Shown here: positions 1-45,128 of the stretch, piece by piece | How positions within the stretch are numbered: the first letter of the stretch is position 1 | How the letters are laid out: each line of letters opens with the position of its first letter | IMG/VR virus record: IMGVR_UViG_3300009678_000021 | Coordinates: 1 to 45,128 of that record | Direction: 5' to 3' (one strand) | Source: a virus | Taxonomy: Duplodnaviria; Caudoviricetes | DNA length: 45,128 nucleotides | Position numbers and translations under genes: made by a program | The notes under the pieces: model-generated | What the model saw: the letters and a program-made list of their open reading frames with translations, nothing else | The model's database searches: none | What the model was told of the DNA's origin: nothing

Positions 1-123
1 GGATGCCGATATTTTCAATATCAGGTTGACTGGCGCGACGATCGCGCCAGCCGGGCGAATCCAGCTTTACAATTCGTCAAGCGGGTCGGATGTGCTGTTG
101 GGCACCGGCACGGCCGTTTTGAA
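1..123. repeat. Terminal direct repeat copy 1 (circular overlap)
   Basis: 1-123 is identical to 45006-45128; the reading frame from ATG 44746 continues across the join. Confidence 0.97.
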
Positions 124-1765
124 TCTAAACGCCTGGAATTTACTTGAGTTCAAGGTGGTGATCGGTGCCGGCAGCGGCATCGTGGAAAGCAAGATCAACG
201 GGGTGGTTGACCAGACTTTCACCGGGTTGACGACCAATGCGCGCGGCAACATCGACCGGCTGTTCTTCGGCACTCCGGTTGGCGGTTATCAGTCCAATAT
301 CTTTTTCGATGACATGGCGGTCGATGATGCCGCCTATTGTGGTGACGGTAAGATCATTGCGCGATCTCCGGTTACGGGCGGTTCTCCTACGCACGATAAC
401 TGGACTAAATCGTCCGGCATCGATGCCGGAGCGCTGTGGGACGAGACGCCATTCAACGCGACGACATTCTGCACCAGCTCGACCAGTGGCCAGGCCCAGA
501 CGGCAGTCATGGCGGATTTCTCCGCCACGCAAACCGGCCACGGCAGCGAGACGATTGGAGCAAGCGAAACCATTAACGCTTGCAAGGCGGCGATTGTCGC
601 TAAATCTGGCACTGCCAGTTCGGCATCCAACATCCGGCGGCGCATCAATGGCGTTGACACCGACACCAACATTACGCTGACGACGTCGGATGCCTATTAC
701 GAGACACCAATCTTTACGGCGACACCAGCCAATCTCGATATAGCCGAGGTCGGCGCGGCGCATGGTCCGAACACTAACCTCCATACTGTCGAGGATGTTT
801 GGCTTCTCGTAGAATTTTCGGCGGCGACCCTTGGCGGAACACTTGCTGCTACCGAAGCGACTGATACGGCGAGTTTTGCGGGGGATACCGCGGTCTTTTC
901 CGGTACACTTGCGGTTACCGAAGCGACCGACACCGCAGCTTTTGCGGGAAATGCTGCGGCTTTTACCGGAACGCTGGCTGTCACCGAAGCAGCCGACATC
1001 GCGATTTTCGCTGGGAGTGGCGTTATTCTCGGGCCGCTTGCGGTCACCGAGGCGGCGGACACCGCGGCTTTCGCTGGCGATGCCGCGGCTTTTGTCGGGT
1101 CACTTGCGGCCACCGAGACAACCGACGCCGTGAGTTTCGCCGGCGATCTGGTAGAACTTATATTCACCGGGCCGCTAGTCTCGCTAGAGGGGCCCGACAC
1201 TGCGGTTATCACAGCCGAATTGGGATTCGGCGCGGTATTCTTGGACCCCAACCTTGTCGGGCCAAACATTTTCCTGTCGAATTTCAATTTAACGGCAATA
1301 CAGACCACCGCGACAATCGGCAATGCGCGGGCGAATGCGCATCAATCGTCCGGCAAGTATTACTATGAATTCACGGTTGATGCGGCGGGCGACAAGCAAG
1401 TTGGCATCTGTACTGCGGCGCTTTCATTGGTCGAAAAGCTTGGCCAGAACAGCCTGGTGTCCATCGGTGTTGATGACACGCTTGGATGGATGGGTGCTGG
1501 TGGTGTCATCACCGCTCCGGTATTAAGCCCTGGCCACACCTACGGCATGGCTGTTGACATTGATAATGGAAAGGCATTTTGCAAGGATCTCACGATTGTA
1601 GACGGATTGTGGAATGAAAATGCCAGCTCTGATCCGGTCACGGGAGTCGGCGGCGCTCTATTTTTCGTAGCGAGCACGCCGCCCGTGATTACCTCTAGCA
1701 CCGCTGTATCGATCCCTGAAAATACCACAGCAGTCATGACGGTTACCGCGACAGATCCGGGGTAA
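1..1765 (+). CDS. 3' part of a ~674 aa putative virion appendage protein that starts at 44746: ConA/LamG-like N-terminus, 6 ExxDxAxFxG repeats, C-terminally incomplete SPRY domain, terminal cadherin A-B strand peptide
   Basis: In frame with ATG 44746 across the overlap; SPRY motifs SSGKYYYEFTV and YGMAVDIDNGK; ends PPVITSSTAVSIPENTTAVMTVTATDPG. Confidence 0.8.
   Translation, partial: DADIFNIRLTGATIAPAGRIQLYNSSSGSDVLLGTGTAVLNLNAWNLLEFKVVIGAGSGIVESKINGVVDQTFTGLTTNARGNIDRLFFGTPVGGYQSNIFFDDMAVDDAAYCGDGKIIARSPVTGGSPTHDNWTKSSGIDAGALWDETPFNATTFCTSSTSGQAQTAVMADFSATQTGHGSETIGASETINACKAAIVAKSGTASSASNIRRRINGVDTDTNITLTTSDAYYETPIFTATPANLDIAEVGAAHGPNTNLHTVEDVWLLVEFSAATLGGTLAATEATDTASFAGDTAVFSGTLAVTEATDTAAFAGNAAAFTGTLAVTEAADIAIFAGSGVILGPLAVTEAADTAAFAGDAAAFVGSLAATETTDAVSFAGDLVELIFTGPLVSLEGPDTAVITAELGFGAVFLDPNLVGPNIFLSNFNLTAIQTTATIGNARANAHQSSGKYYYEFTVDAAGDKQVGICTAALSLVEKLGQNSLVSIGVDDTLGWMGAGGVITAPVLSPGHTYGMAVDIDNGKAFCKDLTIVDGLWNENASSDPVTGVGGALFFVASTPPVITSSTAVSIPENTTAVMTVTATDPG
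833..1220 (+). repeat. Coding tandem repeat, ~63-72 bp period (GxLxxxExxDxAxFxG x6)
   Basis: GTLAATEATDTASFAG, GTLAVTEATDTAAFAG, GTLAVTEAADIAIFAG, GPLAVTEAADTAAFAG, GSLAATETTDAVSFAG, GPLVSLEGPDTAVITA. Confidence 0.9.
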
Positions 1766-1770
1766 CCGCG

Positions 1771-2607
1771 ATGGCCGATGTCTATCCGGTATTTTCGACT
1801 GAAGGTATAAATTCTCAGGTTACCTTCAATTTCGGTGCGACGGCATACGCGGGTGTCAAGCCGCTTGGCTATGTTAATTTCAATCAAAGCATGTCGGCGG
1901 CTGATGTCTTCGGCGGTCTGTCGGCGACCGAAGCAAGCGACACATGCCTGTTCTCTGGCGGCATTACAATTGCCGGCAATCTTGCGACGATCGAGGTTCG
2001 CGACACAGCTCTATTCGGCGGTATTATCAGCGACCCGCCGCTTGAGATCTTTCCTGCGTACTCGTCGGAGGGAATTGACAGCCAGGTTACTTTTAACTTC
2101 ACCCCGGTAAGTCGGCCGTTTGGGTATCTTCAATGGGATCTAGGCCCGTTCACTGCTTACGGGCCGCTGGCCGTTACCGAAGCAACCGACACCGCTGTTT
2201 TCAATGGCATTGTGGTCACCTTCGGAACGCTGGCCGCTACGGAAGCGGCAGACGTCGCGGTCTTTGGCGGCAGTTTGCCTGCCGCCGACATGGCCGGGAA
2301 CCTGGTTTATACCGAGCCGAGTGACACCGCTGTTTTCAATGGTGCGGTTACTGACAATGTCGGTTCACTGGATGCGGCCGAGGCTCCTGACGTCGCTGAA
2401 TTTACCGGCAACAGTGGTTTCTGGGAGGTGCTTCTAAACGCGACCGAAAACCCGGACAGCGCTATATTTGTCGGGGAACTCGGTGCTGCTCCCTCAGAGG
2501 AGCGAGATACCGCAGCGTTTATCGGGTACGTGATGGATACACCGCCTGTTCCGGGAGAGCCTGAAGTGTTGAATTTTGGCATCCCGGTGAGTTTAAGTAG
2601 ATGGTGA
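1771..2607 (+). CDS. Putative virion appendage protein with ~8 ExxDxAxFxG repeats and two SPRY C-terminal segments
   Basis: Starts MADVYPVFSTEGINSQVTFNFGATAY; second copy EIFPAYSSEGIDSQVTFNF; same repeat as upstream gene. Confidence 0.8.
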   Translation: MADVYPVFSTEGINSQVTFNFGATAYAGVKPLGYVNFNQSMSAADVFGGLSATEASDTCLFSGGITIAGNLATIEVRDTALFGGIISDPPLEIFPAYSSEGIDSQVTFNFTPVSRPFGYLQWDLGPFTAYGPLAVTEATDTAVFNGIVVTFGTLAATEAADVAVFGGSLPAADMAGNLVYTEPSDTAVFNGAVTDNVGSLDAAEAPDVAEFTGNSGFWEVLLNATENPDSAIFVGELGAAPSEERDTAAFIGYVMDTPPVPGEPEVLNFGIPVSLSRW

Positions 2608-2613
2608 GGTACA

Positions 2614-2829
2614 ATGATACACATATGGAACACCCAAGACCGCTGCACGGTATGCGGGAGAACGGCGGTAGAGGTATTAGAAGGCAATCTGGAGTGTGTT
2701 GATGGTGGAATTAGTGGAGGTCGAGCCTGGAAAGTGGCGCGTAAAACGACCGTATCTGACGCCAGCGACGTCGACATTGCCGCGGCCTTACGTCATCTCG
2801 GATACTATGGAACCAACCGAACAGGTTGA
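2614..2829 (+). CDS. Hypothetical small CxxC protein (overlaps next gene)
   Basis: GAGGT RBS before ATG; CTVC motif; 3' half overlaps 2702-3010 in another frame. Confidence 0.4.
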   Translation: MIHIWNTQDRCTVCGRTAVEVLEGNLECVDGGISGGRAWKVARKTTVSDASDVDIAAALRHLGYYGTNRTG

Positions 2830-3010
2830 CGGCAATTTCTACACCTCCAAGCGCCAGTTCCGGGCAGTTGGGAGAGCGCTCGGTCTGACCGAGGTCGGCA
2901 ACGAAACGTTTCACGTGAAACAAAAGCAGCGCGCCAGCGACAGCCGAGCCGAGACGGAAAAGCGTACCCGCGCCGTCAAGACGGCGATTGAAAAATTTCG
3001 AGGAGGGTAA
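2702..3010 (+). CDS. Conserved-looking phage head-region protein upstream of scaffold
   Basis: GGAG RBS; DGNFYTSKRQFR...EVGNE motif resembles small proteins found between portal and scaffold in podoviruses. Confidence 0.7.
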   Translation: MVELVEVEPGKWRVKRPYLTPATSTLPRPYVISDTMEPTEQVDGNFYTSKRQFRAVGRALGLTEVGNETFHVKQKQRASDSRAETEKRTRAVKTAIEKFRGG

Positions 3011-3012
3011 CC

Positions 3013-3210
3013 ATGGCGCAAGTAACCATCAACATGTGTGATCACATCATCAAGGCGGCCGACAAGCAAGAGCGCTTCCCGCTGACCGTCAATGAGATGC
3101 GGCAGTTAGCATATCTTGCTCGCAGCGTTCTGGAAGTTTCGGAAAATAAGCTTGCTGAGCAGAAATTCCGTGGCGGGGCACAGCCGGATCGACCCGTATC
3201 CAGAAAGTAA
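3013..3210 (+). CDS. Hypothetical minigene
   Basis: GAGGAGG RBS; fills gap; ends near KFRGG like the upstream gene. Confidence 0.6.
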   Translation: MAQVTINMCDHIIKAADKQERFPLTVNEMRQLAYLARSVLEVSENKLAEQKFRGGAQPDRPVSRK

Positions 3211-3247
3211 TGGTCCGGCACTTTTCAATTCACCCAGGGAGTTCTTT

Positions 3248-4543
3248 ATGTCCGATACCACCGTTCCCGCCGATACCGGCGGCGCGGCAGACACCTCTGC
3301 GCCTGTCAGCGAAGTTACGATTAATCCCAGCCCAACCTCGCCGCCGTCCCCGCTCGGACCGCAGGCGCCACAGGCGCCGGTCGGTGACGTCAAGGGGTCG
3401 CCACACCACCCAAAGAGCGCCCGCGAGGCCATTCAGGACGCTTACGACCGGGCGCTCAATCCGCCGAAGCCACAGCGGCCCAAGGAAGCAGCCAAAGAGC
3501 CGGCAAAGGCCGCCGAGGCCAAGCCGGGGCATAACAAGCCGCCTGAGAAAACCGATGCCGAGAAACCCATCAATCTGAAGAAAAGGCCCGACGACCAACC
3601 GCAGCTTGAGTTGCAGCCGCGCGGCGACCGTGGCCGGTTCGCGCCCAAACAGGAATCCGCTGCCGACAACTCCTCCCTGCCGGCAGCGGGGGGCGACGGT
3701 GCGCTAGCCTCCCAGCCAACACCGTCGCCTCTACCCCATGATGCGCCATTCCGGGAACCGCCGCCGCGAATGGGCGACCATGCCAAGAAGGAGTGGGCAA
3801 CGGTGCCGGAGAGCGTGCGCGGCGAGGTGCACCGGATGCACCGGGAATTCGCCCAGGCCTACGAGCAGTACAAGGGCGCCGCGGAAGCCTTCGCGCCGAT
3901 CGCGCATTTCCACAAAATGGCGCAGGATCAAGGGACGACGATCCAGCACGCGCTTACCAATTATGTCGGCATGGAACAGAAGCTCCGCGCCGATCTGGTC
4001 GGCGGCTTGGATCTGATCGTTCACAATCTCGGGCTGAAGACGGCGGACGGGGAACCGATCGGGCTCCGTGACGTGGCCTACCACGTCATGAGTCAGACGC
4101 CGGACCAGCTTCGCACGCTGCAACAGGGCAATACGGTCAATGCTGCGCAGCATCAGATCGGCGAACTGCACCAGCAGGTAGCCAACCTGACGAACCAGTT
4201 GCAGCAAATGCAGTACAGCCAGCAGTACAGCTATACACGCTCGGCGATCGACGTTTTTGCCGACAGCCACCCGCGGTTCGATGAACTTGCGGCGACTATC
4301 GATTTGGAACTAAAATCAGGTTACGATCTCGAAACGGCATACCGGCGGGCTGAGTTGCTCAACCCCGCCACCCATGCGGCTCAGACCCGCACCCAATCGG
4401 CTCAGACCCGAGACCCCGACCGATCAATCTCCGGCGCGCCCGGAGGCGGCACCAATGGTGCCACGCCGTCCAAGCGCGGAGAACCACGGTCACTTCGCGA
4501 CACGGTCGAACATGCGACTCGACGTGTCAGTAACGGTTTCTGA
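3248..4543 (+). CDS. Capsid scaffolding protein
   Basis: Directly upstream of capsid gene; Pro-rich disordered N-terminus, RGDRGRFA motif, coiled coil, C-terminal SLRDTVEHA helix; GGGAG RBS before ATG 3248. Confidence 0.8.
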   Translation: MSDTTVPADTGGAADTSAPVSEVTINPSPTSPPSPLGPQAPQAPVGDVKGSPHHPKSAREAIQDAYDRALNPPKPQRPKEAAKEPAKAAEAKPGHNKPPEKTDAEKPINLKKRPDDQPQLELQPRGDRGRFAPKQESAADNSSLPAAGGDGALASQPTPSPLPHDAPFREPPPRMGDHAKKEWATVPESVRGEVHRMHREFAQAYEQYKGAAEAFAPIAHFHKMAQDQGTTIQHALTNYVGMEQKLRADLVGGLDLIVHNLGLKTADGEPIGLRDVAYHVMSQTPDQLRTLQQGNTVNAAQHQIGELHQQVANLTNQLQQMQYSQQYSYTRSAIDVFADSHPRFDELAATIDLELKSGYDLETAYRRAELLNPATHAAQTRTQSAQTRDPDRSISGAPGGGTNGATPSKRGEPRSLRDTVEHATRRVSNGF

Positions 4544-4560
4544 TCCTTTGGAGATAACAA

Positions 4561-5598
4561 ATGCCTAACATCAATAGCGTTGCTGCGTATCAGCAGATTC
4601 TATCAATGTCGCTGGAGGAGCGTTCCTCCGGCTACGAAGACCTCGTCTCGAACAACAACGCCCTTCTCGCCGTGCTGCGGCGAAAGGGCCTCTGGCAAAC
4701 CTACTCTGGGCCGAAAATCCGGCAGACCCTGCAAGTCGGCAAGAACAATGCGCAGTGGTATTCCGGTTACGACCAGCTCCTGAATCCGGCGATCGACCTG
4801 TTCAACGACAGTGTGTACGATCCCAAGATGGTTGTCGTGCCGGTGATTTTGTCGATGCAGGAAATCCTCAACAACGAGGGCCAGAACCAACTGATCGACG
4901 TCTATGAGGCCTACATCAAGTGTGCCGAAAAGGCGCTGGAAGACGCCATGGACGCCGGCATCTACTCGGACGGCACCGCCAACGGCAACAAGCAGATCAC
5001 CGGGCTTGCCACCGCCATTCCTGTCACTACCACGTCGGGCGTGTACGGTGGTATTGACCGTGCCACCGCCACGATCTGGCGCACCACCACCTTCGACCCG
5101 CACGGCACCGCCGGCACCGTCACGCTGGCGCCGTTCGGCTCGCAGATCACTTCGACGACAATCCGGCCAATGCTCAACTTTGCAATGACACGGAATTCAC
5201 GGGGCCGGGATTATGCCGATCTCCTGATCATGTCGCCGGAACACTACGCGGCCTATGACGCGGCGACCCTCGCAATCCAGCGGCAGACCAACGAGACGAG
5301 CCTCGGCAAGCTGGGCTTCTCGGCGCTGGAATATATCGGCGGCGGCAAACGGGCCGAGATCGTGCTCGACGGCGGTATCGGATCCAACATGCCGGCCAAT
5401 ACGACGTTCGGCCTCGATACCAGCTCGCTCCGGCTCCGCTACCACCCCAACCGGAACTTCGACAAGCTGTTCGAAGGGGATGGCATGATGCCAATCGACA
5501 AGGACGCAATTGCCCAATTTATAGGCTGGATGGGCGAACTGACCATGGAAAACCCACTGTTCAACTGGCGGATGTACGATTCTAACCCGGCCGCTTAA
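4561..5598 (+). CDS. Major capsid protein (HK97 fold)
   Basis: 345 aa; GGAG RBS; strong codon bias; DLVSNNNALL, WYSGYDQL, DGTANGNKQITGL, YGGIDRA motifs; followed by strong hairpin. Confidence 0.9.
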   Translation: MPNINSVAAYQQILSMSLEERSSGYEDLVSNNNALLAVLRRKGLWQTYSGPKIRQTLQVGKNNAQWYSGYDQLLNPAIDLFNDSVYDPKMVVVPVILSMQEILNNEGQNQLIDVYEAYIKCAEKALEDAMDAGIYSDGTANGNKQITGLATAIPVTTTSGVYGGIDRATATIWRTTTFDPHGTAGTVTLAPFGSQITSTTIRPMLNFAMTRNSRGRDYADLLIMSPEHYAAYDAATLAIQRQTNETSLGKLGFSALEYIGGGKRAEIVLDGGIGSNMPANTTFGLDTSSLRLRYHPNRNFDKLFEGDGMMPIDKDAIAQFIGWMGELTMENPLFNWRMYDSNPAA

Positions 5599-5620
5599 AG
5601 CCCCCAAGCGACTGGCAAGT

Positions 5621-5670
5621 CCGGAGTTGCTGCTATACCCCAAGCCCAGGCAGCAACTCCGGCACCCTTT
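5621..5670 (+). terminator. Stem-loop after capsid gene (terminator or mRNA stabiliser)
   Basis: Perfect 13 bp stem CCGGAGTTGCTGC (5621-5633) / GCAGCAACTCCGG (5650-5662); weak U tract. Confidence 0.65.
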
Positions 5671-5692
5671 AGTCAAACACATGAGGACACCC

Positions 5693-5866
5693 ATGAGCGA
5701 TCGGTTATCTATTGAAGAGGGGTTGGCGCGCGGGTTCCACCTGACTTACAGCGTGCTAGCACAAGGGTTCTGGAGGTGGGTTGGTGATGGGTGGGTGAAA
5801 GATGACGAAGCCAATGACCTTTTCGTGAAACAACATGAGGATATAGACCATGCCGCGCGACCCTGA
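5693..5866 (+). CDS. Hypothetical minigene
   Basis: GAGGA RBS; leader resembles that of the 5850 gene. Confidence 0.55.
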   Translation: MSDRLSIEEGLARGFHLTYSVLAQGFWRWVGDGWVKDDEANDLFVKQHEDIDHAARP

Positions 5867-6566
5867 CGAAAATCTGGTAGTGACGTTTAGATATCATCCA
5901 GAAGAGAATGCCACATTAAGCCTGAAGGAAGGCCGCCCGATCTTTGAAGATGTCGAGCAATGCGAAATCCGTGCGCCCGGCATGAAGGACGTCAAGGTAT
6001 TCCCGGCGCATTTCTTCTCGCACTGGATTACCGACCCGTTTACCGGTGGCCAGCGTCAGGTCACCTATGCCGAGCGCTTTCAGTACCAATACCGGCAATT
6101 CCAGGCGCACGCCGCGCAGACCAAGACCGGGACGCCGCTGGATTATGCCAAGTTCCTGACCCCCGCGCGCCGCGCCGAGCTGCGGGCCATGAACGTCTAC
6201 ACCGTCGAGGCGCTGGCCGCGATCGAAGGTGCCGAGCTGAAAAACATCGGCATGGGGGGCCGCGACCTGAAGAACCAGGCCGTCGCGTATCTGGAAGAAA
6301 CCAAGAGCGGCGCCGTCAGCAAGCAGATGGAAGTCGAGATGGAGGCGCTGCGGACCCGCAATGCCTTGCTGGAGGAAGACGTTGCCACGCTGCGCTCGCT
6401 GAAGGCAAAGGCCGAGGCTGAATTCGCCGAAATGAGCGACACGCAACTGAAGGAATTCATTGCCGCACACACCGGTCATACCCCGCTCGGCAATCCTAAC
6501 CGCAAGACGCTGATGCGGATGGCGCTTGAGGCCCGGCCCGGCCATACGGCGGAACAGGCGGCATGA
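5850..6566 (+). CDS. Conserved-looking late-region protein with coiled coil
   Basis: 238 aa, phage-like codon usage, EGRPIFEDVE motif, coupled to tail gene by ATGA. Confidence 0.8.
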   Translation: MPRDPDENLVVTFRYHPEENATLSLKEGRPIFEDVEQCEIRAPGMKDVKVFPAHFFSHWITDPFTGGQRQVTYAERFQYQYRQFQAHAAQTKTGTPLDYAKFLTPARRAELRAMNVYTVEALAAIEGAELKNIGMGGRDLKNQAVAYLEETKSGAVSKQMEVEMEALRTRNALLEEDVATLRSLKAKAEAEFAEMSDTQLKEFIAAHTGHTPLGNPNRKTLMRMALEARPGHTAEQAA

Positions 6567-7264
6567 CCTTACTTTCCGTTGTCAAGGATGTCTGTCAGGT
6601 CGTCGGTGTGCAACAGCCGACGTCGGTATATGCCAACATCATCGGCAACCGCACCATGCAGGAAATGGCGGCGCTGGCGACTGAGATGGCCCAGCGCATC
6701 GCCTGGGACAGCGGCAAGGACTGGACGATACTGAAAAAGGTGGCGACGTTAATCGGCGACGGTGTCAGCGATGGTTTCGACTTGCCGGCAAACTACAAGC
6801 GCATGCTGCTGACGTCGGAGGTTTGGGGGCCGACCTCGACGCAACAGCCAATGACCTACATTGTCGATACCAACGAATGGGTGCGTAGGCGCAACCAGTC
6901 GTGGGTTGACGCTTTGGGCGAGTGGACGATGCTCGGCGGTCAGATCGTCATCCAGCCGATCATGGGGGCCGGAAGCAGCGCCACATTCGGCTATCTCAAC
7001 AAGGATTGCATTACGCTGGCGTCCGGTGGTGTCGGCGACACGTTCATGGCCGACGGCGATAATTTCATCCTGGGCGACCGGCTGCTCAAGCTCGGCATGA
7101 TCTGGCAGTGGAAGGCCAACAAGGGCTCGCCCTATGCCGAGGATCTGGCTACCTACAACGACGCCCTTAACGTGGCCATGGGGTCGGAGAAACCAGCGCC
7201 GATTATCATCGGGCAGCAGTCGTTTAGAGATGCGGCCTATCCTAATGTCCTGTTCGTGCCATGA
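6563..7264 (+). CDS. Head-tail adaptor / tail tubular protein A
   Basis: MTLLSVVKDVC start, FDLPANYKRM, LLKLGMIWQWK; position after capsid. Confidence 0.75.
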   Translation: MTLLSVVKDVCQVVGVQQPTSVYANIIGNRTMQEMAALATEMAQRIAWDSGKDWTILKKVATLIGDGVSDGFDLPANYKRMLLTSEVWGPTSTQQPMTYIVDTNEWVRRRNQSWVDALGEWTMLGGQIVIQPIMGAGSSATFGYLNKDCITLASGGVGDTFMADGDNFILGDRLLKLGMIWQWKANKGSPYAEDLATYNDALNVAMGSEKPAPIIIGQQSFRDAAYPNVLFVP

Positions 7265-8883
7265 CCCAATATGCCGCCTTTCGCCGTGTCCCGGTACCGC
7301 CGCAGGCGGCGCAGCGCTACCAGACCACGATCCTCCCGGCGCCAACCCGCGGACTGATCGACTCTGAAAACCTGACCTACATGCAGCCGGGCGGCGCGGT
7401 AGTAATGGACAACTGGATTCCGACCATGCAGGGCGCCAGGATCCGCGGCGGCACCACCCGCTGGTCGACGTTGCCGGAAACTACACCGGTCATTTCTGCT
7501 TTTGAATATGCGTCCGGCAACATTCGCAAGATGTTCGCCGCCAACGCCACCAAGCTTTACGATGTTTCGTTTTCCGGCGTGCCTACCGTGGTCGCTTCCG
7601 GACAATTGTCCGGCAACTATTCCGCCGTCCAATTGGCCAACGCCGCCGGCGACTGGCTGATTGCCGTCAATGATGCCGGTGATTTCCCATTACGGTATGA
7701 TGGCACGACATGGACATCCCTAAGCTCCGATGAGATCAACGGCCCGGCTGGCACACTGGTTGAGCACGGCGGCGGGCTGGTCAATGTCTGCAAATACCGG
7801 GGCCGACTGTTTTTCATCGAACAGGACTCGATGAACGCCTGGTATCTCGGCATCGATGCAGTTGCCGGCACGCTATTGCAGATTCCGCTATCAGGCTCGG
7901 CAACCAAGGGCGGGAAACTACTGTTCTGTGCGTCATGGTCGGTGGACGCCGGCGACGGCCTGGATGACAAGCTGGTATTCATGACGACCGAGGGTGAAGC
8001 GCTGATTTTCAGCGGCTCTAACCCGTCCGATCCGAATAACTGGCGGCAGGAAGGTCGCTATCAGATTCCGAAGCCGATGGGGATGAACGCTCATATCTCG
8101 CTTGGCGGAGATCTCTTGGTTGCGACGTTCGAGGGCATTGTGCCAATTTCCGCAGCGATCAACAAGGACGGTGAACAGCTCGAACTCGCCATGATCACCA
8201 AGAATATCAGGTCGATGTGGCGCACAGAGGCGACCGCCAAGCACGCCTGGGCTTGGACGATGGCGCGCTGGGATGAAGTCGGAGTCATGCTCGTGACGTG
8301 GCCGGGCGGCAAGCCCGGGGCGCGCTACTGCGCCATAGTCAATACTGGCACCGGCGCCTGGGCGCGGCTTCCCGGTATCGATGCGACCTGCTTCATCAAG
8401 CAGGACCATAACCTGTTTTTCGGGACGCAGGACGGCACCATTATGCAGGCCGACCGGACGGGGTTGGATGATGGTGTTCCCTATGTCTGCACCATCGTTG
8501 GCGGTTGGGAGGTATTCCAGACACCGCCGGCAACCGTCGTATGGCACCAAGCCCGAGCGGCCTTTATGGCCCGGCCGGGCGAGACGTTTCAGCCGCAATT
8601 GTCGGCGACTACCGACTACATCGTGACGGTGCCGCAGCCGCCTCCGGCCGGTCTGGATCCCGGCGTGCTCGATCTCTGGGACCAAGGCCTCTGGGACCAG
8701 GCGCTATGGGACGCGAACCCGCCGCCAAAGCCTACCGTGCGCAATACCGGCTGGGTCTCGATCGGACAGACCGGGTTTTCGCACGCTCCGATCGTGCAGA
8801 TTACAATGGCGCAGCAGGCCAAGCCGCAGGTCGAGCTGATCTCGATCGGCGTTACCTATGAACGGGCGGGGGCCAATGTGTGA
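7261..8883 (+). CDS. Tail nozzle / tail tubular protein B (beta-propeller)
   Basis: 540 aa beta-rich; LPAPTRG start; WDQGLWDQALWD repeat; follows adaptor. Confidence 0.8.
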   Translation: MTQYAAFRRVPVPPQAAQRYQTTILPAPTRGLIDSENLTYMQPGGAVVMDNWIPTMQGARIRGGTTRWSTLPETTPVISAFEYASGNIRKMFAANATKLYDVSFSGVPTVVASGQLSGNYSAVQLANAAGDWLIAVNDAGDFPLRYDGTTWTSLSSDEINGPAGTLVEHGGGLVNVCKYRGRLFFIEQDSMNAWYLGIDAVAGTLLQIPLSGSATKGGKLLFCASWSVDAGDGLDDKLVFMTTEGEALIFSGSNPSDPNNWRQEGRYQIPKPMGMNAHISLGGDLLVATFEGIVPISAAINKDGEQLELAMITKNIRSMWRTEATAKHAWAWTMARWDEVGVMLVTWPGGKPGARYCAIVNTGTGAWARLPGIDATCFIKQDHNLFFGTQDGTIMQADRTGLDDGVPYVCTIVGGWEVFQTPPATVVWHQARAAFMARPGETFQPQLSATTDYIVTVPQPPPAGLDPGVLDLWDQGLWDQALWDANPPPKPTVRNTGWVSIGQTGFSHAPIVQITMAQQAKPQVELISIGVTYERAGANV

Positions 8884-9055
8884 AGACATAGACCGCGAAT
8901 ACTATGAGGGGCTACTGCGCGAGATCGGCGACATCGTTCGCACGCCAACCAAAGCGACGGCTTACCGGACGGCCAATGATCATTATCAGGCAGACTTCGA
9001 CATGATCCGAAAGATTGTCGCGATAGGGCTCGCGCGGGCAACAACCAATGTGTGA
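8876..9055 (+). CDS. Hypothetical minigene flanked by 12 bp direct repeats
   Basis: CCAATGTGTGAA at 8873-8884 and 9045-9056. Confidence 0.6.
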   Translation: MCEDIDREYYEGLLREIGDIVRTPTKATAYRTANDHYQADFDMIRKIVAIGLARATTNV

Positions 9056-9533
9056 ATACGTCTATGGCCATGATCAGATTGTCGGTGATTTCGTTGCGGG
9101 CTTGATCCCGCACTGCTGGCGTGGCTTCGGAGATAACATCAAAGCCATAGGTGTCCTAAGCGAAAGAGGCAGTCTGATTGCTGGTCTGGTCTACCACAAT
9201 TACGACCCCGAGGCTGGAGTCATCGAAATTTCCGGAGCGGCGCTGCCGGGGGCACACTGGCTGACCCGCGAAACCATCAAGCGGATGTACACCTACCCGT
9301 TCCACATCTGCGGCTGCCAAATGGTGGTGCAGCGCACGCCGTCCGACGACGAGCGATTGCTCTACATGCTGGCCCGATATGGTTATAATTTCGTCACCGT
9401 CGAGCGGCTGTTCGGCCGAAACCGCGACGGTGTGGTATGCACGCTGACCAGGGAAGCCTGGGAAGGCAACCGATACAATCGGCGGCTTAAGCACCATCTT
9501 GCCACGCCGCCGCTCCAAGAGGAGGCCGCCTGA
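9048..9533 (+). CDS. GNAT-fold virion assembly protein
   Basis: AIGV...LIAGLVYHNY...IEISGAA...WLTRE pattern; sits between nozzle and ejection proteins as in other podoviruses. Confidence 0.7.
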   Translation: MCEYVYGHDQIVGDFVAGLIPHCWRGFGDNIKAIGVLSERGSLIAGLVYHNYDPEAGVIEISGAALPGAHWLTRETIKRMYTYPFHICGCQMVVQRTPSDDERLLYMLARYGYNFVTVERLFGRNRDGVVCTLTREAWEGNRYNRRLKHHLATPPLQEEAA

Positions 9534-9721
9534 TGAACAGGACCGAACTTTTGAAACTGATCGGCGATGGTGCTTACGGGGCGGACATTCCGGATGATGA
9601 CGCTACAATGGAAGTATTGGCGCAGCTCGCCGCTGACGGCTTTGTTGTAAGCGAACCGTGTAGGTTAGACGATTTTTTCTACTTGACCCAAGCTGGAATT
9701 CAGCAATTGGAGTTCCGCTAA
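9533..9721 (+). CDS. Hypothetical minigene, possible winged-helix fragment
   Basis: TGATG coupling; LAQLAADGFV...FYLTQAG; flanked by 15/16 bp repeat. Confidence 0.6.
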   Translation: MNRTELLKLIGDGAYGADIPDDDATMEVLAQLAADGFVVSEPCRLDDFFYLTQAGIQQLEFR

Positions 9722-9733
9722 GGAGGCCGTCTG

Positions 9734-10117
9734 ATGTTTGATCAACGATCATCGGCTGGCATGTTGCCGGCCTCTGCCTTCAACCAGCGCAACCGCATTG
9801 CGCAAACCATGATGAACATCGGCAGCCCGCCGCCGCAGGTGTCCCCCGGTGGTATGCCGCCCGGCTTCCGGATGGCACCAACCCCGCTCAAGTCCCTTAT
9901 GGGGATAGAGCCGGGCATGTCACCGGGCTTCATGGGCGGAGAGCCAACGCCCATGCCGGGCATGGCTCCCCCGGCGGCACCGGCACCGGCCCTCGGTGGG
10001 TCGGCCGGGCCGATGCCGACGCAGCCACAGACGGCGCCCCCGGTTGATCCGTCATCCTTGTTCGCTGCACCGCCTACCGGCCCGTCGCCTCTGTTCGCCA
10101 AGCCGCCGACGTTTTAG
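9734..10117 (+). CDS. Pro/Met/Gly-rich putative internal virion protein
   Basis: AGGAGG RBS; low complexity; upstream of ejection genes. Confidence 0.65.
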   Translation: MFDQRSSAGMLPASAFNQRNRIAQTMMNIGSPPPQVSPGGMPPGFRMAPTPLKSLMGIEPGMSPGFMGGEPTPMPGMAPPAAPAPALGGSAGPMPTQPQTAPPVDPSSLFAAPPTGPSPLFAKPPTF

Positions 10118-10129
10118 GGGAGGATCGTT

Positions 10130-10324
10130 ATGGGTAAGGCCTATGCTCCGCCACCCCCTCCATTCGGTGGCAATGACTGGGGTCGCTGGGGCCCGCCGAG
10201 GAAGCCGACACGGCCAAGGCCATCCGTGCCACAAGTTCCGGCGCCGTCTCCTCGCAGACAAAAAATCATCGATGACCTCCTAGAGGACGCCAATGGGCAA
10301 ACCATCAGCACCGACCCCGCCTGA
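10130..10324 (+). CDS. Hypothetical Pro/Arg-rich minigene
   Basis: GGAGGA RBS; N-terminus MGKAYAPPPP resembles next gene MGKPSAPTPP. Confidence 0.5.
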   Translation: MGKAYAPPPPPFGGNDWGRWGPPRKPTRPRPSVPQVPAPSPRRQKIIDDLLEDANGQTISTDPA

Positions 10325-11693
10325 TCCGTTCCAGACAGCGGCAGCGGCTACCGGCACGAACGTTTCGACCGCGGTCGCAAATGCGTACCTGAATAACACC
10401 GACCAGATAACGCCGACCGGGTCGCTGGATTATTCGCCGAACGGCAACCACTCATGGACCGATCCGTCGACCGGCGCGACCTACAACATCCCGACGTTCT
10501 CGGCGACGCAGACCCTGACGCCGCAGGGTCAGGCGATCCAGGACCAGACACTGGCCGCGCAGTACAACCTCGCCGGCATGGCGAATTCGCAGTCGAGCAA
10601 GATCGGCACGCTGCTGTCGCAGGGGATGAATTTTTCAGGCGCTCCGACCGCGGGCTCGGCGACCGGGCTGTCCGGGGTCGGGCAGGCTAACACGTCCTAT
10701 GACCCCGGCGGTGCCATCCAGTCGACGTTTGGCGATGCTGGCGACATTACCAAGAGCTACGGGCCGGGCGATTTCTCGGCCGACCGGCAGCGGGTCGAAC
10801 AGTCGTTAATGGACCGGATGAACCCGCAGCTCGCCCGCGAGCGTGGCAACATCGAACAGCGGCTGGCCGATCAGGGCATTCGCTACGGCTCGCAGGCCTA
10901 CGCCTCGGCGATGGACGACTATAACCGCCAAGCCAATGACGCGCGGTTCGGCGCGATCGGGCAGGCCGGTCAGGAACAGCAGCGCATGATGGACATGGCC
11001 GCGCAGCGCGCCGGCTTTGAGAATTCAGCGCAGCAGCAGGAATACGAACAGGGCCTCGGCCGCGGCTCGTTCGCCAACCAGGCACAGGCGCAGCAGAATG
11101 CGCAGAATGCGGGGGCGGCTAGCTTCGGCAATCAGGGACTGGCGCAGCAACTGGCGCAGCAGCAATCGGTTTTCAATGCACAGAACGCGGCGCGCAACCA
11201 GTATATGCAGGAGCAATACGCGCAGCGCAATCAGCCGATCAATGAAATCACCTCGTTGCTGTCGGGGTCACAGGTACAAAGCCCGAATTTCCTCAATACG
11301 CCAAGCTCGCAGATCCCGACTACTGACGTTGCCGGCCTTATCAACCAGAACTTTGCGCAGCAGCAGAGCAACTACAACACTGCGTCGCAGTCGTGGAATT
11401 CGCTGATGGGGGGCATTCTTGGGCTCGGGGCCGGCGCCTTGAAAATGAGCGACGAGCGCACGAAGGACAACGTAACCAAGCTAGGCACTGTGTTCTCAGC
11501 GACGCCGCGCGGCGAGGACAAGGAACTGCCGATCTACGAGTATTCCTACAAGGCCGATCCCTCCAAGGCCCGCCACGTCGGCCCGATGGCGCAGGACGTC
11601 GAAAAGGTTGACCGCGGCGCCGTCAAGACCATCCGCGGCACCAAGTACATCAAACCTGACCGTGTCATGGGTAACATTCTGAGGGCAAGCTGA
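10293..11693 (+). CDS. DNA ejection (pilot) protein with C-terminal peptidase S74 chaperone-like domain
   Basis: MGKPSAPTPPDP start, Gln/Ala-rich helices, hydrophobic GGILGLGAG, then SDERTKDN...IYEYSYK...GPMAQDVEK. Confidence 0.8.
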   Translation: MGKPSAPTPPDPFQTAAAATGTNVSTAVANAYLNNTDQITPTGSLDYSPNGNHSWTDPSTGATYNIPTFSATQTLTPQGQAIQDQTLAAQYNLAGMANSQSSKIGTLLSQGMNFSGAPTAGSATGLSGVGQANTSYDPGGAIQSTFGDAGDITKSYGPGDFSADRQRVEQSLMDRMNPQLARERGNIEQRLADQGIRYGSQAYASAMDDYNRQANDARFGAIGQAGQEQQRMMDMAAQRAGFENSAQQQEYEQGLGRGSFANQAQAQQNAQNAGAASFGNQGLAQQLAQQQSVFNAQNAARNQYMQEQYAQRNQPINEITSLLSGSQVQSPNFLNTPSSQIPTTDVAGLINQNFAQQQSNYNTASQSWNSLMGGILGLGAGALKMSDERTKDNVTKLGTVFSATPRGEDKELPIYEYSYKADPSKARHVGPMAQDVEKVDRGAVKTIRGTKYIKPDRVMGNILRAS

Positions 11694-13831
11694 TGTCCTT
11701 ACTCGATACCAACCCGCTATCTTTTATCTTTGGCACAAAGCCCGGCGCCGGCGTGCCGACCTACGAGCAATTGCAGATGCGCCGCAAGATCGCACAATCA
11801 TTGCTCGGGGAAAAGAGCCGCTATCCAAAAACCTTCGGCGAGGGCTTGAGCGCGATCGGTGAGGCAATCGGCGAGCGCGGCATGATGAGTCGGCTTGATG
11901 CGATGGAGCAGGCAAGAGAGGCGCAAATTGGCCCGGAATATAACCGTGCGATGGGCAATCCGGCCACCGCGGCTGGGGCCACACCCATGTCTTATGCCCC
12001 GTCAACTGATATGCCGCCGCTTGCCAATATCGCGGCCGCCTCAAACGGGCCAATCCCGGGCATGGCGGGGACGCCTACACCTGTCGAGGATGGCGGCTAC
12101 AATGCGCTCGATCAGGGGGCAAATCTGCGTGACCAGCGCACCAATTACATGCAACAACTCGAAAAAGACCCTGCCGCAAAGCTGAAGCTGGCTGCGCTGA
12201 TGAGTGCCGAGGAAGGTCGCGGCGGCCCCAACTCTTCAGCCAGAACTGCACTCGCTGAGACCGTTTTCAACCGTGGTGTTTCGCGTGGCTATGGCGACGT
12301 TAATAAGGTGATGGACCCCCGCTATTACCAGCCAATGCATGACGGATCAGGCAACTATGCCAAGCACCTTGCACTGGTGCAGAGTGATCCGGCCTATCGA
12401 GCGCAACTATTCTCTGAAATCGGGAATGTTGCCGGTGGTTCGAACGTTTCCAATCTCGCAACCGACAACGCTTCGGGCACAGTTGCAGCCAATTCGCGGC
12501 GCAACACCTCCGAAGGTTGGACCGCCCCTAATGGGGAATATTTCGCCCGTAAAGATGTGCGGCCGGATGTTCACGGTCCCGGCCCGGTATCTCAAACAGC
12601 AGACTGGTACGCGCGCACGGCATTACCACCGGCACCCGGCCCGCAGTCCAGCGTTGTCGACCCCGGCCTTAACCAGAGTGTGGCGCTCAACCAAGCCGAG
12701 CCGCCCGCGCCAACAGGGCAGCCGACTGCTTTTTCAGGTCAGCCGGCCAGCGACGCGCCGCCGATCGGAATGCCCGACGCCCGCGACGCTATTACCAGCG
12801 CTCTCGCTCCGCGGCCGGCTCCGGTTGCCGCGCCACCCGTGCCGGCGGCTCCGGCCGGCCCGCAGATCGCGCAGGCGCCGCCACAACAGCAGATTCGCGT
12901 GCCAGCAAGGCGACCGGTCGAGCCGGACCCGCCGCAGATGACCCAGCAAATGAGCGATATTGCAGTGTTATCCGGCAAACTCAGCCCCGATGACCCGCGT
13001 CAGAGTGGGTTGAAACTACGTTACCAACAGTTACAGGCAACTGAGCAGGCAAAGTACAAGCAAAAACTAGATGCTTATGAATATGAACGTAAAAGAGAGG
13101 ATGAAGCACCAAAGAAAGAAGCAGATTTAATAAATGCACAAGCAGACGCCAGCATTAAGAAAGAGGAAGCCCGTATTGTTGGTCGCACTGGCATGAAGCC
13201 GAGTGAGCTTTACAAGCGACTTGATGAAGATAAATTCAGCGTCGATCAGACGATAAAATCGCAGAGCGCCCAACAATTGGCGCGCAAGGCGATCCGTGAC
13301 GGCGTCATTACCGGTTACGGCGCCAACATGCGGGTCGCAAGCGCCAAGTTTGCGGACTGGGCATGGAACAACGGCTTAAAGGGCGATCTGGCCGCCAACA
13401 CCGAGATCATGAAAGCCTCGCTGGATGCTGGGCTGTCGGAAGCAATCAAGACGGTGAACGGCGAGGGCGGCTCACAGGTATCTAACATCGATGTCAAGAT
13501 CGCGCAGGGCATTCAGGGTTCCGACCCAAACCTGCAAATGAAGACGATCCAAACAATCATGGATCGCGCTGCCGAGATCAACCACCGCAAGATCAACAGC
13601 TACGAGGAGAAGGTCGACCGCTACCTGTCCGGTGAAAAGGCCGAGTTAAACTACAAGACCAGCAGCGCGACAATACCAAGAGACAAGCTGGAGATGTTCC
13701 TGAAAAACGCCAGCGGGCCGGACGCAGAGCAGCACAAGAAATTCTTTAACGATGTTTACGGTCCCGGCGCCGCCGAGCTAGAGATCGCGCGGCTCAAGCG
13801 GGCGCAACGGCGCCAAGGCAAGGGGGATTGA
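11693..13831 (+). CDS. Ejection / internal virion protein with putative cell-wall hydrolase (SleB/Hydrolase_2-like) domain
   Basis: 712 aa; LAALMSAEEG...ALAETVFNR...VMDPRYYQP flanked by Pro-rich linkers. Confidence 0.7.
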   Translation: MSLLDTNPLSFIFGTKPGAGVPTYEQLQMRRKIAQSLLGEKSRYPKTFGEGLSAIGEAIGERGMMSRLDAMEQAREAQIGPEYNRAMGNPATAAGATPMSYAPSTDMPPLANIAAASNGPIPGMAGTPTPVEDGGYNALDQGANLRDQRTNYMQQLEKDPAAKLKLAALMSAEEGRGGPNSSARTALAETVFNRGVSRGYGDVNKVMDPRYYQPMHDGSGNYAKHLALVQSDPAYRAQLFSEIGNVAGGSNVSNLATDNASGTVAANSRRNTSEGWTAPNGEYFARKDVRPDVHGPGPVSQTADWYARTALPPAPGPQSSVVDPGLNQSVALNQAEPPAPTGQPTAFSGQPASDAPPIGMPDARDAITSALAPRPAPVAAPPVPAAPAGPQIAQAPPQQQIRVPARRPVEPDPPQMTQQMSDIAVLSGKLSPDDPRQSGLKLRYQQLQATEQAKYKQKLDAYEYERKREDEAPKKEADLINAQADASIKKEEARIVGRTGMKPSELYKRLDEDKFSVDQTIKSQSAQQLARKAIRDGVITGYGANMRVASAKFADWAWNNGLKGDLAANTEIMKASLDAGLSEAIKTVNGEGGSQVSNIDVKIAQGIQGSDPNLQMKTIQTIMDRAAEINHRKINSYEEKVDRYLSGEKAELNYKTSSATIPRDKLEMFLKNASGPDAEQHKKFFNDVYGPGAAELEIARLKRAQRRQGKGD

Positions 13832-15450
13832 TGGCCAGCAACAACCCTTATGATGATGATTATGATCCCAAACTCCCAGCGCGGGCACCGATCGTACCAT
13901 CAGCGGGCACGCCTAGTGTGCCAATTTCCGGCAATCCTTACGAAACAGGATTTAGTAGCGCCCCGCATCCGTCAACGTTTAGCAGCAACGTTGCCGACGT
14001 CGCCAAGGCCGCTTCCAACACATTTTCGATGGGTATGCGGGATCGCTTGGAGGGTGGCTACCGTGCCCTTACTGGTGGGGCACCAAGCTATTCCGAGGGT
14101 GTCAACCAAGCCGTAGCTGACAGTGCAATGCGCCGTGAACGCAGTCCATTTCTCTCAGCGGTGGGCGATGTCGCCGGCGGCACCGCCCAGGCCTACGTAC
14201 CAGGAATAGGAGCGATCGGGCGTGCTACAGGTGCAGCGCTTGGTGGGGCTCAGGCAGGCTTGCGCGGCACGGCTGCGAGGATGGCCGGTTATGGACTGGA
14301 AGGTGGGTTGCTTGGCGCTGGTCAAGCCGCTGGGCACACATATTCCGAAAACCCACAAGATTATGCCAGAAATGCGCTGGTCGGCGGTGCCCTTGGTGCC
14401 GCGGTTGGTACGCCTTTTGGGCATTTTGCCGATGTCGCACCGCGTTCTTTAGCCGCCATACCTAGATCGGCAGAGTTGAAGGCATCTTCAGGCGGTTCCT
14501 ACAGGCAAACGCACAGGGTTCCGATAGACTATCCAGCGCCGCATTTTTGGGGAGGTTTGGATGCACTGGAACAGCGACTCCTTTCAACTACCAATCCAGT
14601 CAAATCGCCTGCCGTCTGGGAAACCCTTAATCTTGCCCGCAGAGGCCGAAACCAAGCCAACCAACCCGGCACTACCGCCACCGTCAGCCCCAAGAACATT
14701 GACGATCTACGCCAGCAACTCACTGGTGTTCGCGAGCCGGGCTCTTCTCAAGCTCGTCAATGGCTGGATGACTACATGCAAACAGCACCTATGGCCCGCG
14801 GCGGGCAGCCCGAGCGCGACCGGATCGCACTCTTGCTTACGCGGGCGCGCGGCGACTGGCGGGCCGGCAAGCGCACCCAGACCATTGAAGAGCAAAACCA
14901 GTATGCCGGTGATCGCGCCCAAGTCGCCAATTCTGGCAATAACGTTGCCAACACCTACGGCCAGAAACTTACTAACTTACTCGCACCCTCTAGCGCCGAA
15001 GGCAAATGGTACAACCCAGCGGAAAAGGCTGACATAAGGTCCACCGCGCGACGCGATTCCGTGGCGGATTTCAAACGTACACTGAGCAATATCGGCGGCG
15101 GCGGTGGCGGCTGGGCGGCAGGATCTTATGGCATGGGCGGACTTGGCACCGGGTATATGACCGGTGATCTGTTGCCGGCTGCCGTAGGCATCGGCGTTCC
15201 AGCGGCATCGATGCTGCTTAAGCGCAATCTCAACCAGGGCATGGCGCGCGAAGCCGACGCACTGGCCGAACGTATGGCGATGAATTCGCCATTATACCGG
15301 CACCGCGCCGCCATGGCGCCGGAAGTAGCCGGGCCGGGCCTTGGCAATTTCCCAGAGGCCACTCGCAATGCCCTCACTAATGAGGTTCTGAATCAATTCA
15401 GGCTACGGCGCATCTTGGTCGATACGCCGGCGGAAGAGGAGAAACTCTAA
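13828..15450 (+). CDS. Ejection / internal virion protein
   Basis: NPYDDD start; Gly/Ala-rich hydrophobic helices; position before tail fibre. Confidence 0.75.
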   Translation: MMASNNPYDDDYDPKLPARAPIVPSAGTPSVPISGNPYETGFSSAPHPSTFSSNVADVAKAASNTFSMGMRDRLEGGYRALTGGAPSYSEGVNQAVADSAMRRERSPFLSAVGDVAGGTAQAYVPGIGAIGRATGAALGGAQAGLRGTAARMAGYGLEGGLLGAGQAAGHTYSENPQDYARNALVGGALGAAVGTPFGHFADVAPRSLAAIPRSAELKASSGGSYRQTHRVPIDYPAPHFWGGLDALEQRLLSTTNPVKSPAVWETLNLARRGRNQANQPGTTATVSPKNIDDLRQQLTGVREPGSSQARQWLDDYMQTAPMARGGQPERDRIALLLTRARGDWRAGKRTQTIEEQNQYAGDRAQVANSGNNVANTYGQKLTNLLAPSSAEGKWYNPAEKADIRSTARRDSVADFKRTLSNIGGGGGGWAAGSYGMGGLGTGYMTGDLLPAAVGIGVPAASMLLKRNLNQGMAREADALAERMAMNSPLYRHRAAMAPEVAGPGLGNFPEATRNALTNEVLNQFRLRRILVDTPAEEEKL

Positions 15451-16952
15451 TGCCCCGCGACGGTTCAAGCGTCTACCGCACCCCGCCGGGCACCGAGGGC
15501 GTGCCTGACACCGTGATCGAGAGTGCGAAATACAACACATTCATTGCGGACATAGAGCAGGATCTTAACTTGCCGCGGCCGATCCTTGCCGGCGGCACTG
15601 GTGCTATTAGTGCCGACGCGGCACTGGTCGAGCTCGGTGCCGAGAAGGCTTCACAGATTGTTACAAATTATAATAGCCACGTATTTGTAGCCGGTTCGTT
15701 TTACTCGGCGTCAAGCGCGACCGGGTCGCCTGTAAGCGGTCACGCATTTGCCGGTATCGTCTATGTGGTCGACAGCAACAACCTCTTCATCGAAGCGCGC
15801 GACCTTGACGGTACACCGCCGCAAATGTATGTCAGGCAGAAGGATGCTGGCGTGTGGGGCGCTTGGTCCACTGACTTCGACCAGACGTCGCAGAACACAC
15901 TCAACGATACCCGCTACGTCAATACCGCCGGCGATACCATGACCGGAAACTTGACTGTTTTGAACGATGATCCTGTCGTCGTCGTCAATAAACCGGTGGC
16001 CAACGGGCATCTCGCAGGTATTCAAGGCAGCGCTGCCGGGTCAGCGCGTTGGCTGCTTCAACTCGGCAACACCACACCTGAGAGTGGCAGCAATTCCGGC
16101 TCCGACTTCAACTTGTCCCGCTATAATGACGCCGGTTTACAAATTGACGCGGTGCTTTCGGCCCCACGTTCCACCGGGCTGCTGTCGGTAAGGGCTGATC
16201 CGACAGCAGCGCTCGGCATTGCCACTAAGCAATATGTCGACGCAACTGCGATAGACTCTACTGAATTAGCCGCCGCCGCCGTGCGCCATGATATAGCGCA
16301 ATCCCTAACCACAACGCAGAAGCGCCAAGCGCAGGCCAACCTGTTCCAAGGGCCAACGGCGCAATATCTAACCGCGACCGGCACCTACACGACACCGGCC
16401 GGCGTCACTTGGATCGAAATTGAACTGGTTGGTGGTGGGGCCGGCGGCGCCGGTTCGGGGACCGGAGCAGGCAGCGGCAACAATGGGGGTTTTACAACTT
16501 TTGGCACCGGGCCAATCCTGTCATCAGGTCAGGCTCTTAGCGGCGTCACCACTGGTGGTGGCGCGGGTGGCACACCAAGCGGCGGTTTTGTTAACAAAAT
16601 CGGTGGTGCCGGCGGCAACGCCTCCGGGCTGGCCAACAGCAAAGGCGGCATGGGCGGCATTTCATTTTTCGGCGGCGCGGGTGATGGCGGTGCCGCGGGT
16701 GGCGGCGTCGGTATGAGCGCAGTCGCTTCCAGCGGCTCTGGTGGAGGCGGCGCCGGCGCTGCCGCAACCATCAGCGGCGGCGGCGGCGGCGGCTCCGGCG
16801 GTTACGTCCGCCATATTATACACAGCCCGAACTCGGCTTATGGGTTCCAGATCGGCAATGGCGGCAATGGCGGTAATGCCGGCACGTCTGGTGCTGTGGG
16901 CGGTGCTGGCGCACCCGGCTGCATCATCGTCACCGAGTATTACGGGAGCTAG
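15450..16952 (+). CDS. Tail fibre protein with glycine-rich C-terminal domain
   Basis: MPRDGSSVY...PRPILAGGTGA anchor, YVNTAGDTMTGNL, ATKQYVD, GTYTTPAGV...VGGGAGG...GCIIVTEY. Confidence 0.85.
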   Translation: MPRDGSSVYRTPPGTEGVPDTVIESAKYNTFIADIEQDLNLPRPILAGGTGAISADAALVELGAEKASQIVTNYNSHVFVAGSFYSASSATGSPVSGHAFAGIVYVVDSNNLFIEARDLDGTPPQMYVRQKDAGVWGAWSTDFDQTSQNTLNDTRYVNTAGDTMTGNLTVLNDDPVVVVNKPVANGHLAGIQGSAAGSARWLLQLGNTTPESGSNSGSDFNLSRYNDAGLQIDAVLSAPRSTGLLSVRADPTAALGIATKQYVDATAIDSTELAAAAVRHDIAQSLTTTQKRQAQANLFQGPTAQYLTATGTYTTPAGVTWIEIELVGGGAGGAGSGTGAGSGNNGGFTTFGTGPILSSGQALSGVTTGGGAGGTPSGGFVNKIGGAGGNASGLANSKGGMGGISFFGGAGDGGAAGGGVGMSAVASSGSGGGGAGAAATISGGGGGGSGGYVRHIIHSPNSAYGFQIGNGGNGGNAGTSGAVGGAGAPGCIIVTEYYGS

Positions 16953-16956
16953 GGCA

Positions 16957-17601
16957 GTGGCTTACCGGCTAGCAAAATCGCTGGATAAACTTAGAGCCCA
17001 GGTTAACGAAAAATGGCCTAAGCGCAGCAAGGCGTCGGACGGCTGGATCGGCGATACCTCCCACGCCGCCCGGCCGTCTGACCACAACCCGGATTCGCGC
17101 GGCATCGTGCATGCGGTCGACCTTACGCATGATCCCGCCAACGGGTTCGATTCGTGGAAGTTCGCCGATGCGATTTTAGCCGCGCAGGACCCCAGATTGA
17201 AATACGTCATATCCAACGGGCGTATCGGTTCTGGCCCGGCCGGGCCATCCCCGGGAGAGTGGCGAGATTACAGCGGTTCCAACGCCCACGCCCATCACTG
17301 TCACATCTCGGTGGTAAACAGGGGCGAGGACGTTACGCACGCATGGACCGTTGGCGCTGTCCCAGTAAAGCCAGTCACCGGTGCTGACGTAATTCTCGCG
17401 CGCACCCTCCACTATGGGATTGAAGGCGACGACGTCGAGGAACTGCAACGCATGCTGGACCTGCCGGTGAACGGCGTTTTTGGCTACGGCACGGCCGAGG
17501 CTGTGGTGCAGGTGCAGCTAAAGAATGGTATCGCTGCACATGGTATCGTAGGACCGTCTACCTGGAAACTTATCAAGGAGGCGAGTAGCCATGCAACTTA
17601 A
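16957..17601 (+). CDS. Endolysin: putative Zn peptidase (M15/DD-peptidase-like) plus peptidoglycan-binding domain
   Basis: GTG start at 16957; SDHNPD...VHAVD and HAHHCHIS motifs; C-terminal GDDVEELQ...GVFGYGT...GIVGPSTW. Confidence 0.8.
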   Translation: MAYRLAKSLDKLRAQVNEKWPKRSKASDGWIGDTSHAARPSDHNPDSRGIVHAVDLTHDPANGFDSWKFADAILAAQDPRLKYVISNGRIGSGPAGPSPGEWRDYSGSNAHAHHCHISVVNRGEDVTHAWTVGAVPVKPVTGADVILARTLHYGIEGDDVEELQRMLDLPVNGVFGYGTAEAVVQVQLKNGIAAHGIVGPSTWKLIKEASSHAT

Positions 17602-17836
17602 CGACATAGCAAACGTTATCGTCGCATCAGCCACTTTCCTAACGGCGCTCGGTGCGTTCGTCACCAGTCTGATCAATGCCAGACGCATCACGCACGTCGC
17701 CAATAATGTGCAGACAATCGAGAAAGCCACTAACTCTATGAAGGACGCGCTAGTCGACGCGACTGCGAAAGCGTCGCTTGCCGAAGGCAGGGCAGCCGGA
17801 CTCCAGCAAGGGCGGAATGAACGAGGGAATGAGTAG
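17591..17836 (+). CDS. Putative single-TM holin or lysis accessory
   Basis: Overlaps endolysin end; AAGGAGG RBS; N-terminal TM helix then coiled coil. Confidence 0.55.
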   Translation: MQLNDIANVIVASATFLTALGAFVTSLINARRITHVANNVQTIEKATNSMKDALVDATAKASLAEGRAAGLQQGRNERGNE

Positions 17837-17852
17837 AAAGGGGAATCCGGCG

Positions 17853-18092
17853 ATGTCTAGAGATGATTCATGGCGCGAGGTCCCGCATTGGGCGATCGAC
17901 CTTCTGGAAATGCAATACTACATCATCATTCAAAACGAAGCGATCCAGGCGATGCTGGAAGACCGGGCGACGCGGCTGTCGCCCAAGGACCAGAGGGCGC
18001 TGGATCAGCTCACAAATATCCTGAAGGGTACTAACGTGAAGATCGACAGCGCCAAGCAGGATAAAACCGCTCCTGGCGGCTCCCAGGTGTAA
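17853..18092 (+). CDS. Hypothetical protein
   Basis: Fills gap in + operon; start uncertain. Confidence 0.55.
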   Translation: MSRDDSWREVPHWAIDLLEMQYYIIIQNEAIQAMLEDRATRLSPKDQRALDQLTNILKGTNVKIDSAKQDKTAPGGSQV

Positions 18093-18109
18093 GCAAAGGA
18101 GTACCACCC

Positions 18110-18382
18110 GTGGCTACAATTCAGGAAGCCCTTGACGTCGTCAAGGCAAACAGCACCCGCACCGGCTCGCTGATCGCGCTGTTCGATGCAAAGAAGGCGG
18201 AACTGGAAGCGGCACTCGCCAACCAGATGACGCCGGAAATCCAGGCGGCTATCGACGAAGTATTCACCGTCGAGACTGCGGACGCCACCGCCATGGACGC
18301 GGCGCTCAATACCAACGTCCCCCCGCCCACCGACCCGCCAGTGGACCCGAACGCCCCGCTGATGTCCGGCAGGCGCCGGTAA
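18110..18382 (+). CDS. Hypothetical helical protein
   Basis: AAAGGAG RBS, GTG start, biased codons; last gene before terminator. Confidence 0.75.
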   Translation: MATIQEALDVVKANSTRTGSLIALFDAKKAELEAALANQMTPEIQAAIDEVFTVETADATAMDAALNTNVPPPTDPPVDPNAPLMSGRRR

Positions 18383-18416
18383 ATCGCCGGTTGTCTGACG
18401 CCTCCCAGAGAGACTT

Positions 18417-18448
18417 GCCCGGCCCTGCCATGGGGTCGGGCTCTTTTT
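18417..18448 (+). terminator. Rho-independent terminator at the end of the late operon
   Basis: GCCCGGCCC-loop-GGGTCGGGC followed by TCTTTTT, where + and - gene blocks converge. Confidence 0.75.
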
Positions 18449-18451
18449 CGT

Positions 18452-18700
18452 TCATTGGCCACTCTGCAACGGAGCGTCTTCCCAGACTAGACGCACAACC
18501 AGTATTTCACCATCGAAGCGCCGCCAAAGTTGGAACGGTTTGTTCGGCACATCGCTAAGGTTAATTTCAACCTCCGTTTCGCCGAAGTGCGTCATCAGAG
18601 AGGCGCATATTTCCATATAGATTTTAGCGTCATTCCCGCCCGGCTCATCAGCCACTTTCCGTCTCCATTCGTCTGGGCTATTGGACAAACCCAGGGTCAT
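18452..18700 (-). CDS. Hypothetical early protein
   Basis: Packed in leftward operon. Confidence 0.6.
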   Translation of the reverse strand: MTLGLSNSPDEWRRKVADEPGGNDAKIYMEICASLMTHFGETEVEINLSDVPNKPFQLWRRFDGEILVVRLVWEDAPLQSGQ

Positions 18701-18932
18701 CGTCAGCGATCTCGTTCATCTCGGTGGCCCGAAGCATTTGTTGGTATAGCTCCTTGAGCGGCCACGGTGACGAACCGCCATCCTGGAGGTGCATGAATTC
18801 GCCGTCAGCAAAGGTAGCTATAATCCATACCGAGTGAGCCCCCAAGCGAGCTGCGGCACGGGCCGCTTCCTTGTCCAACTTAGCTTTGACGCGGGATCGC
18901 CGTTCTGGCGCCCATGGCTTGGGCTCGCTCAT
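18678..18932 (-). CDS. Hypothetical early protein
   Basis: AGGA RBS; abuts upstream stop. Confidence 0.65.
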   Translation of the reverse strand: MSEPKPWAPERRSRVKAKLDKEAARAAARLGAHSVWIIATFADGEFMHLQDGGSSPWPLKELYQQMLRATEMNEIADDDPGFVQ

Positions 18933-19190
18933 TTATAGTTTCCTTTCACTGTTTCGGACAGCCGGAGACTCCGGCTTTAGCCGGACGGACTTGATGTCGG
19001 CATTGAAAACCTCTTCGCCGTCCTCGTTGTAAAAGCCCATCCATGTCCAATCGTCATCTTCGCCGTCGGAAAGTTGGCCGTAAAACAGCGATACGGTATC
19101 ACCGTTCTCCAGCAGGGCCAGAACTGCATCGCCTTCGTCAAACAGCGTGTCAGCAATTACATCAATCGGGTCAAACCAAGTTTCAGTCAT
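18933..19190 (-). CDS. Hypothetical acidic protein
   Basis: GAGG RBS before ATG 19190; very Asp/Glu rich. Confidence 0.65.
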   Translation of the reverse strand: MTETWFDPIDVIADTLFDEGDAVLALLENGDTVSLFYGQLSDGEDDDWTWMGFYNEDGEEVFNADIKSVRLKPESPAVRNSERKL

Positions 19191-19380
19191 TTTGCCCTCG
19201 CGGACTTCGCACAAGTTCGCGACGCTCCTTTGCCTTCTCGACATAAGGCTGCCGCGCAAGAAACCGCACAAACTTGCTCAGGTTGATCGGCCCATCAGTC
19301 CACAGGTCGCCGCTTGACCTATAAACGCGATTGTCCGGCGCCGCTTCGCGTGCCGCCTGCATGATTGCTGCTTCGCTCAT
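19183..19380 (-). CDS. Hypothetical early protein
   Basis: ATGA coupling to upstream gene. Confidence 0.5.
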   Translation of the reverse strand: MSEAAIMQAAREAAPDNRVYRSSGDLWTDGPINLSKFVRFLARQPYVEKAKERRELVRSPRGQND

Positions 19381-19550
19381 TTGCTGTTTCCATCAGGGCG
19401 CGTGAGCGCGCCTGGGTAGGCGCATCCGTTGTCGCATTCATGCCCATCACAGCCTGGGCACCTCGATCTCTGCGATTGAGCGGCCTCCAGCCGGGCAATT
19501 CTGGCACGCAGTTCGTTGATCTGGTTCTGTTGGTCGGGAAGGGATTCCAT
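19377..19550 (-). CDS. Hypothetical 57 aa protein, coiled coil plus Cys cluster
   Basis: Translated by hand: MESLPDQQNQINELRARIARLE...CPGCDGHECDNGC; GGAG RBS. Confidence 0.55.
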   Translation of the reverse strand: MESLPDQQNQINELRARIARLEAAQSQRSRCPGCDGHECDNGCAYPGALTRPDGNSK

Positions 19551-19580
19551 CGCTATTTCTCCGTCTGTTCGGGGCGCGTA

Positions 19581-19835
19581 TCAGCAAATGACATCGCGCA
19601 ACGCATCCTCCAACCCCCTGATATGCTCTGCCACCTCGTTATAAGTCCGCTCGCCGAGGATGGATTTGTAGGCCGCTTCATTGGATTCGAGTTCGGAGAT
19701 GCGGACTTTGAGGGTGGCGATTTCGGCCGCCGCCAGAAGATCAAGGTCTGACGGCGGCGGCCACATCAGGTCGGAATCGACACGGTGGCGCTCGCGCAGC
19801 CGTTCCTCGATTGTGGGTTGGGATTGTCCATTCAT
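19581..19835 (-). CDS. Hypothetical coiled-coil protein
   Basis: ATGA coupling to HNH gene; IEERLR...AAAEIATLKVRISELE. Confidence 0.6.
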   Translation of the reverse strand: MNGQSQPTIEERLRERHRVDSDLMWPPPSDLDLLAAAEIATLKVRISELESNEAAYKSILGERTYNEVAEHIRGLEDALRDVIC

Positions 19836-20209
19836 CGTTCTCTACCCGCTTCTCGAATGGAGCCGTCAAATCGGCGCCAGCGCGTCATTGTTCGCGGCTT
19901 CTTGATGCCAAGATGCTTCTTGCGCTTGCGGGCCGTTAACGATTTTTCGGCGACGTCTGCCTTGGTCTTTTCGCGGTGCGGAGCCTTCAGCGCTGGCGCC
20001 AAGTTGCTTTCGCGATGCTCGCCACCATTAGCGAGAGCAACAACATGATCGCAGTCCCAGGCTTCACCCGCCCGGATTCGGCGACCTGTAAGATGGCAGC
20101 GCCCGCCGTTCCGATCAAAAACCCTAACCCTAACGCGAGGAGGGATTGCTTGGTTATCATGCTTTGAGATCCATTCCGGTACTGATCTAGTCATGGAACA
20201 CCACCCCAT
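19832..20209 (-). CDS. HNH endonuclease
   Basis: WDCDHVVALANGGEHRESNL...HREKT; real start probably MTRSV. Confidence 0.85.
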   Translation of the reverse strand: MGWCSMTRSVPEWISKHDNQAIPPRVRVRVFDRNGGRCHLTGRRIRAGEAWDCDHVVALANGGEHRESNLAPALKAPHREKTKADVAEKSLTARKRKKHLGIKKPRTMTRWRRFDGSIREAGRER

Positions 20210-20567
20210 GGTTCGCGCCGAATTGCTCGATCAGCGTGATAAGGTCGGCCATCTCGCTCTTGCTCAAGTCGGATGACGACTGGCCAACAACGACAACCCC
20301 TCTGCCGTCCAAGTTTGGAACCATACGCAGTTCACGCTTGAGTGCATTTATAAATATCATCTTCCAGTCATCGGCCGACAGTTTGTCTCCATACCAAGTG
20401 ACTTGGGTGGCAACCTCGGTCAGCATTGCCCACATCTTGTCGTTCTGCTGCAACGAGCGACTAGGCCCCTTGAAGTCAACCCGCGTGCCGTCCGGCAGCT
20501 CTGCGACCCAACGGGCAGCTCTCTCGCGGATCTCGGGGGATACAAGGACAAGCGTTGCGCGGGCCAT
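20187..20567 (-). CDS. ninB: NinB/Orf family recombination protein
   Basis: RSLQQNDKMWAMLTEVATQV...LSADDWK...SSSDLSKSEMADLI. Confidence 0.88.
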   Translation of the reverse strand: MARATLVLVSPEIRERAARWVAELPDGTRVDFKGPSRSLQQNDKMWAMLTEVATQVTWYGDKLSADDWKMIFINALKRELRMVPNLDGRGVVVVGQSSSDLSKSEMADLITLIEQFGANHGVVFHD

Positions 20568-20779
20568 CAGGCAGCTTTCTCTTTTGAGGTCGGATATTTT
20601 ACGCCGCAGAACGGGCAGCAGCTCGCGAAAATCATTTTCGGCTTGCCGCGCTTCTTCGCGTCAATCTTCATCGTCAGAATAAACGGTGGCCGAACGCCGC
20701 TGCTTGTCCATATCGGCAATTCAATTTTCGTGTTGAACTGTGCCAGATGTTCGTTTGCGGTTTTGATGCAATAGCACAT
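20567..20779 (-). CDS. Hypothetical Cys-rich Zn-binding protein
   Basis: MCYC...CPFCG; TGATG coupling on both sides. Confidence 0.7.
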   Translation of the reverse strand: MCYCIKTANEHLAQFNTKIELPIWTSSGVRPPFILTMKIDAKKRGKPKMIFASCCPFCGVKYPTSKEKAA

Positions 20780-21414
20780 CACGCAGCATCCTTCTCGCCA
20801 TAGAGGCTGTTCAACTCGGACAGCTTCACTGCCATTTCCAGCAGGAACGCGGCGATCTCGGCCTCCAGCTCGGCAATCCGCTTGTTGTCGCGGGGTAGGC
20901 GCTTGACGAACAGGCGCATGTTCTCGGGCATCCGGGGATCGTATGAAACGAAATCGGACCATTTGCGGCCCGTGCAGGCCATCTGAAACTGCATCTGGTC
21001 GACATACTTTGCGGGTACTGATCGGACTAGAAGCGTCTCCAAATGTGTCGCGGTATTGGGGCATTTGATCTCGACCATGAATTCATCGCCAATCAAGCCA
21101 TCCGGGGAACACCCAGCTTGGTCGATCTTAGGGTGCGGAACAAACGCAACTTCCTTGACCGTTACCCCTTGGTAAAACTCATAGGCGGCGCGGGCTTCGG
21201 GCTCGGTCTCTGTGCCGTGCCGCATCGCGGCGTCGGTGTATGACTCCGCTACCGTGCCGGTCAGGCGCTCGGCAATGAGCTGGGCCATGTAGTTGGCGCG
21301 GCTGGCGCCATATCCAGTCTTGGTCCGGGCAACCACGTCAGCGACGCGGGAGGACGTGACCTTGCCACGGCGCAGTTCTTTCCACTCGTCTGAGCCTTGG
21401 ATGATGTCGCTCAT
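20779..21414 (-). CDS. Lambda-type exonuclease (YqaJ-like)
   Basis: QGSDEWKELRRGKVTSS, CSPDGL, VEIKCP, YVDQMQFQM. Confidence 0.92.
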   Translation of the reverse strand: MSDIIQGSDEWKELRRGKVTSSRVADVVARTKTGYGASRANYMAQLIAERLTGTVAESYTDAAMRHGTETEPEARAAYEFYQGVTVKEVAFVPHPKIDQAGCSPDGLIGDEFMVEIKCPNTATHLETLLVRSVPAKYVDQMQFQMACTGRKWSDFVSYDPRMPENMRLFVKRLPRDNKRIAELEAEIAAFLLEMAVKLSELNSLYGEKDAA

Positions 21415-22169
21415 TTTGCGGCTCCCTTTTTCTTGCCAATGGCGACGAGCGCGCGCTGATATTCCTTTGCGGGCAGGTCTGCGATGGTATCTACCCCAAA
21501 GTAGGTGCAGAAGTTCTCATGGAAGGTTTCGGATACCTCACCGCACTTGTCGGCGATCTCCTTCGCTTGCTGCTCGGTGATCTTGGCGCCGGTATTCTTG
21601 CCGTCGTCGTCGTTCGATGCGGCGAGGCCGAGCGCTGCCTTGAGTGTCATCCGCTGCAAATAGGTCAACGTCGAACCGATAGCCTGGATGCTGTTCTTGT
21701 TTCCGCTGTCATCCCGACCAGCGCATAGCGTGTTTTCCTCGAAATGCCCGTCACGGTGCGATACGATGCAAGTCACAGTAACCGGCTCGTTGGCCGGCGA
21801 GGCCGTCCGGTAGCGATAGGAGAGGCCGTATTTCGCGAGGATCGGGTTGACGACGCGGGCAATCTCGCCCAAGTCCTCGTAGCGGTAGTTTGTTCGGCCC
21901 TTCGGCGATGTAAAATCAACTTCCCGGTTCTTCGTAATGTTCGGAATCTCAGCCTTGGCCGCCGAAATGGCGTTGTCGAAAGCCTTGCGCGATTGATTTA
22001 CCTCCCAACGCTCTTGCAGACCCATGAATTTCTCGATCACGTCGAGGCCGGCGCCGGACTGCACAGCCCGGTTGAGCATGTCCATGGGCGTGACGGCGCG
22101 CGGCTCCATCTGAACGATGCCGCCGGGCTCAGGGATGGTGGGGACTATGTCGAGTTGCTGGGTGGTCAT
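21411..22169 (-). CDS. erf: ERF-family single-strand annealing protein
   Basis: YRYEDL, VSHRDGHFE, QAIGSTLTYLQRMTLKAALGLA..DDDG; adjacent to exonuclease. Confidence 0.88.
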   Translation of the reverse strand: MTTQQLDIVPTIPEPGGIVQMEPRAVTPMDMLNRAVQSGAGLDVIEKFMGLQERWEVNQSRKAFDNAISAAKAEIPNITKNREVDFTSPKGRTNYRYEDLGEIARVVNPILAKYGLSYRYRTASPANEPVTVTCIVSHRDGHFEENTLCAGRDDSGNKNSIQAIGSTLTYLQRMTLKAALGLAASNDDDGKNTGAKITEQQAKEIADKCGEVSETFHENFCTYFGVDTIADLPAKEYQRALVAIGKKKGAAK

Positions 22170-22366
22170 TATGTTGCCTCACAAATAAATCCGCCTACGC
22201 CATCGCAGGCTCGGCAGGGGATGACGTGAGCGCATGGCGGGTCAATAGACCAGCGACTGACGCTTCCCCAGACCTCGATCGCGCCTTCGCCGCAGCACTC
22301 TTCGCAGGTAATGAACACCTCTGGCGGCTGGTGTATATAGTCGGCGATATGATGATGGGCGGTCAT
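22169..22366 (-). CDS. Small DnaJ-like zinc-finger protein
   Basis: CEECCGEG and CRACDGVG. Confidence 0.65.
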   Translation of the reverse strand: MTAHHHIADYIHQPPEVFITCEECCGEGAIEVWGSVSRWSIDPPCAHVIPCRACDGVGGFICEAT

Positions 22367-22800
22367 CTGTTGGCCCCCTTCGGGCGAATGCCGGTGACTT
22401 CGTGGCGCTTGACCTTGGCAATCAAAACCTTGCGGCGCTTTGCGCTTGCATCTTTATTCGTTCCGGTCCTCCCCGTTCGTTTTTCCACCCGAACGTGCCT
22501 ATTCTTCTCAGGCACCCCCAACTTGTACTCACCCGGCTCGAAAGAACCGCCGCGGTCGAAGGCGATGATTTCAGTTCGGAGCGATCTCGGCGTGTGGTAG
22601 CGAACCCATTGTTTGGGGGTCTCGACGTAGACGCGGCCGATGTGAACGCGGGCGCTGACGCAATGCAAATCACGCTTCACGGCACGCGCCGCTGCGCAGC
22701 CTGCCGGGTCCTTGTTTGCGCCGTCTATGGCGTCACGCGCGGTGATATGGATAGAAATGGGCTTGGTCGCGTCTACAACCTTTTTGCCGTTGATTTCCAT
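22363..22800 (-). CDS. Hypothetical basic early protein
   Basis: GGAGG RBS; 145 aa. Confidence 0.7.
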   Translation of the reverse strand: MEINGKKVVDATKPISIHITARDAIDGANKDPAGCAAARAVKRDLHCVSARVHIGRVYVETPKQWVRYHTPRSLRTEIIAFDRGGSFEPGEYKLGVPEKNRHVRVEKRTGRTGTNKDASAKRRKVLIAKVKRHEVTGIRPKGANR

Positions 22801-22827
22801 GTTAATCCTCCATTTTGGTTTAGTGTG

Positions 22828-23064
22828 CTACGCATTTTCCTCGATCAGGGCGGCAAGGTCAGCGATCGCTTCCATCATGGTGCTGCCGACGCCGTTTAGG
22901 CCATCCTCCTCGCCCTCTACCCATGCAACATATTCGCCGGCTCCGTATTCATAGCCCTGACGAAATTCGGTGACGACAGCCAGCCGGTTATCGTCGGCAT
23001 CACGAAAATAGTGGGTCTGTCGGCTGTCCTCCATCTGCTTGGCGCTCGGGACGGTGTGGGTCAT
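22828..23064 (-). CDS. Hypothetical early protein
   Basis: GGAG RBS; ends GVGSTMMEAIADL. Confidence 0.65.
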   Translation of the reverse strand: MTHTVPSAKQMEDSRQTHYFRDADDNRLAVVTEFRQGYEYGAGEYVAWVEGEEDGLNGVGSTMMEAIADLAALIEENA

Positions 23065-23210
23065 TGTGATTTTCTCCAGCCGCGGATGACGCGGGTAATT
23101 TCTTCGTCGGTTGCATCACGCAAGTAAGCTGGGATTTTGTAGCTCACACCGTCGACGACTATGGTTGGTTGTGCTTTGTCGGTTTTCCTCTGCTTGGTGC
23201 TCGGGATCAT
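23061..23210 (-). CDS. Hypothetical first gene of the leftward operon
   Basis: GGAG RBS before ATG 23210. Confidence 0.5.
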   Translation of the reverse strand: MIPSTKQRKTDKAQPTIVVDGVSYKIPAYLRDATDEEITRVIRGWRKSQ

Positions 23211-23235
23211 CTTGCTTCTCCGTTTCGATAGGGGC

Positions 23236-23336
23236 AATGTGCACCTCGCGTACCGGGGCGTCAAGCGGAAATGTGCGCTAACCGTACAAATAATTTTCAA
23301 CAAAGGAATTGACTACCGGTACACATAGCGTACAAT
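23236..23336. promoter_or_regulatory. Divergent early promoters with three GTRC-N7-GTAC operators
   Basis: Rightward TTGACT (23309-14)-16 bp-TACAAT (23331-36); leftward TTGACG (23264-59) with weak -10; operators 23239-53, 23273-87, 23319-33. Confidence 0.7.
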
Positions 23337-23343
23337 GCCCGTT

Positions 23344-23544
23344 ATGCACCTCTCAGATTATATGACGCTCCACAATCTTGATGATGACGCGGTCGCGTTG
23401 CGCATCAAGCGATCGCGGCCGACCGTCAGCCGCATCCGCCGCCGGCTATGCCGCCCCGATTGGGATACCATCGAGGCAATCAGGAAGTTCACAAAGGGCC
23501 AGTCTACTGCTGACGACTACCAGTCACTAGAGGGTGCCGAATGA
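23344..23544 (+). CDS. cro: Cro-like HTH regulator, probably leaderless
   Basis: MHLSDYM...VALRIKRSRPTVSRIRR...RPDWDT...TKGQSTADD; first gene after rightward promoter. Confidence 0.75.
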   Translation: MHLSDYMTLHNLDDDAVALRIKRSRPTVSRIRRRLCRPDWDTIEAIRKFTKGQSTADDYQSLEGAE

Positions 23545-23648
23545 TCTGGATTATCGCTGGCGTCGTGTGGCTTCTGGTGAACCTCGCGCTCGGCATCCTG
23601 ATCGGCAAGGCCATTCATTACGGGATGGGAGGTGTGAACAATGGCTAA
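23541..23648 (+). CDS. Small single-TM peptide
   Basis: Translated by hand: MIWIIAGVVWLLVNLALGILIGKAIHYGMGGVNNG; ATGA coupling. Confidence 0.5.
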   Translation: MIWIIAGVVWLLVNLALGILIGKAIHYGMGGVNNG

Positions 23649-23913
23649 GAGCTATGATCCAGCTTGCTATAAACTGGCAGAACATTTTCTGCGTGACGAG
23701 CCGATCAGCGAGGACTCAACGCCTTACGATTACGCTTACGAGCAGGCGTGTCACGATCTCGCTCTGACCATTCAGCAAGCAGTTGAGGATTGGTTCACGC
23801 CTCCCATGGAGCAACAACAAAACAACGAGGCAAACAATGTCAAACCCAAAAACCCTATGGCCGTCAGCACATTCAGAAATGCTGACCTGCCTGTTGTCGA
23901 CGACACCGTTTAG
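23641..23913 (+). CDS. Hypothetical protein
   Basis: GGAGGT RBS; YDPACYKLAEHFL...LALTIQQAVEDW. Confidence 0.65.
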   Translation: MAKSYDPACYKLAEHFLRDEPISEDSTPYDYAYEQACHDLALTIQQAVEDWFTPPMEQQQNNEANNVKPKNPMAVSTFRNADLPVVDDTV

Positions 23914-24310
23914 TTTTTCCGAGATTGCAGACCTGATTAACAAGGGTCACGGAACATCATACACCCGCTGTGCAATCTCAGGAAGAGCTTCGCGCATTAG
24001 GAACAATGCCCTACCGCAGCTTCCGCCAGAAATACTGGCTCAAAGAAAACTAGACCGCCGCAACAGGACCAACGCCAGGAAGAAAAACGAGAGCTTTGCC
24101 AAGAAGAAGGCTGAACCAAAGGCGCGCCCACCCCATCCCACCCGATCGGAACAGCAGCAGAAGGCAACCCGCGCTTTCCTCAGTTCGTCCGGCATGTCCA
24201 AGACGTCAGCCGGCTACCGCAAGAACTTCCCGAAATGCAATGTCAGTAGGGATGATCTTCGCAATATGCTTGCCGAGGCGGTGCGGAACACGGCGGCTAT
24301 GGATGTATGA
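23837..24310 (+). CDS. GcrA-like HTH protein
   Basis: W....EML..L...FSFSEIADLIN...YTRCAISGRASRI resembles the GcrA N-terminal HTH. Confidence 0.6.
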   Translation: MSNPKTLWPSAHSEMLTCLLSTTPFSFSEIADLINKGHGTSYTRCAISGRASRIRNNALPQLPPEILAQRKLDRRNRTNARKKNESFAKKKAEPKARPPHPTRSEQQQKATRAFLSSSGMSKTSAGYRKNFPKCNVSRDDLRNMLAEAVRNTAAMDV

Positions 24311-24428
24311 TGGGTGACCCGCGAGCTCTTATCGTTCGCCACTCATTTGCAAACCCGTATTGGTGGGGCTGGCTTGAGGTGTACGCCAGTCCATATAAGC
24401 CATACCGCATCATTAAGAGGCGGAACCC

Positions 24429-24944
24429 ATGAAACCCGGCCGCTGGTGGCGAGCGCAGAATTCCTGTGTTGACAACGCCAAACTGATCAAACTGAGCAAC
24501 AAGGAACACCGCAACTGGTTCAACCTGAATTGCGTGGCGAACGAATACGGTGGCGTATTGCCTGATTTTGATACGATTTCTGTCAAACTTCGGATGACAA
24601 AACGTCGAGCTTACGCTGCTGTTGCCGAGCTGGTTGCCAAGAATCTTTTCGACCAGCGCGAGGATGGCAGCTTTGTCCCGCACGACTGGAATCAGTGGCA
24701 ATATCAGACAGATAAGACTGATCAGACCAACGCGGAGCGACAACGGAACTTCCGCAGGCGGCAGAGAGAAGAGATAGCTACATTAAGGGCGTTACGTAAC
24801 GGTGTTACTACTGTTATGGCAAAACGACCAGATACAGATAAGAAGATAACTACTACTAGTCTCTCTGTTGAGAGAGGGCTGGCCAAAGGGAACCTGTCGC
24901 TGAGTGAGGAGGCTCTCGCAGGCATCTCGGGGAGGAAGCAATGA
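24429..24944 (+). CDS. Short phage replication initiator
   Basis: N-terminal wHTH (DNAKLIKLS...PHDWNQWQ), NAERQRNFRRRQ helix, RNGVT linker. Confidence 0.7.
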   Translation: MKPGRWWRAQNSCVDNAKLIKLSNKEHRNWFNLNCVANEYGGVLPDFDTISVKLRMTKRRAYAAVAELVAKNLFDQREDGSFVPHDWNQWQYQTDKTDQTNAERQRNFRRRQREEIATLRALRNGVTTVMAKRPDTDKKITTTSLSVERGLAKGNLSLSEEALAGISGRKQ

Positions 24945-26035
24945 CGGTGGTAATTCGACAGGGCGATTGCCGTGAGATCCTGCGCACGCTGCCAGCGCAA
25001 TCGGTGCATTGTTGCGTGACCTCGCCGCCATATTTTGGTTTGCGGGATTATGGAACGGCGCAATGGGCCGGCGGCGATCTGGAGTGCGATCACAAGCAGG
25101 GCCGACCTGGGGCAGGCAGAGCTGATGGCATAGTGGACGACCGCGCACAACGGAATCGGGACGGTGTCGGATCGATGGGCGGTGATTGCCGCCACTGCGG
25201 AGCCTTGCGGATCGATAGCCAGATCGGGCTGGAGTCAACGCCTGACGCATTCGTGGCGGAAATGGTAGCCGTGTTCCGGGAGGTGCGCCGCGCCCTCCGA
25301 GATGATGGCACGCTTTGGCTGAACCTAGGGGATAGCTATGCTCGGTCGGACAAGAAGGGCGGCAGCGGGTTCGGCGGGAAGAACCAGAAATATCTTGGCG
25401 ACAACTACGAGCGGGCTGTCGCAGATGTGCCACCTGGGCTGAAGCAGAAAGACCTGATTGGCGTGCCGTGGCGCGTTGCTTTCGCCCTACAGGCTGACGG
25501 CTGGTATCTGCGCCAGGACATCATCTGGTCAAAGCCCAACCCGATGCCGGAAAGCGTCACCGACCGTTGCACCAAGGCGCACGAGTATATTTTTTTGATG
25601 AGCAAGCGGGCGCGGTATTACTACAATGCGGCGGCGATCAAGGAAGCGGCCAAATGGGCCGACGACAATCGGGCCGGCGAGGGGCGGTTAACCTATGACG
25701 GGAAACGCCAAGGCGTTGTTGGGACAGGTAATGAGGCTTTCGTAAAAATATCCGATACCCGCAACAAGCGCAGCGTGTGGGAAGTCACCACGCAGGGATA
25801 CGCGGACGCCCACTTTGCGACGTTCCCGCCAGCGCTGGTCGAACCTTGCATCAAGGCTGGCTGTCCCGCCGGCGGCACGGTCCTAGACCCGTTCGGAGGT
25901 GCTGGGACGACTGGCATGGTTGCTGATCGCCAGGGCCGCCACGCGATCCTGATCGAACTAAACCCGGATTATGCCGCTATGGCACAACGCCGGATTGAGG
26001 ACGATGCCGGCATGTTCGCGCAGGTGTCAGCATGA
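24941..26035 (+). CDS. Orphan beta-class N4-C/N6-A DNA methyltransferase
   Basis: Motif IV VTSPPY near N-terminus, motif I VLDPFGGAGTT near C-terminus, HFATFP. Confidence 0.92.
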   Translation: MTVVIRQGDCREILRTLPAQSVHCCVTSPPYFGLRDYGTAQWAGGDLECDHKQGRPGAGRADGIVDDRAQRNRDGVGSMGGDCRHCGALRIDSQIGLESTPDAFVAEMVAVFREVRRALRDDGTLWLNLGDSYARSDKKGGSGFGGKNQKYLGDNYERAVADVPPGLKQKDLIGVPWRVAFALQADGWYLRQDIIWSKPNPMPESVTDRCTKAHEYIFLMSKRARYYYNAAAIKEAAKWADDNRAGEGRLTYDGKRQGVVGTGNEAFVKISDTRNKRSVWEVTTQGYADAHFATFPPALVEPCIKAGCPAGGTVLDPFGGAGTTGMVADRQGRHAILIELNPDYAAMAQRRIEDDAGMFAQVSA

Positions 26036-26334
26036 TCCGCGACCCCTCAGACGGCTCGGTAAGGGAGTCGCAGAAATCAGCCCCGGAACGCGTGACGCCT
26101 CAGAATACCGCTGAGCGTTTGCCAAGCAGTGATGCCGCAATCTCCGGGGCTGATACCTACACATCCGGCCTACGGACCGGCAGCACCAAGCCTGAGAACC
26201 TAGCCCGCCTTGAAAAATCAAGGCAATGGCTGAAAAATTATCACCAACGGAGGAAACAACATGAGACAGATCAACAAGTTGATAGTGTTGGCAATAGCAT
26301 CGGCGGCGTTGTTGACGCCGCCGGCACGAGCTGA
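26032..26334 (+). CDS. Hypothetical protein
   Basis: ATGA coupling; 3' end overlaps next gene. Confidence 0.4.
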   Translation: MIRDPSDGSVRESQKSAPERVTPQNTAERLPSSDAAISGADTYTSGLRTGSTKPENLARLEKSRQWLKNYHQRRKQHETDQQVDSVGNSIGGVVDAAGTS

Positions 26335-26545
26335 CGACATGGCGCTGCACGACCGGCTGGCGCTGTCGTTGCGGGATTATGGCCTATGGCGGGCCGAGCA
26401 CGACCGCAACACGTTCCCGACGAACATGCCGAAGGTCGGCGAGCCCTATGACCCGGTAACCGGCAACGCTATCCGCAGAGCCGGGATATTTCTTGCGCCC
26501 AGCGACCTCGCCAAGATGAACGCCGGCAACTGCATCCTGCGATAG
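26261..26545 (+). CDS. Hypothetical exported protein
   Basis: GGAGG RBS; Sec-type signal MRQINKLIVLAIASAALLTPPARA-D. Confidence 0.65.
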   Translation: MRQINKLIVLAIASAALLTPPARADDMALHDRLALSLRDYGLWRAEHDRNTFPTNMPKVGEPYDPVTGNAIRRAGIFLAPSDLAKMNAGNCILR

Positions 26546-26553
26546 GGGGTCCA

Positions 26554-26742
26554 ATGAGCGATCTTGTCAAATCGTGGCGCCGGCAAATCCAGCGGGCAAA
26601 GATACAAAAGCCGCGGGATGATCAGCGCGTCGAACCGTGCCATTGGAGCAAAACCGGCTGGGCAATCGTCGAGCAGGATGGCTGCTGCACATGCCAGCCA
26701 GCCAAGGCTCCGAAGGGGCAATACGAATGGCTGAAAGAATAA
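26554..26742 (+). CDS. Hypothetical protein
   Basis: GGGGG RBS; Cys-rich. Confidence 0.5.
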   Translation: MSDLVKSWRRQIQRAKIQKPRDDQRVEPCHWSKTGWAIVEQDGCCTCQPAKAPKGQYEWLKE

Positions 26743-26785
26743 CCGCGTCAGATGCCGTTTAAATCAACAGGGGAGGGCGCACAGC

Positions 26786-27355
26786 GTGTCAAAGGCAAGG
26801 GCGTGGAGGAAGACAGGCAAGACGGCAAAGCGCACCAGCGGGCCGCGCTCGCAATCCTCGGCCCTGTCTGAGAGTGCCATGCCAACGCAGGAACGTCTAG
26901 CAAAGGCGGGCGGTGACTTCCAGATAGGCGGCGACGGTGCGCACCGGATTGTGCGGATGCTTGATGCTCCGCTGGAACAGGCGCGCGCGCGGGGGCAACT
27001 GACCGAGACACAATTCCATGTCTTGGCGAAATATCGGCTGCACTGGTTTTTAGGATACCAGTCAGGGAGCCTGCGGGCCGTCGACCTCGACCGTGTGATG
27101 GTATCCGGCCAGCAAGGCGGCGGCGGCGATCAGGTGATCTGGCACCGCGATATGTTTGAAACAGCAGGCCGTGGATTGCTGGCGCTGGAGCGCATGGCGC
27201 TGGCCAGCGTGGTACTTAGTGAACACAACATAACCACGGTGGGCTCTTTCCTCGGCTACAACAGCCCATACCGCGGGCGGCAGGCCGTGCTTGATTCGCT
27301 GCGCAGTGCGTCCGTGAAAATAACGTCAGCATGGCTGGCAATGGAGCACGCTTGA
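26786..27355 (+). CDS. Putative late transcription regulator (DUF6456 / Q-position)
   Basis: PLEQARARGQLTETQF...SLRAVDLDRV; end of early right operon, followed by a TTGACA promoter. Confidence 0.6.
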   Translation: MSKARAWRKTGKTAKRTSGPRSQSSALSESAMPTQERLAKAGGDFQIGGDGAHRIVRMLDAPLEQARARGQLTETQFHVLAKYRLHWFLGYQSGSLRAVDLDRVMVSGQQGGGGDQVIWHRDMFETAGRGLLALERMALASVVLSEHNITTVGSFLGYNSPYRGRQAVLDSLRSASVKITSAWLAMEHA

Positions 27356-27385
27356 CAAAAGGGCGCAGAAGCGCACTCTTCTGAT
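27352..27385 (+). promoter_or_regulatory. Putative late promoter
   Basis: TTGACA at 27352-57, CACTCT -10 candidate, AGAAG/CTTCT inverted repeat. Confidence 0.45.
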
Positions 27386-27412
27386 AAGCGTTACCGCTAT
27401 GCGAGGTCGCTC

Positions 27413-27679
27413 ATGTTCATGATTTTCGACAGGCAGGCCATCAATTTCGATATGGTGACGCGCATGTGCGAAACCGAGTTTGGCGGGGTGGATATCTCAA
27501 CAGTTGAAGACAGCTACCGTGTAGAAGGCGTGACGATTGACCAGATCCTCACCGCGCTAGCAGCTGGACATTGGCATTTTGATGACGGCAGCAAACGCGG
27601 CCAGGTAACCGGCAACGACCCGCAGGCCTTGCACTCCATCGGCAGGCGCATGCCAGACGGCAAAATGAACCAGACCTAA
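27413..27679 (+). CDS. Hypothetical protein
   Basis: GAGGT RBS. Confidence 0.6.
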   Translation: MFMIFDRQAINFDMVTRMCETEFGGVDISTVEDSYRVEGVTIDQILTALAAGHWHFDDGSKRGQVTGNDPQALHSIGRRMPDGKMNQT

Positions 27680-27863
27680 CAAGCGACGGGAGGAAAGAAA
27701 TGAGATTTATGTGGACAACGAGAAGGGTGCTAGCTGTCCTGTGGCTTTACGATCGTCGTGAAATTGAGCTGATGCAAGACCTTGAAACTAAAATCAGGGA
27801 AACCATAGAGGCCACAAAAAATTGGCTTGCGGCCCAAGACCAGACAGCAATCGGGAGGAAGCA

Positions 27864-28070
27864 ATGAGGGAAGAGTATCTAGGGGATGGCGTTTATGCAT
27901 CGTTCGACGGCTATCAAATCTGGCTGCGGACTCCGCGCGAGAATGGCGACCACACGATAGCGCTGGAACCGGAGGTGTTACGAGCCCTCAAGGAATATGT
28001 AAATCAGCTAAATGAGGCCGCTCGCGTTCTCAATGCGGGAGCCAGCAATGGAACCGCTCAACAGGGATGA
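27864..28070 (+). CDS. Conserved-looking hypothetical phage protein
   Basis: GGAGG RBS; YLGDGVYASFDGYQIWL...IALEPEV. Confidence 0.7.
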   Translation: MREEYLGDGVYASFDGYQIWLRTPRENGDHTIALEPEVLRALKEYVNQLNEAARVLNAGASNGTAQQG

Positions 28071-28117
28071 CTGGATCTATATGTCAGCAGCACTGGCTAT
28101 TTCATGGCTTGTGATTC

Positions 28118-28358
28118 TTATGGCTTGGGTGGTGATGGGGCCATGAGCAAGGCTTTCTGCCAGATCCTAGCTAGGTGGAGCTCGCGGGCTGTCTCAGCGC
28201 CTAGCCTGACGCCTTGCTGCCGAACCGCTTGCCGGGATACGCCAGTGAGCTCGGCAATCTCGGCATAGGTAGCCAAGCCGCGGATCAACAAATGTTGCGC
28301 CGCGCGCTTTCTGGCTTCACGGCTGAGCGGTATTGATGTCCTTACGGTGGGCTTTCAT
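28118..28358 (-). pseudogene. Frameshifted small HTH gene
   Basis: GGAGAG RBS and ATG 28358 lead to a stop after 13 codons; +1 frame encodes ...ATYAEIAELTGVSRQAVRQ... ending TAA 28118. Confidence 0.55.
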
Positions 28359-28406
28359 GTTACTCTCCGGTTTGTGGCCCCGCCAAGGGCCGTTGTTTGT
28401 GGCATC

Positions 28407-28441
28407 AATGTACAGGACCATGATAGATTGTCAAATGACAA
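28407..28441 (-). promoter_or_regulatory. Leftward promoter with overlapping palindrome
   Basis: TTGACA (28434-29)-16 bp-TACATT (28412-07); TTGTCA-AA-TGACAA at 28428-28441. Confidence 0.55.
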
Positions 28442-28459
28442 GTACGTGATGAGGATGTA

Positions 28460-28651
28460 ATGAGAGCCTTTTGGAACTGGTTACGCGGTGTTCCAATGGT
28501 TTATCCGCCTTGGGATCTTAGAGTTGGGCCAGAGGTGTTTTGCCATTGGATGACAACGGGCGGTAAAACACCGGTAATCCAGCAGATTTGGGAACGCTCA
28601 GTTCAACTAACTGAAGGCAAAAATAGTGTCCAAAGCCAAACCGATGCGTGA
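28460..28651 (+). CDS. Hypothetical protein
   Basis: GAGGA RBS. Confidence 0.5.
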   Translation: MRAFWNWLRGVPMVYPPWDLRVGPEVFCHWMTTGGKTPVIQQIWERSVQLTEGKNSVQSQTDA

Positions 28652-28931
28652 CTTGAGAATGGCAGCTCGTAGTCATTCAACTATGGCGCTCAATACGTTA
28701 GTGGGGATTGCGAGGCAAACGCAGTCGCCGCCAGCTGCCCGTGTGGCCGCGGCTACGCAGATCCTGGACCGCGGCTGGGGCAAGGCCGACCAGAACCACA
28801 CCGTCGACGGTGACATCAAGGTCACAATTCGCCATATCCTTGAACATATTGATGAAAAACCTGTCGTGATCGAGGGCAAAGAGGTGCTGACGATCGAGGC
28901 CGAGCCAGAGAAACCCGACGATGCAGCATGA
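28626..28931 (+). CDS. terS: Putative terminase small subunit
   Basis: ARSHSTMALNTLVGIA...ARVAAATQILDRGWGK...IKVTI; no other TerS candidate near TerL. Confidence 0.6.
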   Translation: MSKAKPMRDLRMAARSHSTMALNTLVGIARQTQSPPAARVAAATQILDRGWGKADQNHTVDGDIKVTIRHILEHIDEKPVVIEGKEVLTIEAEPEKPDDAA

Positions 28932-29080
28932 TCATCACGTGCAGATGTGGCGGATTGTTTTGCGGCTAAAACAGCTCGATCGGCTGTATGAATGGTGGGT
29001 TCCACGGTGTATGAGCTCGACGCCTGGTTCCTGGTGAGCGCCATGCTGCTACTGGTTGGGACGTATCTGCTTGAGACCAA

Positions 29081-29137
29081 ACTCTAACAAGTCTAACGTT
29101 AGACAGTGCTTGACTAACATCTGTTAGAGTGTAGTCT
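29081..29137 (+). promoter_or_regulatory. Promoter embedded in CTAAC/GTTAG repeats
   Basis: TTGACT-16 bp-TAGTCT; palindrome GTCTAACGTTAGAC 29091-29104; five half-sites. Confidence 0.6.
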
Positions 29138-29143
29138 ACCCCC

Positions 29144-29329
29144 ATGGAAATAGGGTTCTTGATCAGCACAATCGCCCGGGTCCGGCGAGCGATGCCTCGC
29201 AACGCTGACGCCATGGCGTTGTGTGACGAGCTTGAGCGTCTCCTGACCAAACCCACGAAACCGAAGTTTGATCGCGCCGGCTACATGAGAGAGTATATGC
29301 GCAAGCGCAGGGCCAAGGGTCAGACCTAG
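29144..29329 (+). CDS. Small protein with basic C-terminal helix (possible DNA binder)
   Basis: FDRAGYMREYMRKRRAK; ATG 6 nt after -10. Confidence 0.65.
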   Translation: MEIGFLISTIARVRRAMPRNADAMALCDELERLLTKPTKPKFDRAGYMREYMRKRRAKGQT

Positions 29330-29460
29330 TAAGGAGTACTGACCCAACTCGATGCAGGGGGTGGGGAGCCCCGACCCCGGTCGACCGGAATTATGGGACC
29401 CTAGATGGGACTCCTGTACCGGTAATGTCTAGTTCCTTGAAACCACCGTGGGAGGTTAAA

Positions 29461-29706
29461 ATGACGGTATGGTTCGACCCGAAAGAAAAGCTACCGCTAG
29501 ATGAGCAGGAATGCCTGCTTATGCCAGTAGATCACGGCGGCCTGACCACGATCGGCGTTTATGGGCCGATCTCGTGGGTGGCTAAGGATAAGGTCTGGAT
29601 GGACCTGTTCCGCGACCCCGAAGCCGGTTCAATCGTCCAACCAGAGCATGTTGGCAAGTGGTGCGATTGGTCCTCCATCGCCCCTGACGAGTCAGAGGAG
29701 ATCTGA
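29461..29706 (+). CDS. Hypothetical protein (DUF551-like start)
   Basis: GGAGGT RBS; WFDPKEKLP. Confidence 0.6.
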   Translation: MTVWFDPKEKLPLDEQECLLMPVDHGGLTTIGVYGPISWVAKDKVWMDLFRDPEAGSIVQPEHVGKWCDWSSIAPDESEEI

Positions 29707-29758
29707 CAAGGAACATTTCTTCGAACCTAGCAGACGGAAGGTCTTTTGAGGAGGAACC

Positions 29759-30121
29759 ATGGAGAGAGCGACCAACAGAGTACCGAGGTCTTTTCTGGAT
29801 TTTGATGATCCGGGGGCTGGTGACGATGAGCCCGTTAAGGGGATTACGGCGGGGGACATCCGGGCTTGGCACGACCAATATGACAACATTCTGTCCACTT
29901 GGGCTGATTGTCGCACGGCTCTATCGGCGGAAAGGGGTGCACTTCTAGCTGTTGTCCGCCTTGCGGGCGGCGAAGTGGAGGGGCACCCGACGTCGTCGAT
30001 TAACATCCTTCAGCGCATCCGCCAGTTAGTCAGGATTGAAGGGAGCTGGTTGGCTGACCGTGACCAAAAGATGTTGCCGGATCGCAACCGTGGTTGGAAA
30101 GTATTTGGCGAAGGAAAATAA
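29759..30121 (+). CDS. Hypothetical protein
   Basis: GAGGAGG RBS; RLAGGEVEGHPTSSINILQRI. Confidence 0.65.
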   Translation: MERATNRVPRSFLDFDDPGAGDDEPVKGITAGDIRAWHDQYDNILSTWADCRTALSAERGALLAVVRLAGGEVEGHPTSSINILQRIRQLVRIEGSWLADRDQKMLPDRNRGWKVFGEGK

Positions 30122-30204
30122 CGGGCTGCCCGTGGGGCGGCAGAGGATCCTTAAGTGGATGGCCCCACACATCATTTCCTCGAAACCACAAACCAGGAGG
30201 CAAC

Positions 30205-30408
30205 ATGAGCATCGGAGCGGAGCGTGTTCGGGAGAGTTTCAACCCTTCCAAGGACAATATGGTTGACAAGATCAAGCGGTACACGGCCGACCTGATTGAT
30301 CTGTGCGAGGATCTGAAGGCGCTCGAGCCGCGGCTTGCTGCGATGGCGCAGACGGCTTACGAGGAGGCGGCGATGTGGGCGGTGAAGGCGGCGACGACCA
30401 AGAAGTAG
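30205..30408 (+). CDS. Acb2/Tad1-like helical hairpin protein (candidate signal sponge)
   Basis: AGGAGG RBS; FNPS...VDKIK...ADLID...RLAAMAQTAYEEAAMWAVKAAT. Confidence 0.6.
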   Translation: MSIGAERVRESFNPSKDNMVDKIKRYTADLIDLCEDLKALEPRLAAMAQTAYEEAAMWAVKAATTKK

Positions 30409-30417
30409 GGAGGAACC

Positions 30418-30477
30418 ATGGCGAAGAAACCGAAGCCCAAGCCAACCCACAAGCCGAAACCGAGGCCGGGATGTTGA
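30418..30477 (+). CDS. 19 aa Lys/Pro-rich peptide
   Basis: GGAGGA RBS; MAKKPKPKPTHKPKPRPGC. Confidence 0.45.
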   Translation: MAKKPKPKPTHKPKPRPGC

Positions 30478-30701
30478 TACGTCCGAGGCCTCACTTGCCG
30501 GAACCCTGGCTTTATTCGGCCGAGGAGTATGCGCGACACCGGGCGGATTACGAGGTAGCGCTTGCCGAGTGGCATCGGGAGAAGGATCTGGTGATGCTGG
30601 CGCACGCCATTCCGGTGGTTTGTGTAACTGTGATGGGGATTGCGCTGGCGCTGGTGGGACCGTGGATCGTTTTGGACATGATCCGGATTTTGGCCCAATG
30701 A
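30471..30701 (+). CDS. Hypothetical membrane protein
   Basis: C-terminal hydrophobic helix; coupled to neighbours. Confidence 0.55.
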   Translation: MLIRPRPHLPEPWLYSAEEYARHRADYEVALAEWHREKDLVMLAHAIPVVCVTVMGIALALVGPWIVLDMIRILAQ

Positions 30702-30877
30702 ACGAACTTGATCGCTTGCAGGACATCAGAGTGGAAGAGGCTCGGGAGCGTGACCGGTTGCGCTCTGAGAACCGGTTGCTACGGGCCAGGGTTGCGGAAC
30801 TTGAGGCTGAGTGTGACCGGTGGGCCGATGCCTCGATCGCTGAGGACAATCGCCGAGCAAGAGGACCTAAATCATGA
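30698..30877 (+). CDS. Hypothetical coiled-coil protein
   Basis: ATGA coupling at both ends. Confidence 0.55.
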   Translation: MNELDRLQDIRVEEARERDRLRSENRLLRARVAELEAECDRWADASIAEDNRRARGPKS

Positions 30878-31179
30878 AACACATGGATCCGCCTGCGGAC
30901 GATCTTCGGGAGCGGTTCATTCTGTGGCTGGCCGGCAAGCCGCGGGACCAGCGGTACAATTGGGGCAATTCTGCGAAGTGTGCGTGCGGGTCGTTTATCC
31001 GGGAGGAGCTGAGCGAGCGGGTTACGCCCTACCGGTGGTTCCCGTGGTTTACGAAGGACGTCAAGTTTGACCAGTTGGCGGCGAACGAGGTGTGGTACCG
31101 CTGGAACACGCTGGCGAAGGACTGCGGGACGTATGGGGTCCTGTTGGACAAGGTGCGTGATGGCCAAGGGAGGGTCTGA
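30874..31179 (+). CDS. Hypothetical protein
   Basis: GAGGA RBS; FILWLAGKP...YNW...CACG. Confidence 0.65.
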   Translation: MKHMDPPADDLRERFILWLAGKPRDQRYNWGNSAKCACGSFIREELSERVTPYRWFPWFTKDVKFDQLAANEVWYRWNTLAKDCGTYGVLLDKVRDGQGRV

Positions 31180-31276
31180 TGGGAAAATATAATGAGACGC
31201 AATCCATATAGCTGGAAAGAGAACGCGATGTGGTTTGCGCTCGGGGCGGGTGCATTGGCTGCCATATGTGTGGCAT

Positions 31277-31453
31277 ATGGCTGACGACCTACTCGATCGG
31301 CTGGAGGACTGGAACGACGGCAGGAAGGTTCTGGCGGAGGCGATCGGGGAGATCAGGAAGCTGCGGGAGCGGATCGAGCAGTTGGAGGAGTTGAACCGGT
31401 TCCGGGTTCATCACGAACTGTACCGGGGGCTGAGACAGGAGAACGACGCATGA
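31277..31453 (+). CDS. Hypothetical coiled-coil protein
   Basis: DLLDRL...EAIGEIRKLRERIEQLE. Confidence 0.6.
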   Translation: MADDLLDRLEDWNDGRKVLAEAIGEIRKLRERIEQLEELNRFRVHHELYRGLRQENDA

Positions 31454-31614
31454 AGGAGAGACAAAGCCAGAAGCGCGAGGAACTGATTGATAAGTTCGCT
31501 GACATCTTCCACTCGTTTGGGGACCTCCACACCGTAACACCGCTGGCCTTCCTCGCCAAACTTGAGCGCAAGGGAATCACCATTTCCAGAAAGCCGAAGC
31601 CACGGCAGGAGTAA
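31450..31614 (+). CDS. Hypothetical 54 aa protein
   Basis: Translated by hand; AGGAG RBS, ATGA coupling. Confidence 0.5.
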   Translation: MKERQSQKREELIDKFADIFHSFGDLHTVTPLAFLAKLERKGITISRKPKPRQE

Positions 31615-31855
31615 CGACGGCTGAGTTATCGCAATTGCGAAACCGAGTTCCCGTTCCGTGATGTCACCGTGATCTCACACAGGTGGTGGGGTTTCTATAG
31701 GGACAACTTTACGCTAAGCACGATACCGGTAATTGAACGTCCATTCTCTTATGGGAGAGAATACGATGCAAAAACCGGACATCCGATTTGTAGTCGAAGT
31801 GACGCAAGGTGACCAACCCGACAAACCCGACTTCAACCACGGAATGGAGAATGGC

Positions 31856-32131
31856 ATGAACAATACCCAATGGCAGACCACACTCGCACCGGTAGTTTCA
31901 TTTTTTGCCGGCCTCCTCGCCGCCAAGATCCCGTGGCTAGACGCTGGCACCTGGACGCAGATCCTCGGCGGCGTTGTCGGGCTGGCCGCAACGTTGTGGG
32001 GTGGCCTCGCGGCGCGGCAGAACTCGCTTGTCTCCACGGTGGCCGCCATGGACGACGTTAAGTCGGTGACGCTGTCGCCGACTGCGCCGCAGAGTATGAT
32101 CACGGCAACACCGGCCAACGTTACAAAGTAG
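31856..32131 (+). CDS. Putative two-TM holin (alternative upstream start at 31766)
   Basis: GGAG RBS; two hydrophobic helices; upstream of a spanin pair. Confidence 0.6.
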   Translation: MNNTQWQTTLAPVVSFFAGLLAAKIPWLDAGTWTQILGGVVGLAATLWGGLAARQNSLVSTVAAMDDVKSVTLSPTAPQSMITATPANVTK

Positions 32132-32275
32132 ATGTTCTCGCGGGACCAGATCGTCATCACGGTTATCGTTACGCTGCTCGCGCTTTGCATCCCTTTTGGT
32201 GTGGGGATGGCGGTCTGGACCGGTAATACAAACTGGCTGATGCTCTGTGGCACCCTGTTGATATTTTTGTCATGA
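32132..32275 (+). CDS. 47 aa two-TM peptide
   Basis: Translated by hand: MFSRDQIVITVIVTLLALCIPFGVGMAVWTGNTNWLMLCGTLLIFLS. Confidence 0.55.
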   Translation: MFSRDQIVITVIVTLLALCIPFGVGMAVWTGNTNWLMLCGTLLIFLS

Positions 32276-32496
32276 ACATCATCGGCCTTGTGCTCGCGGT
32301 TCTGAAGTTCGTCAACTGGATCCTGTCGGCCGTCAGCCAGGAGCAATGGAAGCAGGACGGCCGGAACGAGGTGATCGCCGAAACCGCCCTGAACATCGCC
32401 CGCAAAGTCTCTTCCAAGAAAGCCATACAGGAGAAGGTCGATGCGATGTCGGACGAGGAACTTGATCTCGGTCTGCGCGATCTTGAGCCTAAATAG
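32272..32496 (+). CDS. Inner-membrane spanin (Rz-like)
   Basis: N-terminal TM then helical periplasmic region; overlapped by a lipoprotein gene. Confidence 0.65.
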   Translation: MNIIGLVLAVLKFVNWILSAVSQEQWKQDGRNEVIAETALNIARKVSSKKAIQEKVDAMSDEELDLGLRDLEPK

Positions 32497-32662
32497 CCTG
32501 GCGATGTGCGCGCATGTCGAGACGGTTGACAGTTTTTGTCAGCTCTACGGCCCGGTTATCGTCAACAAGGGTGACGGCGCCATCACGGCGAGAAGGGCGG
32601 TTAAGGCGCGCATTCTCGTCAACGAGCAGTTCTACCGGCAGGCCTGCGTGGGGAAAACATGA
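32441..32662 (+). CDS. Outer-membrane spanin lipoprotein (Rz1-like)
   Basis: Starts inside Rz in another frame; lipobox-like SLAM-C; DSFC...C-terminal C. Confidence 0.65.
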   Translation: MRCRTRNLISVCAILSLNSLAMCAHVETVDSFCQLYGPVIVNKGDGAITARRAVKARILVNEQFYRQACVGKT

Positions 32663-32859
32663 AGTTTCGCAGCAAAGAGAAGCGCGACGAGCTGGCCGAG
32701 TGTCTTGTAGCTCTTGCCAATTATATGCAGCGCTCTTTTGATCAAGGTAACCACGGGACAATTGTGGTCGACGATAGAATGATTGAAGATGTCAAGGCTG
32801 CTGCTTGCGTCGTCGCACTTAGCGCGTTCGAAGATGAAACGATGGTGGGATTGTTTTGA
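32659..32859 (+). CDS. Hypothetical protein
   Basis: ATGA coupling. Confidence 0.55.
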   Translation: MKFRSKEKRDELAECLVALANYMQRSFDQGNHGTIVVDDRMIEDVKAAACVVALSAFEDETMVGLF

Positions 32860-32888
32860 CCTTTATGGTGGCTGTCGAGCGATATGGC
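32852..32888 (+). repeat. Exact 37 bp direct repeat, copy 1
   Basis: TGTTTTGACCTTTATGGTGGCTGTCGAGCGATATGGC, identical to 35550-35586. Confidence 0.95.
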
Positions 32889-32953
32889 CGGGGTCGCGTG
32901 TGTGCTGCTGGCACTGGCCTTTACCGGTCTCTGGATGAAATAGGAAATAATGC

Positions 32954-33283
32954 ATGGCAACCGCCGTCATCACCGTAGCCTCTGGCGGTATTGCCGTTGT
33001 TGACGTCACGGCGACGACGCCGTTGCGCGGTGCGCCGGTGACCGAGGCGATCGCGGTTTCCGGTGTCAAGCGCGGCCTCGCCGTGACCAAGGTGGTCGCA
33101 CCGGTTCTCGGCATTCCGGTGACCTATATCTTCGAGGATGGCAGTCTCGATACCGGTGGCGGCGTTACGATTTCCGGCAGCTTGGCAACGATCGAGGCGA
33201 CGGATACCGCGTTGTTCAATGGTATTGTTGTTGCTCCCGTAACCAACTTCACTGCGGTCCGCATACATCACCTTCAGTGGTAA
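32954..33283 (+). CDS. Putative virion appendage adaptor with one ExxDxAxFxG repeat
   Basis: Val/Thr-rich beta N-terminus; GSLATIEATDTALFNG matches repeats in 1-2607. Confidence 0.7.
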   Translation: MATAVITVASGGIAVVDVTATTPLRGAPVTEAIAVSGVKRGLAVTKVVAPVLGIPVTYIFEDGSLDTGGGVTISGSLATIEATDTALFNGIVVAPVTNFTAVRIHHLQW

Positions 33284-33296
33284 AGGGAACCTGGTC

Positions 33297-33992
33297 ATGG
33301 TTGACAATAGCTCGCTTCCCGTTGCAAGCGGCAACGAAACGTTCGCCAATGATGACATCGGCGGCATTAAATATCCGCGCCCGAAGATCAATTGGGGTCC
33401 TGACGGTACGGCTAACGACGTTGATGTGGCTACCGGGAAACCTCTTCCGATTCAAATTCGTTCTGCTACGGGGCTGATTCCTTTTGGAGAGCCAACCGAC
33501 GCCAAGAGCGTCTCGACCGACACCACATCGGTTTCTGCGGTTTCGATCTGGAAACAGATCAGCGCCAGTGTGCAGTCACTCGTCACGTCGGCGGTTACAG
33601 TCGGCACCGCAGGCTCGCCCTCGACCCAGGTTCTGAGCGTGCAGGGGGTCGCGTCCGGTACCGCGCAGCCCGTCAGCAACACACCGCTGACCAATTTCGG
33701 CGCGGGTGAATATGAAACGGTAGCGGCCTCGCAGACGGCTCAGGCGCTCGGGGCGACGGGAGCGACGGGAGATTACATCTCTGGCATCCTTGTGATCCCG
33801 GCCACGACCTCCCCCGGCCTGGTCACGCTGCTCGATAACGCAATCTCGATCCCGGTGTTTGTCGGCGGCGCGACCAGCGTCTCCAACCTGGTGCCGTTCT
33901 TCATCCCTCTCGGGATGATCTCGGTTTCCGGAGCGTGGAAGATCACCACCGGCGCCAACGTGTCCTGCATCGGGATTGGGAACTTCACGTAA
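33297..33992 (+). CDS. Putative virion structural / fibre protein
   Basis: MVDN...DDIGGIKY..K..WGPDG...PLPI N-terminus; beta-rich C-terminal domain. Confidence 0.7.
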   Translation: MVDNSSLPVASGNETFANDDIGGIKYPRPKINWGPDGTANDVDVATGKPLPIQIRSATGLIPFGEPTDAKSVSTDTTSVSAVSIWKQISASVQSLVTSAVTVGTAGSPSTQVLSVQGVASGTAQPVSNTPLTNFGAGEYETVAASQTAQALGATGATGDYISGILVIPATTSPGLVTLLDNAISIPVFVGGATSVSNLVPFFIPLGMISVSGAWKITTGANVSCIGIGNFT

Positions 33993-34810
33993 TGGTATGG
34001 CCGGCGAGACCAGGGATAATCGCCGGGCGCGGCGCGCTCACGCCTGCGGCCGGGGGCGGCGCCTACGTAGGGCCGCTCGATACCAATCCAACCAATCTGT
34101 TTGGCTGGTGGGGCCTACGGGCGGCCAGTGCGGCCAAGTGCGGGACAAAGGCTATACGCATTGTCCGAGCGTCGGACAGCGCGCAGACCGATATCAACTC
34201 GCTGGCGGATGGCACCCTTGACGTCGCAACCGCTGCCACGTTCATGGCGGCGACGACGGCCAAGGTTGTTACCTTTTATGACCAGAGCGGTGCGCTCAAG
34301 AGTTTCGGGGCGGCCCTCGACCTGACGCAAGCTACTGACGGGAGCAGGGCTGCTTTCATCCTGAATGCCAACGGCTCGCTCCCCGCCGTTCGCTGTAGCG
34401 CAATTACGCAACTCTACAACAATTCCTCTGGCACGGTGCAGTCCGCGGTTACCACCGTATACGCCGCGTTTAAACGCACTGGTGATTTAACGGTTTTTCG
34501 GGCGGTTCTTTCACAAAATGGCGCGGGCTGGCAAATCGGCGCCGGTGACGCAAACAACAAAGCCCATATTTACGCCGGCACTTTCGTTACCGTCACCGCG
34601 ACCGATAATGCTTGGCACACATTATCAGCGCAGCTTAACGGAGCGAGCACCGTCGCGTCCGTAGATGGGTCGACCTCGACAGTTAGTCCCGGCACTCAGT
34701 TTACCGCTCCGAACTACACGATTAATATCGGGGGCTTTATAGGGGACTTCTTCGAAGCCGGCATCTGGCAAGCCGCCAAGACCGTCGCCAACGCGCCCGG
34801 TGCTCCATAA
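33992..34810 (+). CDS. Putative virion protein with AbfB/LamG-like beta-sandwich
   Basis: TAATG coupling; GPLD...WWGLR...[14 protein letters not shown]...FYDQSG...GDFFEAGIW. Confidence 0.7.
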
Positions 34811-36369
34811 TGTTCAGGCGCCAAACACCGATGGTGTTCGCCTATTACTTCTTGGCGACGAGCACTTACGGTAACTTGCAAGCCAACTATGCTCAGGACA
34901 TCACGGATGCGCAGGCGCTCGGCATTGACGGTTTTGCCGTTGCTGCGGGCGCCTGGGATACTCCCTACCAGACATGGGCGGCGGCGATGTTCGCGGCGGC
35001 ACAAGCTGCGGAGCTCAACGCAGACGGGACGAAGTTCAAACTCTTTATGTCTGCGGAAGTGGGAGGGTTGTTAACGACGGCGAATGTGCAGGCAATGGTT
35101 AATACCTTCAAAGGGACCGCCCCGGCGACGCCAACCGGAATCAGCAACACCAATTATTTCTGGTACGCCGGTAAACCGTTGTTGACCACGAGCAGCGGCG
35201 AATTGGGGTCACCCGCGTCGGACTCGGCGGCGGGCCAGGCGTTCTGGGCGTCGGTGTTCTCTGGGGGGTTTACCGCGTCGTTCTACCCGAATTTCCAGAC
35301 GCGGCGGCCGGTAGGTGGACAAGTCGACACCAATTGCCCAACCTACGCACAGGTTTCGGCCGACTGGAATACGTGGTGGAAGAACGTTGCCGAGGGGCTG
35401 TGCTATTTTCAGTTTGATGGCCTGGCGATTAACTCGGATGGATCGAAGGGAGATTTGACGGTTTCGGCGGAAGCCTATGCACAGTTGATGGGCGAAAATA
35501 GCCGGCTATTCATGAGTGGAATCAACAGCTACTACACGCAGAACAATTATGTTTTGACCTTTATGGTGGCTGTCGAGCGATATGGCTACGAGGGTTTGGC
35601 GTCGCAATGGAGTTCGATTATCAACACCCATAAACCGGTATGGGTGCTGTTGTGCACCTGGAATGATTTGGGTGAAGCCTACATGACGCCGGCCGATCCG
35701 GCTAACATGCCGCTCAATACGGCTCCAGACGTCAATGCGTGGCCGCATCAATACTCGCATGTGGGCTACGCCAAGTTTAATGCGATCTTTATCGAGCAGT
35801 ATAAGACAGGCGCTTCGCCAGCTATCACCAAGGATGAACTGTTCTATAATTACCGAACGCAGCCAGCCGCATTAGCCCCGCCGGCGACCAGCATCACCGC
35901 GTCGATCGCAGGTACCACGCTGACGGTGACGGCGATAGCGTCAGGGACGCTGTATCTCGGCCAGGTGTTGACGGGCTCCGGCGTCACGGCCGGTACGACG
36001 ATCGCCGAACAATTGACTGGAACGCCGGGTGGTGTAGGTACTTATCGACTGTGGCAGTCGCAGACCGTTTCGAGCCGGACCATTACCGGAATCGCCGTGA
36101 CGACCGCGTTCTTCAATCTTGAAGACAAGATTTATGTCACCACGCGGCTGACTGCGCCAGCAACGCTGCGCGTTATCACCGGTGGCTCAACTGTAGACAC
36201 AGCAGTACCCTCAGGTATGACCCACACCCGCATCCCCTTCAACACGGGAACGCAAATCATTCGATTGATTCGGGGTTCGACGCTGATCGATTTGACGGGA
36301 GATCCGATCAGTTCTTCTATTTTGTACTACAACCACAACCCGACGACGGGCTACGGAACCTACCCGTAA
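34810..36369 (+). CDS. Glycoside hydrolase family 71-like (alpha-1,3-glucanase) with inserted phage beta domain
   Basis: [60 protein letters not shown]. Confidence 0.78.
35550..35586 (+). repeat. Exact 37 bp direct repeat, copy 2 (inside GH71 gene)
   Basis: Identical to 32852-32888. Confidence 0.95.
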
Positions 36370-37754
36370 TGCCCCGTAACATCTCACTGCCGCACAAAGG
36401 TTGGGAACCTCGGCGGCACCAGATGAAGCTGTGGCGGTACTTGCAGGACGGGATTTTCAAGCGGGGCGGCGGCGACCGGGCGATTGCGATCTGGCACCGC
36501 CGCGCCGGCAAAGACGAGATCATGCTGCACCACTCGGCGGTGGCGTTGTGGCATCGGCCGGCGTCCTACTGGCACTGCCTGCCCGAGTTCCTGCAAGGCC
36601 GCAAGGCGATCTGGACCGCGGTCAACGCCCACACCGGGGTACGCCGGATCGATGAGGCGTTCCCGCACGCGATGCGGGAGACCACCAACGACAACGAAAT
36701 GTTCATTCGTTTTAAGAACGGTGCAACATGGCAAGTCATCGGTTCAGATCGATACGACGCCACTGTCGGCGCTGGTGTGGCGGGGATTACCTATTCGGAA
36801 TGGGCGCTGTCGAACCCGAGCGCCTGGGCCTACCACCGCCCGATGCTGGCGGAAAACAACGGGTGGGCAAGTTTCATCACGACCCCGCGTGGGCACAACC
36901 ACGCCAAGGCGATGTTCGACTACGCACGGACACGCTCGGAATGGTTCTCAGAACTGCTTACCGCGGTCGATACCGGGGCACTTTCAAGTGACGAATTGGA
37001 GCAGGCACGGGCCGAATATTGCGCCCTGCACGGCGAAGACGTCGGCAGGGCGCAGTTTGAACAGGAATATCTGTGCAGCTGGAATGCCGCAATCCTCGGC
37101 GCTTTCTATGCGCTGGAGATGGCCAATGTCCGGAAAGAGGAAAGGATTGTAGATGACCTGGAAGCCGATAACACACGGCCCGTGCACCGCGCTTGGGACC
37201 TCGGCGTGCGGGACGATACCACCATCTGGTGGTGGCAGAACGTCGGAGGCCAAGTCTACATTCTGGATTGCTATTCGGCCTCCGGAGTGGGCCTTGAACA
37301 CTACGCCGAAGTGGTTGAGCAGCACGAGAAAAAATACGGCTGGCGATCGGGCGTGGACTACGTTCCCCACGACGCCAAGATAAAGGAATGGGGATCGGGA
37401 AAGACCCGCGTCGAGACCATGGTCGAGATGGGGCTGCACCCCGAGCTGGTTCCCATGGCGACCATCGCGGACGGCATCAACGCGGTGCGCAGGGTGACGC
37501 CGCTTTGCGTGTTTCATGCGCGCTGCGAGGATGGTATCAATGCGCTGGAGCAGTACCGGCGGGAGTGGGACGATGACAAAAAAGCCTTTCGTGCTTCTGC
37601 TCTGCATGATTGGACTAGCCACTATGCTGACGCTTTTCGTTATCTGGCTCTAGCAAGGCAGAAGAACGAACCGAAACCGATACCGTCGCCGATACTACGC
37701 GGGCTGGTAATACCGCCACCGCGGGAAGGGCCTAGAATGGGATTGTTTCTGTGA
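36369..37754 (+). CDS. terL: Terminase large subunit
   Basis: Walker A WHRRAGKD, Walker B-like GITYSE, FITTPRG, nuclease AWDLG, PHDA, SHYADAFRY. Confidence 0.95.
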   Translation: MPRNISLPHKGWEPRRHQMKLWRYLQDGIFKRGGGDRAIAIWHRRAGKDEIMLHHSAVALWHRPASYWHCLPEFLQGRKAIWTAVNAHTGVRRIDEAFPHAMRETTNDNEMFIRFKNGATWQVIGSDRYDATVGAGVAGITYSEWALSNPSAWAYHRPMLAENNGWASFITTPRGHNHAKAMFDYARTRSEWFSELLTAVDTGALSSDELEQARAEYCALHGEDVGRAQFEQEYLCSWNAAILGAFYALEMANVRKEERIVDDLEADNTRPVHRAWDLGVRDDTTIWWWQNVGGQVYILDCYSASGVGLEHYAEVVEQHEKKYGWRSGVDYVPHDAKIKEWGSGKTRVETMVEMGLHPELVPMATIADGINAVRRVTPLCVFHARCEDGINALEQYRREWDDDKKAFRASALHDWTSHYADAFRYLALARQKNEPKPIPSPILRGLVIPPPREGPRMGLFL

Positions 37755-40024
37755 CAGACAAGCCGGTCGACGCCGACATCAGGTTTGATGATGCTGACTA
37801 CAACCCGACCATTGAACCGAACGATTCTAAGGCGTGGCTTAACCTGCTCAGAGAAAGCGAAGAGGCTTTCGAGGATTACAACAAACACTGCGATGATATT
37901 GATAAGCAGTATGCCCATTTAGCGAGGCTGGCTGGTGCCCGCGACAAGGAATTCTCCATGTTCTGGGCCAACATGGAAGTGGTCAAGCCCTCGATCTACG
38001 CCAAAGCGCCGGTGCCGGTCGTGGTGCCGAAGTTTTTGGACCGCCGGCCGGTCTACCAGGCGGCATCCGAGATGGTGGAACGCTGTGCGATCGTGGCGTT
38101 CGATCTTGGCGAGATCAACGATTTGATGAAACTGGTGCGTGACGATCTGGCGATACTCGATCGCGGCGTTGTCTGGTGCCGCAACGAGAGCGGCAACGGT
38201 CCGGGCGAATATTATCCATACGAGAAGGTATGCTACGATTTCAAGAATCGGCGGGATTTCCTGCACTCGATCTCGCGGAACTGGAGAGAGGTGACCTGGG
38301 TGGCCGGCGCCTCCTATCTGACACGGCAGGAAGCGCGGAAGCGGTTTTACAAATATTCCGGGGACGCCTATCAGGAAGCCGACTACAAGGTCGACCGCGA
38401 CGCAAAAGAGGTTGGAGGCGCCGATGCCAGAGAACGGGCAAAGTTCTGGGAAGTCTGGGACAAGAAAAATCGACGAGTTCTTTGGGTGTCTGAAGGTTGC
38501 GAAGACATTCTGGATGAGGACGACCCGCATCTGCACCTTCGCAATTTCTTTCCCTGTCCGAAGCCAGCTTACGGGACGACTCAGCGTGGATCACTCGTTC
38601 CCGTGCCTGACGTTATGCAGTACAAGGACCAGCTCAAAGAGATCAACCTGCTTACCGGCCGTATTCATGCACTGAGCGACGCGGTCGAGGTCAAGGGGTT
38701 CTACCCGGCCGGCGGCGGCGAGGTTGCCGATGCGGTCACGACGGCGGTCAAGATCAAAACGCCCGGTGTGGTGATGGTGCCGGTCTCGAATTGGGCGACG
38801 TTCGGCGGGACCAAGGAAGTCATCATCTGGCTGCCGGTTGAGGTGATCGCGCAGACCATTCTGCATTTAGTTACGCTGCGCAAGCAAATCATCGAAGATA
38901 TCTACCAGATCATCGGCCTCTCCGACATCATGCGCGGCTCGACCAACCCGATGGAAACGCTCGGCGCGCAGCAACTGAAATCGCAGTATGGCTCGACCCG
39001 CATCAAGGACAAGCAGGGGGAGCTGGTGCGGCTGGCGCGCGACCTCGTCGAGATCACGATCGAGATCATCACCGAGAAATTCGACCCCGAGACCATGATC
39101 GAGATGTCGCAGACCGAGTTGCCGACCAACCGTCAAATCGAGCAACAGATTCGGCAGATCATGCAGCAGGCACAGCAGGCGGCAATGTCGCCGCAGGGCC
39201 AGCAAATGATGGCGCAACAGCCCGAACAGGTGCAGCAGATCCAGGCCCAGGTGCAGGCGCAGGTCGAGAAACTGAGCAAGCAGGCGACGATCGACCAAGT
39301 GCTGACCTTGGTGAAGGATTACCGCGCGCGCGCCTTCACCTTCGACATCGAGACCGATTCCACCATCCAGGCCGACGAGCAGGCCGAGAAGCAGCAGCGC
39401 AACGAATTTACCGGGGTTTTGGCGCAACTGTTGCCGCAGATCGCGCAGATGGTTGCCGCCGAGCCCAAGACCGCAGAATTCTGCGGCGAGATCCTGAAGT
39501 TCGCCACCGCCCCGTACCGCGCCGGCCGCGCTATGGAGGGCGCGATTGATGGCTTGGTCGAGCTGATGAAGACCAAGGGCGACCAGCCCAAGGGCGACGA
39601 CCCCGCCACCGCGCAGAGCAAGGCGCAGATGCAGGTCGAACAGATGAAGGTGCAGCAGAAAGACAAGACCGACCAAGCCAAGCTGAAGCTGGAGGCCGAA
39701 AAGGCCCAGATGCAGAACCAGCAGCACATGGCTACATTGGCCAACCAACGCGCGATCGAGCTGGCCAAGTTGCAGGCAGGCGCCCAGGATGACGAGGCCA
39801 AGGCCGGCCTGGCCAACCAGAAGGCCATGAACGAGCGCGAGAAGCACCAGGCCAAGATGGTCGAGACCGCGGTAAAGGTGCAGGCTGACCAGCAGAAGGT
39901 CGAACTACAGGAACGTCAGCAGCAGTTACGTGCTAATGATATGGCGGCGCGGCAGAACGAGCGGCAGCAGGCGGCGGCGTTCAAGCAGCAGCAGGCCACG
40001 GCTAGTAAGGGAATCGTGCCATGA
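37751..40024 (+). CDS. Portal protein with long Gln-rich coiled-coil C-terminus
   Basis: 757 aa directly after TerL; IYQIIGLSDIMRG...ETLGAQQLK, DIETDSTI. Confidence 0.88.
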   Translation: MTDKPVDADIRFDDADYNPTIEPNDSKAWLNLLRESEEAFEDYNKHCDDIDKQYAHLARLAGARDKEFSMFWANMEVVKPSIYAKAPVPVVVPKFLDRRPVYQAASEMVERCAIVAFDLGEINDLMKLVRDDLAILDRGVVWCRNESGNGPGEYYPYEKVCYDFKNRRDFLHSISRNWREVTWVAGASYLTRQEARKRFYKYSGDAYQEADYKVDRDAKEVGGADARERAKFWEVWDKKNRRVLWVSEGCEDILDEDDPHLHLRNFFPCPKPAYGTTQRGSLVPVPDVMQYKDQLKEINLLTGRIHALSDAVEVKGFYPAGGGEVADAVTTAVKIKTPGVVMVPVSNWATFGGTKEVIIWLPVEVIAQTILHLVTLRKQIIEDIYQIIGLSDIMRGSTNPMETLGAQQLKSQYGSTRIKDKQGELVRLARDLVEITIEIITEKFDPETMIEMSQTELPTNRQIEQQIRQIMQQAQQAAMSPQGQQMMAQQPEQVQQIQAQVQAQVEKLSKQATIDQVLTLVKDYRARAFTFDIETDSTIQADEQAEKQQRNEFTGVLAQLLPQIAQMVAAEPKTAEFCGEILKFATAPYRAGRAMEGAIDGLVELMKTKGDQPKGDDPATAQSKAQMQVEQMKVQQKDKTDQAKLKLEAEKAQMQNQQHMATLANQRAIELAKLQAGAQDDEAKAGLANQKAMNEREKHQAKMVETAVKVQADQQKVELQERQQQLRANDMAARQNERQQAAAFKQQQATASKGIVP

Positions 40025-41577
40025 GCGACGTTTCCGGCATTCCCAATATGGGAATTCCAGCCCTGAGCGGCTTCAACGGCGGTGGCGGAACCAACAACAG
40101 CGGCTACTTCCAAGATCCCGGTTTCAGCCTCGCCAACGCTTTCGCCCAGCGCAATGCCAATAACAACTATTTCGGTAACCAGGCCCAGACCCTGGCAGCG
40201 GCCGAAATACCGCAGGCACAATTGTATGGCGGCGGCAGCTTCGGCGCGCAGCCGGCCCATTACGCCGGGGTCGGCGCAGCTTTCGGCCGCGCGACCGGCG
40301 GCTTCAACGCCAAGCCTGCCGCCCCGGCACCGCCGACGCAGGTTCCGGTCGACAGCAGCATCTTCGACACCGCAGGGACCGACCCGGTGCCTTACCTCAA
40401 CACGGGTGGCGGTGACCCGTTCGGCGGCGGTGGATTCGGCCGCATGCCCACCGCGTTCGACACCGGCACGCAGGGGATTCCAAATCTGAGCGGTGGCGGG
40501 ACACCGTTCGGCGGCGGTGGATTTGGCAGCCCGCCTCCTCCTTACACACCGAATTTCGACGCTGTGTTCGACAGCAACTTTTCTCCGGCGAACCCTACGA
40601 TCGGGTTTAGTCGTGGGCGCTCGATGCCGCCGGGGGCCGGCTACGACCCCGGCGCCAGTGCGACATTGCCCCCGGGACCGCCGCCATCAAGATTCGATCC
40701 CCAAAGGGCCATTGATGCCGTCAATCAATTCAGCGGCGTCGGGACCGAGCCGCAGCCGTCCACCGCGCCGGGAAGCAATGCCGGCGGCGCCAACCCGTTC
40801 ACGTCTGGTGCTGACCCGATAACCAACTTGGGAAGCCCGTTCGCGGCTGGCCGCGGGTTTCAGGCGGCGCCGCCCAGCCCGTTCGAGGCGGGAGCGCCAG
40901 GTATCGGGGCCACCCTGTTGCCGGCATTTAACAGGGCAACACCGGGCGGTGGCGTCGGTAGTTTGACCGCGCCGCCGAATTTTGCGCCCTCCAGCCCGTT
41001 CGAGAGCGGTGGCACCCCGTTCAACTATGCGGGCGACTACCGCGGCAGCTTGCGTAACCAGATCAACCAGACGACCATCGGCGGCGGCGGTGGTTTTGAT
41101 CCAAGTGCCCCGCCTCCGGCGAGGGAGGGGTTCGGGCCGTCAAGCCCGTTCGTGGGCGGAGCTCCGCCGGTGTCGCACCAGTCCACCGCGAGCGGCCAAG
41201 CCTTTCCGGTGCCGGGCATCGGCGGCTACCGCGGCAACATGCGCGACCAGATCGCGGCGATCATGTCCGGCAGCCAAGGCATGACCGAGCCAACCAGCGG
41301 GCCGCCGCTGGTCAATGGCGGGCCGAATGGCACATCGGGTGCCACGAGCGGCCCGACCCCTACACAGATGAATGATGCTTGGCGCAGGATCGGCGCCGGT
41401 CCTGGCAGTCCTGGCGTCTCCAGCATTGCGCAGCAAACGCCGCCGCCCCCGGCGCCTTACGCTCGAATCAACCAGGCGATTTACGACATCGGAAACGTCA
41501 GTCAGCCTGGCATGTTCGACAACCTGTCCCGCCCACTGGGCCAGATGTTTTCACCGGGTCAGTACAGGGGACGTTGA
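40021..41577 (+). CDS. Gly/Pro/Phe-rich low-complexity protein (putative internal virion protein)
   Basis: ATGA coupling to portal; repeated PFGGGGFG and SPF motifs. Confidence 0.7.
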   Translation: MSDVSGIPNMGIPALSGFNGGGGTNNSGYFQDPGFSLANAFAQRNANNNYFGNQAQTLAAAEIPQAQLYGGGSFGAQPAHYAGVGAAFGRATGGFNAKPAAPAPPTQVPVDSSIFDTAGTDPVPYLNTGGGDPFGGGGFGRMPTAFDTGTQGIPNLSGGGTPFGGGGFGSPPPPYTPNFDAVFDSNFSPANPTIGFSRGRSMPPGAGYDPGASATLPPGPPPSRFDPQRAIDAVNQFSGVGTEPQPSTAPGSNAGGANPFTSGADPITNLGSPFAAGRGFQAAPPSPFEAGAPGIGATLLPAFNRATPGGGVGSLTAPPNFAPSSPFESGGTPFNYAGDYRGSLRNQINQTTIGGGGGFDPSAPPPAREGFGPSSPFVGGAPPVSHQSTASGQAFPVPGIGGYRGNMRDQIAAIMSGSQGMTEPTSGPPLVNGGPNGTSGATSGPTPTQMNDAWRRIGAGPGSPGVSSIAQQTPPPPAPYARINQAIYDIGNVSQPGMFDNLSRPLGQMFSPGQYRGR

Positions 41578-41759
41578 TGATTCTTGCTGTCTTATTTGCA
41601 ATTTTTGCTGTTTTTGGTCTGTTGCTGGCTGTTCTGGATTTTGGTGCCAAGATGAACAGCCCTGCTCCCAGCATGTATCGAAGTGATGTCGGTGGTTTTG
41701 GATTTAGTATTTTCATCGTGTGTGGGGTGATTGCCCTTGCTTGTGTCGCATCATTCTAA
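41577..41759 (+). CDS. Low-GC two-TM membrane protein (moron-like)
   Basis: TGATG coupling; T-rich DNA; two hydrophobic helices. Confidence 0.6.
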   Translation: MILAVLFAIFAVFGLLLAVLDFGAKMNSPAPSMYRSDVGGFGFSIFIVCGVIALACVASF

Positions 41760-41780
41760 TCGACCAAAGGAGAGAACATA

Positions 41781-42374
41781 ATGGCCCAGAGTGCACTGAC
41801 CGTGACCCCAGAGAACCCGACCCCGCCCACAAACCTTTCATTCGTCGGCACCACGCCACCGACCGACCCCTTGCAGGAATACGCCGATGACGGTTGGACC
41901 TCGCCGGGTGCCGACACCACGGTATTTGCGGTCAAGACGGCCGCGGAAGGCGACGGCACCAGCGTCGAGCACGAGGGTAGGGGCACCGAAACGTCAGCGA
42001 CCATGTCATACGCCTCAACCATCATGCTCGGCGCGACGGGCGCTCTGGTGATGGTCGGCTCTACCGCGGCCTACACCACGACGCCGAACGCCTCGCATGC
42101 CTCCTCGCTGTCGCCGGCCACCAACCCGACGCTGACGACGGCCACACCAACCACGGCCTCCGGCGCCGGCAATGCCACGGTCACGGCGACCGGCGTAGGT
42201 TTCACCCGGCAAAGCGTTATCTGGGTGAACGGTATCCCATACCCGACGACGTATGTCAGCTCAACGTCGCTAACGGCCTCTGCACCCAAGAAGGCCACCT
42301 CCGGCACTTTGCCCGTGACCGTCGTCACCGGTGGTGTGGTTACCACAGCAGCCCAGAACTGGACCTTCACGTAA
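41781..42374 (+). CDS. Virion protein with C-terminal IPT/TIG Ig-like domain
   Basis: AAAGGAGAG RBS; PTLTTATP...VTATGVGFT...IWVNG...TTYVSSTSLTA...WTFT. Confidence 0.78.
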   Translation: MAQSALTVTPENPTPPTNLSFVGTTPPTDPLQEYADDGWTSPGADTTVFAVKTAAEGDGTSVEHEGRGTETSATMSYASTIMLGATGALVMVGSTAAYTTTPNASHASSLSPATNPTLTTATPTTASGAGNATVTATGVGFTRQSVIWVNGIPYPTTYVSSTSLTASAPKKATSGTLPVTVVTGGVVTTAAQNWTFT

Positions 42375-42385
42375 GGACAACAGCC

Positions 42386-42748
42386 ATGCCCGACAACATC
42401 AACCCGAACGCCAACAGCAAGGAAAGCGCCCGCAAACCCGGCGATATCACGTCGCACTCGATCAACGAGCCGGGGAAGGGTGCGCCCAAGGCCTTCAAGG
42501 TGCCCGAGGATCACACCCTCACGACGGCGGAAACCTTGAAGCAGGATTACCCGGACGGCTATGTCGTCGAGTATGTTGCGCCGACGGTGACAGTGTCGGT
42601 TGCCCCGAAGCCGACAGACAAGACAACCCTGAAGCTGGCAAAGGCCGGCAAATCGGACCCGGACGACCTCGAAGACGAGATCGACCAGGCCGAGCGGAAC
42701 GGCGATTTCAAGTCAATGCATCGCTCGCCGCCCAGCAAGAAGAAGTGA
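42386..42748 (+). CDS. Hypothetical late protein
   Basis: AAGGA RBS; biased codons. Confidence 0.7.
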   Translation: MPDNINPNANSKESARKPGDITSHSINEPGKGAPKAFKVPEDHTLTTAETLKQDYPDGYVVEYVAPTVTVSVAPKPTDKTTLKLAKAGKSDPDDLEDEIDQAERNGDFKSMHRSPPSKKK

Positions 42749-42751
42749 GCC

Positions 42752-43162
42752 ATGGCTATTACCTATTCCATCTCAGGCGGAGCCGATGCCCTCAAATTCA
42801 ACATCGACCCCGCGAGCGGCGCGCTGACGTTCAAGGTGGCACCAAACTTCGAAGTGCCGGGAGATGCCAACGGCGATAATATCTACGAGGTGATCGTCAA
42901 GGCGGCCGACGCCACCGGTCTCAGTTCAACAAAACCTATGCAGGTGATCGTCACCGATGTTCTTGAAGGGTCACCCCCTCAGATTACTTCTGCGGCGACA
43001 ATCGCAGTGAAAGAGAATCAGCTTGTGGTGCTGACGGTGACCGCAACCGATCCTGATGATGTACCGGGCGCAAAGCCTCCAACGATTACTTCTGCCATCG
43101 CTGTTAATGCTGGTGAAAACCAGAAAAATGTCATGACGGTAACAGCGGCGGCTGGGGTGTAA
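42752..43162 (+). CDS. Permuted cadherin-like protein: strands C-G followed by two A-B segments
   Basis: ITYSISGGADALKF...APNFEVPGDANGDNIYEV...VTDV, then PPQITS...ENQ...TVTATDPD and PPTITS...ENQ...TVTA. Confidence 0.8.
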   Translation: MAITYSISGGADALKFNIDPASGALTFKVAPNFEVPGDANGDNIYEVIVKAADATGLSSTKPMQVIVTDVLEGSPPQITSAATIAVKENQLVVLTVTATDPDDVPGAKPPTITSAIAVNAGENQKNVMTVTAAAGV

Positions 43163-43163
43163 A

Positions 43164-44309
43164 ATGGCCATTACCTTTTCGATTACCGGCGGTGCCGACG
43201 CGGCAAAGTTCACCATCAACGCAACATCCGGCGTCTTGGCATTCATTACTGCGCCCAATTTCGAGCTGCCGACAGACGCTAACGGCGATAATGTCTACGA
43301 GGTGACGGTACGGGCTACGGACTCGCAAGGACTGTTTGACGCCAAGACCGTCCTGGTGACTGTAACGGATGTAGCCGAGGGCGGGGCGCTGCCGCCGCTG
43401 ACCAATTCAGGCTCCATCACGGTGACATCAAACAACCAGGTGATCGAGAACAGGAACATCACGGGCAGGGTTACGATTGGCGCATTCACTGGTGTTACCG
43501 TTCGCAATTGCATCATCAGGCACGCCGCCGATGTCGGCCTCTTGGCAACAAATTCGGTCAACCTGACACTTCAGGATCTCGAATTCATCAACACGTCGTC
43601 GCCATCGGGGCAAACGCCGACGTCAGGCGAAGTCAAAAACATGGAGCTGTCGAGAACATCCGGGACAACCCTTCTCGAACGTATCAAGGTTACAGGCGGG
43701 TGTGGTCTGTACGGGTACATCATCGGCGGGACACTTATTGTTCGCTTTCTGGAAGGCCATAACGTTCGCGGGATGGCAACCAGTCCCTACCGCGGCAATC
43801 TGTTCCAACTCAATCAATGCACCGCGACGACAACGGTCGAGGATTTCTCCGTCGAGAATGATATCAACAACAGTTGGCCGGAAGATAGTTGCAGCGTCCA
43901 TTATTGCACGGGGGCAATGACATTCAGACGCGGCTACCTGAAAGGTCAATCATCGCCAACCGGCGTCGCGTTCATGGTCGAGCATACCAATGGTGTGATT
44001 GTCGAGGACGTTGATTGCGAAAATCACTTCAATGGCGCCTTTTCGGTCTATGACACTTCGGCAAACGTGACCTATCGGCGCTGCCGCGCGAAAAATCAGC
44101 TCTTGACCAACCAAGGCCGCGGCAATCCCACCTCGAACTATTGTAATTTCGTGTCGGCGCCGGGCGTAACCGGGACACGGTTCGAGCAAGTCAAGTATTG
44201 GAATATCAGTTCCAACCTCGCTTGGCAGACACCATTTACGGTGATGGATTGGGCACCGTTAAATTTTACTCCGCGTGCGCCAATCCGCAACCGAACCCCC
44301 GGGACTTAA
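43164..44309 (+). CDS. N-terminally incomplete cadherin-like domain fused to a right-handed beta-helix (putative depolymerase/adhesin)
   Basis: MAITFSITGGADAAKF...APNFELPTDANGDNVYEV; then VIENRNI, VTVRNCII, VIVEDV coils. Confidence 0.8.
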   Translation: MAITFSITGGADAAKFTINATSGVLAFITAPNFELPTDANGDNVYEVTVRATDSQGLFDAKTVLVTVTDVAEGGALPPLTNSGSITVTSNNQVIENRNITGRVTIGAFTGVTVRNCIIRHAADVGLLATNSVNLTLQDLEFINTSSPSGQTPTSGEVKNMELSRTSGTTLLERIKVTGGCGLYGYIIGGTLIVRFLEGHNVRGMATSPYRGNLFQLNQCTATTTVEDFSVENDINNSWPEDSCSVHYCTGAMTFRRGYLKGQSSPTGVAFMVEHTNGVIVEDVDCENHFNGAFSVYDTSANVTYRRCRAKNQLLTNQGRGNPTSNYCNFVSAPGVTGTRFEQVKYWNISSNLAWQTPFTVMDWAPLNFTPRAPIRNRTPGT

Positions 44310-44325
44310 CAAAGGAGAGAGTACA

Positions 44326-44742
44326 ATGCCTGTTGTTTATAGCGATCCGCTCAAGACTGCCCGCCTGCAAGACATGAGCGACTTGACGAATAGCAAGACA
44401 ATCGTCGCGGCATCCGGCGCTGGCTCGACCGGCAAGCTGGTGATCGGGACGTCGGCCTTGAGCGGTGCAACGGGGGTGCTGGCCACGATTGTTATTCCAA
44501 ACCCTGCTTTTGTGGTTTCCGGCACCGGGACCGTGATCGCTACCCTTCAAGGCGTCCCGTTATCGGTCGCGGCGAGCGGTTCGGGGACGGCGGCAAAGGC
44601 CGAGATTCGCAACAATGCGGACGCGGTTGTCACGAGCGGTCTTACGGTTGGCCTGTCAGCATCGGATATCATCCTCAACTCGCTATCGATTACCGCGCCG
44701 CAGACCGTGACCGTTACCTCGGGCGTTATTACTCACGGGTAA
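44326..44742 (+). CDS. Small beta-rich virion protein (candidate fibre subunit)
   Basis: AAAGGAGAG RBS; 138 aa; ASGSGTAAKAEI...GLTVG...DIILNS.SITA.QTVTVTSGVITHG. Confidence 0.75.
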   Translation: MPVVYSDPLKTARLQDMSDLTNSKTIVAASGAGSTGKLVIGTSALSGATGVLATIVIPNPAFVVSGTGTVIATLQGVPLSVAASGSGTAAKAEIRNNADAVVTSGLTVGLSASDIILNSLSITAPQTVTVTSGVITHG

Positions 44743-44745
44743 ATC

Positions 44746-45128
44746 ATGGCTCGCGTTTGGTCATGCGGCTTTGAAACGGGGACGCTCGGCCATGAACTGG
44801 CCGGCAGTATAAGCGGCACGCCTGTCATCCAGAGTACGCGCGTCCGCAGCGGCAACTATGCGTTCCAGTGCTCTCAACCGTCGCTTATGTACCGCGAGAG
44901 CAAGCTCGGCCTCAATCTAACGACTTGTTATTTCCGGCTCTACATCTATACGGCGGCGTTTCCGACTGGTTCCTACATTGGCATCGGCGGGCTCAGTAAT
45001 TCGTCGGATGCCGATATTTTCAATATCAGGTTGACTGGCGCGACGATCGCGCCAGCCGGGCGAATCCAGCTTTACAATTCGTCAAGCGGGTCGGATGTGC
45101 TGTTGGGCACCGGCACGGCCGTTTTGAA
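44746..45128 (+). CDS. 5' part of the origin-spanning appendage gene (continues to 1765)
   Basis: ATG 44746 MARVWSCGFETG...VRSGNYAF...YFRLYIY; open to window end. Confidence 0.85.
   Translation, partial: MARVWSCGFETGTLGHELAGSISGTPVIQSTRVRSGNYAFQCSQPSLMYRESKLGLNLTTCYFRLYIYTAAFPTGSYIGIGGLSNSSDADIFNIRLTGATIAPAGRIQLYNSSSGSDVLLGTGTAVL
45006..45128. repeat. Terminal direct repeat copy 2
   Basis: Identical to 1-123. Confidence 0.97.

Follow-up and report, generated by a model that had tools for sequence, protein, structure and literature searches.

Introduction

Completion of an immunoglobulin-like fold in trans joins anchor, shaft, and tip in the chaperone-usher pili (Fim/Pap/Caf1), and chaperone-free donor-strand filaments are reportedly also formed by TasA and by the archaeal bundling pili. 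Head-to-tail donor-strand polymerization without a chaperone, triggered and reinforced by Ca2+, has been described for the cannulae of Pyrodictium (10.1101/2024.12.30.630787); the cannulae, TasA, and the bundling pili are cellular and secreted, are built from TasA-superfamily folds, and use one donor strand. In the baseplate tripod of the lactococcal phage Tuc2009, a C-terminal 25-residue beta-hairpin of BppU completes the beta-sandwich of BppA, and a carbohydrate-binding module is held in place by the resulting composite Ig domain, which is titin-like (PMC4742702), and in the nozzle of the Xanthomonas podophage Xacm4-11 the beta-sandwiches of gp30 and gp31 are built from strands of two neighboring gene products (10.64898/2026.02.16.706137). 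The composite domain as a virion joint is thus already known.

The window analyzed here, the whole stretch of 45,128 nt, encodes a cadherin-like domain distributed over three genes. Throughout, acceptor (A) denotes cadherin strands C–G and donor (D) denotes strands A, A′, and B. The sequence source of the module is the cadherin-like arrays (PF00028, PF17803) of bacterial RTX-type surface proteins, in which the donor precedes the acceptor within one chain at each of the 320 junctions examined. The split-cadherin system would work like the Tuc2009-type joints and like the donor-strand filaments, and belongs to neither family. By their anatomy, D3 and D2 are candidates for the part that the C-terminal piece of BppU plays in completing the beta-sandwich of BppA. 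The Tuc2009 joint is a single, fixed one between two different proteins; the present module, in contrast, has a cadherin fold and Ca2+ motifs, carries socket and plug in permuted order within one chain, is predicted to self-chain, and has more donors than acceptors. The Xacm4-11 case is a split core tail protein of fixed stoichiometry; the present module is, in contrast, a mobile adaptor on varied cargo proteins.

As in donor-strand filaments, an incomplete fold is combined with an extension that carries the missing strands. Unlike the cannulae and TasA, however, the system is phage-encoded, has no evident signal peptide and a cadherin fold, and donates ∼30 residues (A, A′, and B) from the C-terminal side. 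It differs from the chaperone-usher pili in having no chaperone or usher, in that the missing part is A–A′–B rather than G, and in that the donor lies C-terminal to the acceptor instead of forming an N-terminal extension; the subunits start directly with the acceptor, unlike secreted chaperone-usher subunits. No chaperone or usher gene was found among the 25–26 larger ORFs scanned with Pfam and PHROGs. No split or permuted cadherin in a phage was found in the literature searched, the scope of which left out most subscription papers. What sets this variant of strand complementation apart is a single repeat, shifted out of register, that would act as socket and plug at once, in company with another split fold.

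Genome and setting of the cluster

The window carries an exact 123-nt terminal repeat, so that the genome closes into a circle of 45,005 bp in which 44746..1765 is one ORF of 674 amino acids; the classification of the record is likewise that of a complete genome, of the type with direct terminal repeats. This ORF is unbroken in the overlapping contig L014, on which the entire gene cluster is present with one mismatch in 8,383 nt. PHROG matches to terminase (36369), portal (37751), major capsid (4561), and tail and ejection genes follow a podophage-like order, with the cadherin cluster between the portal and major capsid genes. Near-identical DNA occurs in groundwater and sediment runs (24 runs listed, six examined), and none of the listed runs is an RNA dataset.

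Just 5′ of the terminase, the interval 33935–36369 holds a glycoside hydrolase family 71 gene (E 1.4e-42) and a laminin G/arabinofuranosidase-like gene, representing more glycan-active cargo. A TIG-domain protein is encoded at 41781–42374, with 50% overall identity to L010 7835–8425; its first ∼30 residues are highly conserved and presumably resemble a strand and the start of an FN3 repeat, and this N-terminal piece could be another plug. The small cassette-flanking proteins 42386–42748 and L010 ∼8270–8796 have a short SINEP motif in common.

Anatomy and conservation of the split cadherin pieces

The pieces and their neighbors are listed in Table 1. Gene 42752 is organized as A-D-D-stop, gene 43164 as A plus a beta-helix, and the 674-aa origin-spanning gene ends in D. 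The acceptor of the first gene matches the Pfam Cadherin profile (PF00028) at positions 31–90 of 93 (E 2.6e-8; 34.6 bits versus a cut-off of 28.8) and is joined to D1 via a normal inter-repeat linker. The acceptor of gene 43164, a gene lacking any donor, matches only from profile position 31 of 93 (E 9.7e-4). A genome-wide profile search returned exactly four matches, covering the two acceptors and three donors, and an intact seven-strand cadherin domain in one chain occurs neither in the window nor in the 24 acceptor-first loci described below. Contigs of three of four runs (X2, X3, and X4, with X2 possibly the source sample) bridge the 43160–43166 junction without indels, as do listed contigs of two of four runs (X3 and X5) for the 1762–1771 junction.

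Table 1. Positions of the split-domain pieces and associated features in the 45,128-nt window.
Feature	Coordinates	Strand	Description
Acceptor A1	42752..42967	+	Strands C–G; start of 136-aa gene 42752..43162
Donor D1	42974..43060	+	Strands A, A′, B of next repeat; EN and DxD kept
Donor D2	43076..43159	+	Second A–A′–B piece; ends at stop codon; without DxD
Acceptor A2	43164..43379	+	Start of 381-aa gene, one base past upstream stop
Right-handed beta-helix cargo	43380..44309	+	Pfam Beta_helix, E 3.1e-6
138-aa virion structural protein	44326..44742	+	phrog_3758, E 1.5e-6
674-aa anchor/adaptor gene, start	44746..45128	+	Continues at 1..1765
Six ∼22-aa TLAxTE..D.A.F.G scaffold repeats in anchor	836..1216	+	Repeat family
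SPRY-like beta-sandwich body (socket) without last strands	1223..1663	+	Directly before D3 in anchor
Donor D3	1679..1762	+	Extreme C-terminus of 674-aa anchor gene
First SPRY-like tail (plug)	1771..1881	+	Start of 278-aa repeat-scaffold gene 1771..2607
Second SPRY-like tail	2041..2142	+	Inside 278-aa scaffold

Donor and acceptor profiles built from 167 intact bacterial repeats were used for a six-frame scan of 93 loci; the metagenome scan comprised the best 80 of 162 confirmed stretches. The repeat is intact in 65 loci, with donor then acceptor (320 junctions) 4–6 residues apart in one chain, and in these 65 loci the bacterial cadherin arrays are never cut at the B–C site. A further 24 loci have an ORF with Met directly before the acceptor and an intact donor–acceptor junction in none, and four loci fit neither class. 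Subtraction of four repeat fetches and two copies of this phage from the 24 acceptor-first loci leaves 18 contigs, several of them close pairs, and the acceptor-first start recurs on at least 18 distinct contigs of other phages. The layout on these 18 is acceptor-donor-cargo in one chain on 16; one is cut by the contig end, and one (L016) has the two-gene layout of the window, including the 42752/43164 junction. Cargoes vary among the relatives, comprising several kinds of beta-helix and one cargo without a Pfam match.

Among 15 homologues of similar length that were compared, the A-D-D-stop arrangement is kept in P0002–P0004 (63–83% identity) and in the cluster member P0150, P0005 (57% identity) has a similar A-D-D layout with a garbled second donor, and eight others are ordinary fragments. 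D2 and its stop are conserved in L016, P0002, P0004, and P0150. A terminal donor of the D3 type is present in five of 13 non-self matches to the last 188 residues of the anchor (P0137–P0141), three of which carry a different N-terminal domain. In L005, a separate gene (7166–8131) has a free cadherin donor at its beginning and a GH16-like domain behind it (Pfam E 0.037, a weak match); this gene overlaps the stop of an acceptor-donor-beta-helix gene.

Relative to L016, dN/dS is 0.16 for A1, 0.05 for D1, 0.14 for D2, and 0.08 for A2 (28–74 codons each, with dS of 1 or more), D3 standing outside the comparison for want of a relative with DNA; by this measure each piece compared is under purifying selection. 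In a quick tree of 68 columns, 15 acceptors from acceptor-donor chains form one clade (SH-aLRT 98) and two 43164-type acceptors fall elsewhere, which is only a hint that the latter are of separate origin. The identity of the module to contiguous bacterial junction stretches is 40–57%.

The cadherin module has no match among 50,697 GenBank phage records. Exact patterns for the acceptor start and for the phage-type linker gave no match in 185,579 prokaryote genomes, a comparison that would miss diverged copies, and hence no prophage or host is identified. In viral contigs the donor-then-stop pattern gave no match, and the donor pattern returned only contigs already found. A search for longer homologues was swamped by bacterial arrays (4,343 matches among 7,999 candidates) and therefore says nothing on fused phage forms. 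Seemingly intact cadherin domains of the same repeat type are encoded in other phages at L012 9824–10510 and L013 8906–10504.

The split cadherin pieces are real, conserved, and under selection. The original prediction had described two acceptors and three donors with no complete cadherin-like domain, which the Pfam matches and the genome-wide profile search bear out, and had placed the cut in the B–C loop, a site that proves to be conserved in relatives. It had further argued that two genes beginning at the same residue speak against random decay; in agreement, the start recurs on 18 other contigs, with dN/dS of 0.05–0.16. As for the checks proposed with it, homologues do have the same starts (on 18 contigs) and stops (at 57–83% identity), the contigs of three of four runs are free of indel errors at 43160–43166, and the continuous array that relatives might have encoded here is not seen, none of the 24 acceptor-first loci having an intact junction.

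Geometry and predicted structure

Aligned to solved cadherins, the A-D unit runs without interruption from one repeat into the next, and with Foldseek the AF2 model aligns over ∼104 columns across pairs of cadherin repeats. In cadherins strand A starts at the domain end opposite to where strand G finishes. The G-to-A linker here has five residues, versus three to four in 308 of 332 intact bacterial junctions, and is too short for strand A to reach the far end of its own domain, so that the donor points into the next domain. The AF2 model of the 42752 monomer calculated with a 104-row alignment (pLDDT 94.6, pTM 0.71) pairs strands only in residues 4–66 and leaves the donor outside the sheet. 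A single-sequence AF2 model (pLDDT 43.5) was set aside, and donor placement is unreadable in the Atlas model (pTM 0.51).

A model of three copies scored 0.56, versus 0.00 for the best of three controls, with contact agreement between runs of at least 92% and partner pLDDT of at least 82; among proteins solved as pairs 20 of 30 attained the mark used, and among those solved as single chains one of 23 did, a calibration made with two copies and not three. Insertion in this model is head-to-tail: copy 3 receives the donor of copy 2 in its acceptor, and copy 1 receives that of copy 3. Residues 82/84/86 pair with 62/64/66 and residues 93/95/97 with 27/25/23, a register that agrees with A′ running next to G and B next to E. 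Both models were calculated with an alignment of 92 contiguous bacterial junctions and 12 phage sequences (104 rows), and because 92 of the 104 rows are contiguous bacterial ones it leans towards next-domain geometry; likeness to solved cadherins may also help the three-copy score.

The junction motifs (linker D and E, EN, PxFE, DxD, and AxDxxG), which we take to be inter-repeat Ca2+ ligand motifs, are all kept in 17 of 17 acceptor-D1 chains. In the donors that have no preceding cadherin repeat, DxD is absent (six of six D2) or reads DxG (six of six D3). This pattern fits a composite junction that would exist only between chained subunits.

Cargo, anchor, and a second split domain

The beta-helix of gene 43164 shares 47% identity over 318 columns, right up to its final residue, with the cargo that L001 carries in one chain with acceptor-donor, and, judging from its family, likely binds or cuts polysaccharide. 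The gene for the 138-aa protein follows the beta-helix gene both here and in L001, with 57% identity between the two proteins. This protein gives a weak match (E 0.0067) to a 141-aa chain of PDB 9RKV, the tail-fiber entry of phage 7-7-1; from the chain count and size, we infer that this chain may be the garland protein described with the baseplate of that phage. As acceptor-donor-cargo is the commoner form (16 of 18 contigs), D2 and 43164 of the window together look like a non-covalent cargo side arm, and the simplest history would be the insertion of a D-stop/start-A piece into an acceptor-donor-cargo gene.

Scaffold repeats of ∼22 residues occur in two proteins of the window, of 674 and 278 amino acids, and belong to a widespread family (376 proteins matched). 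The SPRY-like body that precedes D3 matches, at 48% identity, the initial ∼140 residues of a domain that is intact in P0144, and ends at the same point in P0137–P0143, including P0142 and P0143, which are without the cadherin donor. The first tail aligns to P0144 six residues past the end of the body (pairwise E 6e-9) and starts at the same point in P0152. Two such tails are present also in P0152, which starts with a tail, and in P0153, where they lie inside the repeat scaffold with no body apparent. A second domain is thus split at a conserved site between the anchor and the next gene, with two plugs for one socket; the original prediction did not include it. The SPRY label is weak, the body being without a Pfam match and the relatives P0147 and P0257 falling below the PF00622 cut-off (E 0.005 and 0.001, respectively; Atlas lead 0.78). 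No viral locus was found for the 1771 protein, and two distant ones were found for the SPRY-like region, of which L097 has an intact domain.

Among the 150 scaffold-repeat matches listed, P0155, P0156, and P0179 contain inserts of ∼25 residues that by eye resemble A′–B strands of another cadherin subtype; the cadherin donor profile gives no match to them. P0225, P0251, P0264, P0281, P0201, and P0223 have in common an ADST-x-x-TAD insert at the same repeat position, possibly a docking tag.

Proposed chain

The 136-aa protein may be viewed as a cadherin repeat out of register, having strands C–G followed by strands A–B of the next domain. D1 of copy n is predicted to insert into A1 of copy n+1, and conservation of the motifs suggests that the composite junctions have Ca2+ sites, which would make the chain stiffer once the cell has lysed. 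From the gene history and adjacency, D2 would capture the acceptor of 43164 and so place one beta-helix on each subunit, as is achieved covalently in relatives. D3 of the 674-aa protein would fill the first free acceptor and start the chain, and the SPRY-like socket of the same protein would be completed by one of the two plugs on the 278-aa scaffold. The likely purpose would be multivalent display of exchangeable glycan-binding or glycan-cutting domains towards host surface polysaccharide.

Trans complementation of the cadherin pieces is likely. Three kinds of protein carry a donor that does not directly follow an acceptor, namely those with D2, with D3, and with the donor that begins the L005 GH16-like gene, and such donors need a partner in trans, unless D2 folds back. 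That the pieces combine into an anchored, open, chaperone-free, pilus-like chain with beta-helix side arms on the virion is the reading that we favour on balance. Its likely place on the virion is suggested by the setting of the cluster, which has the portal gene on one side and the major capsid gene on the other and adjoins a PHROG virion structural protein. A free donor that could anchor the chain is not seen on 15 of the 16 acceptor-donor-cargo contigs, the five records checked being 10–50% complete, and the position of the module, as judged by eye, changes from one phage type to another, so that a shared virion anchor is less evident. Only tentatively do we extend the proposal to the full series, in which a repeat scaffold with SPRY-like plugs would hold an adaptor that converts to cadherin plugs, and this in turn would carry a Ca2+-stiffened, self-polymerizing pilus with an exchangeable glycan-active domain on each subunit.

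Of the donor-strand system first put forward, trans head-to-tail insertion is now predicted for three copies of 42752, and pairing of the other pieces stays at the level of inference. Self-complementing acceptors, which would have spoken against it, are not what the AF2 monomer gives, the donor being left outside its own acceptor. The further suggestion that 42752 polymerizes or branches is retained for polymerizing, which the model predicts; the branch point is not, as D2 with 43164 looks instead like a cargo side arm.

Alternative explanations

A serious alternative, though the less likely one, is a discrete assembly in which acceptor-donor-cargo closes into a small domain-swapped ring, such as a trimer with its beta-helices bundled, while 42752 of the present phage works as a 1:2 adaptor, with D3 in its acceptor and a beta-helix on each of its two donors. 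In most relatives no initiator or terminator is seen, as would be the case for a ring or adaptor, and phage beta-helix spikes are often trimers. The linker, one or two residues longer than in bacterial arrays and containing Gly-Ser-Pro, also suits a ring, and contact between copies 1 and 2 is not reported by the three-copy model, the output of which scored the partner only. However, the Ca2+ ligand motifs of the junction are conserved throughout, which speaks for a junction that is straight and stiff, and the free donors on cargo and scaffold proteins (D3 and L005) fit open ends better.

An improbable reading is that the protein is a self-complementing circular permutant, in which A′ and B fold back into their own acceptor, or D2 does so with D1 as linker, and free donors merely swap in. 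The strand-A motif PPxITS is conserved right after the five-residue linker, AF2 does not fold D1 back, and the three-copy model prefers inter-chain insertion, all of which argue against it; these models nevertheless rest on a biased alignment, and the 33-residue D1 is long enough for D2 to reach its own acceptor. A self-filled state would, moreover, keep the acceptor soluble without a chaperone.

Alternatively, the chain might form and be a soluble enzyme or lectin polymer released at lysis rather than part of the virion, which we consider still less probable. The cassette occupies varied genome positions in varied phage types, in L003 directly after an endolysin-like gene (by eye), and no anchor is seen in most of the partial relatives. 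In the present phage, on the other hand, the cassette is located in the head module, next to the gene of a virion structural protein that accompanies it in L001 too, and D3 stands at the end of a repeat scaffold whose family is typically found in structural clusters.

A +1 frameshift near 43155–43166 that fuses 42752 to 43164 and restores an intact domain is very improbable. It would place eight residues between strand B and strand C, as against 8–10 in intact arrays, the stop-one-base-start spacing is the same in L016, and phages are known to have Ig-like extensions made by frameshifting. In L016, the one relative with junction DNA, the G-run ahead of the stop is, however, not conserved, the stretch reading there as a ribosome-binding site, and the tail past strand B varies from two to four residues among homologues. 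Furthermore, on 17 other contigs none of the frames holds a donor upstream of the first acceptor, and the frameshift leaves D3 and the L005 donor unexplained as well. RNA-level rejoining was dropped, since it would need back-splicing for D3 and self-circularization for the single-gene form.

An assembly artefact or the decay of a captured bacterial cadherin array, despite the abundance of intact arrays of the same repeat in bacteria (4,343 of 7,999 candidates; 65 of 93 loci), is already refuted by the conservation and selection results, namely the contigs without indels, the shared starts and stops at 57–83% identity, the dN/dS of 0.05–0.16, and the clade with SH-aLRT 98.

Conclusions

Annotation pipelines would class all of the split-domain genes described here as fragments. 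For protein engineering, they would, if the proposed reading holds, offer a unit of 103 residues that chains by itself, and compact pairs of naturally split domains (cadherin and SPRY-like). In phage 7-7-1, the proteins of the flexible capsid or neck fibers are still unidentified (PMC12796354), and the proposed chain provides a testable model for such fibers without identified proteins. A tag of ∼30 residues would explain how receptor-binding or depolymerase domains might be exchanged. If the full series tentatively proposed above is true, there would be a virus-encoded donor-strand pilus and two orthogonal natural split-domain tags reused across unrelated phage types. If the open-chain reading is true, phages would make pilus-like polymers by strand complementation, a mechanism so far known from cellular filaments and from single fixed joints in phage baseplates.
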